A DNA stretch of 63,024 nt from IMG/VR virus record IMGVR_UViG_3300045120_000291, positions 1 through 63,024 of that record. One strand, 5' to 3'. The position numbers were made by a program, and so were the translations under genes. Shown here piece after piece: positions 1 through 63,024 of the stretch (position 1 is its first letter; every line of letters begins with the position of its first letter). The DNA comes from a virus (taxonomy: Duplodnaviria; Caudoviricetes). Below the pieces are notes generated by a model. The model saw only the letters and a list, made by a program, of their open reading frames with translations, was not told the DNA's origin and did no database searches.

Positions 1-707
1 GTGATTCGTTTTGCGGTTACAGCGCCTTCACTGGCATCTAACAATTCGCCAATTTTATCAGCAATGGCGCAATACCTGTTTTCATCGTTCTTTATGCACG
101 AATCGAGTTCGCGAAGCAGTCTTACCGCCTCCACGCCCTCGTCGCGGGGGTTGGCAGCAAGGGCAGCACGTTCCAGTCGTTCAGCCCGCTCCCGTTCGGC
201 GTTGGTTATTTCAATCTGGCTGGCAAGTGCCACGCCCAACGCGTGAATGGCGTCTGCGGCCTCCATGTCGAGCTTGCTACGATAGAACTGAGTTCCATTG
301 GCATACATGCCACGCGGTTCATCAAACATGGCATCACGCTTGTCGCCTTGAACATAACCTTCGCTATCTACGCTAAAGGTGCGCTCGCGTAGGCGCTTCT
401 CGACGGAATCGAATCCGCCAGCAGGCAGTAACGGCAGCGGTGGGTTGGTCATTTTGGCTTTCTCCCGTTCGGCATACGGTGCGCTTCTGCGACCGTCAAC
501 CGCTTTTAATTTCACCCAACGAAGCGTATCGCCTCCGGGGCCGAGGTCGGAAATGTTTAAAACGGTCTGCCAGTAATTGTGATACCAGCAATAGACCTGT
601 TTCCCAATTAGGCTTTCCATGCGGCTCCGGCCATTTTCGTTAGCGGCCTCCCAAGTGCTGCCGTCGAATTGAACGGTGCCATCGTTGCGAACAGTTCGCT
701 TAGCCAT
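1..707 (-). CDS. Hypothetical early protein, runs off the left edge (3'-partial)
   Basis: Manual translation from ATG at 707 (MAKRTVRNDGTVQFDG...) is open to position 1, with a GGAGAGGGGA SD-like sequence upstream. It is absent from the ORF track because there is no stop in the window. Confidence 0.55.
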   Translation of the reverse strand, partial: MAKRTVRNDGTVQFDGSTWEAANENGRSRMESLIGKQVYCWYHNYWQTVLNISDLGPGGDTLRWVKLKAVDGRRSAPYAEREKAKMTNPPLPLLPAGGFDSVEKRLRERTFSVDSEGYVQGDKRDAMFDEPRGMYANGTQFYRSKLDMEAADAIHALGVALASQIEITNAERERAERLERAALAANPRDEGVEAVRLLRELDSCIKNDENRYCAIADKIGELLDASEGAVTAKRI

Positions 708-815
708 TCCCCTCTCCCTGCCCGGCTAGGTGGGCGTTACGGCACCATGAGCAACGGCATCGGCTGATAGGCTCGCTGCAATCGTTGCAATGGGGTTCCA
801 AGCTGAAAATTTTCA

Positions 816-1151
816 TTACGTTTCCTCCGGTAGCGCGTTATTGCCATCGCTTGAGGGGTGGTCAGGAATCCAATGGCGATTCACGTCAGCAACAGCATTA
901 AGTACCGCCAGCAGAATGCTGTCTGGTGTAGCGGTCGCTTCGCATGTGCGGTAACGCTCGGCCAAATTCTTTTCAAACTCCGCCCATTTGTCGTTCATCC
1001 CTGCACCTCTGATTGCGAGGGAGAGGGAATGCCAAATTTGATCAAATAGTTCAGCCTGTTTTGGTGTTAGGCACTGGCCGATGGTGAACGATCCGCGTAA
1101 TTCGCGCAGCGCTTCCATCGCTTGGGTCAGGGTGGGGTTAGGGGTGGTCAT
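816..1151 (-). CDS. Hypothetical protein
   Basis: ORF in the leftward small-gene array; start chosen at MTTPNPTL. Confidence 0.45.
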   Translation of the reverse strand: MTTPNPTLTQAMEALRELRGSFTIGQCLTPKQAELFDQIWHSLSLAIRGAGMNDKWAEFEKNLAERYRTCEATATPDSILLAVLNAVADVNRHWIPDHPSSDGNNALPEET

Positions 1152-1273
1152 GTCGGGTCTCGATATGCAAGTGCGCAGGCGAACGCCAACGCAGGTAGAA
1201 AGATTAGTCCTACCGTGAAAAACAGTCCCAGAAGAACAGGAAGATGACCACATTGCGCAGACGTTGGATCATA

Positions 1274-1573
1274 TCAATGCCTGATCCTTTCGCCGCTGGC
1301 GGTCTTGGATTGCTTGGTCTGTGCGCGCATCGCGTGGAGCCATTGTTGCGTGGACTCGAGTTGAGCTTTCGCAACCTTGTAGGCGTCCGTTGCTTCGTCG
1401 AGCTCCGCGTTGCAGCGCTGACGTTCGTGTAGGTTGACGCGCGTCGGGTTCTTGTTCGATTTGAAGGCTGCATTGTAGAATGCGACGTTCGCGAGGTGCC
1501 TCTGATGATCTGCTACCTCGAGACGCTCGATTTGCGTCTTTTCACGTGCCCGTTGGGACTGCATTGTTTTCAT
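1274..1573 (-). CDS. Hypothetical coiled-coil protein
   Basis: GAGGAG SD upstream of MKTMQSQ; helical, charged sequence. Confidence 0.5.
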   Translation of the reverse strand: MKTMQSQRAREKTQIERLEVADHQRHLANVAFYNAAFKSNKNPTRVNLHERQRCNAELDEATDAYKVAKAQLESTQQWLHAMRAQTKQSKTASGERIRH

Positions 1574-1907
1574 CTGCATTCTCCTCAGAAGGGTGAAGCG
1601 TTTCGAAGTAAGTGTCGTCGAAGTCAGCTGAATTGCCGCAGTTCGGACACAACCATGGGCGATTCGCATTTTGCATCTGCTGATCGTATTGCTCCTTTGT
1701 CAGCAACACTTGACCGCAGTCACCATGACACATCACTGCTGCGTAAGGCGTAAATTCCGGACGCGCAGGCGTTACTGCTTGGATGATTAATGTCCCATCG
1801 TGCGCCGCTTGAAGGATTTTGCAAAGTTGACCGCGCAAATGCGTAGCGCGGTAACAGGACTTCACACTCTGCATGACTCGATACAGCTCATTTCGCGTCA
1901 TTATCAT
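1542..1907 (-). CDS. Hypothetical Zn-ribbon protein
   Basis: CHGDC and CPNC motifs; overlaps neighbouring genes. Confidence 0.55.
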   Translation of the reverse strand: MIMTRNELYRVMQSVKSCYRATHLRGQLCKILQAAHDGTLIIQAVTPARPEFTPYAAVMCHGDCGQVLLTKEQYDQQMQNANRPWLCPNCGNSADFDDTYFETLHPSEENADENNAVPTGT

Positions 1908-2106
1908 TGGATACCTCCGGAGTGCGTGAAGCTTCGTACAGTTCAAGGAATATCTTGAGTTCGCCGAGGGTAATAGCTACCATCGAGCCCAAATCCTTAT
2001 CGAGTTTCTTGCCCTGTTTCATGAGTGATTCCAAACCAGCAGGCGTCAGCCCGTTGTTGGCGACCATGAATTTCAAGAGGGTGAGGCGTCCTTGTGCGAT
2101 AACCAT
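1888..2106 (-). CDS. Hypothetical protein
   Basis: Tightly packed ORF with GGAG SD. Confidence 0.55.
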   Translation of the reverse strand: MVIAQGRLTLLKFMVANNGLTPAGLESLMKQGKKLDKDLGSMVAITLGELKIFLELYEASRTPEVSNDNDAK

Positions 2107-2109
2107 GAA

Positions 2110-2403
2110 TTACTCCAAACCTGCTTTGCAGACGCCGACGCAATCACAATTCCGATTGCACACCTTGGGTTCGTCTGCCCTCACTGTGGTCACTGATTGG
2201 CCTGCTGCCAGCGCGTTATAGGACTGCTCCGCAAACACGCGGCGCTGTTGTGGATTGTGAAGATTGAACGAGTAAGTATACATCTCGCCCACGTTGTTAC
2301 CCATCCTATCAAGCTGCTCAATATAGACGCAGATGATTAGAGGTTTGTCGCTATGAGACAACGCAGGCAAGACGCGAGGTTTCGTCTGTGTCATTGCGTT
2401 CAT
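2110..2403 (-). CDS. Hypothetical protein
   Basis: ATGA overlap with the upstream gene; Cys-rich C-terminus. Confidence 0.55.
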   Translation of the reverse strand: MNAMTQTKPRVLPALSHSDKPLIICVYIEQLDRMGNNVGEMYTYSFNLHNPQQRRVFAEQSYNALAAGQSVTTVRADEPKVCNRNCDCVGVCKAGLE

Positions 2404-2624
2404 CGAGGTTCCAATGCTTCAGCGAAGTTATTGAGCGCATTGCAGATAAGATTTGCGTCTTCTTCGTCGAAGCATTCGCAGACGGCCTGAAATTGCAGTT
2501 CGCCCAACTCCTGATCGAAATACTGCTCGTTTCCAATCATAGTCGGCATCGTAGTATCGACAACAGTTGCAGCGAAGCAACAGTGCCTTGATTGTGAAAT
2601 CGGAGTAACTTTGAACCTGCTCAT
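2400..2624 (-). CDS. Hypothetical acidic protein
   Basis: ATGA overlaps at both ends. Confidence 0.6.
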   Translation of the reverse strand: MSRFKVTPISQSRHCCFAATVVDTTMPTMIGNEQYFDQELGELQFQAVCECFDEEDANLICNALNNFAEALEPR

Positions 2625-2806
2625 TTGACAGGCTTCTTGTCTTTCTTGTCCGCAGGAATTCCGTGGAAGGCTGCGTCAAAGTCTTCGGATTTGTATGCGG
2701 GACCGAGGATAAGACTAACCGGACCCGGCTGAATGTCATGACGCTTGGTGCCTGTGTGGGCACCGCGTTGGATCGTTTCGCTGATGTTCTTTGTGGACTC
2801 TGACAT
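2621..2806 (-). CDS. Hypothetical protein
   Basis: AAGGAG SD; coupled to the downstream gene. Confidence 0.6.
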   Translation of the reverse strand: MSESTKNISETIQRGAHTGTKRHDIQPGPVSLILGPAYKSEDFDAAFHGIPADKKDKKPVK

Positions 2807-3070
2807 GATACAACTCCTTGCTGTGTGATTGGAGGAAGGAAGCCCGGATCCGATGGATTGCTAAACCTGCTTCGATGATCAGTCTAGGCAGCGTGAGCTT
2901 TCAGATGGGTTCCGGGCTATCCTTGTTTCTAGTCTGAAGGGTGAGAGCACCCTTATTCGGTCTAGTTTGACGCAGTCAATCCGTTTGTGGTCTATCGCAG
3001 GCGATGCGTGTCCTTCCTGCTAACCTGTACCAAGTCATAATGGATTCTCTCGATCCTAGTTGGCGTAGAC

Positions 3071-3535
3071 CTAATTCCAATCCTTTGTATCCTTGTTTCC
3101 GGATTGGGCCTTTCCTGCTACTCGTCGGCCTTTTGAGCCGGAACGCTTTCGCCGGGATCCTCGACCGGTTTCTGGTCGGGAGTGGGCCTCTGTCAGAAGC
3201 GCAATGCGCGCAACGACATCGTCTGGATCCATGTGTTCGTTGACACTACCGAGCGCATCGCAGACGCGCTGCCAATCTTCATAGCAGGCAATCAGCTGCT
3301 CACGCAATTCGGATTCAAGCATTTCCGCAACCATGGCAATGTCGTGTTCGAGGCTGAAGTTTTTACCGTGACCACGCTTGGTCTGGTTGTCGAACTGAGC
3401 TTGTAGCTTTTCTTGGATTTCTGCTGTCTTGAAAGAAGGTGAATTAAGACCTTCTTTGGCGTCTGAGAACACGTTGTCCATTAGACGCTGTAGCTGAGTT
3501 CTGAAATCCTGTTGTGCCTTGTTGAGAGTAGGCAT
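3071..3535 (-). CDS. Hypothetical early protein with basic C-terminal tail
   Basis: AAGGA SD, start MPTLNKAQ; first gene after a sigma70-like promoter. Confidence 0.65.
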   Translation of the reverse strand: MPTLNKAQQDFRTQLQRLMDNVFSDAKEGLNSPSFKTAEIQEKLQAQFDNQTKRGHGKNFSLEHDIAMVAEMLESELREQLIACYEDWQRVCDALGSVNEHMDPDDVVARIALLTEAHSRPETGRGSRRKRSGSKGRRVAGKAQSGNKDTKDWN

Positions 3536-3589
3536 TTGAAAGTCCTTGTGTCTAGTGATGGGATTGTGCGCGTTGCATTGCGTAGGGTA

Positions 3590-3618
3590 AGCATAACGCA
3601 TGTTATATGGCGTTACAA
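3590..3618 (-). promoter_or_regulatory. Sigma70-type early promoter
   Basis: TTGTAA-N17-TATGCT on the minus strand. Confidence 0.65.
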
Positions 3619-3685
3619 GTGGCAAACATGAGAATTTGTAATTTCCGAATTTCGAGTTTGTCGAATTTCGAATTTTGAGGTTTTA

Positions 3686-3726
3686 GCGAAGCATGCTTCA
3701 AGAGGGTGCAGGCGAAGCATGCTTCA
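3686..3726. repeat. Duplicated palindrome GCGAAGCATGCTTCA
   Basis: Identical 15-mers at 3686-3700 and 3712-3726 with a GAAGCATGCTTC palindromic core. Confidence 0.85.
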
Positions 3727-3937
3727 TTTGGAGGTAAGTTATATGAACTGTAGCTGTACGTTGAATGTGTTGGCATGTTGAAGGCTAGGAATTTATAAAA
3801 AGTAAAAACAAAAAAGGAAAATAACCTTTCAACGGCCAACGGGGGGCCCCCTGTGTTTGCGTGTGACATTCGGTTCATACGGCGCCGAAATTCGCTCCAT
3901 TCACTGACTAGACCTGACCGAACTGTTTCGTGGCCTG

Positions 3938-3985
3938 TTATTATGTTATAAATGTTATATATATTTTAATATAAAGTAGTATAGC
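3938..3985. other. AT-rich tract, candidate DNA-unwinding element
   Basis: TTATTATGTTATAAATGTTATATATATTTTAATATAAAG in an otherwise GC-balanced genome. Confidence 0.5.
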
Positions 3986-4173
3986 TAGGTAAACACTCTA
4001 CATACGCCACCGTATGGCGTCATACGTTTGAGGTTAGCAGATTTTACGTTTAGATACTATCCAAATGTTGAAATTATTTTTCTATTTTCAACGTCGCCAA
4101 CAAATCGAATAATCGCCAGCAACAATCAATTCATGAGCATCAGCTGGTCGCTTGTGGTCATCGTTGAAAATTT

Positions 4174-4227
4174 GGTATGGTTCGAGTCGAAACTCGGTAT
4201 GGTTCGACCGATGCGCTGGTATGGTTC
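4174..4227 (+). repeat. Three iteron-like direct repeats GGTATGGTTC
   Basis: Copies start at 4174, 4196 and 4218, an exact 22-bp period. Confidence 0.85.
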
Positions 4228-4279
4228 AAGTGACACTGAGTCAGCAAAACTGACATCAATCACTATCGCTCCTGATTTA

Positions 4280-4383
4280 TGAACAAATTCAGGAATGTGA
4301 ACGAATTCATATAGCTGAACGGATAATGTGACCGTTCATGATGCTGAACACCTGTTCATAAGTCTGAACAAGTTCAGGAATGT
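4280..4383. repeat. Cluster of TGAA-N4-TTCA / TGAAC-N4-GTTCA palindromes
   Basis: Sites at 4280-4291, 4298-4309, 4345-4358 and 4365-4376; TGAACAARTTCAGGAATGT occurs twice. Confidence 0.75.
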
Positions 4384-4468
4384 CAAGAGCCTGTGGATAA
4401 GTCAGCAGATAGCCACAGGGTTATCCACAGACGCTTCCGCCTGTGGATAAGTTGAAGTCAGTCGCCAG

Positions 4469-4570
4469 CTACGGGCTGGTGGCGCATATCAACAGCGCCG
4501 CGCCTAAGATGGCCGCGATGGAACAGCAGGCTAGCGCGTACCAGCCTTCTTTGAAGCGATCCGAGAGCAT
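4469..4570 (-). CDS. 33-aa single-TM micro-protein
   Basis: MLSDRFKEGWYALACCSIAAILGAALLICATSP with GAGGTG SD; below the ORF-track cutoff. Confidence 0.55.
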   Translation of the reverse strand: MLSDRFKEGWYALACCSIAAILGAALLICATSP

Positions 4571-4579
4571 GTGGTCACC

Positions 4580-4660
4580 TCAGAGCGACTTCAGCGCGTG
4601 GAAGAAACGAGCCTGCGCGATGCGACGACGCAGATTGCGGGATTTGTTCTTGATGCTCAT
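4580..4660 (-). CDS. 26-aa basic micro-protein
   Basis: MSIKNKSRNLRRRIAQARFFHALKSL with AAGGAG SD and its own promoter. Confidence 0.6.
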   Translation of the reverse strand: MSIKNKSRNLRRRIAQARFFHALKSL

Positions 4661-4690
4661 TGCGTTCTCCTTTTGCGTTATTGCAAGTAC

Positions 4691-4719
4691 AGCGTAGCAA
4701 AAACAGGCGCGTCATGCAA
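4691..4719 (-). promoter_or_regulatory. Sigma70-type promoter for the micro-ORFs
   Basis: TTGCAT-N17-TACGCT. Confidence 0.55.
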
Positions 4720-4970
4720 CGACTGTTTAATGAATTTGCCACGTTCGGCAGATTTAACGAACTGTGAATAAGTCTGTGGATAAGTAGGTCGAAAATTCAG
4801 ATCGAGCGCGATCTGTGCTAGGGTGGCGGTGAATCGATCTCGGCCTGTGGCGGCATTGGTGCGGTCGGCCAAATACACATGCACCCGGCGCGCAATTAGC
4901 ACAGAACAGGCATGAGCGCAAGGGCCAGTTTGTTAAACTGCCGGCACTCGGCAGATTTGCGAATTGGTAC

Positions 4971-4998
4971 TTGCACATAACAGGCGTTATGCTATGCT
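4971..4998 (+). promoter_or_regulatory. Sigma70-type early promoter with extended -10
   Basis: TTGCAC-N16-TATGCT with a TGn extension. Confidence 0.6.
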
Positions 4999-5052
4999 GT
5001 ACTTACTGGGGCGGTAAGCGCCTCAGCCAACCCAAACCTGAGGAGATACACC

Positions 5053-5442
5053 ATGTCGCGCAAGAACCGTCAAACCGAATCGCAGAAATCCGAGAACACC
5101 GCCCCGGCCGCGGACGCTGCCTCGCAGCAGACCGAAACCCAGAACACCGTCGTCGCGGAAGTTGCGCCGGCCCCGAAGCCTGCCCGCCTGGAGGCGAACG
5201 GCGTCAAGCAGCCCAAGGCGGGCGGTTTGTGCCGCGCTGTCTGGGACTACTGCGCGGGCGTCAAGGAAGCCACTGGCGTCCTGCCCACCGTGAAGGAAGT
5301 CAAGGCCCACGCGCAGGCGGTCGGCTGGAACCTGAACAACGCGTCCATCGAATACTACGCGTATCGCAAGTTCGCGGGCATCCGCGGACGCGTCCAGGCC
5401 CCGCCTGCTGCCCCCGCGACGGACGCCGCGACCTCCGTCTAG
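5053..5442 (+). CDS. Putative DNA-binding protein, paralog of 46785-47282
   Basis: GAGGAG SD, strongly biased codons, NGVKQPK...LC..VW...E...YRKFAGI.GR domain. Confidence 0.75.
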   Translation: MSRKNRQTESQKSENTAPAADAASQQTETQNTVVAEVAPAPKPARLEANGVKQPKAGGLCRAVWDYCAGVKEATGVLPTVKEVKAHAQAVGWNLNNASIEYYAYRKFAGIRGRVQAPPAAPATDAATSV

Positions 5443-5464
5443 TCCGCCCACAAGCTGACACAGG

Positions 5465-5490
5465 AAGCGCCCTTCTGGGCGCTTTTTGTT
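5465..5490 (+). terminator. Rho-independent terminator
   Basis: AAGCGCCC-TTCT-GGGCGCTT followed by TTTGTT. Confidence 0.85.
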
Positions 5491-5854
5491 GACTATGATT
5501 TAACATCTGCTCCATACGCTAGGGCATTGTCCGGACCATGCCTAGATGCCCCTGTGTGGACGCATGGGGCAGACATCTACTTGTCTATGGTAATGGTATA
5601 GATTGTAATCGTTGTCATTGCATGCGCTGACACAGTGACGACAGGACACGATCCGGGCCCGGCCCTGATGAAGATAAATCGTCCGGAGGCGAGCGCCTCC
5701 CCGCCCCAGCTCCGATTCTCTATTCTAACTCGACCCCTCTACTTCTCATGTGAACTATCTACATCCACTACTCGAGAGACCCATCCAAACTTCGATATAA
5801 CGCCTGTTACAAATAATCCTTGCAATCCCAAACCTTCTCGCTTACACTAAACGC

Positions 5855-6529
5855 ATGCAAAGAACTGAACGCCAACATACTTGCAGACACGGAACCTTCA
5901 AATATGGTCCGTGTGCGGACTGTTCACAAGAGGTTCTCGATAGGTATGAGATACACCAACTATCCCATCCCTCCCAGAACCCTGACCAATCTGCGCTTTT
6001 TCAGGCGCATTTCGCGGGCGGCGACTTTTCCGCCGAGCAACTCGAACACGCTTGGTTCCACTCGCAAGTTGAACCTGTGGTCACAGGTAAGCCACTCTGG
6101 TTCTTCACCAATTACCAGGCTGAGAACGATCCTGGAATCATAATTGGAGGCTATATCTGCGCGCGGAATGCAATCGAGGCGAATCAGGCGGCTGAATTAC
6201 GTGGGCTTGGTGAGCTAGTTGCTGCGAGTGCGGGAACGCGGGCACCTTATAAGACCGTGAGTCAGTTAATGCGCCAGCGGAACCGAAATGATGTCGAGAT
6301 TCTGCATGGCTGCATGTACCTCGGGTGGCTAGCCGAGAAGGCTAAGGTGACCACACTGAGCAAACTCATGACAGACGACGGACTTTTGCACGAAGTTTCG
6401 CATGCTATCAGCTTCCAACACGACGAAGACTACCTGCCTGACCATTCCTGGAAGGAATTAACGATGAAAGTCGAGGAATTGGAACAGAAAATTCCTGGCT
6501 ATTGCCCGAAATTTGAGGCGCAACCATGA
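5855..6529 (+). CDS. Hypothetical protein
   Basis: 224-aa ORF with N-terminal CxH/CxxC; ATGA overlap with the next gene. Confidence 0.65.
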   Translation: MQRTERQHTCRHGTFKYGPCADCSQEVLDRYEIHQLSHPSQNPDQSALFQAHFAGGDFSAEQLEHAWFHSQVEPVVTGKPLWFFTNYQAENDPGIIIGGYICARNAIEANQAAELRGLGELVAASAGTRAPYKTVSQLMRQRNRNDVEILHGCMYLGWLAEKAKVTTLSKLMTDDGLLHEVSHAISFQHDEDYLPDHSWKELTMKVEELEQKIPGYCPKFEAQP

Positions 6530-6939
6530 AAGTCGGCTTTACAGGCTCGCACTCAGGCATGAGCCTTGCGCAGCAGAAGTCTCTAGCTGACCTTTTTCGC
6601 GGAATTGAATTCAGTGAATTCCATCATGGTGACTGTATTGGTGCTGATGTTATAGCGCACCGGATCTGCCTCGAGAATTCCAACAGACCAATAGTGATTC
6701 ACCCGCCTGTGAAAGACACAAAACGCGCATTCTGTACGGGCGCCAACGTAACTATCCTTCCAACCGAGCCTTACCTGATCCGAAATCAGAAGATTGTGCT
6801 GGCTTGCGATCTGTTGATTGCTACGCCGCGCACGGGGATCGAGTCTTTGCGCTCTGGAACATGGTCCACAGTCCGTTTCGCTCGAAAACGCGGCAAGCAA
6901 TACATAATCATCTTGCCTGATGGAGTGAAGCGTGGATAA
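6526..6939 (+). CDS. SLOG-superfamily (YspA/DprA-like) nucleotide-binding protein
   Basis: VGFTGS, HHGDCIGAD, RNQKIV...D and SGTWSTVRFA motifs. Confidence 0.75.
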   Translation: MKVGFTGSHSGMSLAQQKSLADLFRGIEFSEFHHGDCIGADVIAHRICLENSNRPIVIHPPVKDTKRAFCTGANVTILPTEPYLIRNQKIVLACDLLIATPRTGIESLRSGTWSTVRFARKRGKQYIIILPDGVKRG

Positions 6940-7240
6940 GCACGTCTGCACAGTCTGCTTCAGAGACAGCGATTGTCATGCTGAGAAGTGTGATTGTGGT
7001 ATATCGCACTTTCCGGCTTTGTGTTGCCCTGGATGTGATTGTTGCTCGTTCGAGCAGGCTCACGTTCCGAAAGAACATCGTTTCAATGCGGGCTCCCCGT
7101 ACGAAGACGCATATTGTATGGACTGCGGAGCATCCTTTCCAAAGGAGAAGCTTTGTGTTCCTCGTGATTGGCCAGGCAAAAACCTTCCGTCAGAAGGTTA
7201 CGTCTACGTTCCATGGTTGAAACAAGTTCAATCTACATAA
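6932..7240 (+). CDS. Cys-rich putative metal-binding protein
   Basis: Multiple CxxC/CxC motifs; overlaps the upstream stop. Confidence 0.5.
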   Translation: MDKHVCTVCFRDSDCHAEKCDCGISHFPALCCPGCDCCSFEQAHVPKEHRFNAGSPYEDAYCMDCGASFPKEKLCVPRDWPGKNLPSEGYVYVPWLKQVQST

Positions 7241-7394
7241 CGGTGAATGAAATGAGCAAAGCCTCCCGAATCACCTGGAATCTTCGCAATCTGAAGAACA
7301 AGCGAAATTGTCTGTCGCGTTCTTACAGGTTCACTATCAGTAGACATCTTGTTCGCATGTGGTACAGCTTCGGTTTCAACTCGGAACTCGAACC

Positions 7395-7619
7395 ATGAGC
7401 GTTGCAGACGCGGTCATCGAAGGAATGCACATCTTCGCGAAGACGTATGGTCGCGATGCGAACGTGATCTATCTCGGTTACGACGAATACAACAAACTCC
7501 GGCACGAAAAGGACCAGCAGAAACCTCACATTGACCACACCAGAAACGGTGAGTATTGTGCAGGTCTGAAGGTCTACCGCGTCGACTTCGACTTCCATTT
7601 CCACGTGACAAGGCTTTGA
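7395..7619 (+). CDS. Hypothetical protein
   Basis: ORF in a co-oriented array (start MSVADAV). Confidence 0.5.
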   Translation: MSVADAVIEGMHIFAKTYGRDANVIYLGYDEYNKLRHEKDQQKPHIDHTRNGEYCAGLKVYRVDFDFHFHVTRL

Positions 7620-7620
7620 A

Positions 7621-7818
7621 ATGATCTTCACCGTCGGACTTCTGTCGCTCGTTGCTGCGGTCATTGTGTTCTTCTTCATCTCCTGGTGTCTGGGCAACAC
7701 GAAACTGACACAGTCAGACATGCTTCCGTTCGGTTATCTCATGATGATCCTGATTATCACCGGACTGATTGAGATATTCATCAGCTTCCTATTACTCGGT
7801 TGGAGATACATGCCATGA
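7621..7818 (+). CDS. Small two-TM membrane protein
   Basis: Two hydrophobic segments; ATGA overlap with the next gene. Confidence 0.6.
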   Translation: MIFTVGLLSLVAAVIVFFFISWCLGNTKLTQSDMLPFGYLMMILIITGLIEIFISFLLLGWRYMP

Positions 7819-8198
7819 TTTACGTTGCTTCCCGTGTAAAGCATGCGCCGATGTGGAAGGAACTGCGCGATCTCGGTTGCAAAATCGGTTCGATATGGAT
7901 CGACGAAGCGGGTGAAGGTGAGACCGGTGACTTCTCCGAGCTCTGGGATAGAATTCGGAACGAGATCAAGGGCAGTGACGCCTTGGTTCTCTATGTTGAG
8001 AAAGAGGACTTTCCTCTGAAGGGCGCATTGGTCGAATGTGGCATCGCTATGGCGTTTAGAGTTCCAATCTACATCTATACGAACGCAGTTATTGAGGGTA
8101 GGACCATGCGCCCGATAGGCTCGTGGTCATTGCACGAGAACGTCCGTTTCTGTGATTCATTGAAAGAGGCAATCGACCTCGCATCGGAGCTTGTATGA
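7815..8198 (+). CDS. Nucleoside 2-deoxyribosyltransferase-like / nucleotide N-hydrolase
   Basis: IYVAS, IKGSDALVLY and GALVECGIAMA pattern, including the catalytic-type Glu. Confidence 0.7.
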   Translation: MIYVASRVKHAPMWKELRDLGCKIGSIWIDEAGEGETGDFSELWDRIRNEIKGSDALVLYVEKEDFPLKGALVECGIAMAFRVPIYIYTNAVIEGRTMRPIGSWSLHENVRFCDSLKEAIDLASELV

Positions 8199-8836
8199 AT
8201 TACCTCGCTATCTGGATCGCAATCATCGTTGTCTGCCTGGTATTGCTCGCCTGCTCGGGCGGGGGCAATCACAAAACGAACCCTTCCGTTCCGCCACAGC
8301 AGACATCTGCCTGGCGCATCGGTCCCATCGCCAATGGCAAGAACTATTCTGAAGGCATGCCTGCATACCCAACGATAGAAGGTGCCGGCTGGGGCTTCGC
8401 CTTCCCCAGTCCCGGAGGCGGTGTCGACGCAGTAGAGAACCTGTCTCCCGAATCGCTGGTTGGCGTGAAGGCAATCACCGTGAAGTATTCCGTCACTGGT
8501 AGTGGCTTCTATGCCACGGGTGAGACCAATGTACCCGGGCGCGTAGGCTTCTGCATCCAGCGCCGAGGCGACAACTGGTCCGGTGCCGGGAAGTATCAGC
8601 AATATCGGCTCTATGGCACGGTGCGACCTTTACTGGTCCCGGGTGCGGGTCAGCAATTCACGGTCACTAGCTGGACGGATGTAAAGGGTCAGCCCGTTGA
8701 TCAAGTGGTGATCGATTCGGTGCTCAACGACCTCGGCAGCTACATGATCGTCTTCGGCGGGTCGTTCGCTAGCCACGGCGTCTATGCGACCCAACCCTCG
8801 ACCTTCCACTTCCTCGGAGAGGAGTTCGTGCGATGA
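8195..8836 (+). CDS. Putative lipoprotein
   Basis: Hydrophobic signal ending in lipobox LLAC, then an SGGG linker and a beta-rich domain. Confidence 0.7.
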   Translation: MNYLAIWIAIIVVCLVLLACSGGGNHKTNPSVPPQQTSAWRIGPIANGKNYSEGMPAYPTIEGAGWGFAFPSPGGGVDAVENLSPESLVGVKAITVKYSVTGSGFYATGETNVPGRVGFCIQRRGDNWSGAGKYQQYRLYGTVRPLLVPGAGQQFTVTSWTDVKGQPVDQVVIDSVLNDLGSYMIVFGGSFASHGVYATQPSTFHFLGEEFVR

Positions 8837-9213
8837 CCACAGTCACTCGAATGAAAATGTTGTCTGACGGTGCATTTCGGCTCAATGGGTGCCACCTTGC
8901 AGTCGGCGGGAAGGAGCTCATCATGTCGGTCAAGAATCGATTCACGAAAGAGCACATCTCGATGTCAGAAATCGCTTCTCTCGAAGTAGCTAGCGTCGAG
9001 AGCATCCACAGGTTCGGCGGAGCACTTACGCTCGGGATGGTCGGCGGGCTTGCGCTGGGTCCGGTAGGTCTGCTCGCTGGCCTTTTTACGGGTGGACGCG
9101 GACACGACACTACCTTCATCTGCAAGTTGAAAGATGGGCGCAGCTTCATGGCGACAACGTCGACTTCAGCTTACAATCAGATCCGTGGCGCGACCCTTGG
9201 AGTAGCTGCTTGA
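8833..9213 (+). CDS. Membrane protein with glycine zipper
   Basis: GGALTLGMVGGLALGPVGLLAGLFTGG. Confidence 0.65.
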   Translation: MTTVTRMKMLSDGAFRLNGCHLAVGGKELIMSVKNRFTKEHISMSEIASLEVASVESIHRFGGALTLGMVGGLALGPVGLLAGLFTGGRGHDTTFICKLKDGRSFMATTSTSAYNQIRGATLGVAA

Positions 9214-10262
9214 ACGAGAAGAAAGATTTGACCAAATTCGTCGTCACCAAGACGCATTCTGAAAATTTGGGTCGGTTCTTGGCCGATAATGGCGTGTCCC
9301 TTGCAATCACCTCTTATCAGTCCGGACGAGTGTATCTCGTTGGCTCTGACGAAGACCAGAATGTGACATTCTTCGAACGCATCTTCGAACGCGCGATGGG
9401 ATTGTACGCCGACAAGTGGCGCCTGATCTTGGGCGGATTGCACAACCTGATTCGTTTCGAGAACGTGTTAGGCTACGATCAAGTCATCCATGGAAAGTTC
9501 GACGCCTGCTACCTGCCTCGCAATACACAAACCACCGGCAATCTTGATATCCACGAACTCAATATGGATTATCAAGGTCGCATCATTTTTGTAAACACGA
9601 AGTATTCGTGTTTGGCGGAACTCAATATCAAGCACAGCTTCAAACCCATCTGGGTTCCGGATTTTATTAGTGAGCTGAAAGGGCAAGACCGTTGCCATTT
9701 GAATGGCATGGCAATGTTCGACGGTCGGCCAACATTCGTCACCGCCTGCGGCACAGGCAATGAAGCAGGGCAGTGGCGCGAACATCGCAGGAACGGCGGT
9801 GTGGTCATCGATATTCGTAACAACAAAATCGTATGTCGTGACTTGTCGATGCCTCATTCCCCTCGCGTTTACAATGAACGACTCTGGGTCTTGAACTCAG
9901 GCGAGGGTCAACTTGGCTACGTCAATCTCAAGGAGCGTGAATTTGTTCCTGTCCAGTTTTTCCCTGGATTCCTCCGTGGCTTCGATACGTTTAGCGATTA
10001 TGGAATCTTTGGGCTATCGAAGCCACGCGACGGTGTGTTCTCAGGGTTACACCTTCAGGATGAATTGGAGCATCGTGATGTTGAGGCTTGGTGCGGTGTT
10101 CAGATCTTCGACATGAAGAATGGTGAACTGTTGCACTGGATCAAGTTCGAAGGAGACGTCAGTGAAATCTTCGACGTTAAGTTTATTCCAGGCGTCAAGA
10201 ACCCAATGATGGTCGGGCAACGTACTCCTGAGATTCGCGACCTGATTACTATCGAAAAATGA
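9210..10262 (+). CDS. TIGR03032/DUF4915-like beta-propeller protein
   Basis: SLAITSYQSG, TGNLDIHE, VNTKYSCL, DRCHLNG, LSMPHSPR and PGFLRG motifs. Confidence 0.85.
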   Translation: MNEKKDLTKFVVTKTHSENLGRFLADNGVSLAITSYQSGRVYLVGSDEDQNVTFFERIFERAMGLYADKWRLILGGLHNLIRFENVLGYDQVIHGKFDACYLPRNTQTTGNLDIHELNMDYQGRIIFVNTKYSCLAELNIKHSFKPIWVPDFISELKGQDRCHLNGMAMFDGRPTFVTACGTGNEAGQWREHRRNGGVVIDIRNNKIVCRDLSMPHSPRVYNERLWVLNSGEGQLGYVNLKEREFVPVQFFPGFLRGFDTFSDYGIFGLSKPRDGVFSGLHLQDELEHRDVEAWCGVQIFDMKNGELLHWIKFEGDVSEIFDVKFIPGVKNPMMVGQRTPEIRDLITIEK

Positions 10263-10567
10263 GAGACCCAGACGCCAGAGAAATCTCACCTGAACTTTGG
10301 GCCTCCTTACATGCTCGAACGGGGAAGTCTATTGTTCCAGCAATCGTTATCATTGGACCATCTCTCAACAAGAGCGATTGGTTCTATAAGCGGTTCCTAG
10401 AGGCTGCTCAGGGGCAAGGTCACGAGGTGATCCAGCATGTTCCAGATTGGACTGGGTTGAAAGCGCCGAAAATGGAATTTGCGATAATCGATGAGCTCTC
10501 TACATGGTTTCCTCGAGTTGTGAAACGCTGGCGCGGAAAGAAGTTTGTCATCCGGAGAACACTGTGA
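10259..10567 (+). CDS. Hypothetical protein
   Basis: ATGA overlap with the upstream gene. Confidence 0.55.
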   Translation: MRDPDAREISPELWASLHARTGKSIVPAIVIIGPSLNKSDWFYKRFLEAAQGQGHEVIQHVPDWTGLKAPKMEFAIIDELSTWFPRVVKRWRGKKFVIRRTL

Positions 10568-10743
10568 AGCAGTTAGTCGAATTTGAATTCGAGTTTCAGC
10601 AAGAAGTGACTATTAAGCAAATCGAGACCAAGGGTCATGTGATCGCTCGAATGCAGGACAGCACAGGCATTCAGTATCACATTGCTTATTGGAACAATGG
10701 CGAACGTAAGACCGAATGGATGTATCGGTGGGAGTTGAAATGA
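10564..10743 (+). CDS. Hypothetical small beta-barrel-like protein
   Basis: GTGA overlap; GGAG SD. Confidence 0.5.
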   Translation: MKQLVEFEFEFQQEVTIKQIETKGHVIARMQDSTGIQYHIAYWNNGERKTEWMYRWELK

Positions 10744-11006
10744 TCAAGCACCCTCATTACTACAAGCGCGTCGAAGGTCTGACGCACATCGATGTCTATC
10801 GCGTCCTCCTGCTGTTCGGTGTCGTTGACCCCTGCATCCAGCATGCTGTCAAGAAGTTACTGGTGGCCGGTGGTCGCGGGGCAGGGAAGAACATCGAGCG
10901 CGATGTCAACGAAGCCATCGACTCCTTGAACCGCTACCTTCAAATCCAGGCAGAGAACTGCAATATCCCACCAGAAGTCGTTGCAATCGAGTCTGGACAG
11001 CAGTAA
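10740..11006 (+). CDS. Conserved phage protein (DUF3310-like)
   Basis: HPHYY...IDVYRVL..F...DP.IQHAVKKLL..G.RG. Confidence 0.65.
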   Translation: MIKHPHYYKRVEGLTHIDVYRVLLLFGVVDPCIQHAVKKLLVAGGRGAGKNIERDVNEAIDSLNRYLQIQAENCNIPPEVVAIESGQQ

Positions 11007-11036
11007 CATAGCATTGAACCTTAACAGGAGACCCAA

Positions 11037-11237
11037 ATGAGCCAGAAGCCGCCGAAGCCCCATGTGGTCAAGGTCTACGGTTATAAAGACGTAACTGATA
11101 CCGACGGACTCACTCGGCAACTGGTAAAGATGGGTCACTTTGAATTTCCGAGCAAGTGTGCGGCGGAGAAGTTTGCCTCCGAGCAGCGCAAGAAGCCTGA
11201 AGTTTCGAGTGCTGTGCTAGTTCCACAAGAAGCTTGA
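11037..11237 (+). CDS. Hypothetical protein
   Basis: AGGAG SD. Confidence 0.6.
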   Translation: MSQKPPKPHVVKVYGYKDVTDTDGLTRQLVKMGHFEFPSKCAAEKFASEQRKKPEVSSAVLVPQEA

Positions 11238-11369
11238 TACGGCTACAACGCGCTACAGGCGAGCGTCCGCTGTAGCGCCGCTACCCTACCGGGTACAGGT
11301 GCGCGCGTATAGGTGCGCAGCGCTGCAACCCTACAGCAGCATTCAAATGGACTCAGTAACGGGGTTACA

Positions 11370-11816
11370 ATGGGCATAAATATCCGGCAAAAGGGGCAAG
11401 GCGGGGAAAGAGAAGTTGCCGATGCCATGAACAGCATTGTCAACGATGTCTATCAAAAGTACGGCCGTCCTCTTCCGGAAAAGCCCGTTGTTCAACGAAA
11501 TCAGAATCAATCTGCTGTAGGCGGCTCTGACCTGAAGAACCCTTTCAGGGTTGCAATCGAAATCAAGAGACAGGAGACACTCTCCATTAATACATGGTGG
11601 ACGCAATGCTGCAAATCAGCAAAGGAATGCAATGAAACCCCTGTCCTTATTTTCAGACAGAATGGGAAGAAATGGCGTGTCATAATGAATGCTGAGATCC
11701 CGATTGTCAAGCATATGGCAGGTCTGCAGGCGCGAGTGGAGATCGATTGGAACACGTTCCTCCAGTGGTTCTATTGGATAGTTGACAGGGCGGTTCATGC
11801 GGAGGAGTTCCCATGA
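11370..11816 (+). CDS. Holliday junction resolvase (PD-(D/E)xK)
   Basis: RQKG..GERE, GGSDL and IEIKR motifs. Confidence 0.8.
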   Translation: MGINIRQKGQGGEREVADAMNSIVNDVYQKYGRPLPEKPVVQRNQNQSAVGGSDLKNPFRVAIEIKRQETLSINTWWTQCCKSAKECNETPVLIFRQNGKKWRVIMNAEIPIVKHMAGLQARVEIDWNTFLQWFYWIVDRAVHAEEFP

Positions 11817-12043
11817 CAAAGACTGAAGTGCTACAATTGATTTCTCGTGAGCAGTTTAATCAGGCTGCTAACACGAAAAAATTGAACGGCCTACAAGAGG
11901 TTTATACTGCGGCAGCGATGATGAACGACCGTACCCGGTGCAATGAAATCGCAGAACACCTTCATAATGTCTTGGACTTGCAGCTCGATAGCATTCGACA
12001 TATGAGTTACCTCCAGAGCGCTTACATCGACGCTGCACCATAA
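11813..12043 (+). CDS. Hypothetical helical protein
   Basis: GGAGGAG SD; ATGA overlap. Confidence 0.6.
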   Translation: MTKTEVLQLISREQFNQAANTKKLNGLQEVYTAAAMMNDRTRCNEIAEHLHNVLDLQLDSIRHMSYLQSAYIDAAP

Positions 12044-12121
12044 ACGCGCCACTAGCTTTTCTCCCCTGTTAGTGTTAGTATCGCGAGAACGCGCATACCG
12101 ACACTTAAAGGGTCTCTTCCG

Positions 12122-12874
12122 ATGGACTGGCCGACTGCCGAATACGCAGCGAAAGTGTTCACAGTAATCGGTGGAGCTGTCGCTATCGCATATTCTGGAA
12201 TTAAACACGTCTGGCCTTGCGGAAAGCGCTGCGCTCACGTCACCAAATGCGCCTGGAATCGAGTTAAGATAGTTTGGGCGGCTTTTGAAGACCTGCCGAC
12301 GACTCAAGGTCTGGTTGCTGAACAAGCTCTCGCCATTACCAATCTCAGAGCAATGGCTGTCCGTTGCAATGAAGCTGTGATAACAGATACTCCTGGATCA
12401 TTAAAGCATCAGATTAGTATGCTGTATGATCAAGGTGAAAGTCGTGGACTAATCCTAGTTGAGCAAGGCGAACAGCTCGGAAAGCTAGACAAGAAAGTTG
12501 CGGTCATTGGTAACATCCAGAGGGCGATGTTAAGCACGAACCCTCACATGGCAACTTTCGAGGCAGACTCGCAGGGCTTGTGGGCGCATGCCAACCGCAC
12601 ATATTTCAAGTGGAGTGGGCAGCAAGTATTAGATGCCCGCCGCTGGGGGTGGCTGAATGCTGTTCACCCAGAAGATCGAATTCGGGTACGTCGTGAGTGG
12701 GAGTCTTGCATTAGTGACACTCGCCGCTTTGAAATGCGGTATAGAATGATAAACATCACGACAAATATCACTTTTTTGGTTGACTGCGAAGCAGATCCGA
12801 TCCCGGAAGGAATGACCCCTCCGGATCGTTGGTTCGGTACGATAAATCAAGTTCAGACCGGAGACGTACATTGA
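12122..12874 (+). CDS. Membrane-anchored PAS-domain protein, first gene of the lysis cassette
   Basis: N-terminal hydrophobic helix and coiled coil, then a PAS fold: FEADSQG...ANRTY..WSG, GWLNAVHPEDR..V...W, FEMRYRM, WFGT. Confidence 0.8.
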   Translation: MDWPTAEYAAKVFTVIGGAVAIAYSGIKHVWPCGKRCAHVTKCAWNRVKIVWAAFEDLPTTQGLVAEQALAITNLRAMAVRCNEAVITDTPGSLKHQISMLYDQGESRGLILVEQGEQLGKLDKKVAVIGNIQRAMLSTNPHMATFEADSQGLWAHANRTYFKWSGQQVLDARRWGWLNAVHPEDRIRVRREWESCISDTRRFEMRYRMINITTNITFLVDCEADPIPEGMTPPDRWFGTINQVQTGDVH

Positions 12875-13437
12875 ACACTCCAATCCTTTCGTCAGACCAG
12901 CCAGCCACAACGCAGAAACCGAAATCAAAGAAAGGTCCAGCTATTGGTATCGGTTTGATCGTCGCTGCAATTTTGACCACATTGCTGCCTGACGAGGGTC
13001 GCAAGCTCACACCCTACCGCGACAGCGCAGGCATCTGGACCGTCTGCATGGGCATCACCGGGCCGGACGTATGGCGCCATAAAGGCTTCCCATTCACCGA
13101 AGACGAATGCAAGCAGATGGAGTCCGGATACGTTGCAAAAATGGTTCGGCAGATGGAACCGTGCCTGACCCAGGACGCAGTCGACTCTATGACTGTTCAG
13201 GAATGGGTTGCCTACGGTCACTTCGGTTACAATGTTGGCACTCCTGCATTCTGCCGGTCCACAATCGTCGCACACCTCAATGCTGGAAATCATGAGGGTG
13301 CCTGTAAAGCCATGTCGCGATGGGTATTCATCACCGTACACGGTAAGGCGGTGAACTGCCGGCAAGCCGGCCACCTATGCCCAGGGATTGTCAAACGCCG
13401 CGACAAAGAAGTTCAGATGTGTCTAGACGCCTTGTAG
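12871..13437 (+). CDS. SAR endolysin (GH24 lysozyme)
   Basis: TTG start overlapping the PAS gene stop, with GGAG SD. Lys-preceded Gly/Ala-rich TM, then an E-x8-D-x5-T triad (DEG...YRDSAGIWTVC); FGYNVG and GIVKRR motifs. Confidence 0.9.
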   Translation: MNTPILSSDQPATTQKPKSKKGPAIGIGLIVAAILTTLLPDEGRKLTPYRDSAGIWTVCMGITGPDVWRHKGFPFTEDECKQMESGYVAKMVRQMEPCLTQDAVDSMTVQEWVAYGHFGYNVGTPAFCRSTIVAHLNAGNHEGACKAMSRWVFITVHGKAVNCRQAGHLCPGIVKRRDKEVQMCLDAL

Positions 13438-13446
13438 GGGAATGCC

Positions 13447-13827
13447 ATGAGTTATGCTGATTGGGCTTTGAATTTTCTGCTTCGGATTTTTGCTGTTCCG
13501 GAGTTGTCCGCTATCCTGACTGCAATCGCAGCAGGTCTCGCAATGACTTTCCTTTCGCAGTTGGCCATGCCTGGCAGACTGGAAGTCCTCAGTGCGAAGC
13601 GATACGGTCGGGTGATCATCTTCTTCGTTGTGATCGCGGTCGCTGTGTTCATGCGCCCGACGCCACGAGTCGCTCTCTGGGCATTCACGGTGGCCGTGTT
13701 CCTTCCGAATTTCTATGAATGGCTGCAAGGTCTCTTGTTCGAGCGCTACCCTTGGCTCAAACCGAAGGCCCTACAGACGGACGCGGAACAGGTGCAGCGT
13801 CAGCTCGACAAGGCCAATAGCCAGTAG
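13447..13827 (+). CDS. Putative holin/pinholin
   Basis: Three to four hydrophobic segments and a charged C-terminus; lies between endolysin and spanins. Confidence 0.65.
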   Translation: MSYADWALNFLLRIFAVPELSAILTAIAAGLAMTFLSQLAMPGRLEVLSAKRYGRVIIFFVVIAVAVFMRPTPRVALWAFTVAVFLPNFYEWLQGLLFERYPWLKPKALQTDAEQVQRQLDKANSQ

Positions 13828-13835
13828 AGGGCTTT

Positions 13836-14231
13836 ATGTTCAAGGAATATAAACAGATTATTGAATTGATCCTCACAGTTATCCTTGCGATCCTGATTGG
13901 TTGGGCAATCTACACTGTCTGGAGCTGGCACAATGCAGCCCTCGTCAATGCGGCCACTGTCCAACAGCAGGCCGCGACAGGAGAAGCTGCGGGCGAAGTC
14001 GTTGTCGGTTTGAAATCGGCAACGGCTGACACTGCTAAGACGGAAGAAACCGTCAGACAAGCCAGGAGTAGTTATGCGACACAATATGCGAAGGTACTGT
14101 CTACTGATGCGTCTGCTGCTTCTTGGAATGACGCTCATGTTCCTGTCAGCTTGCGCGACACGGCCCGTGCGCGTCGAACAGCACGCGACGGACCTGCAGA
14201 TCCTTCAGCTGGGAGTTCACGCTCTCACTGA
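13836..14231 (+). CDS. Rz-like i-spanin
   Basis: N-terminal TM followed by an Ala-rich helical region. Confidence 0.75.
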   Translation: MFKEYKQIIELILTVILAILIGWAIYTVWSWHNAALVNAATVQQQAATGEAAGEVVVGLKSATADTAKTEETVRQARSSYATQYAKVLSTDASAASWNDAHVPVSLRDTARARRTARDGPADPSAGSSRSH

Positions 14232-14475
14232 GCCCCGTTCGGTCTCTGGGGAAATCCAGCACCCGGATGAAGCAGTGACAAATGGGCAGTTGATGGGAGT
14301 CGCCCTGGACCTGGACGACGCACTGTGGTTATCGAATCAGGACAAGGTTCGCTTGCGGACTTTTGTCGACTCGAGTCTTCTTGTCATCGCAAAGGCGCAG
14401 ATGCCACCTTGCCATTGGTATCAATTTATCTGCAAGCACGATCAGAAGAAGGCGTTATCCCCTTTGCAACCCTGA
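14107..14475 (+). CDS. Rz1-like o-spanin (lipoprotein)
   Basis: MRLLLLGMTLMFLSAC lipobox; overlaps the i-spanin in another frame. Confidence 0.75.
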   Translation: MRLLLLGMTLMFLSACATRPVRVEQHATDLQILQLGVHALTEPRSVSGEIQHPDEAVTNGQLMGVALDLDDALWLSNQDKVRLRTFVDSSLLVIAKAQMPPCHWYQFICKHDQKKALSPLQP

Positions 14476-14495
14476 TGATTTTATGCTGACATCTA

Positions 14496-14524
14496 TTGCA
14501 TACTGTCCCGATCCCGCTTATACT
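14496..14524 (+). promoter_or_regulatory. Sigma70-type promoter upstream of terminase
   Basis: TTGCAT-N17-TATACT. Confidence 0.6.
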
Positions 14525-14559
14525 CGGGTCGCTGGCGGGGTTATCTGAAGGAGTAAACC

Positions 14560-15066
14560 GTGGCTCAGTTCTGGACGGAAGATGCATTGGCGCCTCAGTT
14601 GTCTGAAGGCGAGAAGCAGCTTCGTGACCGTTTTGTGAACGAGTATATGGTTGATTTTGACCAGAAAGCTGCTGCTATCCGCGTCGGCTTTCTACCTTCG
14701 TTCGCAGAGCAGTACGCCTCGGTTTTCATGCAGGAGTCCTATGTCCAGCAGAAGATTGCTGAGAAGCAGAAGGAATCTGCGACCGACGAAAAAGTCGAAT
14801 CTGAGGAAACGAAGCGCCGTATTCGTGCCGCCCTTCTGCGCGAGTCCAACTATCGTGGCCCGGGTTCTTCCCACGCTGCGCGTGTTGGCGCTTTAGGTAA
14901 GTTGACCCAGATTTACGGCATGGAAGCTCCGATCAAGACGCTGCAAGAATTGACGCACAAGGGTGGCGTCATGATGGTCCCGGCGATTGCCAGCATCGAG
15001 GATTGGGAAAAGGCTGCGCAGCTCATCCAAGAGAAGCTTCGTCGAGATAGTGAAGTCAGTGGCTAA
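14560..15066 (+). CDS. terS: Terminase small subunit
   Basis: RFVNEYMVDFDQKAAAIRVGF HTH motif; AAGGAG SD; directly upstream of terL. Confidence 0.85.
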   Translation: MAQFWTEDALAPQLSEGEKQLRDRFVNEYMVDFDQKAAAIRVGFLPSFAEQYASVFMQESYVQQKIAEKQKESATDEKVESEETKRRIRAALLRESNYRGPGSSHAARVGALGKLTQIYGMEAPIKTLQELTHKGGVMMVPAIASIEDWEKAAQLIQEKLRRDSEVSG

Positions 15067-16634
15067 TGAATGCCGTCCTTGCGCCGAATGAGCGGGTTGT
15101 CTGGCAACCTCTACCAGGCTCGCAGACATTAGCTTTATCATGCCCCGCGCATATCATAGTCTATCATGGTACGCGGGGTCCAGGTAAAACAGATTCACAG
15201 TTGATGCGCTTTAGGCGCCGCGTCGGTCAAGGTTACGGCAGGCACTGGCGCGGCGTCATTTTTGACCGTGAATACAAGAACCTAGATGATTTGGTCTCCA
15301 AGTCGATGCGTTGGTTTCCTGAGTTTAAGGACGGCGCGCGCTTCCTGAGTTCCAAATCTGATTATCGTTGGGTCTGGCCTACAGGCGAAGAGCTGCTGTT
15401 CCGCGCTGTCCGTCGTGATACCGATTACTGGGGATATCACGGGCAGGAGTTTCCATTCATTGGGTGGAATGAGCTCACCAAATACCCGAACGATAATCTG
15501 TTCGACATGATGATGTCTTGCAATCGATCTTCGTTCCGCCCAGAAGACTTCCCATTGTGGAATGCTGAAGGCAGCGAGATCATTGGCTTCTTACCTGAAA
15601 TTCCTCTTGAAGTCTTTTGCACCTGTAACCCGTTCGGCGTTGGACACAACTGGGTCAAGAAGCGCTTCATTGACAAGTCGCCAATGGGTAAGCTCTTCCA
15701 GAATGTGATCAACGTCTTTAACCCGCGCACACAGCGCAGAGAAGACATCACTAAGACACAAGTCCATCTCTTTGGCAGCTACCGCGAGAACAAATACCTG
15801 AGCCCGGAGTATGTCGCCGAGCTCGAAATGATCACGGACCCGAACAAGCGGAAAGCCTGGCTGGGCGGGAGCTGGGATGTGGTCAGCGGCGGTATGTTCG
15901 ACGATGTGTGGGATTCGCAGACGCACGTCATCTCCCCTTTCATCATCCCACACAGCTGGCGCATCGATCGCTCCTTCGACTATGGTTCTTCCAAACCTTT
16001 TTCCGTTGGCTGGTGGGCAGAATCTGATGGTTGCGATGTTCAACTCGCGAATGGCAAGTGGATGAGCACTGTAAAAGGTGACCTTTTCCGCATCGCAGAA
16101 TGGTACGGATGGAACGGCAAGGCTAATCAAGGCCTTCGGATGCTTGCAAATGAAATTGCAACGGGTATAATTGAGCGCGAGATCAACATGGGGATTCACT
16201 CCCGTGTAAAACCTGGACCAGCGGATAATTCCATTTACAATGTCGACAACGGAAACAGCGTTGGCGCTGATATGGCAAAACCTGTCAAGGTTCATGGGAA
16301 GGTTTATCGAGGGGTAGAGTGGAACAGATCCGATAAGAATCCAGGTAGTCGCATCGCAGGATGGGAAAAAATGCGATGGTACTTCGACGGTGCAAAGACG
16401 AAGTATTTCCTGGATAAGAATGGGGATAAGATTCCTATACCTCGCGAACGCCCTGGATTGTTCATCTTCAATACTTGTCGCTGCTGCATAGATCAGATTC
16501 CTGGATTAGCGCGTGACGAAGTTGAAGTTGATGATGTGGATACGGAATCCGAGGATCATATCGGAGACGAAATGCGTTATCGCGTCCTAGCTTCGAACAT
16601 GGGCGCCCGTGGCGGTCGAACTTCAGGTATTTAA
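15066..16634 (+). CDS. terL: Terminase large subunit
   Basis: GTRGPGKT Walker A, FIGWNELT Walker B variant, TCNP, FDYG nuclease motif, EDHIGDEMRY. Confidence 0.95.
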   Translation: MNAVLAPNERVVWQPLPGSQTLALSCPAHIIVYHGTRGPGKTDSQLMRFRRRVGQGYGRHWRGVIFDREYKNLDDLVSKSMRWFPEFKDGARFLSSKSDYRWVWPTGEELLFRAVRRDTDYWGYHGQEFPFIGWNELTKYPNDNLFDMMMSCNRSSFRPEDFPLWNAEGSEIIGFLPEIPLEVFCTCNPFGVGHNWVKKRFIDKSPMGKLFQNVINVFNPRTQRREDITKTQVHLFGSYRENKYLSPEYVAELEMITDPNKRKAWLGGSWDVVSGGMFDDVWDSQTHVISPFIIPHSWRIDRSFDYGSSKPFSVGWWAESDGCDVQLANGKWMSTVKGDLFRIAEWYGWNGKANQGLRMLANEIATGIIEREINMGIHSRVKPGPADNSIYNVDNGNSVGADMAKPVKVHGKVYRGVEWNRSDKNPGSRIAGWEKMRWYFDGAKTKYFLDKNGDKIPIPRERPGLFIFNTCRCCIDQIPGLARDEVEVDDVDTESEDHIGDEMRYRVLASNMGARGGRTSGI

Positions 16635-16643
16635 GGAACGGAC

Positions 16644-18188
16644 ATGGCAATTCCCTCAGTGCATCCGAAGTACGCCGACATCGCTATCGATTGGACGACT
16701 CTTCGCGATCTCTACAAAGGCGACAGACAAGTCAAAGCTAAAGGTGATGTTTACCTGCCTGCTACCGCAGGTATGAAGCTCGATGGTATGGGGCCGAACG
16801 GAGTTGGTCTCGACGCCTACAACGCCTACAAGGCTCGGGCAGTTGTTCCGGACTACATCCGTGAGGGCGTTGAAATCCTTGTCGGTCTGCTGCACCAGAA
16901 AAATGCTATCATCGAGTTACCTGCGGAGATGGAATCGCTCCGTGACAAGGCTACCATCAACGGAGAAACGCTGGTCGCACTGCATCGGCGAATCAATGTT
17001 GAACAGTTGATCACAGGGCGTGTCGGCCTGCTGGTAGATCTTCCGGAGGAGCCTGACCCGACAACGCCATTGCCATACATTGCTCTCTACGCAGGCGAAG
17101 CTGTAATCAATTGGGACGACAATACAGAGACGTCCGGTTTCAACGCCATCAACATGGTGGTGCTGAATGAAAGCAAGTACGAACGAGCAAACGAGTTCGA
17201 CTGGAAGTGGATGAATGCGTATCGCGTTCTCCAACTTGGCCCAATGCTCACCGACGAGCCTGAAGGAACGACGGTCTACAAACAAGGCTTCTTCACCTCA
17301 GAAACGGAAGCAGGGCTGACGTACTCCGAAGCGGATATGATCATTCCCATGCTGCGAGGTAAGTCGCTCGAAAGCATCCCGTTCACCTTCATCAATACCA
17401 AGGACCTCTTGGCTGCACCGGACCAGCCCCCGTTGATGGGTCTAGCCAACCTTTGCTTGACGGTGTATCGTACCGAAGCGGACTATCGCCAGTCCCTCTA
17501 CATGCAAGGACAGGATACCCTTGTGGTCATAGGTGGTGTTCGTAATTCCTCAGGCGTTGCGGGTGAGCCTGAGGCTATCCGAACAGGGGCAGGCGCGCGT
17601 ATCGATGTGGATGTGAGCGGCGATGCTAAATACATCGGTGTCGGCTCTGAAGGCCTTTCTGAGTTGCGCACGGCAGTTGAGAACGATCGCAAGCGCGCTC
17701 AAATCAAAGCAGGTGAATTGGTTCAGAGCGCAGGGTCGCAGCAAGAGAGCGGCGTAGCACTTAGCACCCGGTTCACCGCGCAGACTGCAACGCTGAATCA
17801 TATCGCGTTGTCTGGTGCTGGTGGTCTCGAGAATGCTTTGCGGCAGATTGCGAAGTGGATGGGGGCTGACCCCAAGAAAGTGAAGGTCACCCCGAACCTC
17901 GAGTTTATTAACTTCGCGCTGGACGGCCAGAACTTCCTGCAGATCATGACTGCTCGTTCTATGGGCTTGCCGATCTCCCTGGAAAGCCTGCATGCTGTCA
18001 TGGCTGATCGTGGTCTTACAGTTCTCGACTTCCCAACAGAGATGGCGAAGATCGCAGAAGAGAACAAGCTCATTGCCAAGATCCTTCCGAATGCTTCGGC
18101 ACCCGGCGCAGCTCCAAATAATGCGCCTCCCACGGGCCCATCGAAGCCTGTCAAGAAACCTGCAAAGAAACAACCTTCAGGGCAATGA
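16644..18188 (+). CDS. Portal protein (DUF4055-like)
   Basis: HPKY...W...RD...G...VK...YLP...Y..Y..RA N-terminus; follows terL. Confidence 0.9.
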   Translation: MAIPSVHPKYADIAIDWTTLRDLYKGDRQVKAKGDVYLPATAGMKLDGMGPNGVGLDAYNAYKARAVVPDYIREGVEILVGLLHQKNAIIELPAEMESLRDKATINGETLVALHRRINVEQLITGRVGLLVDLPEEPDPTTPLPYIALYAGEAVINWDDNTETSGFNAINMVVLNESKYERANEFDWKWMNAYRVLQLGPMLTDEPEGTTVYKQGFFTSETEAGLTYSEADMIIPMLRGKSLESIPFTFINTKDLLAAPDQPPLMGLANLCLTVYRTEADYRQSLYMQGQDTLVVIGGVRNSSGVAGEPEAIRTGAGARIDVDVSGDAKYIGVGSEGLSELRTAVENDRKRAQIKAGELVQSAGSQQESGVALSTRFTAQTATLNHIALSGAGGLENALRQIAKWMGADPKKVKVTPNLEFINFALDGQNFLQIMTARSMGLPISLESLHAVMADRGLTVLDFPTEMAKIAEENKLIAKILPNASAPGAAPNNAPPTGPSKPVKKPAKKQPSGQ

Positions 18189-18233
18189 CGCCTTGGATAA
18201 CAAAGCCGCATGACGGCTAATTAGGAGTAGAGC

Positions 18234-19052
18234 ATGGCTCTCAAAGCTGTAGTTGAAAAACTGGACGACGTTCCAGAAGCCTTCCGTGAACTCTATGCCC
18301 AACGAGGCGACAAGTTCGAAATCGTTGGTATCGAAGGAATGAAGACCCAGGCGGACGTTGATCGCTTGACGACTGCCCTTACCAAGGAAAGAACTGACCA
18401 CAAGCAGACCCGTGAGAAGTTCGCTCCGTTCGCCGACATGAACATCGAAGAAGTTCATGCCAAGCTGGATCGGATTCCTGAACTCGAAGCGGCGGCGGCT
18501 GGTAAACTGGACGAGAAGAAGTTGAACGAGTTGGTCGAAGCTCGCCTCGTCACCAAGGTCGCTCCGCTGAATCGCGAGTTGGAAACCCTTCGCAAGACGG
18601 TCGGCGAGAAAGACATCACGATCCAGAATTACACTGCCAAGGAAAAGCGGAACGCTATCAGCGCCGCAGTGACGGCAGCAGCTCGCAAGGCTGGTCTGCA
18701 GGATACGGCCATCGATGACGCTGTGCTGCTGGCAGAGCGAGTGTTCGAACTCGGCGATGACGGCCAGACCGTTACTGCTAAAGACGGCGTCGGCTGTACG
18801 CCTGGCATCGACCCGGTCGTGTGGTTCAGCGAGATGCAGACCAAGCGTCCGCACTGGTGGGGCCCGTCGAAAGGCGGTGGCGCTGGCGGTGGCAGTGGTA
18901 ATTCCGGCCCGGGTCTCAATCCGTGGTCTCATGCCAATTGGAACATGACGGAACAGGCCCGCATCTATAAGGAAAGTCCTGCTCGTGCTGACCAGTTGGC
19001 CAAGAGCGCTGGAACGACCATTGGCGGTCAGAAACCGGCGGCCAGTAAATAA
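18234..19052 (+). CDS. Capsid scaffolding protein
   Basis: Coiled coil; PHWW...GGGAGG and NPW motifs; precedes the MCP. Confidence 0.8.
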   Translation: MALKAVVEKLDDVPEAFRELYAQRGDKFEIVGIEGMKTQADVDRLTTALTKERTDHKQTREKFAPFADMNIEEVHAKLDRIPELEAAAAGKLDEKKLNELVEARLVTKVAPLNRELETLRKTVGEKDITIQNYTAKEKRNAISAAVTAAARKAGLQDTAIDDAVLLAERVFELGDDGQTVTAKDGVGCTPGIDPVVWFSEMQTKRPHWWGPSKGGGAGGGSGNSGPGLNPWSHANWNMTEQARIYKESPARADQLAKSAGTTIGGQKPAASK

Positions 19053-19067
19053 TCATGCGATAGGGGC

Positions 19068-19096
19068 TTGCAAATCGATAAGGCTCATGTTACATT
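19068..19096 (+). promoter_or_regulatory. Sigma70-type promoter for the capsid gene
   Basis: TTGCAA-N17-TACATT. Confidence 0.55.
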
Positions 19097-19192
19097 GCGA
19101 CCGTGTGGCATGAGCCATATCCAGTTTAGAGGCAGGCCATGGGGCTGCGCTTCGAGTTTATCACTTGAACCCAGCCAATCAGGAGAACTCCC

Positions 19193-20218
19193 ATGGCCAG
19201 TGGCACCGTTCGGATCGCCGACGTCGTCGTACCCGAAATCTTCACTCCGTACACCCAACAGCTGACCGAAGAAAAGTCGCGCTTGATCCGATCCGGCGCG
19301 GTTGCCCGCGATGCCGTGTTGGACACGCTGCTCGCCGGCGGCGGTCTCACGTTCAATAACCCGTCCTTCAAGGACCTGGACAACGACGCGGAAAACGTCA
19401 GCTCGGATGACCCGGCTGTCAATTCCACGCCGAACAAGCTGGGCAGCGCGACCGAAATCCAGGTGCGCCTGTCCCGCAACAACTCGTGGAGCTCCATGGA
19501 CCTCGCTGCCGACCTGATCGGCCGTGACCCGCTCGCAGCCATCAGCGGCCGCGTTGCGGACTACTGGGTCCGCCGTCTGCAGCTCGCTTTCATCGCAACG
19601 ATGAAGGGCATCTTCCTCAACAACGACGCTGCAACCGACGCGTATCACACGCAGTACGATATGACCCATGACGTTTCGGGTAGCTCGTACAGCGCAGGCG
19701 TGACCAATTTCACCGCTGAAGCGTTCATCGACGGTGCCCTGACCATGGGCGACTCGATGGAAGCACTCGGCATGATCTTCGTCCACTCCATTGTGTACGG
19801 TCGCATGCAGAAGAACAACCTGATCGACTTCATCCCGGACTCCGAAGGTCGCATCAACATCCCGACCTTCCTCGGCCGTATCGTGATCGTCGATGACGGC
19901 ATGCCCAACACCGGCGGCGTGTTCGATAGCTGGATGTTCGGCGCCGGCTCCGTCCGCATGGGCATGGGCTCTCCGTTGGTTCCGACCGAGACGCTGCGCG
20001 TCCCATCGGCCGGTAACGGCGGTGGCCAGGATACCCTGTTCAATCGCGTCGAGTGGTGCATCCACCCGGTCGGCAACGCCTATGTCGGCACTGCTGCATC
20101 CGGTGGTCCGTCCAACGCCTCGAGCTCCAACAACCTGGGCGCGGCGGCTTCTTGGCAGCGTGTCTTCCCGGAACGCAAGCAGATCCACATCGCGCGACTG
20201 AAGACCCGGGAATACTAG
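19193..20218 (+). CDS. Major capsid protein
   Basis: IADVVVPEIFTPY, DP...I...VADYW, HS.VY, TFLGR.VIVDD and HPVG motifs; strong codon bias; followed by a terminator. Confidence 0.92.
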   Translation: MASGTVRIADVVVPEIFTPYTQQLTEEKSRLIRSGAVARDAVLDTLLAGGGLTFNNPSFKDLDNDAENVSSDDPAVNSTPNKLGSATEIQVRLSRNNSWSSMDLAADLIGRDPLAAISGRVADYWVRRLQLAFIATMKGIFLNNDAATDAYHTQYDMTHDVSGSSYSAGVTNFTAEAFIDGALTMGDSMEALGMIFVHSIVYGRMQKNNLIDFIPDSEGRINIPTFLGRIVIVDDGMPNTGGVFDSWMFGAGSVRMGMGSPLVPTETLRVPSAGNGGGQDTLFNRVEWCIHPVGNAYVGTAASGGPSNASSSNNLGAAASWQRVFPERKQIHIARLKTREY

Positions 20219-20237
20219 GTCTAAGTCAAGTCAGGCA

Positions 20238-20263
20238 ACTAAGGGCGCTTCGGCGCCCTTAGT
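20238..20263 (+). terminator. Terminator-like hairpin after the MCP
   Basis: ACTAAGGGCGC-TTCG-GCGCCCTTAGT; weak U-tract. Confidence 0.7.
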
Positions 20264-20303
20264 CGTCGAAAGTTCGTGTTTAGCCTAAATAAAGGAAAAT
20301 ATC

Positions 20304-21497
20304 ATGGCTCGCACACCTCGGCTCCGCCATATGCGCCACGCTCACTATGAACGTCGCGACCGTTCCGACAACCTCAATGCATTCCTGAACGATCGGGCAA
20401 CTGCCCTCGCAGGAACCGGAACCGCCAAAACCTTCACCGCAACCGTCACCAAGGCAGCCGCAACGCTGACCTTCGGCGCGAACGCAGGCAACACGAAGAC
20501 CGTTACCATCAACGGGCGCGTGTATACCTTCAAGACTGCGCTGACGGAAGCTGCTGCGGTCAAGGCAACCGGCACCCTCACGGGTTCCGCCAACTTCAAC
20601 GACACCGAGACGATCACCATCGGCTCGAAAGTCTACACGATGCAGGCCACGCTGACGAATGTCGACGGCCACATCAAGATCGGTGCTTCCCTCACTGCCT
20701 CTTTGCTGAATCTGCTCCACGCAATCAACGGCTCTGGTGGCACCAGTGGCACGGACTATGCAGCAGCGAACACAGCACACACGACTGTCGATGCTACCGC
20801 CTCAGACGCCACGACCCTGTCGTTGCGCGCCAAGCCGGCAGGCACCGCAGGCAACGCATACGCGACAACGGAGACTTCTTCGGTCGCAGCTTTCGGCGCA
20901 GTCACTCTGACGGGTGGCGCGGCTGCGGTCGCTGCGGTAGTCGACGAGGTGCTGGTCGGCGCAACCGCATCGGACTCCCTGGACAACCTGATCGCAGCTA
21001 TCAACGCAGCCGGTGGCGCTGGTACGACCTACTCCACCGGCACGACCGCCAACACTGTGGTCACGGCGGCTGCTGGCGCAGGTGATACGATGGTTGCTAC
21101 GGCAATCGTTGGCGGCTTGGTGCCGAACGACTATGCAGTCTCGACCAATATCACCTCCGCCTCTTGGGGCACGGCGACTCTGGCAGGCGGCGCGCTGACT
21201 GCCAGCCTGGCTTCGAACAGTCATGGTTTTGCGCTCGAGGAAGGCCCGTTCGTGTTGACCACAAGCGGAACCCTGCCTACAGGCCTGTCCCTCAACACGA
21301 AGTATTGGATTGTAGCGAAGAGCGCCAATGCGTTCACGCTCTCCACTTCGAAGGGTGGTCCGAACGCCAATTACACGTCAGCCGGCAGCGGTACTCACAC
21401 CATGACCAAGAGCGCCGCCGCAGAGGCTGTGTTCGAGGCTATGAAGGTGCAAGGCCCTGAAGTTATCCGTGATGCCACGGATATCGATGCTGTCTAA
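20304..21497 (+). CDS. Ala/Thr/Gly-rich virion structural protein (possible head decoration)
   Basis: Internally repeated TI...VYT...(I/V)GA....SL.NL..AIN units; next to the MCP. Confidence 0.7.
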   Translation: MARTPRLRHMRHAHYERRDRSDNLNAFLNDRATALAGTGTAKTFTATVTKAAATLTFGANAGNTKTVTINGRVYTFKTALTEAAAVKATGTLTGSANFNDTETITIGSKVYTMQATLTNVDGHIKIGASLTASLLNLLHAINGSGGTSGTDYAAANTAHTTVDATASDATTLSLRAKPAGTAGNAYATTETSSVAAFGAVTLTGGAAAVAAVVDEVLVGATASDSLDNLIAAINAAGGAGTTYSTGTTANTVVTAAAGAGDTMVATAIVGGLVPNDYAVSTNITSASWGTATLAGGALTASLASNSHGFALEEGPFVLTTSGTLPTGLSLNTKYWIVAKSANAFTLSTSKGGPNANYTSAGSGTHTMTKSAAAEAVFEAMKVQGPEVIRDATDIDAV

Positions 21498-21507
21498 GGA
21501 GAAGTAA

Positions 21508-22170
21508 ATGCTACCTGTCAAAGAAGCTGTTGAAAAACTCGACCCATCCAATGATGCGCATTGGACGCAGGATGGTTTGCCGTTGGTTGATGCCGTTCGC
21601 ATTCTCGCTGGCAATCCCGGCGTGACTCGCGATGATATCAACAAGGCGCTCCCCGGTTTCGTGCGTCCGCAGGCCGCTACGCCGTCCGCAGGTGCCCCGC
21701 CACCTCCGCCCGTGCAGGGTGCTACCAGCGACACCCCGATCTCGGCCCCTGCCGCCGCACAGGCCGAGCAGCCGCCGGAAGATCCGGGTGCATTGGTACA
21801 GGCGCCCATGGTTGCCGATGTCGGCGATCTGGAAGCCATGCAAAACAGCTTGGCGGATATGCGCGTCGATTTCGACGATGCAACCAAGGCCTTGGCGGAA
21901 GCCAAGCAGCGCGTCCATGATCTCCAGAACAACATGAGCGTTCTGGAAGACAAGATCCTCAAGGCGACCAAGGCTTCGGGCGAGAACCCGGTCATGAGCT
22001 ACCTCGAGCGTCAGAAGCAGGAATTGGCCGAACGCGCTCGGAAGCAGAACATGATCCGCGAAAGCGGTATCGACCTGAAAGCGCTCGGTGAAGGCATGAA
22101 AGCTCCCATCGATGCTGCTTTCCAGCGTCGGACTGCCCGCGGCGGGAATCGCCCGACTGGCGCCCGGTGA
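21508..22170 (+). CDS. Conserved head-region protein
   Basis: LDP.ND.HWT.DGLP N-domain, Pro/Ala linker, coiled coil. Confidence 0.7.
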   Translation: MLPVKEAVEKLDPSNDAHWTQDGLPLVDAVRILAGNPGVTRDDINKALPGFVRPQAATPSAGAPPPPPVQGATSDTPISAPAAAQAEQPPEDPGALVQAPMVADVGDLEAMQNSLADMRVDFDDATKALAEAKQRVHDLQNNMSVLEDKILKATKASGENPVMSYLERQKQELAERARKQNMIRESGIDLKALGEGMKAPIDAAFQRRTARGGNRPTGAR

Positions 22171-24578
22171 ACTCGCTTGCCTTCCAACGGTACAGAATTG
22201 TCACGGGCCGCAAACGCCGGCGTGATCTATCTGCTTTTGCAGACCTGATTGCATCGCCCGCTTCCGGTCCCGTGACACTCCCAGCTAACGGAAGGCTGGC
22301 ATTCATCTCTTCATCCGCAGCTAACGCAGGCGACCCAGTTGCCACGGTAGTCGGACCGACCTCTTACACGATTACCTCGCCTACTCGTGCAGCGGGCGAA
22401 CCCCTCTTCATGGAATTCGAGGAAGGCACTGTGGTCACGATCACAGGGGCCTTCGATTTGTACGTCTCTGACGCAGTCGGAGAACTCTTTCAAATCACTG
22501 GTGGTTCCGCGCCCTCTTTCGATTGGCCGGACTTGCTTACGGGTCCGACTGTTGGCATGTGGCTCAATCCGGCAATCACGACTTCGGTCTTTACGACTTC
22601 TGCTGGTTCGACGCAAGCTGCGCAATCTGATCCAGTTGGTCGCGTCGAAGATCTGTTCGGCAATGGTCGACATGCAACGCAGGCCAACACCGCGCTTCGT
22701 CATACTCTGAGCACGCGCGTCGGTGAACCGATGATGCGAATCAACATGGTTGGCCACGGTGGTGTAGACGTTGACAGTTCGTTGGACTTGCCTGCGGCAC
22801 TTCAGAATAAGACTGGCTGCTATATGTGGGCTTTGTCGATGAATGGTGTTGAGCACGGTGTCATCGACACAAATACACGCTTGCCTTTTTTCCAGTTCAT
22901 GGAAATGGTGATCATCGACCGCATTCCGAATCCCACCGAGATCGCAGCTGGCGTGGCAAAGCTCGAATCGCGCCTTGTCGATTATCACGATATCGATATT
23001 GAGACCGACAGCTTGCAGCTGACGAAATGGGCGCCGAGCTACTACACGCACGGTTATGACTATGATTTCAGCACGGGCGCAGGAGCCTCGGTCGGTTTGG
23101 TGTTCCAGACTACAGCGCCGTCGGCGCTGTGCCCTCCGGACTGGGATGGTAACTATGGGTATGGAAGCTCGCAGCATCCGACGGTTGGTGAGTACGCGGA
23201 CTTTGTGATTGCTTCCCCCAGTACGCTCAACAACCTTGGCGTGACGTTGGATTCGGGCGGCGTTGGTAAGTTCGCCACCACGCAAGTCAAGGCCTTGTTT
23301 GACGGCCTGCCTGCGCTGGAGTCGGTGACCTTCGGTGGGCACCCGCGTATTGAAGGCTTCTTGCCTGACGCGTCCTTGTGGCCGTCGGGACTGCAAATCT
23401 ACTATACGTGGAAATATCTCAACGCCGGGACGCAGCAGATGTGCGGGCGCTGGCCAGACTTTAGCGCTATGGCGTGTAAGGACACGCTCGAAGTGTTCGT
23501 CAGCCCCGTAACCGAGATTTCTGGTCCGTTGGACTTGTCCGTGTGTCCGAATCTTCGGGTAATCCAGTTACATCTTAATCCGTACTTGACCTCGGTAGAT
23601 TTGCATGGGTTGGCGAATCTAGCCTCGTTTGGCTATTACGGGATAGGCGGCAATGTTCGGATGACGTACTTCGATAGTTCGAATTGTCCGAGTGTAAATA
23701 CAACGCAATTCGTCGCTCCGGCGTTGCAAATTTTGAAGTTGTCAAATACGCAGTGCTCCGGGTATTGGCAGGGCTTCCATGTCAATGGCGGTAGTGGTGG
23801 AGATGCTATGCCGGCCGTGCAGCATATCTACATGGATGGTTGCGACGGTATGAGCACATGGCAAGTCGGAACGAACTTCGCCCACGCCAACACCACGACC
23901 CTGACCGCGACGGTCGCCGGCTCGGCGTTCTCGGGAACGTCGGCCAGCAACTTCATCGGCCCCAGCAACTGTGATGTCATCACCGATTGCGACATCCATA
24001 ACTGTACGGGTGTTGGCAACCTAATCTGCTACGCCAACCCGCTGCTGGTGAACATGGACGTGTCGGGACTGACCGATCTGATTTATGCGATGGTGAACAC
24101 CTGTCCGTCGTTGACAGCACTGAACTTTGCAGGGGCAGTGAATCTTGCAGACATGCAGTGTCAGGATTTGGATGCGCTGACTACGTTCTACGTGCTCGAT
24201 AGCCCGCTGATCCACCGCTGTATCTTGAATGGTCACGCCTTAGCGGCAATCGACCTTCACGGGTTGACCCTGCTTAATGAGGTGACGTTGTATCCCGCGC
24301 CTAACACTGTTACCGTCGACATGCACGACACGGCAACCACGAGTTCCGGGTTTGATCACGGTTCGTCCGAAGCGCCTCTGCTAAAAAACTTCAATGCTAA
24401 CGGTTGTGACTGGGCGTCGGTTACTCTTGACGGCTTCCTTGCATGGATGGATGCCAAGGCATTGAGCGGCGGAAACATTGATATCCGTGTGCGCGGTGGT
24501 ATCGCGCCTGGCACTAGTGGTCTGACCCATATCACCAATCTCGTCGGTCGAAGCTACACGGTTCTCTATAACCCGTAA
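22167..24578 (+). CDS. 803-aa putative virion protein with leucine-rich-repeat-like region
   Basis: GTGA overlap; DPVGRVEDLFGNGRHATQ motif; repeats such as LDLSVCPNLRVIQLHLNPYLTSVDLHGLANL. Confidence 0.7.
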   Translation: MNSLAFQRYRIVTGRKRRRDLSAFADLIASPASGPVTLPANGRLAFISSSAANAGDPVATVVGPTSYTITSPTRAAGEPLFMEFEEGTVVTITGAFDLYVSDAVGELFQITGGSAPSFDWPDLLTGPTVGMWLNPAITTSVFTTSAGSTQAAQSDPVGRVEDLFGNGRHATQANTALRHTLSTRVGEPMMRINMVGHGGVDVDSSLDLPAALQNKTGCYMWALSMNGVEHGVIDTNTRLPFFQFMEMVIIDRIPNPTEIAAGVAKLESRLVDYHDIDIETDSLQLTKWAPSYYTHGYDYDFSTGAGASVGLVFQTTAPSALCPPDWDGNYGYGSSQHPTVGEYADFVIASPSTLNNLGVTLDSGGVGKFATTQVKALFDGLPALESVTFGGHPRIEGFLPDASLWPSGLQIYYTWKYLNAGTQQMCGRWPDFSAMACKDTLEVFVSPVTEISGPLDLSVCPNLRVIQLHLNPYLTSVDLHGLANLASFGYYGIGGNVRMTYFDSSNCPSVNTTQFVAPALQILKLSNTQCSGYWQGFHVNGGSGGDAMPAVQHIYMDGCDGMSTWQVGTNFAHANTTTLTATVAGSAFSGTSASNFIGPSNCDVITDCDIHNCTGVGNLICYANPLLVNMDVSGLTDLIYAMVNTCPSLTALNFAGAVNLADMQCQDLDALTTFYVLDSPLIHRCILNGHALAAIDLHGLTLLNEVTLYPAPNTVTVDMHDTATTSSGFDHGSSEAPLLKNFNANGCDWASVTLDGFLAWMDAKALSGGNIDIRVRGGIAPGTSGLTHITNLVGRSYTVLYNP

Positions 24579-24587
24579 GGAACACCC

Positions 24588-24824
24588 ATGAACGTCCCGA
24601 ATCCCAGCTTCCCACCGCATTCCCCGCGCGCCCGCATGGCTGCTCTGCAAGATCAGATCAACGAACTTCACGGCGTTGTGGTCAAACTGGTGGAGAAAGT
24701 CGATCCGAAAGCAGCGGCTGAAATCGAACCTGCAAAGGCTGAAGCAAGTAATACCCCGTTAATCGATATGTCAGCTCAAGTGACTGCGTTGACGGATCAA
24801 GTCAACGCTGTTCTCGGTAGCTGA
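24588..24824 (+). CDS. Hypothetical coiled-coil protein
   Basis: AAGGA SD. Confidence 0.6.
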   Translation: MNVPNPSFPPHSPRARMAALQDQINELHGVVVKLVEKVDPKAAAEIEPAKAEASNTPLIDMSAQVTALTDQVNAVLGS

Positions 24825-24839
24825 TACTGAAGGTGCAAA

Positions 24840-25370
24840 ATGACGCTTATCGTTGAAGATGGAACTGGGCTGCCGAATTCGAATTCGTATGCAGACGCCA
24901 CCTTTGCGGATGCGTATTTTCTTGATCGGAACAATTCAACTTGGGCAGCTCTCAGCGGAACGCAGAAAGACGCGGCGCTAATTGCTGCAACAGATTATAT
25001 CGATGTTCGTTTCGGACCGCTATTCAAGGGGCTGATCCTTCTCGACTCGGCTGTCGATCCTGACGTCGTGACGCAGGCTCTTCAGTTCCCTCGTGATGCC
25101 TTCTCAGGGGTGCCAATCAATGTCAAGAAAGCCACTGCGGAATATGCGGTCCGGGCCTCGTCTTCTCCGTTGGCACCAGACCTCGATGTGGATTCATCTG
25201 GCTTTGAGATTTCGCGCAAATATGAGAAGGTGGGCCCGATTGAGGAAAGAACTGACTTTGCGACAAGCGGAGCAGGGTCGAGCAGGCTTTACTTCAAGCC
25301 CTATCCGGCGGTAGATGCTTTACTGCGGCCGTTCTTCCGTGGCAATGGAAGCTCAGTGATCAGGAATTAA
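24840..25370 (+). CDS. Head-tail adaptor
   Basis: LIVEDGTG...NSY....ADAYF..R, ATDYID, QALQFPR and KVGPIE motifs. Confidence 0.85.
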   Translation: MTLIVEDGTGLPNSNSYADATFADAYFLDRNNSTWAALSGTQKDAALIAATDYIDVRFGPLFKGLILLDSAVDPDVVTQALQFPRDAFSGVPINVKKATAEYAVRASSSPLAPDLDVDSSGFEISRKYEKVGPIEERTDFATSGAGSSRLYFKPYPAVDALLRPFFRGNGSSVIRN

Positions 25371-25371
25371 A

Positions 25372-25749
25372 ATGGCTGACCACGCGCGCTTCGTTGCATT
25401 GGCGACCCGACTGATCGAAAAGAACGGTCGCGATGTCATACTGAAGGAGAAATCCGGAACTGCGACGGATACGAACAAACCTTGGAAGGGTTCAACCTCT
25501 TCCCCTACTGTTCTGGGAACTGTCAAAGCTGTATTTGTTCCATTTAGAGGATTCGAGTTCGGTAGCACGTTTACAGATGACGAGTTGATGAAATCGGTTG
25601 ATGAAGTTTGTCTGATTGCTGGAGGAAATGACGCATTTGACAATACTACTTTGATTTATGATGAAACGAAAGACTTAAAGGTCGAATGGATTCGCAGGCT
25701 TCGTCCTGCCGATTTAACCGTCCTTTATGCCTTTGGAGTAATGCGGTGA
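25372..25749 (+). CDS. Head-tail joining (stopper) protein
   Basis: A.RLI.KNGR.V; synteny. Confidence 0.7.
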   Translation: MADHARFVALATRLIEKNGRDVILKEKSGTATDTNKPWKGSTSSPTVLGTVKAVFVPFRGFEFGSTFTDDELMKSVDEVCLIAGGNDAFDNTTLIYDETKDLKVEWIRRLRPADLTVLYAFGVMR

Positions 25750-26174
25750 GTTGCTCGTTTGCTGAAGCCCGCGATGAGATAATGACGGTGTTCAAATCCG
25801 TCTGGGATGGTACTGGGCATCAGGCGACTTATACCGATGTACCAGCGACACCGCCCGATAGCAATTCGGTGTGGGCTCGTGCTATACTTCGCCACGCAAC
25901 AGGTGCTCAAGCTTCTTTATCAGGTCCGATAAATGGAGCTACCCGTTGGAACAATGGCGGAACAGTGTTCATTCAGGTCTTTGGTCCAGTGGGCGACGGT
26001 TCCAGTGCGGCGTATGACGCAGCTAAAATCGTTGCGGATGCCTACAAAGGTGCTAGAAATCTTAGTGTCTGGTTTCGTAATGTCAGGATCAATGAGGTCG
26101 GGACTCGCGGGGCCTTCGAACAAATCAATGTCCTTGCTGATTTCTCATACGACGAAATAAGGAGCTTCCCATGA
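25746..26174 (+). CDS. Tail terminator protein
   Basis: GTGA overlap; G.VFIQVF.P.G.G motif; precedes the major tail gene. Confidence 0.75.
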   Translation: MSCSFAEARDEIMTVFKSVWDGTGHQATYTDVPATPPDSNSVWARAILRHATGAQASLSGPINGATRWNNGGTVFIQVFGPVGDGSSAAYDAAKIVADAYKGARNLSVWFRNVRINEVGTRGAFEQINVLADFSYDEIRSFP

Positions 26175-27700
26175 CGTGCCCGGCCTACAAGATCGACTCC
26201 AATGACACTGGTCTCCGCTATGCGGTGGAAGAGTGCCTCAAGCAGCTCCCCACAACCCCGACGTGGTTTGCTCTTGAACCCAATAGTTACGGCGACTTCG
26301 GTGCCAAGATTGCGACCGTCGCTCGCAACCCCATCAACCCGTCGCGCCAGCGCCAGAAAGGTGTCGTCACGGACCTCGACGCAAGTGCGAACTTCGTCAT
26401 GGATCTGACTCAGACGAATCACTTGCGCCTGATGCAGGGCTTTCTGTTCGCTGCTGCCCGCGAGAAGCCCACGTCAGCGCCGATCAACGGCGATGTCATC
26501 GTAACGACCGCAGTAGCAACGTCCGACGACTCCTACGCAATGGCAGCCGGCACGGCGGACGACTTCCTGGTCGGCCATCTGATCATGGCGAGCGGATACA
26601 CCAATTCTGCCAACAATGGCATGAAGCGCGTCACGACCCCTGCCTCCGGCAAAGTCAAGGTCATCCAAAATCTGGTCGACGAAGGTAGCCCGCCTGCTAC
26701 TGCTTCTATCCAAGCAATCGGCTTCCAGTTCCCGGCCAGCGACGTGCAGATTGTCATGAGCGGTTCGTTGCCGCGTCTGACCTCTGCCTCGATCACCCTG
26801 ACGACCCTCGGCTTGCTGCCGGGTGAATGGGTCTACCTGGGCGGTGACGGTAGTCTCCTGACGTTCGCTACCAACAAAGGCTTCGGCCGTGTCAAGGCAG
26901 TCACGGCGACCTACATCGAATTCGACAAGACGACCTGGACTCCGGGAACCGAAGCAGCTGGCAGCTTGACCGTCCAGATGTTCTTCGGCACTGTGGTCCG
27001 CAACGAAGAAGACCCGTCGCTGATCGTTCGCCAGACCTATCAGCTGGAACGCACCCTCGGTGAAGATGCGGACGGCACCATGTCCCAGTATGTCATCGGT
27101 GCGGTTGCGAACGAACTGTCGTTCGATACCAAGCAGGCCGAAAAGATGACGGTCGATCTGGCCTTCGTCGGTTGCGATGCGGTCTCGTACACGGGCCTGG
27201 AAGGGCTGAAGTCCGGCAACCGCCCCGACCTCGTTACGTCCGACGCATTCAACACGTCAAGTGACGTCAAGCGTATCGCAATCGCGGTCGTGGATCCCAC
27301 GACTTCGGTCCCGACTCCTCTGTTCGCCTACTGCACCGATATCTCGCTGAAGATCAAGAACAGCGTGAGCGGTGCCAAGGCGGTCGGTACCCTCGGCAAC
27401 TTCGACACCATTGCTGGCATGCTCGATGTCAGCGGGTCGTTGAGCGCCTACTTCCAAGACACTCGTTCCATCGCTGCTGTCCGTGACAATGAAGACATCA
27501 CGATGGATATGATTGTCGCCAAGAACAACGCGGGTATCATCTTCGATATCCCGTTGCTGTCCCTCGGTAACGGTTTGCCCAAAGTCGAACAAGACAAGCC
27601 TATCACCATTCCGTTGGACACCATGGCTGCGCAAAGTTCTTACGGCCATACTTTGCTCTACGTGAACTTCCCTTACCTGCCTGACGCTGCTACGGCGTAA
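26171..27700 (+). CDS. Major tail tube protein
   Basis: KIDSN.TGL, W..LEPNSY.DFG and RNPINPSRQR.KG...DLDA motifs; strong codon bias. Confidence 0.88.
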   Translation: MTCPAYKIDSNDTGLRYAVEECLKQLPTTPTWFALEPNSYGDFGAKIATVARNPINPSRQRQKGVVTDLDASANFVMDLTQTNHLRLMQGFLFAAAREKPTSAPINGDVIVTTAVATSDDSYAMAAGTADDFLVGHLIMASGYTNSANNGMKRVTTPASGKVKVIQNLVDEGSPPATASIQAIGFQFPASDVQIVMSGSLPRLTSASITLTTLGLLPGEWVYLGGDGSLLTFATNKGFGRVKAVTATYIEFDKTTWTPGTEAAGSLTVQMFFGTVVRNEEDPSLIVRQTYQLERTLGEDADGTMSQYVIGAVANELSFDTKQAEKMTVDLAFVGCDAVSYTGLEGLKSGNRPDLVTSDAFNTSSDVKRIAIAVVDPTTSVPTPLFAYCTDISLKIKNSVSGAKAVGTLGNFDTIAGMLDVSGSLSAYFQDTRSIAAVRDNEDITMDMIVAKNNAGIIFDIPLLSLGNGLPKVEQDKPITIPLDTMAAQSSYGHTLLYVNFPYLPDAATA

Positions 27701-27716
27701 CCTTCCAAGGAGATTT

Positions 27717-28151
27717 ATGTCTTCCCTTTACAAACAATTCGAGACCGACCAGGAACTCGAGAGTAAAGGTATCGTCATCAACTACGGCAAGAACAGCCGT
27801 GGTGAGAATATCGATATCCGTATCGCTCGAGCTGGCGGTCAGAACACAAGGTTCCAAAAAGTCGCTGAACAGGTGCTGAAGCCCTATCGTCGGCAGATCG
27901 CCAACGAAAGCGTCGACAACGCTGTGTTGGAAGACCTGATGCGCACGGTCTATGCCCGTTCAGTCATCCTTGGCTGGTCCGGCGTGGACGACAAGGAAGG
28001 CGAACCGCTTCCCTTCACCGAAGAGAATGTGGTCAAGCTGCTGCGCGATCTTCCCAACCTGTTCGCCGACATCCGTGAGGCTGCTGAAAAGCAGACACTC
28101 TTCCGCCGATTGGCACTGGAGGATGAAGCAAAAAACTCACAGACGTCCTAA
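27717..28151 (+). CDS. Tail assembly chaperone (G-like)
   Basis: LYKQFETD...E..G, IARAGG.N; slippery A AAA AAC near the 3' end. Confidence 0.85.
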   Translation: MSSLYKQFETDQELESKGIVINYGKNSRGENIDIRIARAGGQNTRFQKVAEQVLKPYRRQIANESVDNAVLEDLMRTVYARSVILGWSGVDDKEGEPLPFTEENVVKLLRDLPNLFADIREAAEKQTLFRRLALEDEAKNSQTS

Positions 28152-28498
28152 TCTATTGGCTCGACATTGGTAAGGACGAGAGGAAGTTAGTCGAGATATC
28201 CCGCAGGCAGAAAATGCCTTTGCCTGAGCGGATTAAGAATGCCCCTGAGCTTCTGCATGGTTTGGAACTGTACTACAACGCTTTTAATTCGTTGACCACA
28301 AGCAGGGTGATGGGGCATGGTTGTATCGGAGGGATTCCTTATGCGGCGATTTCGAATTTCTGTCGCGAAGAAGGAATAGAAGGCGAGTTACGGGACGATT
28401 TGTTTTATCTTGTTGAGCACATGGATGCTGAATACATCAAGTGGCAAACGAATCGAGCGAAATATGAAGCAGAGGTTGCAGCAGCCGCGAGGAAGTAA
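28136..28498 (+). CDS. Tail assembly chaperone -1 frameshift extension (T-like)
   Basis: The -1 frame is open from the slippery site at 28130-28136 through the 28214-28498 ORF. Confidence 0.8.
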   Translation, partial: LTDVLIYWLDIGKDERKLVEISRRQKMPLPERIKNAPELLHGLELYYNAFNSLTTSRVMGHGCIGGIPYAAISNFCREEGIEGELRDDLFYLVEHMDAEYIKWQTNRAKYEAEVAAAARK

Positions 28499-28500
28499 AG

Positions 28501-28932
28501 ATGGATCTCAATGCTTTCTCCCGCAAGATGCAAGTCCGGTCGACCGGCGTTGAAAAGAACGTCGGTCTTCTGAAGGGCAAAGTTGCTCGTGAAATCTTGA
28601 AGGTTGTTGCTGAAGATACGCCTGTTGATGTTGGTATTGCATTGTCCAACTGGCAGGTCGGAATTGGCGGGTCTCGAGGCACTCCCATTCCCGCGCACGT
28701 CCCAGGCATGAAAGGGACGACTCACGATGAAAACGTCCAAGAAACTATTAGAACAGGTGATGCAGTTCTGACGGGTGCTCGTGCGGGCAAAGATATCCAC
28801 ATTGCCAACCCGATTCCCTACATCGCAGACCTGAATGACGGCTATTCTGCTCAAGCCCCTGCGGGCTTCGTTGAGAAGGCTGTTCTGCAGGGCCTCCAGG
28901 TTGTTCGCAACGCTAAGTTGATAACCGAATGA
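28501..28932 (+). CDS. Tail completion protein (HK97 gp10-like)
   Basis: TPVD.G....NWQV, N..PYI..LN.G.S.QAPAGFV. Confidence 0.8.
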   Translation: MDLNAFSRKMQVRSTGVEKNVGLLKGKVAREILKVVAEDTPVDVGIALSNWQVGIGGSRGTPIPAHVPGMKGTTHDENVQETIRTGDAVLTGARAGKDIHIANPIPYIADLNDGYSAQAPAGFVEKAVLQGLQVVRNAKLITE

Positions 28933-31823
28933 CTGACATCATTGACATCGTAGTCCGAGACAGTGGAACTCCGGTTGTTGTTCGCAACCTTGAGAATGTC
29001 GGTACTGCGGCTTCCAAATCTTCTAAAGAAGTTGACTTGCTTCGTTCTGCGATGGGAGCGCTTGCTGGCGCACTCGCAGTTGGCAAGTTGATGGAATGGG
29101 CCGACACCTGGAACAGTGCGATGGGTTCCGTTCGTGTGAATACGCGCAGCCTCGATGAAGCGCGTATCGTCATGGACAAGATTTTCGATGCTGCGCAGAA
29201 GACGCGCACTCCGTTGACGTTGATGGCCAACCTTTACAATCGAACTGCAATCGCCGCGACTGCACTTGGCGCATCTCAGGCTGACATCATTAAGTTCTCG
29301 ACTGGTGTTGGTGAAGCGCTAGCGATTCAGCATACCAGCGCCCAGCAGGCCACGGGTACACTGCTAGAGCTTGGCGAAGCAGTGGGGCAGCAGACCGTCC
29401 GGGCTCAGCAGTATAACGCCTTGCTGAAGAACGGCGTTGTTATCTTGCAGACCGTGGCTGCAAATATGGAAGGTGGCGCTATCTCTGTCGCTAAATTGAC
29501 AGATGAAGTGCATCATGGCCACGTGACCAGTAAAGAGTTCTTTGAAGCTTTCTTGCGAGGTGCGGACAGCCTTGAAGGTAAGTTCCAAAAGACCTCTTTC
29601 CTGTTCAGTCAGGCTTTCACGGTTCTGAATAATGCCGTTGCTGAATTCATCGGTAAGTTGAACGAGAGCCTGGGTGCCAGTGACGGATTTGTCAGTTTCG
29701 TGAAATGGGTGGCAGCGAACCTGCCAATCATTGGCCCGATCATCTTAGGCATTGGCGTTGCGATTGCTACCGCCTTCTCAGTCCAGAAGATTTTCCAATT
29801 TGCCGCAGCCCTTCAGGCGCTGTGGGGATTGATGCTGGCCAATCCGTTCACCGCAGTGTTGGCAATTCTGGCTGGCGTCATCAGCGCCTTGTATCTGATG
29901 AAAGACGTTGTGATCTCTGGTCTGGATGATACCACGACCTACGGCGATCTGATGCTTTCCATCTGGCAGGGTCTCAAAGAAGCAATCATTTCCACTTGGG
30001 AAGTTATTCCTCAAGTCTTTCACGCCTTAGTTGACGGCGCTAAGTCCGCCTTCAGCTCAGTTGCTGAAGTGACTGCTAGCGCTGCCGATACCATGGAAAG
30101 CGACTGGAGTGATTTCTTTACCACAACTCATTCAGGCTTCCTGGGAATGCTTGAGGGTGCTGCAAAAGTGATCGATGCTATTATCGGACTTTTGGGCGGT
30201 ATGGTTCTCTTCGGCATCCGCGGAGTTCAACAGTTCGTGGATATGACTGTCTTGCTTCTGAAGGTAGCAGCTAACGCCTATATCGGATTTGTGCAAGACA
30301 GCATCAATGCAGTGATTGGAGCTAGCAACGCCCTTCGTGAGAAGGTAGGACTTGACAAATTCAATCTTGTCACTCTTCCGAAAGCTCAGATTGACAAAGG
30401 TGCTGCTCAATTCAAGGATGTTGGTACGCTGTGGGCGGAGTCTATGGACGATGCCTTCTCTGCGACCGACGCCATGGGGTTGCAGGCCTGGCTGGCTGGT
30501 CGGGTACAGGTCGCTCAGGACATTGCAAAGAATCGCCCGAAGCTTGGCGGTGAAGACCTCAGCATTCCAGTTGGCATTGCCGACAATCCGAGTGACTCGA
30601 AAGGCGCTGCCAAAGCGGCACGTGAACTCGCAAAGCTGAAAGAAGCACTATCTCGGGTGATCGCTGAGATCAACCCGATGGAAGCTGCAATGAAGCGTCT
30701 TACCGACGCACAAGATGTCCTGGATAAGGCTGTCGCACACCATCTGATCACGCAGGGTGAAGCAAATACCATCATGGACCGCCTGCGTCAGAAGTACGCA
30801 GAGATCCTTGATCCTCTGAAGACCATGACTGACGAGATTGAGCGCCAGCAAGGTTGGATGAAACTCTCGAACGACCAAGCGCGTATCGAACAAGACCTCT
30901 ACACTCGGTCTGAGGAATTGAAGCGTAAAGGCATCTTCCTCACCCAGGCGGAAACGGACGCTCTGCGCGCTAAACTTGTGGTCAGCCAAGAGCTCGATCG
31001 CATTGCGCAGGCGCGCGACACCATGGAGAAGAGTAGCAGCGCAGGCAAGGACAAAGACTTTAAGGCACAGCTCGAAGCGTTGAAGGAATTATTGTCTGGT
31101 CCGAACTTTAAGGCAGGCGATGTTTCTGGCGCTCTCTCTGCCATGCTACCTTGGGCGGATCTGAGTAAGACCAAGGAACAGATGAATTCCTATGTTCAGG
31201 CATACGCAGATATGCTTGCGCAAATCAAGGCGCTTGAGGACGCTGGCGTTGTTTCGCATCAGACTTCTGAAATGCTCAAGCGGCAGATCGACGTTCAATA
31301 CATGGAACAGCGCCTGAGTGCTCAACGTAGCTTCTTCAGCACGTTGGCAGGCTTGTCTTCGAGCTCGAATAAGAAGTTGGCGGCCATTGGTAAAGCCGCA
31401 GCTATCACGACCGCGATCATTGACGGCGTTGTTGCTGTCCAGAAGGCCTACGCGGGTTCCCCGTATCCGTATAACATCGCAGCAGCGGTCGCTCAGGGTA
31501 TCATTTCGGCGGCCAACGTCGCTGCAATTATGAGCCAGAATACGGGCGGATTTCGTACAGGTGGTGACTTCATTGTTGGCGGTCGTGGTGGCGATGACTC
31601 GCAGATGGTAGCCTTCCGCGCTACGCCCGGGGAGCGGGTAACGGTAAACACGCCAACGCAAGCGCGGGCTCTGGAGCAAGGTTCGAGTCAGGGGCCACAG
31701 GTAGTTAATATCAAGAACGTCAACGTGCTCGATAAAGCTATCGTTGGCGACTTCATGGAAAGCCCTGAAGGTGAAATTCTTGTCCTCAACGTCCTCGCTA
31801 AGAATGGAATTACAGGCCGCTAA
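28929..31823 (+). CDS. Tape measure protein
   Basis: 964-aa helical Ala-rich protein with a tape-measure N-domain; GF.TGG...GG.GG.DS and TPGERV C-terminus. Confidence 0.92.
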   Translation: MTDIIDIVVRDSGTPVVVRNLENVGTAASKSSKEVDLLRSAMGALAGALAVGKLMEWADTWNSAMGSVRVNTRSLDEARIVMDKIFDAAQKTRTPLTLMANLYNRTAIAATALGASQADIIKFSTGVGEALAIQHTSAQQATGTLLELGEAVGQQTVRAQQYNALLKNGVVILQTVAANMEGGAISVAKLTDEVHHGHVTSKEFFEAFLRGADSLEGKFQKTSFLFSQAFTVLNNAVAEFIGKLNESLGASDGFVSFVKWVAANLPIIGPIILGIGVAIATAFSVQKIFQFAAALQALWGLMLANPFTAVLAILAGVISALYLMKDVVISGLDDTTTYGDLMLSIWQGLKEAIISTWEVIPQVFHALVDGAKSAFSSVAEVTASAADTMESDWSDFFTTTHSGFLGMLEGAAKVIDAIIGLLGGMVLFGIRGVQQFVDMTVLLLKVAANAYIGFVQDSINAVIGASNALREKVGLDKFNLVTLPKAQIDKGAAQFKDVGTLWAESMDDAFSATDAMGLQAWLAGRVQVAQDIAKNRPKLGGEDLSIPVGIADNPSDSKGAAKAARELAKLKEALSRVIAEINPMEAAMKRLTDAQDVLDKAVAHHLITQGEANTIMDRLRQKYAEILDPLKTMTDEIERQQGWMKLSNDQARIEQDLYTRSEELKRKGIFLTQAETDALRAKLVVSQELDRIAQARDTMEKSSSAGKDKDFKAQLEALKELLSGPNFKAGDVSGALSAMLPWADLSKTKEQMNSYVQAYADMLAQIKALEDAGVVSHQTSEMLKRQIDVQYMEQRLSAQRSFFSTLAGLSSSSNKKLAAIGKAAAITTAIIDGVVAVQKAYAGSPYPYNIAAAVAQGIISAANVAAIMSQNTGGFRTGGDFIVGGRGGDDSQMVAFRATPGERVTVNTPTQARALEQGSSQGPQVVNIKNVNVLDKAIVGDFMESPEGEILVLNVLAKNGITGR

Positions 31824-32983
31824 TGCCCGCCGTCAATACAGATGCCTATGGCCAGCTTGCAATCCTGCCATATCAGGCAATCAGTTCTTTTGACGAAACG
31901 CTTCAATGGTTCACGGACGTTATTCCCTCCTACAGTGGCAAAGAAGAACGTCTTTGTCTTCGTGCGCAACCTCGACAGGGTTTCAACTCTGAAATAATTG
32001 TTCAGAACAATCTTGTGCAAGATGCTTTTAATACGATCTATGCAGCAGTCGGATTGAAATGGGCAATCCCTGTCTGGAGCGAAGCACAATATGTCGGCAA
32101 TCTATCTGCAGGCGCACAGTTCTGCGCGATTGTCGACGCTTATTATGACCTAAGAACTAACGGACTGGCTCTACTGACCGGAGACTGTGGTGCGTTCCAG
32201 GTTATTAGTGTCATCAACATTTCAGGGGGATATATTTACTTCGACTCTCTGCCTTCAGACATTCGAAATGCTTATTTGCAACCTTTAAGAGTTGGACGTG
32301 TTATTCCGCCTATCGGCAGGAAATCGTCAGGTTTCAATTCCCTGATCACTATCCAGTACGCAGTTGATGACAATTTCGACTTCGATCCTGATGCGCCTAC
32401 TCAATTCCTAGGTGATGATATTTACTTCGACGCCCCTGTGTCCGATGGGGATAGAGATTCTCAGAATATCACAACGAACCTTGAGACTTTCGATTTCGAT
32501 GTAGGCGACGTTCGCGCTACCAGCGCCTGGCTGTTCAATCGCCTGGTTCAGAACTACAATGTCGTCACCAGAACGCCAGCCGAAGCCTGGGCCCTCCGCA
32601 TGTGGTTACATCGCCGCAAAGGTAAATATCAGGCATTCTGGCAACCGTCTTTCGAACACGATGTCCGGCTGGTGACTACTGGCACGTTGACAGACTCCAT
32701 TGTCGTTCGAAAAGACTCTCGGACTAACTGGGAGATGGTTAGACCACATATTGCAGTCGAGGCAACTGATGGGGCTTGGTATCCTCGAGTGATTACTAAT
32801 GTCGCGCCATCTGGAGATAACCTTCAATTTACACTCGACAGTGCCTTAGGTATTGACGCAACTGAAATTCGTCGTATTAGTTATTTGGGATTGAAACGTC
32901 TTAATGCTGACTCCGTCACTCTACGTTGGGGTGGAAATGGTTCCTGCAGAATGAGTGTTCAGACTATTGAGTTGACCGCATGA
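31823..32983 (+). CDS. Distal tail / minor tail protein
   Basis: ETLQW.TDV..S..G.EER..LR..PR; WL..RKG....FW.PS. Confidence 0.8.
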   Translation: MPAVNTDAYGQLAILPYQAISSFDETLQWFTDVIPSYSGKEERLCLRAQPRQGFNSEIIVQNNLVQDAFNTIYAAVGLKWAIPVWSEAQYVGNLSAGAQFCAIVDAYYDLRTNGLALLTGDCGAFQVISVINISGGYIYFDSLPSDIRNAYLQPLRVGRVIPPIGRKSSGFNSLITIQYAVDDNFDFDPDAPTQFLGDDIYFDAPVSDGDRDSQNITTNLETFDFDVGDVRATSAWLFNRLVQNYNVVTRTPAEAWALRMWLHRRKGKYQAFWQPSFEHDVRLVTTGTLTDSIVVRKDSRTNWEMVRPHIAVEATDGAWYPRVITNVAPSGDNLQFTLDSALGIDATEIRRISYLGLKRLNADSVTLRWGGNGSCRMSVQTIELTA

Positions 32984-33789
32984 AGTTAGTTGAGCTCTAT
33001 CGTTTTGTTGAAGGATCTGAGGTCTTTACACAAACCTCGGCAGCTTATAACATTGATTATAATTCAGAGACGTATGAGAAACAACCTCTGTCACGTTCGG
33101 AAGCTGAATCAAAAAGCCAGTTAACCCGGGCAAGCATTAGCTTGACCACAGACCTCACGAACCCGGTAGCTGCTCGCTATCTGAAGAGCCCGGTTGATTT
33201 TGTTGTCACCCTCAGTATCTTCCAGCAGGACGATGATGGTACTCGTATCTTCTGGAAAGGTCGACTGACACAGGTCAGCGCCTCCAACAAGAAAGTCGTA
33301 TTGACGTTTGAATCCTTCTTTACCTCGATGCGCAGACCCGGTCTTCGTGCTCGGTATCAAAAGGCTTGCCGTCACCCATTGTATGGTCGAGGCTGCAGAC
33401 TGGACCCTGAAAACTTTAAGATTTCTGCCACTGTCCTTTCTATAACAAGAATGATTGTTGTAGTCAACAGCGTGAGTGGTCTTCCTGATCAAAGACTCAG
33501 AGGAGGTATGATTCGAGGACCAGATACTGTTCTTCGATTCATAAATTCACAAGTCGGGACTGTAGTAACTCTATCCCGTCCGTATGACTCCCTAATTGCG
33601 CATCTCGCAGGAAGCGGGTATGGTAGCAGCTACGGGGGCGGGTTCGGTGCAACCGTAGTTCAGCTCTATTATGGCTGCGCTCATAACCCTGACGACTGCA
33701 ACAACGTATTCAACAATCTGGACAATTACGGCGGGTTCCCTTGGATCCCTCAGATCAATCCTTTCGGTGGCCAGGCAGTAGGCGTATGA
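32980..33789 (+). CDS. Tail hub protein (DUF2163/BR0599-like)
   Basis: C.H.LY...C, GC.H...DC...FNN..NYGGFPWIP..NPF. Confidence 0.85.
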   Translation: MKLVELYRFVEGSEVFTQTSAAYNIDYNSETYEKQPLSRSEAESKSQLTRASISLTTDLTNPVAARYLKSPVDFVVTLSIFQQDDDGTRIFWKGRLTQVSASNKKVVLTFESFFTSMRRPGLRARYQKACRHPLYGRGCRLDPENFKISATVLSITRMIVVVNSVSGLPDQRLRGGMIRGPDTVLRFINSQVGTVVTLSRPYDSLIAHLAGSGYGSSYGGGFGATVVQLYYGCAHNPDDCNNVFNNLDNYGGFPWIPQINPFGGQAVGV

Positions 33790-34019
33790 TTTGGTGGTAT
33801 CTCATTATCTTTATCATTGCCCTGCTTGCAGCAGTGTCGATGATACCGAAGCCCCAGACCGCTCCCCCTCCAGGGTTTGGCGATATTAAGGCCCCAACGG
33901 CTGAAGAAGGTCGTGAGATTCCTGTACTCTTTGGCACTCGCGATATGGAGGGTCCAAACGTAGTCTGGGATGGTGATTTTAGAAGTGTTGCTGTTAAGTC
34001 GAAGGGCGGAAAGAAATGA
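33786..34019 (+). CDS. Small tail assembly protein
   Basis: N-terminal hydrophobic helix; PTAEEGR.IPVLFGT, PNVVW.GD. Confidence 0.8.
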   Translation: MIWWYLIIFIIALLAAVSMIPKPQTAPPPGFGDIKAPTAEEGREIPVLFGTRDMEGPNVVWDGDFRSVAVKSKGGKK

Positions 34020-34210
34020 CTGATGTTCTAGTCACCATGAAAGACGTTCGTCTTGCCAAAATGTGCAGCAGAGGCGCTCGCGACTTTTGCGCCAAGTACA
34101 ATCTCGATTACAGCGAATTCTTGAAGCAAGGCTTGCCAGCTTCTCAGTTGGAAGCCACTGGAAATGCAATGGTCCTGAAGGTCGTGGAGATAGCCCGTGG
34201 GCGGCAGTAA
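34016..34210 (+). CDS. Small tail assembly protein
   Basis: C.RGAR.F.......F.K.G motif; synteny. Confidence 0.75.
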   Translation: MTDVLVTMKDVRLAKMCSRGARDFCAKYNLDYSEFLKQGLPASQLEATGNAMVLKVVEIARGRQ

Positions 34211-37200
34211 AAAGCAGACTATTGGATATCGAATCTTTCTCGGCGTCCACGCTGTTCTTACGCACGGACCTATTGACAAGATCACGCGCCTTCAATTTGA
34301 CAAAAAGACTGCCTGGGAGGGCGACTGTGCCAAGGGCTCCATTGTGGTCAGCGCAGAAAATTTGTTTGGAGGCGATAAGAAAGAGGGCGGGGTTTCTGGC
34401 GTCGTAGATTTCCTTCCTGGAGAGCCGACACAGAAACGCAATGCCTATCTTCAAGGCCAATTAGGCGAAGCAATTCCTGCTTATCGAGGGGTAGCTTCCT
34501 TAGTCTATCGGGGGGGGCAAGGTTCCGTTTCCACAAATACTGAAGGGGATGCCTTTACAGACTTCTTCAGTAGAATTCATCAATTGAAGGTAAGTATTAC
34601 GAGTTCTAGTTTTTACTGGGGCATGAATCCTTATCTCAAAAATGTGTCTGCTCGGTTGGTTCGTATTCATACAACTACTGATGGTGCTACTCAGTGGTAT
34701 GATGAAAAAGCTGAAGTCCCTCCCTGCAGTGATACCGAAATCCGCCCCTTCTGGTTGACAGCTGGCGATGGAGCTAGTTCCTATTCTACGGTGATCTATC
34801 GAGCAAAGTCAACTTTTGATGGTTGGGAGCCTGTCACCGGCACAACGAAGACAGGATCGTTCACTGCAATGAAATCAGTGTACGACATGCTATTCTGTGG
34901 CAAAGCAGTCGTGATGCAACATTTCCATGCGATCGGCCGTGACGATGCTCATGATGTAATTACTAATCTCGAACCCAACGCAACTGTACCTTCTCCTCAG
35001 ACCATTCTCTACACCTTAAACGCTGGTCTCAAAAAAGATTTCAACGATTCTCTGGTCGCCTATGGCCCGGGAATGATTACCACAGATGGCGGGTTGACTC
35101 TTCAAGCAATGGCGCAACCTGTTGGGATTTTCAGCCGTAACGAACTTCAGGCGGTTGTCCGTACAGGTTCTCGCCGCTGGTTAGGAAATGGATTCTCTTC
35201 CGCGGTTGTGGGCGGAACTCATTGGTGCTATACAGACGAAGAAGTCCCGACGACCTGGATTTATGCTGGCAACCTTCCTGGGATTGGAGGTTCGTCTTAC
35301 GCAGGTAGTTATCCTTCAACACTCGATGCAAGTCCAACTGCCGTTGTCGCTGTAGGCGACGGTTCGAATGCCGTCTACCGGACCGGCAATACAGGTCTTG
35401 CTTTCTCCATTGTCCAGAATTTGACTGGCGGTCAGCAACCGAGTATTGTCAAATGGCTTGTGGATGGCCATTGGGTGATAAGCACTTTCGATCAGTTTGA
35501 TGTGACTGGTGTAGGCGATCGAATCTGGTATTCAGACGACGATGGTTATTCTTGGAATGAGTCTACAGGTAGTACTGTCATCGCTGCTGGTTCTCATCTT
35601 AGTATCTCCTTTGCAAAAGGCATCCTCTTTATCGGAGCGGAGAATTATTCAACTCATGTTACCAAGCTGTGGAAAAGTCTTGATTATGGGCGCACCTTTA
35701 CTGAAATCACTCTTCCGGCAAATTTCTTAAGCGCTGTCGGTGAAGCTGGTTTTGAAGCGATGCCCTTGATCACCTATGCGCCTCCGCCTGGCCATTCAGG
35801 TGATATGAATCCGGCGCACATCATCCGTGAATGCTTGGTGAATCCAGATTGGGGCATGGGTTATCAAGAACTTGACATTGATGATGTTAGTTTTGCTGCG
35901 GCAGCAGATACTTTGTATGACGAACAGATGGGCATTTCTATCCTTTGGGATAAGCAAATGACTATCGAGGAATTTGTTGGAGAAATCATTCGTCATATTA
36001 CGGCTGCTTTGTATGTCAGTCGAGATACTGGCCTCTTTACTTTGAAACTAATTCGTGACGATTATGATGTCGACACTATCCCGGTTCTCGATGAAGATGA
36101 TATTGATAAAATTGACGACTACCAGTACAAAGCATTTGGTGAGGGCGTTAATTCTGTCACTGTCAATTTCTGGGATAAATCTGTTAATTCAACTGGTAGC
36201 ATTACAGAACAAGACACTGCTCTTGTTCAGATGCAATTGGCAGTCATTGGTACGACTATTCAATATCCAGGTTTTACGAATGTCTGTATTGCATCTCGTG
36301 TTGCATTAAGGGATGTCAATGTTCTATCAACTCCTCTACGCTCCTGCACAATCTATGCAGATCGTGATGGTAAAGACCTCAACATTGGTGGCGTCGTTGC
36401 TGTCAACTGGTCTGACTATTCACCTGACCCAATTATCTTCCGCATCATGGGTCTCGCCCTTGGCGACGGTAAATCGAACAAGGTTCGCCTGACTGTTATT
36501 CAAGATGTATTCTCTCTGAGCGATGCAGGTACAACTTCTGCTCCGCCTACAATCCCCCCAGCATCTACAGTCCCGGTCCCTGTAATTAATCAGTACATTG
36601 ATGAAGCGCCTTACTACGAACTCGTTCAACGCCAACCTCAGGCGGTAGTCGACGCTACCCTGGAAAGTGCTCCTCAGACCGGATTCTTGTTAGCAACAGC
36701 CGAGCGCCCCAGCGCACCAAGTATTAACGCTGAACTTTGGGCGGATGCTGGTTCAGGTTACAGTGAAAGTGATGGAACTGTTGATTTCTGTCCTTCCGCA
36801 ACGCTGGACCATAGTGTCAGGCATTTGGACACCGTGTTCGTTGTCACGCCTGGAGCAGATTTCGATCAAATTGAAATAGGCATGTACGGTGAGATTGATT
36901 ATGAGTTGATTGGCATAGTCGATAAATCACCTACTACCTTGACTGTCAGACGCGGTATGTTTGATACTAATCCGAATCCTCACAGCGCAGGCACAAAAAT
37001 TCTGATTTTTAGTGACCACAACGCTGTCTCCTCAACTGAATATGTCGAGGGTGAAACGGTATCTGGTAAGATCCTTCCGGTGACGACTAGCGCCACGCTG
37101 GACATTGGAGACGCAACTGCGGTTGACGTCTATATGTATAGTCGAGCATGGAGACCTTATCTGCCTGGTAATTTCCGGGTGAATGGTGTATTCTACGCCT

Positions 37201-37688
37201 ATCAGGGTCCAATTCCTGGAACAGATAATGCCTTGTGGGAATGGAGTCACCGTGATCGTAAACTACAAGTCGGTGGAGATTTTGTCGACTACGAGGATGG
37301 TAATATCGGCCCAGAAGCGGGGCAGACTTACGACTTGTATTTTTATGGGGAAGGCTTAACAATCCTAAGAACGATTACAGGGTTGACTTCCGACTCTTAC
37401 GAGTACACTGAACAGGATGAAAAAGTCGATTCGGCAATTCCATATGAATACGCCGGTTATGGCTGGGATTACGGGAACGACTACGGTATTGCTTCTCGAC
37501 GTAACGGGTTCCTGAATTGGTATTTCAACACGGTGAGAGATGGTGTCGATACTTGGTGGGGACAGTTAGGCGGAAGCATTACCCGTCAAGGTTACGGTTT
37601 CAGATACGGATATTTCTACGGCGGTTATAATCTGGGTGATTATGGCTGGGGCAATAACTACGGCAATTTCTACGGAGGTGTACCATGA
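34197..37688 (+). CDS. Tail tip / central fibre protein with inserted Asp-box domain
   Basis: GGSKKQTIGY, LFGG.K.EGG, DMNPAHIIRECL....WGMG, W.HRDR; Tyr/Gly-rich C-terminus. Confidence 0.9.
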   Translation: MGGSKKQTIGYRIFLGVHAVLTHGPIDKITRLQFDKKTAWEGDCAKGSIVVSAENLFGGDKKEGGVSGVVDFLPGEPTQKRNAYLQGQLGEAIPAYRGVASLVYRGGQGSVSTNTEGDAFTDFFSRIHQLKVSITSSSFYWGMNPYLKNVSARLVRIHTTTDGATQWYDEKAEVPPCSDTEIRPFWLTAGDGASSYSTVIYRAKSTFDGWEPVTGTTKTGSFTAMKSVYDMLFCGKAVVMQHFHAIGRDDAHDVITNLEPNATVPSPQTILYTLNAGLKKDFNDSLVAYGPGMITTDGGLTLQAMAQPVGIFSRNELQAVVRTGSRRWLGNGFSSAVVGGTHWCYTDEEVPTTWIYAGNLPGIGGSSYAGSYPSTLDASPTAVVAVGDGSNAVYRTGNTGLAFSIVQNLTGGQQPSIVKWLVDGHWVISTFDQFDVTGVGDRIWYSDDDGYSWNESTGSTVIAAGSHLSISFAKGILFIGAENYSTHVTKLWKSLDYGRTFTEITLPANFLSAVGEAGFEAMPLITYAPPPGHSGDMNPAHIIRECLVNPDWGMGYQELDIDDVSFAAAADTLYDEQMGISILWDKQMTIEEFVGEIIRHITAALYVSRDTGLFTLKLIRDDYDVDTIPVLDEDDIDKIDDYQYKAFGEGVNSVTVNFWDKSVNSTGSITEQDTALVQMQLAVIGTTIQYPGFTNVCIASRVALRDVNVLSTPLRSCTIYADRDGKDLNIGGVVAVNWSDYSPDPIIFRIMGLALGDGKSNKVRLTVIQDVFSLSDAGTTSAPPTIPPASTVPVPVINQYIDEAPYYELVQRQPQAVVDATLESAPQTGFLLATAERPSAPSINAELWADAGSGYSESDGTVDFCPSATLDHSVRHLDTVFVVTPGADFDQIEIGMYGEIDYELIGIVDKSPTTLTVRRGMFDTNPNPHSAGTKILIFSDHNAVSSTEYVEGETVSGKILPVTTSATLDIGDATAVDVYMYSRAWRPYLPGNFRVNGVFYAYQGPIPGTDNALWEWSHRDRKLQVGGDFVDYEDGNIGPEAGQTYDLYFYGEGLTILRTITGLTSDSYEYTEQDEKVDSAIPYEYAGYGWDYGNDYGIASRRNGFLNWYFNTVRDGVDTWWGQLGGSITRQGYGFRYGYFYGGYNLGDYGWGNNYGNFYGGVP

Positions 37689-38047
37689 GTTCTGTGACTG
37701 GTCCGCGTTGCGGCATACAATCCAACTGGGCGCTGGGCGAGTCTGGTTGGAACACTGGCATGGATGCCAATATGAAGTTCCTCGACAACTTCGGCGTCCA
37801 TTTGTCCATCAAAGACAGAGACCTCGCAAGCCCTCCAGGGTCTCCGACGAACGGCGATACTTACATCATCGCTGCGAGCCCGGCGGGCGGTTGGGCAGCA
37901 AGAACGGCAGGTGACCTCGCAATGTGGTCATCTTTCGACGGTGCCTGGCGTTACCAGACCCCTCGCAAGGGTTATCTGGCCTACGTTGAGGACGAGCAGG
38001 TTCTGACCGTTTTCAAGACGGCTTGGTCAGCTGGCGTTGCGATCTAA
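37685..38047 (+). CDS. DUF2793-like tail-associated protein
   Basis: W..GESGW...MD.N, PP.SP..GD.YI, W....P..G..AYV.DE. Confidence 0.75.
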   Translation: MSSVTGPRCGIQSNWALGESGWNTGMDANMKFLDNFGVHLSIKDRDLASPPGSPTNGDTYIIAASPAGGWAARTAGDLAMWSSFDGAWRYQTPRKGYLAYVEDEQVLTVFKTAWSAGVAI

Positions 38048-38724
38048 GTCAACTGGCGGCGATCTTCGTGCATGGGGCGATGCAGACTAAAGTCCTTAGC
38101 TGCATCCTTCCCCTTGCCGTGGATGCTTTCGTAGACCCCGCCTGAAGTATTAGTCTTCGTCTTTTTAAGGCCAGTGCCTGTGTATTTGGCCTTGACAAGC
38201 GCATCGGTGGATGCTTGTTCGATCTCGGTGAAACTGATCGCGTCAACCTTTTCAGCTACCTCGTCGAGCCAGCCTACTTGAAAGCTGGTTCGAGCTTGCT
38301 TTTGACCACGCAGACGAGGATGCGTAGCTAAGAATTCACGCCAGGCGCCTTCCATCGCTCGATAGACAACAACGTGAGCGTAAGCTGCCATCTGTACCCG
38401 GTGCGACGGTCCGAAATAGCGAACGCGCCAGGATATGTCGCTAATTCCAATTCGATCTTCGAATACAACATCGACGCCGAAGGCCGACGTTATTAGGCCA
38501 ACAAGTACAGATAAGACGATAGGAACCTTCTTACCTTTCTGAATAGGTACGTCGACTGCGATATCGCTGTACCCGAGCAGGTCGAGGTCTGCTTGCGTTA
38601 TTCCGTGCGCTTCCATCAGCTTCTGCGCCTGCCTCAAGGCAGTTGCAGCCTCGTTTGCATTCGCACTCTTGCTGAGACGCAGACACTTCTGGATCTTTTC
38701 GAAGATCTTGGTCTTATCGTCCAT
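38044..38724 (-). CDS. DUF2786-domain protein
   Basis: KIQKCLRLSKSANANEAATALRQAQKLM. Confidence 0.85.
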   Translation of the reverse strand: MDDKTKIFEKIQKCLRLSKSANANEAATALRQAQKLMEAHGITQADLDLLGYSDIAVDVPIQKGKKVPIVLSVLVGLITSAFGVDVVFEDRIGISDISWRVRYFGPSHRVQMAAYAHVVVYRAMEGAWREFLATHPRLRGQKQARTSFQVGWLDEVAEKVDAISFTEIEQASTDALVKAKYTGTGLKKTKTNTSGGVYESIHGKGKDAAKDFSLHRPMHEDRRQLT

Positions 38725-38920
38725 TTCGTTCTTCCTCGATGATATTGCGCACTTGCTCGAAGAGGGTGCTAAAGAACTCGGCGCCCTCTTTTAATGAGTC
38801 TCGCATTTGCTGATCGCAAGACTTACAATTCGCGAGTGAATTGTAACGGTCCATCATTACACTTCGGGCTTTCATAAAGTGAATGAGCGCCTTTCCCGGG
38901 TTTTCTACAGAGAGCTGCAT
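38714..38920 (-). CDS. Hypothetical protein
   Basis: AAGGT SD, start MQLSVENP; overlaps the next gene. Confidence 0.5.
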   Translation of the reverse strand: MQLSVENPGKALIHFMKARSVMMDRYNSLANCKSCDQQMRDSLKEGAEFFSTLFEQVRNIIEEERNGR

Positions 38921-39053
38921 GGTGTTACCTTGTTTGACTGCTGTTTGTGGCCCCTCTTTACCGGGTAGCTGTACGCAACCCCCCGGCCCCGCTACCCCTA
39001 CAGCGGGTAGACTATCAAAACGCTTATACGCGCATACAGCCCTATCACCTCTG

Positions 39054-41051
39054 CTAGTTGTACGCGATATCCTGTAACATCTTCTCTGCTTCTTTGATAT
39101 ACCATTGATAGTCAATATCCAGCGGCAGCGTATCAGGCAAATCCATTAGCGGTTTCGCTCCATCTGAACGAGGAACTTTGTTGCCTGACGACGCATATAC
39201 CATCTCACCTTCGGCTTTTTCGGCATAGTACCAGCGGATTGACTTACCGAGGTAAATTCCATCTTTTACTGCACCGCCCTTTACAGTTCGTACACTAACA
39301 AACTTACGAATATCATTGCAAGTGCTGATGGTCGTTGCCAATGGGACTTTTTGGACGAGGAACTTCTCAATCGCTTCGACGCAGATGGTGTTGGTGGGAT
39401 TCTTGTGCAGCCACATTGACCGATCGCTATCGTCGTTCCAGGGATTCGCGTAGGCCCCCTTCGTCTTAGTTTTACCGTCAGTTTTGACAGCAATGTAGTT
39501 ATTGACGTCTTTGCTGTAGAGAGCAGAGTATTGGACGCATTCCATATCGAAGCGTGTGTCGATTTCCCATTGCTTGATGATTGCTTCCATACGCAACTTC
39601 AATCGCTTGTGGCATTTGATTACAATGCCGTCCGTGTTTGCGCTGACCACATGGATGTCGGCAATCTCTAGTCGCTCAATCAACAGAAGCAACGAAAGCT
39701 GGCCGGTAATGGTGACCTGGATCAGCAAGTCTGGCGCATACAGGTTCGACCATTTAGAACCGAGCTTGCCGAACGAACCGTTCAGCACAATCTTGAATCC
39801 GTTGGCAAAGACCTTGCGACCTGCTTTCTTGGCTGCAACACGCGCATCGAATGCGATGCGGTACACGCGCAGGAAATTCGGTCCCATGTGATAGGGATAC
39901 AGGCCTTGGTTCAGAATGATCTTAGGATAGAACGAGGTTACGTCATAGTCCCATAGCTCGTATTCGTCATCCGCCACATGCGAGACACACTTCTCACAAC
40001 TATGCAGTCCGCCAATTCCCATCTGGTATTCGCGACCAGCGATGCCTAATTTTAGGTCTGCAATCTCTGGGGGCATCTCAATTGAGCCATGATCTGCAAC
40101 GATAAACGCTGCATTCTTAATGACATTGAATGCGTACTGAAGTGTATCCGAACTGTACTGCAGAAACGCGGGGGCCCGGTAGCGGTACAGGGTGCCAGGC
40201 ATTATAAGCGGGCGGGCGACTCGCTTCCCATTCAGTGCAGCGACTTCATTCGTGAAGACAGTTTCTGCAATCTGAGCATCTGATTTAGAACGTAGGTCGA
40301 CGCCATACTGCTGGCTGAGGGTCTCTCGAAGCTTAATTTGCTCATCGAGCCCGTTATACAAGTCCCGGGTGGCTTTTAAGTCACTGTTGACGTTATACCA
40401 GCGAGTGATCGCAATCTGTTGAGCAGAGAGCTTTTTACCGGGTAGGAATGGGAGATCCTGCATTCGTCGTGAATGTAGGCGACCAGCATAGATTTTCAAC
40501 GAAGCTCGAAGCGGAGCGATCTCGATCAAGTCAATGTGGTCAACCTTTAACGGCTTCACTTTGTAACCCTTCAACACGTCGCGAGGGTTTTCACCGCGAA
40601 CGATTATTGCATGCGCAGCATCTTCAAGAAGGTGAAGAGGATACCCTGCCAGCGCTAGTGCAGTAATCACAATATCGAAGTTGATGCTATTGAAACCGAC
40701 AATCGTGAATGTCGTTAAGATCCATTCGAGTTTTTTAACATCGAGGGGTAGATCTGGTGTCGCTTCGATATAGACAATCTTGCCTGTATTCAGAGACAAG
40801 AAGGCTGCGAGGAAGTAGTTCGGGTAGACTTCGATATCGAATAGGAATCGGTCTTTCTTTGGATTGATTGCATGTTCGATCAGTTCCTGGTCGGTAAACA
40901 CAGGAATATCGAAGTTAAGTGCTTCTTGCAAGCCTGGCAGATAATCATCTGCAAGCCAGACAGGTGCGGGAGGGGTTCGTTTGACTTTCTGTTTCAGAAC
41001 CTTGACAACTGGTTCGTCTCTCCAGAACATTCCTAGAGCATCACGACGCAT
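39054..41051 (-). CDS. DNA polymerase, family B-like, with 3'-5' exonuclease
   Basis: FDIE, GFNS..FD exonuclease motifs; YDVTSFYP, K..LNG.FGK, SANTDG polymerase motifs. Confidence 0.9.
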   Translation of the reverse strand: MRRDALGMFWRDEPVVKVLKQKVKRTPPAPVWLADDYLPGLQEALNFDIPVFTDQELIEHAINPKKDRFLFDIEVYPNYFLAAFLSLNTGKIVYIEATPDLPLDVKKLEWILTTFTIVGFNSINFDIVITALALAGYPLHLLEDAAHAIIVRGENPRDVLKGYKVKPLKVDHIDLIEIAPLRASLKIYAGRLHSRRMQDLPFLPGKKLSAQQIAITRWYNVNSDLKATRDLYNGLDEQIKLRETLSQQYGVDLRSKSDAQIAETVFTNEVAALNGKRVARPLIMPGTLYRYRAPAFLQYSSDTLQYAFNVIKNAAFIVADHGSIEMPPEIADLKLGIAGREYQMGIGGLHSCEKCVSHVADDEYELWDYDVTSFYPKIILNQGLYPYHMGPNFLRVYRIAFDARVAAKKAGRKVFANGFKIVLNGSFGKLGSKWSNLYAPDLLIQVTITGQLSLLLLIERLEIADIHVVSANTDGIVIKCHKRLKLRMEAIIKQWEIDTRFDMECVQYSALYSKDVNNYIAVKTDGKTKTKGAYANPWNDDSDRSMWLHKNPTNTICVEAIEKFLVQKVPLATTISTCNDIRKFVSVRTVKGGAVKDGIYLGKSIRWYYAEKAEGEMVYASSGNKVPRSDGAKPLMDLPDTLPLDIDYQWYIKEAEKMLQDIAYN

Positions 41052-41096
41052 TGTATTTCCTTAGAGGCCTATCCCGGGCCGTAGCGGGTAGAACGA

Positions 41097-42059
41097 TTAC
41101 GGTTCAGTTGAGGGTGGATGCATTCCTATAATTGCGCCGCGCAAGTTTTCACCAAAGAAGAGGCAGGGTTGTCTGTTGAAGTCTGCCGAGGTTGCTGTAC
41201 CTTCAAGGAGTTGCAGCATTTCGATATTGTAGATTGAATTCTGGTGAACCCAGGCTAGTTCGTAGACTGCTCCTTCAGATGAGTCTTGGTGCGTCCGCAA
41301 ACCTTCTTCAGAAATGAAGACGCGGCCGAATTTGTCGCAGAAGGGTCGTAAGTTCTCGAGACCTGCATACAAACCCTCTGGAACTGGTTCCGGGTTAGAT
41401 TCGATGTTCAGAACTCTGCCCAAGTCAGCCCACTTCGTTTCAAATAGCTGACTGCGGATCCATCGACCATCGCTGTAGTGAAAGGTGATCGAATTTTCAC
41501 AGACCTGTGCATGCGTAGGTGGCTCGTTGATGCGCACCATTTCTGCGATCGCTGCTCGAGGTATGTTGACCACACAAGGGAACTCGACGCCAATCCAGTA
41601 TTGCACGAGGCAGACGTTGTTTGTCGCATAGGCGCTCTGATCGCGCAGCAGAACTCCATTCGTCCAGGGGCGCGAGGCATCGTTGCCGATGAATGGTTGC
41701 ACTGCGATGATTGCATCGAGCAGTTTCTGACCATCGAAATTGATTATTTCACCTTCAGGCTGCACATGCGAGTCAGTATCGGATACACACTCAATGAAGG
41801 CTTTGAATGCGCCGCTCTTGATACTCAAACGGCCAGCTGGGGTCATCGATAGCGAAATGGTGTCTGAACAGCGGCTGATCGCTTGCACCATCGGAATCGC
41901 TTTCGGTTTGCAATTGATATCGCAAGTGAGCGGACTAGACATCGCCACCGTGCCGTTGAACGAACGCACAGTTCCATTTTCAATTGCGAAATGAGTGATC
42001 GCTGGTATGAAGTCTTTCTTAGCGACTGCACCTTGGACGAACTTCAGCTCTTTAAGCAT
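41097..42059 (-). CDS. DNA polymerase sliding clamp (beta-subunit-like)
   Basis: LKFVQGAVAKK..IP.IT, D.SRP..NGV, ATN and G.I.GM motifs; next to the polymerase. Confidence 0.75.
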   Translation of the reverse strand: MLKELKFVQGAVAKKDFIPAITHFAIENGTVRSFNGTVAMSSPLTCDINCKPKAIPMVQAISRCSDTISLSMTPAGRLSIKSGAFKAFIECVSDTDSHVQPEGEIINFDGQKLLDAIIAVQPFIGNDASRPWTNGVLLRDQSAYATNNVCLVQYWIGVEFPCVVNIPRAAIAEMVRINEPPTHAQVCENSITFHYSDGRWIRSQLFETKWADLGRVLNIESNPEPVPEGLYAGLENLRPFCDKFGRVFISEEGLRTHQDSSEGAVYELAWVHQNSIYNIEMLQLLEGTATSADFNRQPCLFFGENLRGAIIGMHPPSTEP

Positions 42060-42252
42060 TTCCTCGACTCCTTGCGCATTCAGCGTTTGCAGCTTCAATG
42101 ATGGGTTGCAGCTTATGGACCCATTCGTATTTGACTTGTAGAACAGTCATTTCTTCCCCAGGAAACTCTTTGTATTGATAGCCTGCCTCATCGAGATGTT
42201 TCTTGAAGATTTCAAGTTTCCATGGGTCGATGCAAACGCCAGCGGTTTTCAT
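42052..42252 (-). CDS. Hypothetical protein
   Basis: TGATG overlap with the dpdA stop; AGGAG SD. Confidence 0.6.
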   Translation of the reverse strand: MKTAGVCIDPWKLEIFKKHLDEAGYQYKEFPGEEMTVLQVKYEWVHKLQPIIEAANAECARSRGNA

Positions 42253-43172
42253 CAGAATAGCTCCTGCAGGCCAACGCGAAAGATCTCGTTCTTGTTGAGA
42301 TTCATCATTGCGTTGATAACTCCGTAAGCCCAGAGGTTATACGCTGCGCGGGATTCGTAAATGGTAGCGAGTCGCTCAAGCGTGAACCCTTGCTTCTCCA
42401 GCATCTGCAGAACGTAGTCCTGCTCGATTGCTGACAGTGTAGTTATATGTTGCCCCGCGTCATGTCGAGAGGGGGACTTCTCAGATATATTGAGCGGCCC
42501 ATGCTCAGGGGACACAATAGAGCCGAAAGCTGCGGTCTGAATCCAAGAAGACGAGTCACATGAATACCACGGATAACGCTCCATGATAGGTATTGCAGTG
42601 ATGCCGAATCCATGGACCTTAACCTTTGCTCGACCTGATCCATCGACAAGGTATCTATCCCACATTCTATCGAGCCAGATGCAGAGCTGCTTTGTAGAAC
42701 TTCCCACCATACCGCCCAAAGTGATGTAAGGGTAATTGGCGACATAATGTTCAAGGTATCGTTCATCCTCGCCTGCATGGAAACACGGTAGAGGCCTAAC
42801 GCCGCGGAGCTCCATCTCGTATTGGTTTCTCCAAGTTTGTAGAGGATCTCCAATTCCGTCCAGAACCGAAGCCATAGCAATGCCATCTTCTTTGCGGATA
42901 ATGTCACTATTGCGCTGGATGTACTCACAATAATCACTCACCTTGAGATCGACGCCAAGTGTGAACGCCGAGAATGCGCCACTGTCCAAAAAGATTGAAG
43001 CATTGTCTGCGCGCATTTCGTCGACGTATTTCTGCTTGCCGACATAATGCCAACTTTCAAGGATGTGTGGAAGGTTCTGGACCAGAGACTTTTCATGGTC
43101 ATTGAGTTTGACGTACCTGTTCTGCCCAGGTTTGTAGTTATTAGAGTAAACGGCAGCAAGAAAGATGTTCAG
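42252..43172 (-). CDS. dpdA: DpdA, DNA 7-deazaguanine transglycosylase (TGT-like); probable CTG start
   Basis: FLDSGAFS, P.FH.GE, LGGMV, VHGFG and PWYS.DSSSW motifs. The frame is open 52 codons upstream of the ATG at 43016, to a CTG overlapping the upstream TGA. Confidence 0.88.
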   Translation of the reverse strand: MNIFLAAVYSNNYKPGQNRYVKLNDHEKSLVQNLPHILESWHYVGKQKYVDEMRADNASIFLDSGAFSAFTLGVDLKVSDYCEYIQRNSDIIRKEDGIAMASVLDGIGDPLQTWRNQYEMELRGVRPLPCFHAGEDERYLEHYVANYPYITLGGMVGSSTKQLCIWLDRMWDRYLVDGSGRAKVKVHGFGITAIPIMERYPWYSCDSSSWIQTAAFGSIVSPEHGPLNISEKSPSRHDAGQHITTLSAIEQDYVLQMLEKQGFTLERLATIYESRAAYNLWAYGVINAMMNLNKNEIFRVGLQELF

Positions 43173-43417
43173 AGGTGTTCTTCCGTAATCTTGCGGTCAG
43201 GAGTTTTCCGAGAGTTATATTCCCAAACGAGTTCTTTGGCATTAACACGCTTCTCCCAGCCAGGCAAGAAGATTACATGAAACTCGGTCAGACCTTTGAA
43301 GATTTGTGGATTATCGATTACTCGAGTGCGTTGCGGGTCAAGTCCGCGTTTCGCCCAGTTCTCTTTGAGCCACGTGCGCCCGTGCATCCAATCTCGACCT
43401 ACGATTAAAGTCAGCAT
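43169..43417 (-). CDS. Hypothetical protein inside the modification operon
   Basis: GGAGGTG SD, start MLTLIVGR. Confidence 0.6.
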   Translation of the reverse strand: MLTLIVGRDWMHGRTWLKENWAKRGLDPQRTRVIDNPQIFKGLTEFHVIFLPGWEKRVNAKELVWEYNSRKTPDRKITEEHL

Positions 43418-43455
43418 AAGGCGCACCTCCAAAAGCTATTGTACCATAACCCCCG

Positions 43456-44124
43456 TTATCGTGCAAGCTCCATGAACTCAGCGCGAGCAGAAACTTCACT
43501 CAGAAGAACGCCTCGCAACGCACTGGTGATCGTCATATGCCCCTGCTGGCAGATGCCACGTGACTCCATGCACATATGACGCGCCTTAATCATAACGCCG
43601 ACGCCTTTCGGCTTCAAAGTTGTTTCGATACAGTCAGCGATCTGTGCAGTCAGTCGTTCTTGGACTTGAAGGCGCCGAGCAAACGCATCAGCAACCCTAG
43701 AAAGCTTCGAGAGGCCGACAATCTTGCCGTTCGGAATGTACGCGATTGTCGCAGTGCCGAAGATCGGGGCAAGATGATGTTCGCAATGCGAATAGATTGG
43801 GATATCCCGGACCATGACCATCTGGTCATATTTCTCTCCTCCGTCTTCGAATTCTTTCATCAGCGTTGCAGGCTCAATAGCGTAACCTCCGAACCAGTGC
43901 GTGAACGCTTTCGCAACTCTGTTTGGCGTATCTTGCAGCCCTTCGCGTAAATCATGTTCGTTGCCGGGTTCAATTAACCTCAACAACTTGTCGATATGCA
44001 CAGCTTTTGGGCCGTGGAGAGGTGTGAATTTTCTTGGTTCGGCCTGATTTTTGACATATTCGAATCCGTTCCAGACAAGGTCAGGATTGAAAGGGTCTGG
44101 TGCACCGATTTGGGGACTGCCCAT
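43456..44124 (-). CDS. folE: GTP cyclohydrolase I
   Basis: REGL.DTP.RVAK, SHCEHHLAP, GLSKL.R, RRLQVQERLT and H.CM..RG motifs. Confidence 0.97.
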   Translation of the reverse strand: MGSPQIGAPDPFNPDLVWNGFEYVKNQAEPRKFTPLHGPKAVHIDKLLRLIEPGNEHDLREGLQDTPNRVAKAFTHWFGGYAIEPATLMKEFEDGGEKYDQMVMVRDIPIYSHCEHHLAPIFGTATIAYIPNGKIVGLSKLSRVADAFARRLQVQERLTAQIADCIETTLKPKGVGVMIKARHMCMESRGICQQGHMTITSALRGVLLSEVSARAEFMELAR

Positions 44125-44558
44125 TACTCCACCTCGTACGTGGCAGCGCATTTGCGAGTTTCTTCAACTTCGCAATGTTTCAGATAGACACCCGTATTGC
44201 CAAGCAATTCAGGCCCGACTACTTCGACCAGATACATGGCAATGTTTTCTGCCGTCGGGTTGAAGGAAACTATGACCACAGTGGGGTCGAGTAGCTTCAC
44301 GCATTCAGCTAGAGGGTCTTTCTCCCACATGAGCATCTTGTGGTCCCAGTTGTCCTCGAGCCACATGCAGAGCTTTTGTTTGATAACTGAAAAGTCAATT
44401 ACCCGGCCGACGTTGTCGAGTTCTTCATCTGTCTTAAAAGCTGCGCAAGTGAAGAAGATGCGGTAATTGTGCCCGTGAAGGTTGGCGCATTTACCCTCGT
44501 GGCCGTGGACTCGATGTCCACAGCTTATGTCATGGTATCGCTTTGCTGTCCAGCTCAT
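44124..44558 (-). CDS. queD: 6-carboxytetrahydropterin synthase
   Basis: GHR, C..LHGHNY, IDF, WDH, PTAENIA and V.ET motifs. Confidence 0.95.
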   Translation of the reverse strand: MSWTAKRYHDISCGHRVHGHEGKCANLHGHNYRIFFTCAAFKTDEELDNVGRVIDFSVIKQKLCMWLEDNWDHKMLMWEKDPLAECVKLLDPTVVIVSFNPTAENIAMYLVEVVGPELLGNTGVYLKHCEVEETRKCAATYEVE

Positions 44559-45972
44559 GCTGTTCCTCGTCGAGGTAGGTTATTACTTCAGGAATGTTGT
44601 TGATTCGAAACGCTGTACGCCGCATAAAACAAGGTCCGCAGGTGCCACAGTGCTGGGAGCCTGCGCGGTAGCAGCTCCAAGTCAGATCAAGGGGAGCGCC
44701 AAGCGCCATTCCGTAGGCGACAATCTCGTGTTTCATCATGTTGCCGACCGGCATCATCACATTGATTGACTTTCCATCCGCTACCGCGAAAGGAAGCATG
44801 TCATTAAAGCGGGAGATGAACTCTGGTTCGTTATCGGGATAAGCCCCTGCTTCTTCGAGGTTGTTCCCTAGCACAATCGTTCCGAACCCATTCGCTTCCG
44901 CGTAAGCAGTAGCAACGCTGAGAAGCAACAGATTTCGAGCAGGAACCCATTCGTAAGCGAACTCGGCGCCTGCTTCCCCGCCTGCAACCTTGCTGTCTGA
45001 GTCAAGTAGTGGGGAATCCCCCTTCTTGTAGATGGGCAACGGGAACAGGGTCACTTTGACACCCATGCGTTCTCCGACATCCATTACCGCCTTTATTTCA
45101 GGGTCTTCTGCGCGGCTGCCGTACATGAAATGGATTAACTCGATTGACTCGAATCGTTCCTTTGCTGCCGCAGCAGACACAACACTATCCAATCCGCCGC
45201 TGCAGACGACCAGTGCTTTCGCTGGCGCTAAACGCCGAAGGCGTCGAAGCCTCTTGTGGATTTCTCCGTCTTCGGTGATCGTGAACGACCCGTATGAATA
45301 CGGTGTAATCATCTGCGGATTATCGACGGGAATGTAGTGCCTGGCACTAGCAAAGACAACCATACGATTATCTTGATGATACCAGATTGGTCTGTAGTTG
45401 CAAGCGAAGTAGATTTTATTCGGTTGCGAATCGTGGACCGCGAGGATAGCGAAACTGCCTTTCAATAACTTGACCGCAGTCGAAAAAACTTTCTCAAAGT
45501 CGACTTCGTTATAGGCGCGAAAATTGACTGCCTTTAACGATTCGGATTCAAGTAGTTCCAGGATTGCGGCACTGTCGATATTCGTATCGAGTGCGTGAGT
45601 GCGCAATTCTTTGTCGTTGGCGATGGTGCCGTTATGAACGATGCCCCAGCCGTCTGGACGAAGCCTATACGGTTGCTGATCCTGCTCGCGCTTGTCTTTG
45701 ACGTATTCGGTCGTCGGTTCGGCGCGCAGGTTCGCGATGAAAGACAGGTTGCCACGTCGGCGAGTAAAGAATTCATTGTAGAACTGTAGGGATTTGATAT
45801 TCCCTGGATGCTTTTCAATCTGTCTGTGCGCTTCGGAGGCTGCTTCGTACCCGAACCCGTCCCGCCCTCGCTCCGTGCTGCGTTCGCAAATCGAATACAA
45901 CATCTGATTGAAGTCTTTCACATGCGAATCGTGACGAGCATTCACATAAATAGCGCCAATGATTGCGCACAT
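44530..45972 (-). CDS. queC: Gat-QueC: class II glutamine amidotransferase fused to 7-cyano-7-deazaguanine synthase
   Basis: N-terminal MC (Ntn Cys), RGRDG.G, HNGTI.N; SGGLDS, VPARN, YPD, TWSCY...HCG.C..C..R. Confidence 0.95.
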   Translation of the reverse strand: MCAIIGAIYVNARHDSHVKDFNQMLYSICERSTERGRDGFGYEAASEAHRQIEKHPGNIKSLQFYNEFFTRRRGNLSFIANLRAEPTTEYVKDKREQDQQPYRLRPDGWGIVHNGTIANDKELRTHALDTNIDSAAILELLESESLKAVNFRAYNEVDFEKVFSTAVKLLKGSFAILAVHDSQPNKIYFACNYRPIWYHQDNRMVVFASARHYIPVDNPQMITPYSYGSFTITEDGEIHKRLRRLRRLAPAKALVVCSGGLDSVVSAAAAKERFESIELIHFMYGSRAEDPEIKAVMDVGERMGVKVTLFPLPIYKKGDSPLLDSDSKVAGGEAGAEFAYEWVPARNLLLLSVATAYAEANGFGTIVLGNNLEEAGAYPDNEPEFISRFNDMLPFAVADGKSINVMMPVGNMMKHEIVAYGMALGAPLDLTWSCYRAGSQHCGTCGPCFMRRTAFRINNIPEVITYLDEEQHELDSKAIP

Positions 45973-45975
45973 GGG

Positions 45976-46695
45976 TCACTCCATGTCAATGATTTTGTGG
46001 ACCTGTAATTGCAGGATATACCCATGCTTCAAGCACGAGAGGATGACCGCTTCCCGGTTTGCGAGGTTCTTTACCGGATCCTTGTGGTCAGTAGGTTGCA
46101 AGTAGACCGGAATCATTTCATTCTCTGGTCTTGCGACTCGCCCGTTGGAAGGATGTTCAAGCGGCCAGATGGGTAGACCGTCATCCTTGTCTAGGTTGCC
46201 AGCGCTGCCAACATATTTGTAGCAACAGGCGCACTCATGAATCATTGTGCGAACCTTGCCCGCTTTTGGACTACAGACGATATAGACGCCTTTCCGCTCG
46301 TCGGTCGCGCAACTGTATTCGATATCTTCAGGCGGGTTGAAAGTGCCGTTCGTCTCGATCTGCACGAAATAGCCTATCTCGACTAACATGCGCAAAAGAG
46401 GGCCTAGCGCTTGCCTGAAAGGTTCTCCCCCAGTGATAACCACAAGGGTTGTCTTCGTGTTCTGGATTAGGCGGTTTGCTTCCTGGCAGATCTGCGCAGG
46501 GGATAGCGCGACTCGCTTCGATGTGTAGTCGGTGTCGCAGAGGGGACATTGCAAGTTGCATCCTGCAAGTCGAATGAAGATTGCGGGCGTCCCGCAGAAA
46601 GGGCCTTCGCCCTGGATTGTGTGAAAGATTGAATGGACGTCAAGTAACCGACCATTTGATACAACGCGCTTCTCTGGCGGTTGCAGATTGAGCAT
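45976..46695 (-). CDS. queE: 7-carboxy-7-deazaguanine synthase (radical SAM)
   Basis: IF.TIQGEG, FIRLAGCNLQCPLCDT, TGGEP, IETNG, SPK and LQ.HK motifs. Confidence 0.96.
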   Translation of the reverse strand: MLNLQPPEKRVVSNGRLLDVHSIFHTIQGEGPFCGTPAIFIRLAGCNLQCPLCDTDYTSKRVALSPAQICQEANRLIQNTKTTLVVITGGEPFRQALGPLLRMLVEIGYFVQIETNGTFNPPEDIEYSCATDERKGVYIVCSPKAGKVRTMIHECACCYKYVGSAGNLDKDDGLPIWPLEHPSNGRVARPENEMIPVYLQPTDHKDPVKNLANREAVILSCLKHGYILQLQVHKIIDME

Positions 46696-46716
46696 GAATC
46701 ACCTCTGGGATAAGTA

Positions 46717-46741
46717 GCTGGGGCGCGTGATGCGCCCCAGC
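46717..46741 (-). terminator. Terminator-like hairpin
   Basis: GCTGGGGCGC-N5-GCGCCCCAGC downstream of 46785-47282. Confidence 0.55.
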
Positions 46742-46784
46742 GGGTTGACCCGGTGCTAGTGTAGCACCATACAGCGGTGATGTG

Positions 46785-47282
46785 TTACTGGGACGGGGTC
46801 GCAGCCACCGGAGCCGGCGCGCGGCCGGAGATGCCGAAGAACTTGCGCCAGCGGGCGAATTCCGCCTTGACGTTGCCTTCGTTCAGACCCTGTTCCTTGG
46901 AGCGGACCAACGACTCGGCGATGGTTGCCGGGCGCTTCTGCTCGGTCGAGATCTGGTCGAAAATCGCCCAGGCCTTGCCGCAGAGGGTTTCGGGCTTCGG
47001 CCGGCGGACGCCGTTGGACTCGGGCATCTTCTGGGCTTCCTTCGCAGCGAGGGCGTCGGCCTTGGCCTTTTCCTTCGCAGCCGCGTCGTCCTTCTTCTTC
47101 TGTTCCGCAGCAGCCTTGTCGGCGGCTTTCTTTTCATCGGCCGCTTTCTTGTCGGCCGCTTTCTTGGCGTCGGCTTCGGCTTTCTTGCGAGCCTTTTCCT
47201 CGGCCTGCAGCTTGGATTTTTCAGCCTTGTCAGCCGCGGCTTGCGCTTCGGCGGCTACTTGTTCGGGAGTCTTGTCGTTCAT
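46785..47282 (-). CDS. Putative DNA-binding protein with Lys/Ala-rich (histone H1-like) arm
   Basis: KKAAD repeats, then NGVRRPK...LC..AW...E..RWRKF.GI.GR; GAGGT SD. Confidence 0.75.
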   Translation of the reverse strand: MNDKTPEQVAAEAQAAADKAEKSKLQAEEKARKKAEADAKKAADKKAADEKKAADKAAAEQKKKDDAAAKEKAKADALAAKEAQKMPESNGVRRPKPETLCGKAWAIFDQISTEQKRPATIAESLVRSKEQGLNEGNVKAEFARWRKFFGISGRAPAPVAATPSQ

Positions 47283-47326
47283 GTTTACCTCGGTCGGTGG
47301 GAGTTATTTGCCTGGCAGGCAGTTGC

Positions 47327-47355
47327 ACACTACTACGATCATTAGTTGATTGCAA
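47327..47355 (-). promoter_or_regulatory. Sigma70-type promoter
   Basis: TTGCAA-N17-TAGTGT. Confidence 0.5.
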
Positions 47356-47365
47356 GTATTATTTT

Positions 47366-48085
47366 TCAGATACGAGCTTTCATCCAATTACCGAGTTCAT
47401 TGCTGCTTGTGGTCTTCTTTACAGCGTGTTCAGATTCAAGTGTTACCATGATTTCTTTGCGAAGATTCAAGACAACTTTAACGTCTGTCGGCTTGTTGGC
47501 TTTTTCCCAAATGCGGTCCGCTACCGCCCATATAAGCTCGCGGACATTCCCTTGCCTGGGGCCACGCGCTGCCGGCGTAGGCCGGGCAGCCGGTGTGTGT
47601 GGTGCTACCCTACCGGGGGCCGGGGTTGCGGGCCCAGCGGGGCCTGTACGCGGCCGCCGACTTATCAGTTGTTCGTCTTCTGCCTTTGGAAGCACAACAG
47701 GGTCGAGGGCGAACAAATCAGGTTTTTCGAAAGGTACGAATGCGCCTGGCTGATAGAGATATCGTTTGCTGGTCTGCTTCGGAACGCTGGCCGCTTGCTG
47801 CTCAAGCTCGAAGGCGTTGACTTCCCGCGCCGGTATTCGTTCGGCAATTTCGAAGAGGATGTTTCTCATCGAATCGCCAACATTCATCGCCTTCTCGTTG
47901 GTCGTATTCTTGTAGAGAATCATTAACTCGAGGTCAGTGAGCTTCGATAAAAAGTTCTGATCGAGCGGACAGATGTAAGCATGCGCGTTCGGTGCCTCGA
48001 GAAATACGAGGTTACAGACGACGAATGTGTCTTCATGCTTGATAGGCAGGAAGATGAGTTTCTTTCGGTCAAGGACGACGTGCAT
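47366..48085 (-). CDS. Hypothetical protein with Pro/Ala linker and putative DNA-binding C-domain
   Basis: C-terminal PRQG.VR..IW.VAD..WE resembles the neighbouring gene's domain. Confidence 0.7.
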   Translation of the reverse strand: MHVVLDRKKLIFLPIKHEDTFVVCNLVFLEAPNAHAYICPLDQNFLSKLTDLELMILYKNTTNEKAMNVGDSMRNILFEIAERIPAREVNAFELEQQAASVPKQTSKRYLYQPGAFVPFEKPDLFALDPVVLPKAEDEQLISRRPRTGPAGPATPAPGRVAPHTPAARPTPAARGPRQGNVRELIWAVADRIWEKANKPTDVKVVLNLRKEIMVTLESEHAVKKTTSSNELGNWMKARI

Positions 48086-48315
48086 TATTTCGCCGGCGTC
48101 TTGTAGGGACCGCCACGGACGCCTGCAGGCAGTTCGATACAGACCTTGCCGTACAGGGTTTCAGTCCCACAAAGCAGTCCATTTTTCATGACTCTACGGA
48201 CGATCATTTGGGCTTCATCGTCAACGAATTGTGCGCCGCTCTGTTTCTCACCGTTGAAGGTGATAATAGCAGCTTTGACGACTTTCTTATCTGAGTGCAG
48301 GTAGTGAAGTTTCAT
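48085..48315 (-). CDS. Hypothetical protein
   Basis: Stop/start overlaps on both sides. Confidence 0.6.
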   Translation of the reverse strand: MKLHYLHSDKKVVKAAIITFNGEKQSGAQFVDDEAQMIVRRVMKNGLLCGTETLYGKVCIELPAGVRGGPYKTPAK

Positions 48316-48689
48316 CCGTACACCGTTTCGCCGAAGCAGGCGACCTGGATGACCACATCTGCAGAGTTCGCATCGAAGTGCCCACCATCGTGCTCAGTGA
48401 TGGCACGAATCGCATCTTGCTTGGTCTGGTTGAAGTCAGGCGAAGTGATAATCACCTTCAGCGCTTCACGAATCTTGTCGTAATCGACTTCGTGGACGGA
48501 CTGTTCCTCGTCGCTGTCGCCGAACTCGTGGATCTTGGCGGACTTGTAATACAGCGGATGGGATGCGTCGTAGCGCGTCTCCGGTTCGACCTGTGACCAG
48601 TATCCGATTCCACCTTCGATGGCGGTGCTCAGGATACTGGCACACAGTTCGTCGGAGACTTCGAATTCAATCGATACCTTTGTGTTCAT
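48312..48689 (-). CDS. Conserved acidic phage protein
   Basis: A.EGGI.YW and DA..AD..IQ...FGE.VYG motifs. Confidence 0.7.
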   Translation of the reverse strand: MNTKVSIEFEVSDELCASILSTAIEGGIGYWSQVEPETRYDASHPLYYKSAKIHEFGDSDEEQSVHEVDYDKIREALKVIITSPDFNQTKQDAIRAITEHDGGHFDANSADVVIQVACFGETVYG

Positions 48690-50113
48690 ACCATTTCCTC
48701 GATCAGGTGAAGTTCATGGATTGCGCGGGTCGTTGCGACGTAGCAGAGGTTGGCTTCTTGCTGCTTCTGCCACTCCTGACGAGCCCATTTGCTCGGGCAT
48801 GCGCTACGGTTCAGCCAGAAGACGCGGGACGATTCCAAGCCTTTTGACTTGTGAATTGTGGCCAACCGGACTGCGCCTGCTTTATCAGCAAACAGATTGT
48901 AGATAGCGTTGTTGACTTCAGAAATCGTTTCGCTGTCTTCCAGCAGGCACATGATGCAGTCAGCCTTGTCATTGATCTGCTCGATCTTTGCTTCGTCCTG
49001 CTTGACGACCGCTTTTTCGATTTCACGTTCACGCCAGGCAGCCAGCTTGGTGATCAAGTTGTTGACATCTTTAGCATTCAATTTCTTGATCAAAGCGGTG
49101 AGCCCTTGGCCGATCTCGCGTCCCATCACGAACGCAGGAATGCGTTCTTTAATCAGGCGGAAAGCAAGACTGAGGATTGGTCGCGTTGTGCGGCAGACCA
49201 CAAGGTCTTCAGCTTTGAAGATGTCGGTTTTCCAACCTCCGTGGATGACCACAAGGCCTTCGTGTGCGCCCGGTGCCGGTTCGATATGGCTGACCCATTT
49301 GTGCGCGTAGTCGACGATCTGTTGTCCGCAGCGGTAGCTGACAGATAGCGGTAGGGTGATCGCGTCGAAGTCCCGCGCAATGCGGTCCAGGGAGTTGCTA
49401 TCGGCACCGCGGAAGCCGTAGATGGCCTGCGCTGGGTCACCGACCGCTACCATGCGCGTCGTCTTCTTGAACAACTTCTTCAAGAGTGCGCGTTGGATGG
49501 CGTTTGTGTCTTGCGCTTCGTCGACAAAGATGAAGTCGAATTTCGGCAGCGACAGCCCTTCCTTCACCGGGATATAGAGCATATCGTCGAAGTCGAAGTC
49601 TTGCGAGGCGTTACTGTATTCGAGCAGCTTTCGCGACAGAACGATAGCATGGCTCATTTCCGCTTTTTCGTTATCCAATTCCATGTCGTGGTAGTTGACG
49701 ATTTCCAGCCACTTCTCCTCGCTATCGCGAATCAGAACGCCCATGCCTGCTTGCTTGGCCAGTCCGACCAGCTTGCAGCAGAACGATCCGTAGATGTAAG
49801 AATCATCACCGATGAAATGCTTCTGCACTAGATGGCGCAGTTTGTCGGCATTCATTTGACCGCCGAGGTGTCCTTTGACAACTCCGAAGGTCAACGAGTG
49901 GAACGTGCGCGCATTGACCCCGCGAGACTTCAACTCTTCTGCGATGCTTTTATTGAAAGCAAGGAAGATGCTGAGTCCCTTGACACGCTTTAGTGCTTCG
50001 ACAATCGTTGTGGTCTTGCCAGACCCTGCAACAGCTTCAACGATAGCGTTACCCTTGCCAGACTCGACGAAGGTGAAGATGTCTTGCTGATAGTTTGACC
50101 AGTTCTTGTTCAT
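48686..50113 (-). CDS. UvrD/Rep-like SF1 helicase
   Basis: AVAGSGKTTT, VDEAQD, VGD..QAIYGFRGA, SYRC, TIHKSKGLE and YVA.TRA motifs. Confidence 0.95.
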   Translation of the reverse strand: MNKNWSNYQQDIFTFVESGKGNAIVEAVAGSGKTTTIVEALKRVKGLSIFLAFNKSIAEELKSRGVNARTFHSLTFGVVKGHLGGQMNADKLRHLVQKHFIGDDSYIYGSFCCKLVGLAKQAGMGVLIRDSEEKWLEIVNYHDMELDNEKAEMSHAIVLSRKLLEYSNASQDFDFDDMLYIPVKEGLSLPKFDFIFVDEAQDTNAIQRALLKKLFKKTTRMVAVGDPAQAIYGFRGADSNSLDRIARDFDAITLPLSVSYRCGQQIVDYAHKWVSHIEPAPGAHEGLVVIHGGWKTDIFKAEDLVVCRTTRPILSLAFRLIKERIPAFVMGREIGQGLTALIKKLNAKDVNNLITKLAAWREREIEKAVVKQDEAKIEQINDKADCIMCLLEDSETISEVNNAIYNLFADKAGAVRLATIHKSKGLESSRVFWLNRSACPSKWARQEWQKQQEANLCYVATTRAIHELHLIEEMV

Positions 50114-50139
50114 TTGGTTTACCCTGTTAGCTTATACAT

Positions 50140-50168
50140 ATAGTAACAGGCGTTAATTAGTCATGCAA
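50140..50168 (-). promoter_or_regulatory. Sigma70-type promoter
   Basis: TTGCAT-N17-TACTAT; contains TAAC-N4-GTTA. Confidence 0.6.
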
Positions 50169-50178
50169 GGACTTTTTG

Positions 50179-51906
50179 TTAGAATGGAATGTCGTCATCT
50201 GCATACTCCGTAGAGGGCGTCGTTGCACTTTGTCTCGGTTGGGTGTAAGTCTCGATGCTAGGCACATTGACTGAAGCTTCCTCCGTGCCGAACGCTGTCC
50301 CATCGTAACAGAACTTGAGAATCTCTGGGTACTTCTTATTTATCCAGACTCGCATGTGCGTAGGCGTCTTGAAGTGTTCTGCCATTGCTAGCGCTGCATT
50401 CGTAGTCTCAGGGATTGGTCCGGGCCAACGATCTCTAAGCCACTTGCGCGCTTTGTGAGATGCAAATCCTGGATGTTCGATGCACACATACTCTTCGAAC
50501 ATTCGATATTTGCAGTAGTACGACACCTTCATAGAAGGAGGACGGTCGAGTTTCTGGTACAGCGTGTAATTGATATGATTGATTTTGAACGTCTCGACAA
50601 CAGGCAGGTCGCCGCGAATCAACTCCTCAGTTGAAGCGCCTTGCTTCAACTTAGTCTCAAAGACGAACTCATAGTTGCAGGGTCCGCCGTGCTGCATGAC
50701 ACCCGTGCAGAATCGAACGCTCGCGTGAACGTAGCAATTACACTGAGGACAGACTTTGACAGGCGCTTCCCCTGCCCCCTTGCCTTTCTTCTTGGGAATA
50801 ACCGGGTCGTTGATCGGACCGAGGCGCTTCGTGTTGCCAGCGAAGTCAAGGACAAGGCAATTCTCTTTCCCTGGATACGGGCGAGTCCCTCGGCCAAACA
50901 TCTGGACCATTAAGCTCGAAGACGTAGTAGGGCGTAGACACAGAATCAGGTCGATCCAGGGCGAATCGAACCCTGTGGTCAATACGTTGTTGCAGGAGAT
51001 AGCTTGAATCTTACCCGTCTTGAAATCGTTGATCGCTGTATCGCGCTCATTGGTTGACATCTTGGAGTGGACAACCTTGCAGCTGACTCCAAGCGTGTTG
51101 AGAATTTCTGAAATGTGAATTGCGTGGTCGACGCCTGCGCCGAAGATCAGCCAGTGCTTGCGCTGCTCCTTCAATTCGACTGCTTCGCGCAGCGCTGCAT
51201 AAGTGATCTCACTCTTGTCGACAGCGTTCTGCAGTTCAGAGGCAACGAATTCGCCCCCTTGAATATGAACACCATCAATGTTCAGAAGTAGTTCAGTTCG
51301 CTTCGGAATAAGCGGGGACAGAAAACCTTCTGCAATAAGACGATTGAATGCGTTTGCATGAGTGATGTCGAAGCAGACATCCGTGAAGATACCTCCTTCG
51401 TTTGTCAGCTCACCATGCCCAAGGCGCCAATGGGTTGCAGTGAAACCGATGATCTTCAGCAACGGATTAGTCTTTTTGACAGAGGCAAAGAAACGCTGAT
51501 ACATCGTTTCTTGTTCGGGACTAATCAAATGGCATTCGTCTACGATAATTAAATCAATAGGACCGAATTCATGTGCTCGCTTCGCAACCGAAGCAATGCC
51601 GCAGAAGATAATCTTCTGACGGGTGTCGCGCTTGTTGAGACCTGCACTGTAGATGCCTGCTGGCGCAGTCGGCCAAATCTCGATGAACCGCGCATAGTTC
51701 TGTCCAATCAGTTCCTTGACATGCGTCATTACAAGAACTTTCTGGGACGGGTACAGTTTGTAGATGCTTTCTAGGAAACCTGCAATCACGACAGACTTGC
51801 CGGTGCCGGTAGGTAACGCGCAGACCGGATTACCGAAATGCTTCTGGAAGTATTCCCATATGCAGGCGATACATTCAGACTGGTATGAGCGAAGAACTGG
51901 CTTCAT
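50179..51906 (-). CDS. SF2 DExH helicase (RadD/YejH-like)
   Basis: LRSYQ, PTGTGKS, DECH, TAT, LTTGFD, QM.GRG.R and a C-terminal Zn finger; TAATG overlap. Confidence 0.93.
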   Translation of the reverse strand: MKPVLRSYQSECIACIWEYFQKHFGNPVCALPTGTGKSVVIAGFLESIYKLYPSQKVLVMTHVKELIGQNYARFIEIWPTAPAGIYSAGLNKRDTRQKIIFCGIASVAKRAHEFGPIDLIIVDECHLISPEQETMYQRFFASVKKTNPLLKIIGFTATHWRLGHGELTNEGGIFTDVCFDITHANAFNRLIAEGFLSPLIPKRTELLLNIDGVHIQGGEFVASELQNAVDKSEITYAALREAVELKEQRKHWLIFGAGVDHAIHISEILNTLGVSCKVVHSKMSTNERDTAINDFKTGKIQAISCNNVLTTGFDSPWIDLILCLRPTTSSSLMVQMFGRGTRPYPGKENCLVLDFAGNTKRLGPINDPVIPKKKGKGAGEAPVKVCPQCNCYVHASVRFCTGVMQHGGPCNYEFVFETKLKQGASTEELIRGDLPVVETFKINHINYTLYQKLDRPPSMKVSYYCKYRMFEEYVCIEHPGFASHKARKWLRDRWPGPIPETTNAALAMAEHFKTPTHMRVWINKKYPEILKFCYDGTAFGTEEASVNVPSIETYTQPRQSATTPSTEYADDDIPF

Positions 51907-52871
51907 TAGATTACAGGATTGCGTTGGTATTCCTGGCACCCGGTCAACTGAACTTCCTTCGGTATTACCTGATTAAATTTGCCACAAACCCAAGTGGCAT
52001 CCTTCGAGACACTAGCGAACACACAAGTCCGACAGTTTCGATCGGGTGCCGCCTTGAGATGGCAGACAGGCTTGTGGTCACAGTAGGCACACTTATAGAA
52101 TCCAGGAGTCTCGCTTATCTTGGCAGGCGGTACATCCATTTCGATTAGCTTTTCAGCTCGAGCAAGGAACTGATCTGCAATCTCCACGTTCAGCGGAACT
52201 AGCTCAAGGTAGATCTCATCTGTGTTCTTATTAACTGCACCATATAGGCCTATCGGTAGACCCATCTTGCGCATGTAGACTTGCATCTGAACGTAGTGTT
52301 CAAACTTGGCATCTCGAACGCCTTTACCTGTGAAGGGGACTTTAGGCTTTTTTGGGTCAAGCAGATGCTCAACGTATTTCTTCCAGTCCTTACCGGCGAG
52401 CTCGATAAAAGACTTTTCACCATGCGTCTTCCATTCAGTCAACGTGTAGGTATCAGGAAGATCTGGTAGGCCTATGACCACACCATCACCAGAGCCTCCG
52501 AAGTGCCCCTCTGCGTGGGAGATGCGATATTGCTTGCCGGTCTCGTCTTGCTGATAGACTGTGCAACCCATCATAAGAAGCAAGGCAATGAATCTTGCTT
52601 CTTCCAGGTGTCCTCTATTGAACAAACGGATTATGCGTCCGGAAAACCTGGGCTTGGTAGCCCATCTGAAGTTGTACCAGATCGCACGACCACAGTCGCC
52701 CCCAATTAAAGAGGCCCCCATATGAGAGCGATGTCCATCTTCGCCCTGCCTGTAAGCGTCTGCCATTCCTGGCAAGACTATTTCCAGGAAGCCTCGAAAT
52801 CGTTTTCCTTGGTCTGCTTCAACTTGCCTTTCGATTTCGATTAAAGTCTTTTCTGCGAGGTGAACGCCCAT
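51906..52871 (-). CDS. Cas4-like PD-(D/E)xK exonuclease
   Basis: GASLIG..C.R, GS.DG, EWKT, H..QMQ.YM, C..C.....C. Confidence 0.85.
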   Translation of the reverse strand: MGVHLAEKTLIEIERQVEADQGKRFRGFLEIVLPGMADAYRQGEDGHRSHMGASLIGGDCGRAIWYNFRWATKPRFSGRIIRLFNRGHLEEARFIALLLMMGCTVYQQDETGKQYRISHAEGHFGGSGDGVVIGLPDLPDTYTLTEWKTHGEKSFIELAGKDWKKYVEHLLDPKKPKVPFTGKGVRDAKFEHYVQMQVYMRKMGLPIGLYGAVNKNTDEIYLELVPLNVEIADQFLARAEKLIEMDVPPAKISETPGFYKCAYCDHKPVCHLKAAPDRNCRTCVFASVSKDATWVCGKFNQVIPKEVQLTGCQEYQRNPVI

Positions 52872-53089
52872 TAACTCAATCCATGTCTATCGCGGCAACG
52901 GCCGCAGGCTTTGATTACCTTGTCATCTTTCTCGACATCAACGACACGGGAAAAAGTCTCACCGCACAAGTCGCACTCGCCAGGCTGCCCCGGCTCAATT
53001 TTGATTGCTTTCGCATGGATGTTTTTGCAGCTTATTTCGATGTCGAACTCCATGCGTTCTTCAGTCTGGTCTAAATCGTCTATGCACAT
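52871..53089 (-). CDS. DksA/TraR-like C4 zinc-finger protein
   Basis: N-terminal DDLD; CDLCGE...CGRC. Confidence 0.7.
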   Translation of the reverse strand: MCIDDLDQTEERMEFDIEISCKNIHAKAIKIEPGQPGECDLCGETFSRVVDVEKDDKVIKACGRCRDRHGLS

Positions 53090-53103
53090 TGTTCCACTCC
53101 CCT

Positions 53104-53132
53104 AAAAGATACCCGCCCGAAGGCGGGTATCT
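53104..53132 (-). terminator. Rho-independent terminator
   Basis: AGATACCCGCC-TTCG-GGCGGGTATCT then TTT on the minus strand. Confidence 0.8.
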
Positions 53133-53148
53133 GACTAGACAACAGATG

Positions 53149-53934
53149 TCAAGCAGCGGGCTTCTGCCAGGGCGGTACGGCTGCGCCGGCGGTAGCTGCC
53201 GGGTTTGCAGCAGTCAGGGCAGGCGGGCCAGCAGGGGCCGCAGGGGCCGGAGCTGCACCGTTGGCCGGCCAGCTGGTCGGTGCGGGAGCCGCAGGCGCTG
53301 AGGCCGGTACAGGCGGCACACGGGCGACCATCAAGCCACCGGCAATCAGCTGTTCATCGGACCAACCCACATCACGATATTGCTGGTAGGTGAACGTCGC
53401 TGCCGTCGTCATCATCGGCGCAGCAGGCGTCAGATTGGTCGGTGCGGGAGCTGCCGGGGTTGCAGGTTTCGCAAAGCCAGCAGGCGTTGCCGGGATTGCG
53501 GGTGCGCCGGCGGCGCCTGGGGTCGTGCTGTCGGTGGACTCGTTGGCGTTCTTATACATCGTGATCTCGTTCTGGGGCTCGTAGCCGTCTTTCGCAGGCT
53601 TGATCTTGACACGAACCTTCAACGGGATACCGTGGAGTTGCTGCGTGTCCTTGACGTTCAGAACGCCGACCGCATGCGCCAGAGCTGACAACTGCTTGAA
53701 CGAGATTTCCTGCGCAACCGGGTTTGCGTTGCGGATGTTGAAGCCAGTGAAGATCTTTCGACCGGCATACTGCCCGTCCAGGATCGTGAAGCGAACAGCG
53801 AGTCTCGTTCCCAACGTATCGGACGTCGGCTTGATCTCCGTTTCGTCGACCGCTACATCGTACCATCCGGCAGGCACCGGGTCACCAATCCCCATGTCCG
53901 GCGGGACATTGGTTGCATCAAAGTTCAATTCCAT
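53149..53934 (-). CDS. Single-stranded DNA-binding protein (DUF669-like)
   Basis: FDA..V.P...PVPAGWY, G.Y.GRKIF, L..L..AVG, QNEI; Pro/Ala tail ending PPW. Confidence 0.8.
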   Translation of the reverse strand: MELNFDATNVPPDMGIGDPVPAGWYDVAVDETEIKPTSDTLGTRLAVRFTILDGQYAGRKIFTGFNIRNANPVAQEISFKQLSALAHAVGVLNVKDTQQLHGIPLKVRVKIKPAKDGYEPQNEITMYKNANESTDSTTPGAAGAPAIPATPAGFAKPATPAAPAPTNLTPAAPMMTTAATFTYQQYRDVGWSDEQLIAGGLMVARVPPVPASAPAAPAPTSWPANGAAPAPAAPAGPPALTAANPAATAGAAVPPWQKPAA

Positions 53935-53936
53935 GG

Positions 53937-54662
53937 TTACGCTCCAAGTATCTTCGAAAAAACATGCGTCAGGGACGGGTACTCCATTGCATCCAAAGCC
54001 CCTGACCGGTCTTTGGCTTCATACTGCAGATCCGGCTGGGTCTGCAGAAAACGATAGGGATTGCCTTGCTGATCTTTGTTGATACCAAGGCGGAATACTT
54101 CATCAAAGAAGTATGGGAGCTTATGTCCTAGCTTCGCACCAGGCATTGACGGACCGTAGGTGACGATACCCGTCAGCTCGTTTTTGATCGGCTCCATCTT
54201 GGCCGCCATATAGACGTTGAAGTTAGGGAGATCACGGAAAAGACGGATTAGAGTCTCCATCTTCTCGATCAACTCGCCATATGCTTGCCGAGGGTCTTTC
54301 ACTTGGCGCTTGGCGTTGTTGAGCACAACCTCACCAATCTCGGACAGACTGTCAAGTCCAACACTTTGGAATTGACGAGCTTCTGCCGACTGCGCGCACC
54401 AGTTGTAGGCCTGTGTCAGGTCATCTACATTGGCCACTTCGATGATCGGCATGTTGTACGTGATCAAAGGATTTCCGACGCCAAACAGGCGTTCGAGATT
54501 CTTTTGACGGAGGCTCAGTGCGCCTGATTCCGCACTGATTAAAACTGGGGTCGGCAGTGTTGCGGATAGCACAGTTTTACCCATACCTGACCCTCCATAT
54601 ACCAACGCCTTGATGCCGGAAGCAGCTGAACACTGCGAGGCAGTTGTAAAGTTGAGGGCCAT
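53937..54662 (-). CDS. Sak4-like / AAA_24 ATPase (recombinase)
   Basis: LVYGGSGMGKT, DSLSEI, PYFFDEV and AKDRSG motifs. Confidence 0.85.
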   Translation of the reverse strand: MALNFTTASQCSAASGIKALVYGGSGMGKTVLSATLPTPVLISAESGALSLRQKNLERLFGVGNPLITYNMPIIEVANVDDLTQAYNWCAQSAEARQFQSVGLDSLSEIGEVVLNNAKRQVKDPRQAYGELIEKMETLIRLFRDLPNFNVYMAAKMEPIKNELTGIVTYGPSMPGAKLGHKLPYFFDEVFRLGINKDQQGNPYRFLQTQPDLQYEAKDRSGALDAMEYPSLTHVFSKILGA

Positions 54663-54689
54663 AGCTACTCCGAATGTCAGAAGTGTACA

Positions 54690-54718
54690 ATTATACGGCT
54701 GTTTTGCATTTGTCGCAA
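54690..54718 (-). promoter_or_regulatory. Sigma70-type promoter
   Basis: TTGCGA-N17-TATAAT. Confidence 0.65.
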
Positions 54719-54725
54719 GGATTTT

Positions 54726-55631
54726 CTACATATCCTCTGGCGCACGAATGCACTGAAACGTCGGGAAACGTGGTTTGTCTTTGACGCCTTTTGGGAAGTG
54801 CTTATACTTGATCACCTTCGCCACAATGGCTTCAGGATGTTCGAAATAATACTTCCGTTCATCATGTGGCATCTTGCCTGGCGACACTGTGATCATCTTG
54901 CCATCTTTCAAGTTCTTGCATTCGAAGCTGCCAACCATACCATTCGGCACCATATTTGCCTGATGCGTTGAACGGAACGTGTTTCCGAGTTCATTGGTCT
55001 GCGCCACATTACCGTTTTCTTCCCCTTCGGTAATACTGATGACCACAGCTTCCTCTTCGACGAATCGCTTGATTCGAAGTAGGCCGCCTTCCTTAACTGT
55101 GCTGCGACCTTCCTTGTATCGACCTTTCGGGTCGCGGATAATCGTGCCCTCGTACCCGGCGTTCAGGAACTCGCTATCGAGCTCGTTCAACCCCTCGAGG
55201 GAAGGGACCATGTAAGAAGGGATGAGGCGCAGATGGCCGCAACCTTCAATCTGCTGACCTTGTAGCATCGCAACTTGATCTTCGAGTACCTTGTATCGAT
55301 CTTCATACGCCCAGTTTCGCGTATGCGCAGATACGAAGTCGAACACATGCCACAAGGTAAACGGTTCCCCGGTAATGGTACTGAGCGCACTGCTGGTCTT
55401 GCGGCACAGCGCAGGATCCGATTCAGCGGCCGCAGCTAGCTCCCCATCGAACCCGACGAACTGCGGTTTCGAATAGAAGTTAGTCGTGTAGATGTTCTTG
55501 TGTTTCTTGAGGCTGCGACCTGTGAGTGGCCCGTCCAGATTGAGCCCTCTTACACCATCTATTTTCGGTTGTGCGATTAACGGGAAACGAAGTTGCGACT
55601 CTACGAAGTCGTCAGCGAGCATTGGTTTCAA
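54726..55631 (-). CDS. ATP-dependent DNA ligase
   Basis: KPMLA, PKIDGVR, DGEL, VFD, EG.IIR...Y..GRS, PRFP.F...R. Confidence 0.95.
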   Translation of the reverse strand: MKPMLADDFVESQLRFPLIAQPKIDGVRGLNLDGPLTGRSLKKHKNIYTTNFYSKPQFVGFDGELAAAAESDPALCRKTSSALSTITGEPFTLWHVFDFVSAHTRNWAYEDRYKVLEDQVAMLQGQQIEGCGHLRLIPSYMVPSLEGLNELDSEFLNAGYEGTIIRDPKGRYKEGRSTVKEGGLLRIKRFVEEEAVVISITEGEENGNVAQTNELGNTFRSTHQANMVPNGMVGSFECKNLKDGKMITVSPGKMPHDERKYYFEHPEAIVAKVIKYKHFPKGVKDKPRFPTFQCIRAPEDM

Positions 55632-55849
55632 TCAAGCATCACCGGAGAATAGGTGAGCACTCGCCCGTTGAGAGCAACGATCTGCACAACGGGTTGATAA
55701 GAAATGCCGAGCGCATGACCGATTCGGTAGGTGAGGAAGTTCGGCCAGATAGTGGTCTGGCTTCGCACTATCGGCTTCTGCGCATCAGCAATCTTGGTCT
55801 TGTTGTCCTGCGCAAACTTGGCGACAGGGTTGACTGCGTCACCGCTCAC
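55628..55849 (-). CDS. Hypothetical protein
   Basis: GTGA overlap with thyX; GGAGG SD. Confidence 0.55.
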   Translation of the reverse strand: MSGDAVNPVAKFAQDNKTKIADAQKPIVRSQTTIWPNFLTYRIGHALGISYQPVVQIVALNGRVLTYSPVMLD

Positions 55850-56580
55850 GGCTGCCTCCGGAACTCGTCATACAACGCCATGGAGTGAGGCAGAACCTGC
55901 CGAATGAGCTCGGAGATGGCCTTCGCGTACATCTGAGCCTCGATCTGCGCGTGACTGTGGTCACGTAGAGACAAGAAGTGCATCAGGTTGTGCAAGTTCT
56001 GTTTCCAAAGCCAATGCGTGTAATGGTTCAAGGAGAGGAACATGCGGGCATGTTCAGGCGCTACACCATTGCTTATGGCGTGGAGATAGTATTCGTATCC
56101 TTGACGGCAATGCGCTTCAAGGTCACGTTTGAAAAGGTCTTGGGTAGAGCGTGAAAGATTGTCAGCCTGCCCCTGCTTCGCGTTCGGCGCTTTACCGCCA
56201 ACGACTTCAGGGATGTACCATTCGTCAGGCAGAGTGACGTAGCGGCCGGAGACTTCGTTGAGCGACACGGTGCGATGACGCACGAACTGTCGAGCAACGA
56301 AGATTGGAAGCTTCATTTCCAGCCACACCTCGATCATTTCGAACGGGCTGGTATGCCTGTTCTTCATCAGATACTTGGCGAGCTTGTAGTCTTCCGTTTC
56401 GGTGCGCGTGGCGTCCATTTGGTTGAAGGACATGCGCGCGGCTTGCGCAGGGTCGACGTCGTCAGCATCGAAGAACTTCGTCTGCGTGTTGTTCACAAAG
56501 AACGGTTGACGCCTGGTTGGACCAGAAATGTTGCGAAGCGTCACAAACCCATGATCAAGCACTTTGACTTCAAACTGCAT
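55846..56580 (-). CDS. thyX: Flavin-dependent thymidylate synthase
   Basis: VLDHGFV, AARMS, H.SPFE, PIFVARQ..RHR..S.NE.S.RY, HAQ.E; AAGGAG SD. Confidence 0.95.
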   Translation of the reverse strand: MQFEVKVLDHGFVTLRNISGPTRRQPFFVNNTQTKFFDADDVDPAQAARMSFNQMDATRTETEDYKLAKYLMKNRHTSPFEMIEVWLEMKLPIFVARQFVRHRTVSLNEVSGRYVTLPDEWYIPEVVGGKAPNAKQGQADNLSRSTQDLFKRDLEAHCRQGYEYYLHAISNGVAPEHARMFLSLNHYTHWLWKQNLHNLMHFLSLRDHSHAQIEAQMYAKAISELIRQVLPHSMALYDEFRRQP

Positions 56581-57070
56581 TTGGAACTCCTTGAAGTTCG
56601 TTGGTGATTTTGGCAGCGATTTTCTTGCTGCGAGCAAGACGCATCTGCGCCTTCGCAGTTCGATCGCAAAGTCGATTAGCCGCGTAACGAGGCTCGTCAA
56701 TACTGGTATGCCCGCGCACGTGGCGGAATGTGACGTGCAGGCCATTCTCCTGCACAGTTCTGAGGTAATATGCAAGAACTGATCGTTCTTGAGCAGTAAC
56801 CGCCTTCTGCAGACCTTTCATCTTGTCCATGGCGCTGAGACAGTCACTTTGGATAAGCAATTGATCTGACCTTTGAATTAGCGCTGCTTCAATGCCTTTC
56901 CAGATTGCATTACAGATTGCCATCATCTCGGCGGTGTTGTTGTTTTCCACCTCATCAACGATGTTCCCGGCGCCTCCCAGCTTACCGCGCTGGGAGGCAA
57001 TCCAGAAGCCATAACCTGCGACGCGATGACGATCGCAGTACGATGCATCGCAGATCATGGTGATACGCAT
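56570..57070 (-). CDS. Ribonuclease H
   Basis: CDASY, NNTAEM.A, QSDC, RHVRGH and N..CD..AK motifs. Confidence 0.9.
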   Translation of the reverse strand: MRITMICDASYCDRHRVAGYGFWIASQRGKLGGAGNIVDEVENNNTAEMMAICNAIWKGIEAALIQRSDQLLIQSDCLSAMDKMKGLQKAVTAQERSVLAYYLRTVQENGLHVTFRHVRGHTSIDEPRYAANRLCDRTAKAQMRLARSKKIAAKITNELQGVPNAV

Positions 57071-57489
57071 CAGGCGCTTCTACGCTTCGGCATCATGATT
57101 TCCAACGCCGGCGCGCCGTCCTTGATGACCAACGCCTGATCGAAGATCAGCATCTGCTCGGCCGTCAGGGTGCGGTATTCGCCGACCTTCAGTTCCGGCT
57201 TGTAGCGGATCAGCTCGTCCACGTTAATGCCAGCGTCACGGAACTGCTCGCGCAACGTAGCAAGAGCGGCGGCGTCCACGTCACGATTGATCGTGCGCTT
57301 GCCTTTGAGAACGAAGCCGTCAGGCAAATCGACGCTATTCGTTCCTTCCTTGGGATCAACAAATTTGCCTTTGAAGATCTTCAGACGCAAGAGCATCTCC
57401 TGCCCTTTCAACGCCTTGATCTGCTTGTCCATCTCGTACCACAGCTCCAGATCTTTCTGGGTGACCGTGTTGTCAGGAATCTCTGTCAT
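57070..57489 (-). CDS. Conserved phage protein
   Basis: GAGGAG SD; P.EGTN...L.DG..LK, L...KPEL...YR.L. Confidence 0.7.
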   Translation of the reverse strand: MTEIPDNTVTQKDLELWYEMDKQIKALKGQEMLLRLKIFKGKFVDPKEGTNSVDLPDGFVLKGKRTINRDVDAAALATLREQFRDAGINVDELIRYKPELKVGEYRTLTAEQMLIFDQALVIKDGAPALEIMMPKRRSA

Positions 57490-57525
57490 TTCAACTCTCC
57501 TCGGGTTGTGGGGTGCTGCAAGTAA

Positions 57526-57554
57526 AGCATAACAGGAGACTTTGTAGAATGCAA
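57526..57554 (-). promoter_or_regulatory. Sigma70-type promoter
   Basis: TTGCAT-N17-TATGCT. Confidence 0.6.
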
Positions 57555-57565
57555 CGACTGTTTAT

Positions 57566-57823
57566 TTAATCATCTAAGTCGCCGTGATATCGATTTTCTG
57601 CATCTGCGCGGAAGTCAAGTTCGTCCAGACCATCGTCTTCATCCATGTCGTCCCTCTGCGCGCACAAGTATTGATCGCGCGTGATTCCCCCGTGCCCCTG
57701 GACATTGTTGAATGCCCAGACTATGTAACCAGGCTCCTCGTCACAGATTTCCTCGATCACCCGTCCTTTGAACTTACCAAACGTGAAAACTGGCTTTTGA
57801 TTGTTTTCCGGAATTTGCGCCAT
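57566..57823 (-). CDS. Small protein with exonuclease-X C-terminal/DUF3820-like motif
   Basis: FTFGKFKG..I..I....PGYI.W; acidic tail. Confidence 0.7.
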   Translation of the reverse strand: MAQIPENNQKPVFTFGKFKGRVIEEICDEEPGYIVWAFNNVQGHGGITRDQYLCAQRDDMDEDDGLDELDFRADAENRYHGDLDD

Positions 57824-57999
57824 TTTCGATTACTCCTATGCCAGTCGTAAGCTAGAACACAGAGGGAGTAGAGAAGGAACGCCCCGCCAAGTAAGCATGA
57901 CCACAAGGGCCACCCTCGGAGATACAGAATGATTCCCAGTCCTAGAAAGGCGGTGTCAACTGCAAGACCGATTGCCACTTGGCGGGGCGTTAGAAACAT
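57757..57999 (-). CDS. Two-TM membrane protein
   Basis: Two hydrophobic helices; TGATG overlap. Confidence 0.55.
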   Translation of the reverse strand: MFLTPRQVAIGLAVDTAFLGLGIILYLRGWPLWSCLLGGAFLLYSLCVLAYDWHRSNRKWRKFRKTIKSQFSRLVSSKDG

Positions 58000-58436
58000 C
58001 AGAAACCCTTACCGCCTTCCTTGGCGCGATTCTCAGGCTTGTGGTCAGCTCGATGCTGGTTATAGACTAGCTTCTGCATCACTGCGCCGGCGAGATCCAG
58101 GTCACGCGCACCAGCAAGATCGAAGATGCGAATCAGCGCGTCAGCCAACTCAACTTCTTCTGCGCGGCGTTCCGGCAGGTGATCGTCCATCTTGCTCTTG
58201 CGACCGCCTTCCATCGCTTCGCTGATTTCGCTGTGGATCAGAGCGATCTTGGTGCCGAAGACGTGTTTATCCATCGGGTCCAGCCCTTCCCACCATCCTG
58301 ACTTACGGGACAGCAGATGGCAGAGCAGTTGTGCGTCCTCCAGGCCTTTAGCGGCGCTGAGGAGAACATTGATATTCATCCCCATCCCATGCAGGGAGTT
58401 GATGTCATTGTGGACTTGGTCGCTATTCAGTTCCAT
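57999..58436 (-). CDS. MazG-like nucleotide pyrophosphohydrolase
   Basis: LIHSEISEAMEG and EEVELAD..IRIFD motifs. Confidence 0.85.
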   Translation of the reverse strand: MELNSDQVHNDINSLHGMGMNINVLLSAAKGLEDAQLLCHLLSRKSGWWEGLDPMDKHVFGTKIALIHSEISEAMEGGRKSKMDDHLPERRAEEVELADALIRIFDLAGARDLDLAGAVMQKLVYNQHRADHKPENRAKEGGKGF

Positions 58437-58443
58437 GGACGCC

Positions 58444-58653
58444 TCAGCTATTGTAACGGGAAGGGATAACCTCAACCTCGAGGTCGAAGTTTTTGATAGT
58501 CGGGTGGATCTTGCACATCTGACGTTTCACGAACTTCTTGGCTTTTGTTCTCGAATACTTCTTGGTGTTGAACTGTGCAAGATATAGAACCTCGGAATAC
58601 ACGTTGCCCAGAGGGCTAAGGGACTCAATTGTTGCGGAGACGTTGAAGTTCAT
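58444..58653 (-). CDS. Hypothetical protein
   Basis: AGGTG SD; fills the gap in the operon. Confidence 0.55.
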   Translation of the reverse strand: MNFNVSATIESLSPLGNVYSEVLYLAQFNTKKYSRTKAKKFVKRQMCKIHPTIKNFDLEVEVIPSRYNS

Positions 58654-58711
58654 AGGCTCACCTGCTGCGGGTGCTTATAGGTTAAGGGTAACGGGTTCGG
58701 ATTGCAAAGAG

Positions 58712-61129
58712 TTAATTGGGTTTCTTTTTGTTTTTGGAATAATCTGGGATATGGAGAATACGGAAGCATCGACTATGAAATTGGAACTTTTCCGCAATCT
58801 TGACTTTGTCTACTTCAATAATGTATCCGCTATCACATAGGGACTTTATTGCCAAGTCCATTGCGACTGTGGCACCGCTACGATGTCCAGAGAAGATAGG
58901 CATTCTTGCCACCCGCTGCTGGATGTATTTGCGCGGAATGATTATATTGGTGCGCAAAGAGTCCGGACAGTTGTAGCCTGCAGGAACCGGAGTGTCCAGG
59001 TATTCCCTGATCATCAGAGCGAGCTTGCGTTCACGCGTGTCATCGTCGCTACCGACGTCTCCGCTTTCAATACGTCGGCTCATGATAGCGATGTCGCGCC
59101 TGACTACATCTAGCGCCCATGTGGTGTGGTGGATATGAATCAATGGGTTCAGATGGTTGTCTGCGGTAGCAATCAGCGCCGCGATGCGCATCATTTTGAG
59201 CGAAGCGCGGTTCCACATCTGACGCCACATCTCATCGGTGCTACTATTAATCTCTGCATCGCATTCCAATTCGAATTGGTGAATGACTTCAGCAGCGTCC
59301 GCAGTGCGGTCGACATGCACCGTTTCCTGGCGGTCGATCAATGTCATTGCGTAGGTGCAGATGTCTGCGACCAGATCCCCTAGTGCCTTGTTCGGTTCGC
59401 GCAGAGGGGCAGTGTTCAAAGGCGGACGTTCTCCATTATATTCAATCATACTGAAGCGCGAAAGGAACCCGTCTTCCATCATGCCTTGTGTAAGCGCCTG
59501 ATAGAATGTATCAGGCGTAGACTCTCCGATCATGCTGTATGCAACACCAGAGACGCTTCCAATGTTGGAATTGACATTTGAGTAAGAGATGCCGCCGACG
59601 ATGCTCTGTGGTCCAGACTTCTGGTACAGGTTTGTCATCACCGTGCGCAGCGCCTGCATCGGCGTATCGCGCCCATCTTCGTTTGCCATGCGCTTCAGCT
59701 TCTTACCCCATTCGCCTGCCACATTGACGAATGACGGGTTAGCTGCGACTGCTTTTGATAGTGCAGGGCCAGAAGCAAAGTCATTGAAGTCCACAAAGCG
59801 CATCACTGGAGGTTGTCGACTTGCGGCTGCGGTAATCAAGGCAGCGATGCCACTGTGCATGGCTTCCTTACCGATCGCAGACCGTGCGATTAGGACCATA
59901 TACAGATTCAGGCCTGACTGTGGAATGCAGAATGCTTTACCACAGACTCCCGCTAGGAACCCGATAGCTGCGACAATGGCAACTTCTTTGACTGGTCGCG
60001 GTGCAGACTGATAAATAAACTGCGCAATCTGACCCGCCACGCCAGGAGGCCACGGTAGTCCTCCGCTTTGTGCGGCCGTAGGGGGCGGCGCAGGCCCGAG
60101 CGTAGCGAACCCGGCCGCTGGTGGCGGCGCTGTGACTTCTACGCCTGGGGGCCCAGGTACATGCAACAAAGTAGCATCTTGGCCGGTGCGCGGTATGTGC
60201 TGCGCCGAAACTGCGATAGCACTAGCGTCGACCTTTTCTACGCCTGCTTGACGTGTACGAATAGTCCGCAGAGTAAAGTCCAGGTAACGATCGTCTTGTG
60301 TCGCTTTATCTCGCTTACCGAGACCGCTCATTCTAAACAATCGGCGACACTGTGTATTTGATTTGCTGTAGAACGTGAACATGGACAGCAGCGCTAGGTC
60401 TGCTTCGGATTGTGACTTATATCCAAGTTCGGTATAGGTGCCATGTACGTCGCCTTCCTTAGACGTACATCTGCAGAGGGCATTAAACTTGTCCGCATTG
60501 CTAGCAGACATGGCGCGTTCGATTAATTCAGAATCAGTAAGGTCGTCGTCAACCTCTACCAATTCAACCTTCTCGCTAGGTGCAGCCGAACCTCGAATTT
60601 CAGTAGCGAGAATGTCAAGCAGTTCTTGCTTGTCCGACAGCGGGCCCATCATAAGCACGTTACCCGTGCAGATAATGAATCGCTCTTGCGAATAGATTTC
60701 TACGCCGTCTCGACGCAGACCAGGACCAATCTTACCCCTGACCCAGATGTGCAAGCCCTTACCAGATTTAGAATACTCAACGTAAGAGTTGAATGCCTGG
60801 CAGATGCGCCACTGGCGGTTGAACTGCTCTTGTGTCGTCCACTTCTTGGGATCAGGTTCGTTGCTGGCGTCCTTGACATCAATGTCAATGCAGGTAAAGT
60901 CATCTTCTTCGGTCAATACATAGCCAACGTCCCCGTTACACTTTCGCGCTTCGGTGCATGCTTGATCGAAGGTAAGCCACTCTGACGGCGACGTCACGCT
61001 AGCGAAATGGTTCCCTGTCCATCGAGGCGCTTTGTTGTGCCTCGCATCACTACTTGGACAGGTGTAACACCATTGCGGGCGTTGTCGAAGCTCAAGTGGA
61101 ATATGAGCCCAACTGTGCCCAGGTGTCAT
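58712..61129 (-). CDS. Primase-polymerase (AEP) fused to a helicase-like (DUF3987-type) domain
   Basis: IP.EL...PQW, CIDID, E.S.SGKGLHI, EIYS..RF, SQSEAD; ARSAIGKE P-loop variant, DGFLSRF. Confidence 0.85.
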   Translation of the reverse strand: MTPGHSWAHIPLELRQRPQWCYTCPSSDARHNKAPRWTGNHFASVTSPSEWLTFDQACTEARKCNGDVGYVLTEEDDFTCIDIDVKDASNEPDPKKWTTQEQFNRQWRICQAFNSYVEYSKSGKGLHIWVRGKIGPGLRRDGVEIYSQERFIICTGNVLMMGPLSDKQELLDILATEIRGSAAPSEKVELVEVDDDLTDSELIERAMSASNADKFNALCRCTSKEGDVHGTYTELGYKSQSEADLALLSMFTFYSKSNTQCRRLFRMSGLGKRDKATQDDRYLDFTLRTIRTRQAGVEKVDASAIAVSAQHIPRTGQDATLLHVPGPPGVEVTAPPPAAGFATLGPAPPPTAAQSGGLPWPPGVAGQIAQFIYQSAPRPVKEVAIVAAIGFLAGVCGKAFCIPQSGLNLYMVLIARSAIGKEAMHSGIAALITAAASRQPPVMRFVDFNDFASGPALSKAVAANPSFVNVAGEWGKKLKRMANEDGRDTPMQALRTVMTNLYQKSGPQSIVGGISYSNVNSNIGSVSGVAYSMIGESTPDTFYQALTQGMMEDGFLSRFSMIEYNGERPPLNTAPLREPNKALGDLVADICTYAMTLIDRQETVHVDRTADAAEVIHQFELECDAEINSSTDEMWRQMWNRASLKMMRIAALIATADNHLNPLIHIHHTTWALDVVRRDIAIMSRRIESGDVGSDDDTRERKLALMIREYLDTPVPAGYNCPDSLRTNIIIPRKYIQQRVARMPIFSGHRSGATVAMDLAIKSLCDSGYIIEVDKVKIAEKFQFHSRCFRILHIPDYSKNKKKPN

Positions 61130-61368
61130 TCGCTAGGTCCTCTCTTGGCGAGAAGCTGTGTACGCCATTGATCTATAAAGGGTTTTACCTTGTCACGTTC
61201 CCACAACACGAGCTGTTGACCGGTGACAATGATCGCGTCAGGAAGCAGGCCCGCCTTTCGACGGAAGTGGATAGCAGGCCTTGTAACTTCAAGCTCTTGG
61301 CATATTTCAGACGAGGTGATGTACGCCTCGTTGAAACGCTCCTGAGCACTTACATTCGGGGTATCCAT
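61126..61368 (-). CDS. AlpA/excisionase-like HTH protein
   Basis: YITSSEIC..L.V.R..I......G.LP....LW.R..V. Confidence 0.7.
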   Translation of the reverse strand: MDTPNVSAQERFNEAYITSSEICQELEVTRPAIHFRRKAGLLPDAIIVTGQQLVLWERDKVKPFIDQWRTQLLAKRGPSE

Positions 61369-61428
61369 ATACTTCCTGACAGGCGATCGGTTTGGTGCGC
61401 TGCATAGCATAGCGCAACGGGGTAAGTG

Positions 61429-62181
61429 TCACAACGGATGTTGCACTCGGTTCTTCTTTTCAAATTGATAACGCAACCTGAACTCCATCACATAGGCGTC
61501 CCACTCCTTGATCGCCTTGTTCCTCTGTGCAACTGCGGTCTTCCAAGCCACGCGCGCATTCTCGACGCGTTCTGCTTGTTCGTTCAACACAGGAGGTGGC
61601 GGAGTCCAGCCTGGTTTCGCTTCCTCAACCTTCTGTTCTTCTTCCGCTTTGCGCATTGCTGCGGTCTGTTCGTCCTCTTCGGACCAGAACCGACACAACT
61701 GGATACTGTGGTCAAGCGCGTCCCGGAAGTTAAGCACAGGACGGTTGAGAAAGGTCGAATAATGCGAACCTTCCAACATGCTACGCATGCGATCGTCTTC
61801 GAACGGATCGAAGCGACCTGTAATCATTTCGAAAGTAGCCGACCTCGTGATCGCTGCATCACGTTCTTCCGCATCGTATGTCTTATCAAACAACGACAAC
61901 GGAGTTTCGCGTTGCGGGATAACGACTCCAGGCGGTGGAACGGGGCTTGCCGCAACAGTAGGGCCAGCCGAAGGGTACAGGTTACCGGCTGCGCGCCAGT
62001 CCGAGTCAGCGGGTTCTTTGTAGTCCCATCCAACCCCCTGGAATTCCCGAGCAAGAAGCTCTGCAGCGTTGAAATTCTCATCGTCATACGACGAAAACTC
62101 CAATTCCGCATCGCTGACTGGACCAGCTTCAAAGCCGGCTTTGCCAAAGAACTCCAGGAGGTTAGGTTTCTTAGTCATCAC
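61429..62181 (-). CDS. Hypothetical protein
   Basis: 250-aa ORF with a coiled-coil C-terminus. Confidence 0.65.
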   Translation of the reverse strand: MMTKKPNLLEFFGKAGFEAGPVSDAELEFSSYDDENFNAAELLAREFQGVGWDYKEPADSDWRAAGNLYPSAGPTVAASPVPPPGVVIPQRETPLSLFDKTYDAEERDAAITRSATFEMITGRFDPFEDDRMRSMLEGSHYSTFLNRPVLNFRDALDHSIQLCRFWSEEDEQTAAMRKAEEEQKVEEAKPGWTPPPPVLNEQAERVENARVAWKTAVAQRNKAIKEWDAYVMEFRLRYQFEKKNRVQHPL

Positions 62182-62366
62182 CAGCTCATTGCAGGTTCAG
62201 CCCAGCGCACGATGTCGAGCGCTTGCTGGTAGGGTAAGACAGGACCGACTTCGCCATTGGCGGTCAATAAGGATTGGGCACGGGCGATCACTACTGCTTC
62301 CATCGGGTCTGGATTGGCAGTGATTGTATCTTTGATAAGCGGATCTATCTGTAGACAAGCGTTCAT
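62178..62366 (-). CDS. Hypothetical protein
   Basis: AAGGAG SD, directly after a promoter. Confidence 0.6.
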   Translation of the reverse strand: MNACLQIDPLIKDTITANPDPMEAVVIARAQSLLTANGEVGPVLPYQQALDIVRWAEPAMSW

Positions 62367-62391
62367 AGCAGACTCCTTGTGTTACGGGTAC

Positions 62392-62420
62392 AGCATAGCG
62401 CATGCTTAATTGATTTGCAA
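62392..62420 (-). promoter_or_regulatory. Sigma70-type promoter
   Basis: TTGCAA-N17-TATGCT. Confidence 0.65.
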
Positions 62421-62427
62421 CACCTGT

Positions 62428-62679
62428 TTAATAGATGAAACCCCACGCCTCGAGAAATTTTTCATCAGAAAGCGTGAGACTTGTAGTGAGTTCGATATTC
62501 AATCCTCTTGTGAGCATGTCGCGCAAAGCAGCAACACGCTCTTCAATTGGATTTTCTTGGTCAGACACGAACTTGTCAACTCTAGCAATCTTGACTTGAT
62601 TGCCAGAAAAGCCTGGAAGTGGAGGCACATCCTTTTTGTACTCGAATTTGAGTATTTCTTCGAGTGTCAGTCTATTCAC
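62428..62679 (-). CDS. Hypothetical protein
   Basis: GTGA overlap; GGAG SD. Confidence 0.55.
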   Translation of the reverse strand: MNRLTLEEILKFEYKKDVPPLPGFSGNQVKIARVDKFVSDQENPIEERVAALRDMLTRGLNIELTTSLTLSDEKFLEAWGFIY

Positions 62680-62978
62680 TTCCTCTCCCCTTGTGGGTGC
62701 AATGCTGCAGACAGGGCGGCGTGCAATGCTGCTTCGTGGTTCTGTCCGTCGAATACGTCCTGATAGGCGTCTCGGGCATCGTCCATCAGGTCGTCTAATT
62801 TTATTGCTGCTAGCATGTAAGCTGGATCAATCGTCGGCGAGTTTTCAATCAGCACATGCCTGACGACGCCGACCATGTTTCCGAACCCAAACCAGTTCGC
62901 CGCCTTGGTTACTCTTGCCGCAAACTCTCCCGGTGACTCAACAAACGGCCATTGCTTCACCGCCTCACTAACCGTCAC
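62676..62978 (-). CDS. Hypothetical protein (start uncertain near the edge)
   Basis: ORF with WPFVESPGEF..R; overlaps the next gene. Confidence 0.5.
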   Translation of the reverse strand: MTVSEAVKQWPFVESPGEFAARVTKAANWFGFGNMVGVVRHVLIENSPTIDPAYMLAAIKLDDLMDDARDAYQDVFDGQNHEAALHAALSAALHPQGERK

Positions 62979-63024
62979 CGCAGAGGTCGGGGGGGGGGGG
63001 GGGGGGTGGTATTGGTATTGAGGT

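Follow-up and report, generated by a model that had tools for sequence, protein, structure and literature searches.

Why should a phage that carries GA dinucleotides throughout its genome keep long stretches of its early control region free of them? The question arises at positions 3536–5052 of a caudoviral genome of 63,024 nt known from a metagenome alone (IMG/VR record IMGVR_UViG_3300045120_000291), the whole of which forms our window. GA and its complement TC are common in this DNA, as a first-pass annotation had said; they occur at 8889 sites, or 14.1% of positions, with an observed/expected ratio (O/E) of 1.13. That annotation had also listed seven spans lacking both dinucleotides, four of them in the control region, and their coordinates proved right, with edges off by at most 1 base. 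It ascribed these islands to selection that keeps sites read by host RNA polymerase on incoming DNA free of 7-deazaguanine.

A complete gene set for 7-deazaguanine DNA modification

The phage encodes a complete 7-deazaguanine DNA modification gene set (DpdA with FolE, QueD, QueE and QueC) in a minus-strand cluster at 42252–46695 that comprises DpdA (43170–42252), FolE (44151–43456), QueD (44558–44124), Gat-QueC (45972–44530) and QueE (46695–45976). The profile matches include GTP_cyclohydroI (2.5e-66), PTPS (1.2e-24), Radical_SAM (8.7e-10) and a QueC domain (3.9e-54) that is fused with a glutamine amidotransferase. For DpdA, positions 42252–43016 match phrog_887 at 5.5e-82, and the full-length frame, which probably starts at a CTG at 43170, aligns end to end with the DpdA proteins of MiCath (77% identity) and 9g (73–74%); it shares 70% identity with the iggy-type enzyme and 68% with that of slur01, a Seuratvirus that serves here as a stand-in for CAjan. 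The phage has a DpdA of the Queuovirinae type, whose characterised members had been said to act mainly on GA. Iggy contains dPreQ0 and its DpdA has a strict GA motif (PMC10484667); in CAjan dPreQ0 is found at GA and GGC and almost every GA site is modified (PMC7544227). Judged by these relatives, the DpdA studied here would target GA only, and the DNA of this phage would be modified. The product is probably 2'-deoxyarchaeosine, because the gene set (FolE, QueD, QueE, Gat-QueC and DpdA) is the same as that of 9g, in which this base (G+) is reported at 25% of G (PMC10516641); G in GA context makes up a similar share of all G in the two genomes (27.0% here and 26.3% in 9g).

A divergent control region around a predicted replication origin

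We predict that 3536–5052 is a divergent early control region built around a DnaA-type replication origin; a cluster of DnaA boxes, an AT-rich tract and iterons occur together in it. The cluster (4392–4783) contains perfect TTATCCACA boxes at 4392, 4421, 4442 and 4775, which are all four of the perfect matches in the 63-kb genome, and a one-mismatch box at 4763. The AT-rich tract (3929–3997; GC 0.25; three TGTTAT repeats), which is the second of the GA/TC-free islands, adjoins the iterons and DnaA boxes; it is no promoter but the putative DNA-unwinding element of the origin. Three GGTATGGTTCGA-like iterons with a 22-bp spacing lie at 4173–4231, and the 22-nt sequence TGAACAAnTTCAGGAATGTnAA is repeated three times at 4280–4386; the tract and both sets of repeats are assigned to no strand. 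Both TC and GA are present in the iterons, and the DnaA boxes hold GA on one strand, which is a point against selection as the cause of the islands. Positions 3000–9000 gave no megablast match in the phage collection.

Promoters were sought with the pattern TTGNNN-N16–18-TANNNT in intergenic DNA upstream of a gene on the same strand. The 13 sigma-70-type candidates so defined, which are presumably real promoters, share the family consensus TTGCAN-N17-TAtgcT, with a 17-nt spacer in 12, TTGCA in 10 and a TATGCT -10 element in 6. The islands had been described as covering putative early promoters and the AT-rich tract, and six of the seven do coincide with such candidates and with leaders that run to a Shine-Dalgarno sequence; the AT-rich island belongs to the predicted origin.

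Within the control region, island 1 (3563–3630, minus strand) covers a leftward early promoter (-35 TTGTAA at 3618–3613, -10 TATGCT at 3595–3590) and its leader, which runs towards gene 3535–3071; the 17-nt spacer contains the inverted repeat ATAAC-N4-GTTAT. Island 3 (4669–4712, minus strand) covers a second leftward promoter (-35 TTGCAT at 4719–4714, -10 TACGCT at 4696–4691) with its leader and stops at the Shine-Dalgarno sequence AAGGAG, downstream of which are mini-ORFs at 4660–4580 (26 aa, basic) and 4570–4469 (33 aa, hydrophobic). Island 4 (4963–5023, plus strand) covers a rightward early promoter (-35 TTGCAC at 4971–4976, -10 TATGCT at 4993–4998), whose 16-nt spacer again contains ATAAC-N4-GTTAT and whose leader points towards gene 5053–5442, a gene with no relative among the viral contigs searched. 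A 20-nt inverted block is common to the island 1 promoter (3618–3590) and the promoter at 4971. In all, three to four promoter spacers carry ATAAC-N4-GTTAT, and the AT-rich tract has three occurrences of GTTAT.

The other three islands are on the minus strand. Island 5 (50111–50161) holds the -10 element and leader of promoter 50168–50140 (TTGCAT-N17-TACTAT), which has a GA immediately after its -35 box and lies upstream of a UvrD-like helicase gene (50113–48686). Relatives of this helicase at six loci were considered for a substitution-level selection test and left unused because they were too distant (at most 43% identity). Island 6 (61388–61429) belongs to promoter 61434–61406 (TTGTGA-N17-TATGCT), which has a GA inside its -35 box and precedes gene 61368–61126 and the primase-helicase gene, and island 7 (62375–62412) belongs to promoter 62420–62392 (TTGCAA-N17-TATGCT), with a leader that reaches the Shine-Dalgarno sequence GGAG.

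Five further minus-strand candidates are at 43438–43466 (TTGCAC-N17-TACAAT, with ATAAC-N4-GTTAT in the spacer, ahead of gene 43432–43169 and dpdA), 47327–47355 (TTGCAA-N17-TAGTGT), 54690–54718 (TTGCGA-N17-TATAAT), 57526–57554 (TTGCAT-N17-TATGCT) and 58679–58707 (TTGCAA-N17-TAACCT). The spacers at 47327 and 57526, named in the first-pass annotation as exceptions, do hold GA/TC (three GA/TC and three TC, respectively), and there are none in the 24 and 23 nt past their -10 elements. The plus-strand candidates at 14496–14524 (TTGCAT-N17-TATACT) and 19068–19096 (TTGCAA-N17-TACATT) precede the genes for the small terminase subunit (14560–15066) and the major head protein (19193–20218), functions assigned by PHROGs.

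Long GA/TC-free runs and the role of chance

Long runs without GA or TC are in excess, and the excess persists against composition nulls built by shuffling either the whole genome or the region. Set against 300 dinucleotide-preserving shuffles of the whole sequence, there were 5 runs of at least 60 nt (0.2 expected), 9 of at least 50 nt (1.37 expected) and 12 of at least 44 nt (4.06 expected), none of which counts was matched in any shuffle, and 19 of at least 38 nt (12.0 expected; matched in 10 of 300). Within 3536–5052 we found three GA/TC-free runs of at least 45 nt where 0.36 were expected (0 of 500 shuffles), and the same test gave no excess of class-free runs in this region for the other nine dinucleotide classes. 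When mononucleotides were shuffled in blocks of 50–200 nt, the three runs of at least 60 nt in the region compared with an expected 0.03–0.05. Summed over the whole region, GA/TC was not significantly scarce (168 against 179–185, P 0.06–0.16).

It could be argued that such islands arise by chance and stand out through selective listing by a scanning reader. The listing was indeed selective: the seven spans hold length ranks 3, 4, 5, 9, 12, 13 and 18, and the longest runs were left off. These, at 47549–47659 (111 nt), 11267–11343 (77 nt), 40164–40218 and 38956–39010 (55 nt each) and 53164–53214 (51 nt), are GC-rich, and the three that were translated encode protein segments that are Pro/Ala/Gly-rich or otherwise poor in Asp, Glu and Ser. 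A stricter test, in which automatically called intergenic segments were shuffled one by one with the GA/TC count of each preserved, gave 6 runs against 3.9 expected and was not significant (P=0.15). The intergenic-to-coding ratio of GA/TC O/E (0.81) lies inside the range of the controls (0.80–0.97), with gene calls from our own heuristic. Against chance stand the run tests on the genome and the region (0 of 300 and 0 of 500), and the 13 promoters were picked without regard to GA/TC and have a GA/TC count past the -10 element that none of 5000 shuffles matched. Taken together, we consider an origin by chance very improbable.

We note that the number of long GA/TC-free runs per genome (5 in this phage, 11 in iggy, 5 in NP1 and 0–1 in five controls) was dropped as a measure because in iggy and NP1 such runs come mostly from coding repeats rich in Gln, Ala and Pro.

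GA and TC are depleted where transcription would begin

The 13 promoter zones contain 40 GA/TC where 85.7 are expected (O/E 0.47), whereas intergenic DNA outside these zones is close to expectation (304 against 314.4, O/E 0.97) and coding DNA has an O/E of 1.15. In this count the second mini-ORF was placed at 4476–4577 and not at its true position, 4469–4570, so that 7 nt change between coding and intergenic DNA. The search pattern sets no condition on the 25 nt past the -10 element; there the 13 promoters have 19 GA/TC where local composition predicts 37.1 (none of 5000 shuffles was as low), and the 11 promoters other than those for the terminase and head genes have 13 where 31.5 are predicted. 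GA/TC is the only one of the ten dinucleotide classes to be depleted in this segment, in which GA and TC on the sense strand are each roughly halved. The first three 5-nt bins past the -10 element have GA/TC densities of 0.031, 0.031 and 0.015 per nt, compared with 0.12–0.15 in the flanks; the low-density bins match the discriminator and the initial transcribed region. The 25-nt segments are mutually unrelated (mean pairwise identity 0.268). In addition, none of the 13 -35 boxes contains TTGA, the GA-bearing portion of the TTGACA consensus. The depletion is thus specific to the motif, survives control for composition and is confined to promoters and the DNA transcribed first.

The promoters are not free of GA/TC throughout, as 10 of the 13 have GA/TC either inside the -35 box or no more than 3 nt past its end. 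Neither GGC/GCC (17 against 17.1 expected) nor GGT/ACC (21 against 20.3) is avoided in the promoter zones, and an avoidance of modified sites therefore requires a strict-GA enzyme. The spacer is also somewhat depleted (O/E 0.63), but this level is matched in phages that lack DpdA, namely T1 (0.63), Rtp (0.50) and T5 (0.77), which tells against selection by the modification as the cause of the spacer signal.

This generic spacer depletion is consistent with the pattern being a by-product of promoter and leader architecture that is independent of modification. An inherited TTGCA -35 box together with constraints at the level of the RNA or of a regulator might happen to exclude GA and TC; such constraints could include avoidance, ahead of the genuine ribosome-binding site, of GGAG and of the anti-Shine-Dalgarno CTCC, the ATAAC/GTTAT half-sites of an operator, and GC-rich discriminators. 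Among the 11 non-late promoters, four first meet GA/TC past the -10 element in a Shine-Dalgarno sequence of the GGAG type (GGAG or GAGGAG), and in a fifth the GA/TC-free stretch ends at GGTGAG; the zone past the -10 element also has an excess of GC dinucleotides (34 against 21.5); and the recurrence of ATAAC-N4-GTTAT in the spacers, and of GTTAT in the AT-rich tract, would fit an operator. However, avoidance of Shine-Dalgarno and anti-Shine-Dalgarno sequences would account for GGAG and CTCC contexts only, whereas GA and TC are missing in every context, and the first 5 nt past the -10 element, a mostly untranscribed discriminator, are already depleted. Moreover, the one class of ten that is depleted is the known motif of DpdA, and the DpdA-free phages considered below show no such leader bias. 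We regard architecture without modification as unlikely, while giving it serious weight.

The signal is shared, weakly, by one clade of DpdA phages

A search found DpdA in 228 phage records. For comparison across phages at least five promoter candidates were required, a threshold that 9 of 15 DpdA-free genomes reached; lambda (2 candidates), HK97 (1), D3 (0), YuA (1), PB1 (2) and PaP3 (4) were left out, PaP3 being pooled with LUZ24 for the positional density profile alone, and bases 1–111500 of 121750 were used for T5. With the intergenic DNA of each genome as its reference, GA/TC past the -10 element had a median of 0.91 in this phage and 10 relatives with a DpdA at least 66% identical to its own and of 1.09 in the 9 DpdA-free phages, and when genomes were reduced to seven DpdA lineages and six DpdA-free ones the separation was complete (exact P=0.0006; P=0.001 without this phage). 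TTGA in the -35 box had a median frequency of 7% in the former group and 33% in the latter. The other relatives, at 0.82–0.94, are barely below background, and this phage alone is extreme, at 0.53. In the DpdA-free phages the O/E of the zone past the -10 element is 0.80–1.30.

Among the relatives, iggy is similar in its DpdA, in a DNA polymerase that is 53% identical, in candidate promoters of a TTGC type and in GA/TC density just past the -10 element (0.012–0.024 per nt). It differs in being poor in GA overall (O/E 0.79 genome-wide and 0.56 in intergenic DNA, or 0.59 outside promoter zones), whereas our phage is rich in GA and depleted at promoters only. In 9g the depletion past the -10 element is mild (O/E 0.71; 0.87 of its own intergenic background). 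The Seuratvirus genomes slur01, yong3 and SD04 have a zone O/E of 0.65–0.80, but TTGA is commoner in their -35 boxes (13 of 56 candidates) and GGC, the second motif of CAjan, is not avoided in the promoters of our phage.

The low values of iggy might suggest that modified G in GA, or the base exchange itself, is mutagenic and that GA decays where selection is weak. We find such erosion scarcely credible here: the genome-wide O/E of this phage is above 1, its non-promoter intergenic O/E is 0.97–0.98, its depletion is in functional promoter zones and not in the least constrained DNA, and several DpdA-free phages have intergenic values as low (0.77–0.89). Two broader signatures of DpdA were also rejected. 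Depletion of GA/TC genome-wide is not a mark of these phages (1.13 in this one and 1.12–1.13 in the NP1 group; 0.91–0.94 in the DpdA-free HK578, SSL-2009a, SETP3 and TLS), and neither is general intergenic depletion (P=0.38).

Three NP1-like phages, whose DpdA is 78% identical, show no promoter depletion (O/E 0.98–1.01); in NP1, GCAATC or near variants lie past the -10 element in several candidate promoters. EC151, VpKK5, Baskent_P4_1, ART and RHEph06, with DpdA 52–60% identical, were indistinguishable from the controls in this comparison. The signal is thus confined to one clade, which favours architecture, and the DpdA-free controls all come from outside that clade; as the 11 genomes that carry it share one replication-gene set, an inherited promoter style is possible. 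The first-pass view of selection is partly supported: the depletion is specific to GA/TC, localised and robust to composition, but the view falls short at the -35 boxes and their edges, which carry GA/TC, in the spacers, and in the NP1-like phages and the five with more distant DpdA.

Terminase and head promoters

The promoters ahead of the terminase and capsid genes do contain GA/TC, as had been pointed out, with CCGATCC in the terminase spacer and ATCGAT in the capsid spacer. GA/TC density is normal in both. Their combined 96 nt contain 13 GA/TC, while the 528 nt of the remaining 11 promoters contain 25 (Fisher P=0.0038), and the first GA/TC past the -10 element comes after 4 nt (terminase) and 2 nt (head), compared with 8–28 nt in the others. 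The cores of two more plus-strand matches to the pattern contain 3 GA/TC (at 5820) and 4 GA/TC (at 10981). These differences would be expected of an early/late switch in which modification silences the GA-bearing packaging and head promoters on the injected genome, leaving the GA-free early promoters unaffected, so that the former fire only from freshly replicated DNA that is still unmodified; the effects of modified bases on bacterial RNA polymerases do fall on initiation (PMC4838386). Nevertheless, the late promoters so defined number only two, the replication-arm promoters at 47355, 57554 and 58707 likewise have 2–3 GA/TC in their spacers, and a single sigma-70-like consensus is common to all. 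In addition, mutants of CAjan deficient in folE, queC or dpdA have been constructed and sequenced (PMC7544227), and modification is therefore dispensable for growth in that phage. We judge a switch of this kind improbable.

Discussion

We have found that GA and TC are depleted at the candidate promoters of a phage that would modify G at GA. The best explanation, although unproven, is purifying selection at promoters against 5'-GA-3', the target of DpdA, to which we assign a probability of roughly 45%. The DpdA enzymes of this clade would convert the G of GA to a 7-substituted 7-deazaguanine, and the segment that is melted and copied first, from about the -10 element to 15–25 nt downstream, would be under selection on either strand. 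A GA-free initiation zone could then allow early genes to fire from an injected, fully modified genome.

Selection of this kind presumes that the modification would hinder initiation in this phage, as analogy with synthetic templates suggests. In vitro, E. coli and B. subtilis RNA polymerases can hardly transcribe templates with 7-vinyl-, 7-ethynyl- or 7-phenyl-7-deazaguanine, and the effect falls on initiation; RNA polymerase tolerates unsubstituted 7-deazaguanine and its 7-methyl form (Raindlova et al. 2016, PMC4838386). The same paper names G-33 of the -35 box as important, and in TTGACA that G is in GA context. We note that every G was replaced in those templates and that the substituents differ from the natural cyano, amidino and amido groups (PMC4838386). 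Selection against GA would fall within a wider pattern, that of short modification or restriction targets shaped by selection, as in the Dam-controlled promoters of IS10 and of the mom gene of phage Mu and in the avoidance of palindromes by phage genomes. As in those systems, the placement or absence of a target in regulatory DNA can tie transcription to the state of modification or replication; the difference is that the mark proposed here would be a hypermodified guanine made by the phage at a 2-nt motif, and the signal would be the absence of that motif from the initiation zone. By our own comparison, the cyano group of preQ0 is similar in size to an ethynyl group.

A full-text search of the literature gave no report of GA-free promoters in 7-deazaguanine phages, and supplementary per-site maps could bear on this point. 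The words promoter, intergenic and transcription are absent from the iggy paper (PMC10484667) and from the accessible text of the CAjan paper (PMC7544227).

The hypermodifications of phage DNA have been studied almost solely as shields against restriction and CRISPR, and far less for how host RNA polymerase handles them or for whether the phage genome is adapted to them. If selection against GA is indeed the cause, the depletion would be the first sequence-level sign of a transcriptional cost of 7-deazaguanine marks, and it would account for the TTGCA-type -35 boxes of the clade. A bolder version, which we rate as a long shot, is that GA hypermodification has reshaped the promoter grammar of the clade (TTGCA for TTGACA, and a bubble free of GA on both strands) and also serves as a replication-coupled timer for the packaging and head promoters. 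Should late promoters respond to the mark, this would represent a new kind of replication-coupled switch.

Results

GA/TC (GA on either strand, the presumed target of the 7-deazaguanine DNA transglycosylase DpdA) is missing from the -10-proximal spacer, discriminator and leader of 11 candidate promoters of early or replication genes, and from nowhere else in the non-coding DNA of the window. Promoters were defined blind to GA/TC, as intergenic TTGNNN-N16-18-TANNNT facing a gene, which gave 13 candidates. GA/TC density is 0.133 per nt upstream of their -35 boxes, 0.056 from -35 to -10, 0.061 in the 24 nt after -10 and 0.150 further downstream; 5-nt bins after -10 read 0.031, 0.031, 0.015 and then 0.154. 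The 25 nt after -10, a zone free of search-pattern constraint, hold 19 GA/TC where local composition predicts 37.1 (0 of 5000 shuffles), or 13 against 31.5 with the two late promoters left out. GA/TC is the only class depleted there (GC is enriched, 34 against 21.5), sense-strand GA (0.035) and TC (0.026) are both at about half their flank values, and the segments are mutually unrelated (mean pairwise identity 0.268, one pair at 0.64). Neither GGC/GCC (17 against 17.1) nor GGT/ACC (21 against 20.3) is avoided in the promoter zones. These zones hold 40 GA/TC against 85.7 expected (O/E 0.47), the intergenic DNA outside them 304 against 314.4 (0.97), and coding DNA has an O/E of 1.15; the entire intergenic deficit therefore lies in promoter zones, and what the first-pass annotation had described as GA/TC-free islands is real and can be stated in this sharper form.

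In the 11 promoters other than the late ones the first GA/TC after -10 lies 8-28 nt away; in four it is a GGAG-type Shine-Dalgarno sequence and in a fifth GGTGAG. At the fourth position of the -35 box, 10 or 11 promoters have C (depending on whether the match taken is TTGGTA at 4964 or the TTGCAC at 4971 that overlaps it), two have T and none has A. Two findings speak against promoters that are simply free of GA: in 10 of the 13, GA/TC occurs within the -35 box (TTGTGA, TTGCGA) or at most 3 nt past it, and the spacer O/E of 0.63 is equalled in the DpdA-free phages T1 (0.63), Rtp (0.50) and T5 (0.77).

A sequence scan bears out the absence of GA/TC from all seven spans first noticed (3563-3630, 3929-3997, 4669-4712, 4963-5023, 50111-50161, 61388-61429 and 62375-62412). 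Six of them lie on pattern-defined promoter candidates, and the seventh, 3929-3997, is the AT-rich tract of the candidate origin; promoters 47355, 57554 and 58707 also lie on GA/TC-free runs, of 35-39 nt. Against 300 dinucleotide-preserving shuffles of the whole genome, there are 12 runs of at least 44 nt (4.06 expected) and five of at least 60 nt (0.2 expected), with as many in 0 of 300 shuffles in either case. Among the four mixed dinucleotide classes, GA/TC has five runs beyond the once-per-genome expected length and AC/GT, AG/CT and CA/TG have none. Within 3536-5052, GA/TC alone among ten classes has long empty runs (three of at least 45 nt, 0.36 expected, 0 of 500 shuffles), and with local composition held in 50-200-nt blocks three runs of at least 60 nt compare with 0.03-0.05 in shuffles. 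Since total GA/TC there is normal (168 against 179-185 expected), GA/TC is clumped rather than scarce. The run excess withstands composition control for the whole genome and for 3536-5052, but is not significant in a stricter test with each auto-called intergenic segment shuffled alone (6 against 3.9, P=0.15).

The longest GA/TC-free runs of the genome were absent from the first list and are GC-rich. Those at 47549-47659, 53164-53214 and 40164-40218 are translated into Pro/Ala/Gly-rich or Asp/Glu/Ser-poor protein segments. The first, the longest of all (111 nt; GC 0.79 against a genome mean of 52%), lies inside gene 48085-47366 (minus strand; phrog_7864) and codes for a Pro/Ala/Gly/Arg-rich linker (RRPRTGPAGPATPAPGRVAPHTPAARPTPAARGPRQG). 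Two further GA/TC-free stretches, 11267-11343 and 38956-39010 (GC 0.65-0.67), lie wholly or partly outside called genes, hold internal inverted repeats (GCTGTAGCGCCGCTAC... and CTACCCGCTGTAGGGGTAG) and share GCTACCC, which has six copies genome-wide; both are possible terminators or structured elements.

The region 3536-5052 is bounded by leftward genes ending at 3535 and rightward genes starting at 5053. It carries a leftward candidate promoter at 3618-3590 (TTGTAA-N17-TATGCT), a rightward one at 4971-4998 (TTGCAC-N16-TATGCT) and a second leftward one at 4719-4691 (TTGCAT-N17-TACGCT). Directly behind the last, which would drive them, and within the origin region lie two mini-ORFs (4469-4660, minus strand), one of 26 aa, strongly basic, and one of 33 aa, hydrophobic with a Cys-Cys pair. 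Between the promoters are all four perfect TTATCCACA DnaA-box matches of the genome (4392-4783), three iterons at 22-bp spacing, three 22-nt repeats and the GA/TC-free AT-rich tract 3929-3997; this is the layout of a candidate replication origin, in which the tract is best read as a candidate unwinding element. GA/TC is present in both the DnaA boxes and the iterons. Promoters 3618 and 4971 have in common a 20-nt inverted block with ATAAC-N4-GTTAT, an inverted repeat found in the -35/-10 spacer of three to four promoters (3596-3612, 4977-4992, 43444-43460 and 50146-50162; the spacer of promoter 50168 has the shorter TAAC-N4-GTTA). This repeat looks like a candidate operator of a phage regulator. 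TGTTAT occurs three times in the AT-rich tract. A Pfam search found no helix-turn-helix family among ten small early proteins. The proteins of 5053-5442 (plus strand) and 46785-47282 (minus strand), each encoded by the first gene behind a candidate promoter, are paralogous (PHROG 21588, 18634, 17772 and 11298 common to both).

The window is an entire virus record of 63,024 bp (GC 52.3%). A megablast of 3000-9000 against the phage collection gave no near relative; by DNA polymerase the closest are NP1-like Pseudomonas and Xanthomonas phages (60% amino acid identity), then iggy (53%). The minus-strand arm of the window encodes a full set of 7-deazaguanine DNA modification proteins: DpdA (42252-43016, minus strand; phrog_887, 5.5e-82), FolE, a glutamine-amidotransferase-QueC fusion (Gat-QueC), QueE and QueD (PTPS family), all on the minus strand. 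The dpdA frame continues open 5' of the first ATG, and full-length alignment gives 77% identity to MiCath DpdA and 73% to that of 9g. ATG, GTG and TTG are absent from the frame before residue 55, yet these first 54 codons show conservation with the DpdA of MiCath and 9g; the start is likely a CTG at 43170, overlapping the stop codon (TGA) of the 87-aa gene before it (CTCTGAAC, 43160-43175, minus strand), an arrangement that points to translational coupling. With ORF finding restricted to common start codons, the product is shortened to 254 aa. Identity to the window's DpdA is 78% in MiCath and NP1, 74% in 9g, 70% in the iggy group and 68% in the Seuratvirus slur01. The same five genes occur in phage 9g, which is reported to replace 25% of its guanines with 2'-deoxyarchaeosine (G+), and CAjan has plain QueC and preQ0 in its DNA (PMC10516641); GA is described as the sole modified motif of iggy, with 97% of sites modified (PMC10484667), and GA and GGC as those of CAjan (PMC7544227). 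From homology it is reasonable to infer, as the first-pass annotation presumed, that guanine in the window would be hypermodified mainly at GA; 27.0% of its G is followed by A.

Genes were called and promoters searched for identically in 16 DpdA-carrying and 15 DpdA-free phage genomes; six of the latter, with fewer than five promoter candidates, were dropped. GA/TC O/E in the 25 nt after -10, and the ratio of this value to that of the same genome's remaining intergenic DNA, are 0.52 and 0.53 in the window, 0.49 and 0.84 in iggy, 0.62 and 0.82 in R7M, 0.65 and 0.91 in yong3, 0.71 and 0.87 in 9g, 0.74 and 0.94 in MiCath, 0.76 and 0.89 in slur01, 0.80 and 0.94 in SD04, 0.98-1.01 and 0.94-1.04 in NP1, DoCa3 and VPv62, and 0.80-1.30 and 0.94-1.39 in the nine DpdA-free phages. 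At the level of lineages (7 with DpdA at least 66% identical to the window's, 6 DpdA-free) the two sets of ratios do not overlap (exact P=0.0006, or P=0.001 if the window is left out), and neither do the TTGA shares of -35 boxes (0-23% against 25-100% in controls). General intergenic GA/TC depletion does not separate DpdA carriers from controls (P=0.38), nor does genome-wide depletion by O/E; the window's intergenic-to-coding ratio of 0.81 is within the control range of 0.80-0.97. In iggy (60074-60586, 3179-3286), a non-coding stretch of about 510 nt at the right end of the genome is nearly without GA/TC (runs of 152, 95 and 80 nt), and intergenic O/E is 0.56-0.59 against 0.81 in genes, far lower than in all other genomes examined. 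NP1 candidate promoters (e.g. 7296, 35001, 56155) recur as GGGC-TTGCA(T/A/C)-N17-TACAtT, several with GCAATC or a close variant directly 3' of -10, which puts TC at the presumed start site despite a DpdA 78% identical to the window's.

Discussion

We consider the best explanation of the promoter deficit, at a probability of roughly 45%, to be selection that keeps the DpdA target out of the sites at which host RNA polymerase opens an injected, modified genome and starts RNA synthesis. Raindlova et al. (2016) placed 7-substituted 7-deazaguanines in place of all template G and report that H and methyl substituents are tolerated, whereas vinyl, ethynyl and phenyl nearly abolish transcription by E. 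coli and B. subtilis RNA polymerases, that the step blocked is initiation and not elongation, and that G-33 of the -35 box is important (PMC4838386). G-33 of TTGACA precedes A and so would be a DpdA target; that of TTGCAN should not be. Our search of full-text literature brought up no data on promoters that contain preQ0 or G+.

The first-pass annotation had also proposed that modification might be an early/late regulatory layer, and the contrast that it drew fits. GA/TC is at normal density in the promoters ahead of the small terminase gene (14496) and the major head gene (19068), with 13 sites in 96 nt, whereas the remaining eleven together have 25 in 528 nt (Fisher P=0.0038). In these two promoters the first GA/TC lies 4 and 2 nt after -10, respectively. 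The contrast comes from two putative late promoters, and we regard an early/late switch as possible but improbable.

The signal-bearing genomes all come from one broad clade, so that an effect of DpdA is inseparable from shared ancestry of promoter style, and a promoter and leader architecture inherited within that clade, shaped by RNA-level or regulator constraints, is the main rival, in our judgment somewhat unlikely yet well ahead of the switch. Carriers of distant DpdA (EC151, VpKK5, Baskent_P4_1, ART and RHEph06; 52-60% identity) resemble controls (TTGA 22-67%, ratios 0.95-1.27), and the lineage contrast is weaker once they are added (ratio, P=0.005; TTGA, P=0.012). Under selection against the DpdA target, which we tentatively prefer, the injected phage genome would carry the modification, host RNA polymerase would have to open and start synthesis on this modified DNA, and GA would be removed by selection from the zone of opening and first synthesis.

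Follow-up and report, generated by a model that had tools for sequence, protein, structure and literature searches.

An uncultured phage, represented by 63,024 nucleotides of DNA (63 kb; the window, by which we mean this whole stretch), carries at the head of its lysis cassette a gene for a membrane-anchored PAS protein, here called TM-PAS. The TM-PAS family is probably an undescribed part of the lysis-timing machinery, because genes of this family recur at the corresponding position in many uncultured phages that are unrelated to one another, and this conserved gene order in independent phages supports the link to lysis. The reading that we prefer, at a probability of roughly 0.5, is that TM-PAS is a lysis-control protein that would work with the SAR endolysin of the next gene, governing the release of its anchor in the manner of a releasin. 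Lysis timing is a classic problem in phage biology, to which the known answers are clocks set by holins, a small number of antiholins and a single releasin; if our reading is true, a sensor-type domain in the lysis cassette could tie burst timing directly to the internal state of the host, and it would do so in a family that is widespread in uncultured phages. The open reading frames and coordinates collected in Table 1 agree with those of an earlier reading of the same DNA (the sequence-only reading).

Table 1. Features of the TM-PAS gene, the lysis cassette and its flanks, in positions of the window
Feature	Position	Strand	Basis
RusA-like/PDDEXK resolvase gene, upstream context	11313..11816	+	phrog_244, E 4.8e-24; PF24608
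TM-PAS gene (250 aa, membrane-anchored)	12122..12874	+	ORF; PAS_3; AF2; PAS/LOV fold matches
TM-PAS N-terminal anchor helix, residues 9-27	12146..12202	+	best hydrophobic 19-mer; charge rule
TM-PAS residues 28-139, juxtamembrane basic flank and long helical hairpin	12203..12538	+	AF2 helices
TM-PAS PAS domain, residues 140-245, predicted cytoplasmic	12539..12856	+	AF2 strands; Foldseek PDB/BFVD; profile search
Coupling site: Shine-Dalgarno GGAG (12860-12863) and TTG start (12871) over TGA stop (12872-12874)	12860..12874	+	sequence
SAR-type GH24 endolysin, 188 aa, cationic N-tail	12871..13437	+	Pfam; Mu gp22 similarity; conserved residues
126-aa 2-3-TM protein, holin candidate	13447..13827	+	hydropathy
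i-spanin (Rz-like), N-terminal TM	13836..14231	+	phrog_214 'Rz-like spanin', E 6.3e-4; TM at residue 8
o-spanin (Rz1-like) lipoprotein	14074..14475	+	phrog_456, E 3.6e-6; Pfam LysC, E 3.5e-3 (below cut-off); lipobox LSAC
Terminase small and large subunit genes, directly 3' of cassette	14560..16634	+	phrog_5334, E 2.9e-33; TerL identity

Anchor, topology and fold of TM-PAS

TM-PAS begins with an acidic tail of 8 residues (net charge -2), followed by an anchor that is weakly hydrophobic and rich in Gly/Ala (Kyte-Doolittle mean of the 19-mer 1.58, 53% G/A/S/T), and the 15 residues after the anchor carry a net charge of +4. The pattern extends to the family, in which the flank after the TM segment is more positive than the N-tail in 72 of 76 members and the remainder beyond the TM segment is net acidic in 64 of the 76 (-2 in the window's protein). 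By the positive-inside rule these charges predict an N-out/C-in topology with a cytoplasmic PAS domain, as the sequence-only reading had proposed. Compared with the i-spanin anchors of the same loci, the anchor helices of the family are less hydrophobic (Kyte-Doolittle 1.89 versus 2.24, Mann-Whitney p 0.006).

The PAS fold that had been read from the sequence was confirmed, together with the overall architecture. PAS_3 (PF08447) matches residues 158-211 of TM-PAS with 29.5 bits, above the curated gathering cut-off of 25.6 bits (E 9.2e-07, Pfam), and is present in all five close homologues. The AF2 model, calculated from a 76-sequence alignment, has a mean pLDDT of 93.9 and consists of two helices (3-87 and 94-139) followed over residues 143-243 by a five-stranded antiparallel sheet (strands 143-148, 154-157, 203-210, 217-227 and 236-243) with helices between the strands. 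The PDB yielded 500 or more Foldseek matches (E<=0.001), of which all those listed are PAS/LOV structures, the top value among them being that of 8px4_B (TM 0.80 on the target); the matches in BFVD were likewise PAS. A profile search of PDB sequences returned PAS proteins only, although weakly (best E 1.2e-06). The PAS identity is thus backed by a curated threshold and, independently, by the fold match. The stretch previously termed a coiled coil is an antiparallel helical hairpin in the AF2 model, and the turn at about residues 88-93 aligns by eye with a family motif, NGGxSxxD, in two family alignments.

We found no output domain in TM-PAS, PAS_3 being the sole Pfam match, and a search for longer proteins resembling it gave 68 matches, all partial (at most 64% of the query covered); the rows inspected were multi-domain cellular PAS sensors. 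This bears out the earlier claim that no kinase, cyclase or HTH output domain is present. A single-protein scan with P0040 gave 13 pattern matches, none of which was confirmed.

The description of this domain as a sensor, on the other hand, is unproven. Only G152, W177, R201 and G239 are kept in at least 90% of the 76 sequences over the soluble part, and the alignment has no invariant His or Cys that could bind a cofactor. The LOV-type NCRFLQ motif is absent from TM-PAS by reading of its sequence. We rejected a LOV/flavin or heme domain as unsupported, given that no Cys or His is conserved family-wide and that the PDB sequence matches are weak. Because no typical cofactor residue is kept across the family, the PAS domain may serve only to dimerise the protein.

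The lysis cassette of the window

The overlap of the TM-PAS stop codon with the TTG start of the endolysin gene, which the sequence-only reading had taken for coupling, is present, with the GGAG 7 nt upstream of that start. An NTGA stop/start overlap is conserved in eight related loci (L082, L083, L084, L085, L163, L167, L168 and L169), which supports translational coupling of the TM-PAS gene to the SAR-type lysozyme gene.

The endolysin matches Pfam Phage_lysozyme (E 3.8e-24) and is a homologue of the Mu SAR endolysin gp22 (33% identical, E 6e-22); because of this homology, standard E. coli lysis assays should apply. Its N-tail has a net charge of +3 (KPKSKK) and is followed by a weakly hydrophobic, Gly/Ala-rich helix (Kyte-Doolittle 1.95, 42% G/A/S/T). 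A muralytic domain and a weak, G/A/S/T-rich anchor after basic residues are the marks of SAR endolysins, and the assignment to that class made earlier from the sequence holds up on these predicted features. The window's enzyme is one of 11 partner lysozymes in the family, all of which match Phage_lysozyme and have net positive N-tails (+1 to +4), with D51 and T57 invariant and E42 kept in at least 90%.

The genes that follow are likewise those expected from the sequence-only reading, namely a multi-TM holin candidate and Rz/Rz1 spanins, the o-spanin gene lying in a different frame and overlapping the i-spanin gene at its 3' end. The holin candidate shows two clear TM segments in a hydropathy scan, and a weaker third can be read by eye. 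Neither Pfam nor PHROG gave a match for it, and it has no similarity to the Iggy and HD01 holins or to the multi-TM protein of a related locus (L001). The closest cluster in the Atlas bears the automatic name 'Holin family protein', which is a lead only, because the score of 0.89 falls below the 0.9 line.

The window's TerL is 71% identical to that of Acinetobacter phage HD01 and 69% identical to that of Pseudomonas phage Iggy, and the upstream resolvase marks a synteny common to all three. Both Iggy and HD01 are cultured, and both lyse without a TM-PAS gene. A scan for promoters and terminators over 11200-15200 gave counts inside the shuffle range. A complex prediction that paired TM-PAS with the SAR endolysin (alignments of 76 and 11 rows, respectively) scored 0.00 with a mark of 0.32, which counts neither way.

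Relatives and their gene neighbourhoods

The TM-PAS family comprises at least 76 clusters of phage proteins with the same architecture, and its carriers, of unrelated lineages, range from 32% to 67% GC. No cultured phage with the gene was found: tblastn with four family members (those of the window, L185, L180 and L163) gave no match at E<=1e-3 in 50,697 deposited phage records, a database so large that distant PAS matches could fall under the threshold. A scan of 185,579 species genomes produced 80 loci, and in the resulting table no close prophage copy is evident; the best row spans residues 148-209 and resembles a generic cellular PAS domain. The literature searched yielded no description of the family or of a PAS lysis regulator, in agreement with the earlier statement that none has been characterised.

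For the neighbourhood counts the fetched loci were grouped into 28 clusters, leaving out L219, which has no BLASTP similarity to the window's protein. Seven of the 80 metagenome loci kept were inspected (L082-L087 and L091), of which L091 is a multi-PAS kinase. A cell-wall hydrolase is encoded by the next gene downstream in 8 of the 28 clusters (seven SAR-type GH24 lysozymes and one NlpC/P60), and lysis genes lie within the same gene run in 4 further clusters. One group of the 28 occupies the T7 holin slot, one cluster is lysis-like by architecture only, and 14 have no lysis link. If 1 gene in 85 is taken as a rough null and the clusters as independent, the chance of 8 such adjacencies is P ~9e-10, a value that is indicative only because the clusters are not phylogenetically independent and the two genes may move together as a module. 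The link to lysis proposed in the sequence-only reading lacks support in the half of the clusters without lysis neighbours.

Gene orders vary among the relatives. In L214 and L216, the genes after TM-PAS encode first a 2-TM protein, next an SLT endolysin and then an Rz-like spanin; in L086 it is followed by Rz-like and Rz1-like spanins; in L172 it comes after a CHAP protein and an Rz-like spanin; and in L087 an endolysin-like protein is encoded five genes downstream. In eight loci from T7-like phages, whose TerL is 46% identical to T7 gp19, TM-PAS takes the position of the T7 holin gene 17.5, flanked by the tail-fibre genes and TerS. The neighbours of L001 (a 133-aa multi-TM protein, a 266/368-aa lipoprotein-like ORF and proteins of 145 and 106 aa) match no lysis family in Pfam or PHROGs, and a lysis role for them is suggested by architecture only. 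A Mom-like gene is found just downstream of TM-PAS in 4 clusters (11 loci), with ribonucleotide reductase upstream in 3 of the 4; in other lysis-free clusters TM-PAS adjoins a portal or primase gene.

The sequence-only reading had considered TM-PAS an extra component in a cassette with all lysis roles filled. This does not extend to the relatives. A small protein with at least two TM segments occurs in only one of the eight GH24-coupled cassettes (seven clusters and the window), the window itself, and a hydropathy search within -2.5/+3 kb of L163, L164, L165, L167 and L169 found none. Given these cassettes and the T7 holin slot, TM-PAS looks more like a partner of SAR endolysins in the holin or releasin position, next to the endolysin, than like an add-on.

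Possible roles in lysis and known counterparts

According to our preferred reading, TM-PAS would insert N-out/C-in through its weakly hydrophobic helix, so that the hairpin and the PAS domain face the cytoplasm. On this side of the inner membrane the short cationic N-tail of the endolysin would keep the signal-anchor helix embedded. Overlap of the stop and start codons would have the two proteins made in a fixed ratio. [quoted passage not shown] The added PAS domain could make release hinge on a cytoplasmic signal or on PAS-driven oligomerisation. We infer an effect on lysis, its direction (release rather than retention) and any sensing. The 14 clusters without lysis genes count against this reading, as do Iggy and HD01 and the lack of a sequence relation to releasin and to the holin and antiholin families of Pfam and PHROG, and TM-PAS may be dispensable in the window's phage because a holin candidate is also encoded there.

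The clusters without lysis genes and the lack of the gene in Iggy and HD01 would be expected if TM-PAS were not a lysis protein at all, but a membrane sensor or accessory gene, serving for example host signalling, exclusion or envelope remodelling, that often rides in late operons near lysis genes but has no effect on them; stand-alone PAS proteins are versatile. We consider this quite improbable, in view of the hydrolase genes that directly adjoin TM-PAS with overlapping codons in 8 clusters and encode two hydrolase types, the two more types (SLT and CHAP) found in the same run, and the group in the holin slot of T7-like genomes. Coupling so tight is also unusual for unrelated cargo.

Granting a role in lysis, TM-PAS could itself be a holin or a pinholin-like depolariser of a new single-TM, N-out/C-in class, whose oligomers, formed through the hairpin and the PAS domain, would make small lesions; collapse of the membrane potential would free the SAR endolysin, with the PAS domain setting the trigger point. 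SAR endolysins need only membrane depolarisation for release, and such a role would suit the position at the cassette head, the gene 17.5 slot and the GH24-coupled relatives, most of which encode no other holin candidate. T4 holin T is moreover a precedent for a single TM segment with a large soluble domain. We think this unlikely, however, since TM-PAS has no match to holin or antiholin families in Pfam (E<=1) or PHROG (E<=0.01), T4 T has the opposite topology to that predicted for TM-PAS, a single weak helix makes a poor pore former, and the window also encodes the 2-3-TM holin candidate. That candidate could instead be the target of TM-PAS if the latter were an antiholin-like or retention factor, keeping the holin or the SAR anchor inactive until the PAS domain reads a cytoplasmic signal and so delaying lysis, with an outcome akin to lysis inhibition. 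This shares the context evidence for the releasin-like role; translational coupling would give the stoichiometric amounts suited to a binding inhibitor, and the TM-PAS anchor and the SAR helix, both rich in Gly/Ala, could pack together. Yet most related cassettes have no holin to inhibit, and TM-PAS has no similarity to known antiholins, so that we give retention a low probability. The acidic cytoplasmic part near a cationic N-tail does not discriminate, as it fits retention or release.

A wider form of the releasin-like reading, which we hold tentatively and with more doubt than belief, is that a cytoplasmic PAS sensor tethered to the membrane has been recruited repeatedly by phages as a holin-independent, signal-gated switch for SAR endolysin release (a 'sensor-releasin') that reads the energy, redox or metabolite state of the host and thereby picks the time of burst. 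This would be a new class of lysis protein across unrelated lineages, missed so far because no cultured phage is known to carry the gene.

T4 holin T is a single-TM protein of about 200 aa with a large periplasmic soluble domain, used in regulation with antiholins RI and RIII in lysis inhibition; the fold of this domain differs from PAS and is given as GAF in the sequence-only reading. A single TM segment and a sizeable soluble domain are common to T4 T and TM-PAS, and T4 T ties lysis timing to a signal; the regulatory domain of TM-PAS differs in being PAS and predicted cytoplasmic, the two have no sequence relation, and the T4 endolysin is cytoplasmic whereas the partner of TM-PAS is SAR-type. 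The phage 21 pinholin S21-68 and antiholin S21-71, and LydA/LydB of P1 with the SAR endolysin Lyz, are also membrane proteins controlling SAR endolysin release in which weakly hydrophobic, Gly/Ala-rich helices are central. These belong to other families, with at least two TM segments and without a soluble sensor domain, and the window's 126-aa protein is a better candidate than TM-PAS for a role of this type.

The closest functional counterpart would be the Mu releasin. Chamblee et al. 2022 (PMC9239132) describe gp25 (DUF2730, PF10805) as a 99-aa protein with a single N-terminal TM in N-out/C-in orientation, on which gp22 depends because of its cationic N-tail, in a phage that has no holin. 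On that description, Mu releasin and TM-PAS (as predicted) share their topology, with a mostly acidic cytoplasmic soluble part, a gene position within the lysis region and immediately ahead of the terminase genes, and a GH24 SAR endolysin partner with a cationic N-tail. Both families are paired with several endolysin types, that of TM-PAS including SAR endolysins with basic N-tails (the 11 GH24 partners), and the lack of a holin in Mu is matched in most TM-PAS-related cassettes. TM-PAS was rejected as a DUF2730 member, having no match to PF10805 in Pfam at E<=1 and an hhalign probability of 1.8% for its family alignment against gp25. The 250-aa TM-PAS differs in its length and in having the hairpin and PAS domain; it is encoded directly upstream of the endolysin, with the two genes overlapping, whereas the releasin gene follows a few genes downstream, and it is not confined to transposable phages. 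If TM-PAS gates SAR endolysins, it would be a second answer, unrelated to the first, to the problem solved by releasin in Mu, would account for many SAR-endolysin cassettes without a recognisable holin, and could offer a ligand-controllable lysis module for laboratory use.

Cellular PAS_3 proteins, such as sensor kinases and GGDEF/EAL proteins, have the same fold and the same GWGWxNxVHPxDR-type motif. Their PAS domains stand beside output domains and mostly in arrays, whereas the phage family has a single PAS domain on a membrane anchor without an output domain.

The PAS-headed lysis cassette

The window, a full IMG/VR virus record, has a CheckV completeness of 100%, with no end repeats found in its 63,024 bp. 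Five lysis genes run on the plus strand between a RusA-like resolvase gene and the terminase genes, and ORFs, Pfam and PHROG matches place them in the order proposed by the sequence-only reading. The first encodes a membrane-anchored PAS protein, here called TM-PAS, whose stop codon TGA (12872-12874) overlaps the TTG start codon of a GH24 lysozyme gene, with a GGAG 7 nt upstream of this TTG. The lysozyme matches Pfam Phage_lysozyme (E 3.8e-24), is 33% identical to the SAR (signal-anchor) endolysin gp22 of phage Mu (E 6e-22), and has a Gly/Ala-rich helix behind an N-terminal tail whose net charge is +3. Next comes a holin candidate of 126 aa, in which a hydropathy scan gave two clear hydrophobic segments and a third, weaker one was seen by eye; it has no family match in Pfam or PHROGs, and the automatic name of its closest Atlas cluster ('Holin family protein', at 0.89) is a lead only. 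The last two genes of the cassette overlap and encode an Rz-like i-spanin and an Rz1-like lipoprotein, whose lipobox is LSAC.

Features that border and open the lysis cassette
Feature	Position	Strand	Evidence or role
RusA-like resolvase gene	11313-11816	+	upstream border of cassette
TM-PAS gene, 250 aa	12122-12874	+	ORF, Pfam PAS_3, AlphaFold2, Foldseek
GH24 lysozyme gene, 188 aa	12871-13437 (TTG start)	+	Pfam Phage_lysozyme
Terminase genes	14560-16634	+	downstream border of cassette

In TM-PAS, residues 1-8 have a net charge of -2, the most hydrophobic 19-mer covers residues 9-27 (mean Kyte-Doolittle value 1.58; 53% Gly/Ala/Ser/Thr), and the 15 residues that follow have a net charge of +4. 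Pfam PAS_3 was matched by residues 158-211 with 29.5 bits, against a curated cut-off of 25.6. In an AlphaFold2 model using 76 family sequences as input (mean pLDDT 93.9), a single helix extends from the membrane anchor as far as residue 87; after a brief turn, a return helix spans 94-139, ahead of a five-stranded sheet with helices at 143-243. Foldseek returned at least 500 PDB matches for this model at E<=0.001, and those listed were all PAS or LOV proteins (ARNT, HIF-2a, NifL and short LOV proteins), with a TM-score on the target of up to 0.80. A profile search of PDB sequences found PAS proteins only (best E 1.2e-06), and the top two matches in a viral structure library were 'PAS domain [uncultured Caudovirales phage]' proteins of 195 and 205 aa. 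The PAS fold is thus borne out by both the PAS_3 score and the listed structural matches and, with the coupling and the gene order, this confirms the earlier observation of a PAS-headed lysis cassette.

A family of small phage PAS proteins

A word-indexed search found five relatives (31-51% identity), all with PF08447, and an exhaustive one with HMMER gave 4,275 proteins (E<=1e-3). Of 155 proteins collected, 81 are shorter than 300 aa; five of these, without an N-terminal hydrophobic segment, were dropped as probable fragments, and 76 were kept. All 76 combine a short N-terminal tail with one transmembrane segment and its basic flank, a helical linker that varies in length, and a PAS domain at the C-terminus, and 75 of them form one component in a BLASTP graph. 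Of the 76 tails, 56 are negative, 17 neutral and three positive, and the 15 residues after the membrane segment are positive in 72/76. In 72 of the 76 proteins the charge of this flank exceeds that of the tail, from which we predict an N-out/C-in topology and a cytoplasmic PAS domain. The remaining cytoplasmic part is net negative in 64/76 (mean -3.1). Many linkers contain an NGGxSxxD motif; in two of the family alignments (A2/A3) it reads (P)NGG(S/G)S(L/I)xD and appears, by reading, to match the modelled hairpin turn at residues 88-93 (12383-12400).

Only five positions (M1, G152, W177, R201 and G239) are shared by at least 90% of the 76 sequences, and no signature of a common cofactor was seen. 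Longer proteins gave 68 matches (best E 7.3e-18, query coverage at most 64%); the rows read through were multi-domain cellular PAS sensors, and no fusion with an output domain or a lysin was seen. No relatives of four diverse members were detected in 50,697 cultured or deposited phage records. In the open literature, we found no paper that combines 'PAS domain' with holin, endolysin and spanin, and with 'lysis cassette' it co-occurs in unrelated papers only. Among the matches listed, a PAS domain appears with SAR endolysin, antiholin or pinholin only in work on Streptococcus mutans lrgA, not on phages, and none of the listed papers on releasins concerned PAS. The TM-PAS proteins are a genuine, well-delimited family of phage proteins that had not been described before.

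Genomic settings of the family

Viral loci were found with four family alignments (one with A1, eight with A4, 27 with A7, and 23 with A8, 10 of them on contigs not yet found), and of 80 metagenome loci kept, seven were opened and six had short TM-PAS genes. The 52 loci gave 29 clusters at 70% identity, of which 28 were counted; L219 was dropped, its protein having no similarity to TM-PAS of the window. The G+C of the loci analysed for it spans 0.31 to 0.67, and therefore the hosts are diverse.

A cell-wall hydrolase is the immediate next gene in 8/28 clusters. In seven it is a GH24 lysozyme (L082/083/085, L084, L163, L164, L165/166, L167/168 and L169), and in one (L174-177) an NlpC/P60 protein (E 1.3e-10). 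All 11 aligned partner lysozymes, including that of the window, match Pfam Phage_lysozyme, with D51 and T57 invariant and E42 in at least 90%. L082-L085, L163 and L167-L169 show an NTGA overlap of stop and start codon, and L164, L165, L166 and L174 a longer overlap of 11-26 nt. Under a crude null, with a chance of 1/85 of lying directly 5' of an endolysin, this frequency gives P ~9e-10, a value that treats the 28 clusters as independent, which they truly are not, since the TM-PAS/hydrolase pair can travel as a module. Against the spread of one module, the partner hydrolases are of more than one enzyme type, and the lysozymes share just 23-51% identity with that of the window.

In four further clusters, lysis genes lie within the same run. 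The orders seen are TM-PAS, a protein with two transmembrane segments, an SLT endolysin (phrog_669, E 3.1e-49; Pfam SLT) and an Rz-like spanin (L214/216); TM-PAS followed by Rz-like and Rz1-like spanins (L086); and a CHAP protein, an Rz-like spanin (E 2.8e-21), a small ORF and TM-PAS (L172). An endolysin-like protein (phrog_33083, E 2.4e-09) is encoded five genes 3' of TM-PAS in L087. In one cluster of eight loci from T7-like phages (TerL 46% identical to T7 gp19, E 3e-160; a tail-fibre N-terminus resembling gp17), TM-PAS lies between the tail-fibre genes and TerS/TerL, the position of the T7 holin gene 17.5. These phages also encode, after TerL, a 225-aa lipoprotein (L185 7910-8587; also L186, L195, L196 and L217) with a second hydrophobic segment near residue 120-127 and no PHROG match, which might be a one-piece spanin.

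In L001, the sole viral relative found with the first alignment, the order after TM-PAS is multi-TM protein, lipoprotein-like ORF, protein with a transmembrane segment at its N-terminus, lipoprotein, TerS and TerL. These neighbours have no match to lysis families in Pfam or PHROGs, and by its architecture the run looks like a lysis cassette. A 266-aa ORF (6973-7773) with a lipoprotein-type signal (…LTGC) occupies the endolysin position; it has no Pfam or PHROG family match and may encode an undescribed lipid-anchored wall-degrading enzyme.

In 14/28 clusters, no lysis neighbours were seen in the locus neighbourhoods examined. Four of these 14 (11 loci) have a Mom-like gene directly 3' of TM-PAS, with a ribonucleotide-reductase gene 5' in three of the four, and the family thus has a second, unexplained context beside a Mom-like DNA-modification gene. 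The Mom-type contigs (L179-L184, L187-L192; e.g. L182 2967-6429) are of low G+C (0.32-0.42), far from recognisable lysis genes. TM-PAS is flanked by an HNH-like gene and a portal gene in two clusters and by a 4-TM protein and a primase in one; the rest have neighbours that are unknown genes. Directly 5' of TM-PAS in clusters of this kind we observed 4-TM proteins of 149 and 118 aa (L178 4568-5017, L210 4552-4908) and a 64-aa TM protein with a 127-aa lipoprotein (L198 4293-4824); they have no PHROG match and may be holin or spanin partners that go unrecognised. A patatin-like phospholipase gene (L206 5414-6322, minus strand; Pfam E 1.3e-22) adjoins TM-PAS on the opposite strand of a viral contig of 203 kb.

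A proposed releasin-like role and the place of a holin

The sequence-only reading regarded TM-PAS as an 'extra component'. We scanned for small membrane proteins in the GH24-coupled cassettes (L082-L085 and L166 having little or no upstream sequence), and only the window encodes a protein with at least two transmembrane segments; a multi-TM candidate was absent within 2.5 kb 5' and 3 kb 3' in L163, L164, L165, L167 and L169. The interpretation given by that reading is partly supported: the link to lysis and the predicted cytoplasmic PAS domain hold, and 'extra component' and 'sensor' stand as proposals. Three independent cassettes in which no other holin candidate is seen (L083 1346-1423, L084 1671-1805, L169 6644-6772) have a tiny single-TM ORF, of 25, 44 and 42 aa respectively (third-position G+C 0.84-0.85), between the genes for the SAR lysozyme and the i-spanin; these ORFs could encode mini-holins or partners of TM-PAS.

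Pseudomonas phage Iggy and Acinetobacter phage HD01 (TerL 69% and 71% identical) have the same synteny without TM-PAS, in the order RusA, endolysin, holin, further genes, TerS and TerL. By this genome comparison, TM-PAS is dispensable within the window phage's own lineage. Their endolysins and holins are unrelated to those of the window, so the cassette was exchanged as a whole, TM-PAS arriving with the SAR lysozyme. Across 11313-16634, the border genes are shared with both phages (L221, L222) and the lysis genes are unrelated, a clean case of cassette exchange.

Judged from gene arrangement, TM-PAS is wired into the lysis cassette of the window phage and its nearest relatives as a partner of the SAR endolysin, and we put the probability that it acts in lysis control, summed over three lysis readings, at about 0.85. 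The closest working analogue is the Mu releasin gp25 (DUF2730). As described for Mu, gp25 has 99 aa, an N-out/C-in topology and a cytoplasmic domain that is largely anionic; Mu has no holin and needs gp25 to release gp22, lysines 6 and 7 of gp22 confer this dependence, and DUF2730 proteins are paired with diverse endolysins (PMC9239132). The TM-PAS family resembles gp25 in its predicted topology, in the acidity of its cytoplasmic part and in its partners, which are cationic SAR lysozymes (N-tails +1 to +4, 11/11) or hydrolases of other types, and a holin is often missing, as it is in Mu. TM-PAS is not homologous to gp25: it has no DUF2730 match, and hhalign of the family alignment with gp25 gave a probability of 1.8%. 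From the shared topology, acidic part, cationic partner and frequent lack of a holin, TM-PAS would be a releasin-like controller of SAR-endolysin release with an added PAS domain, a mode to which, by analogy, we give even odds.

On this reading, the hairpin would return the PAS domain to the vicinity of the membrane's inner face. Compared with i-spanin anchors from the same loci, the TM-PAS anchors are lower in hydrophobicity (Kyte-Doolittle 1.89 versus 2.24, p 0.006), with a Gly/Ala/Ser/Thr share of 0.41 versus 0.31 (p 0.07), and an anchor of such low hydrophobicity would suit packing against, or exchange with, the SAR helix.
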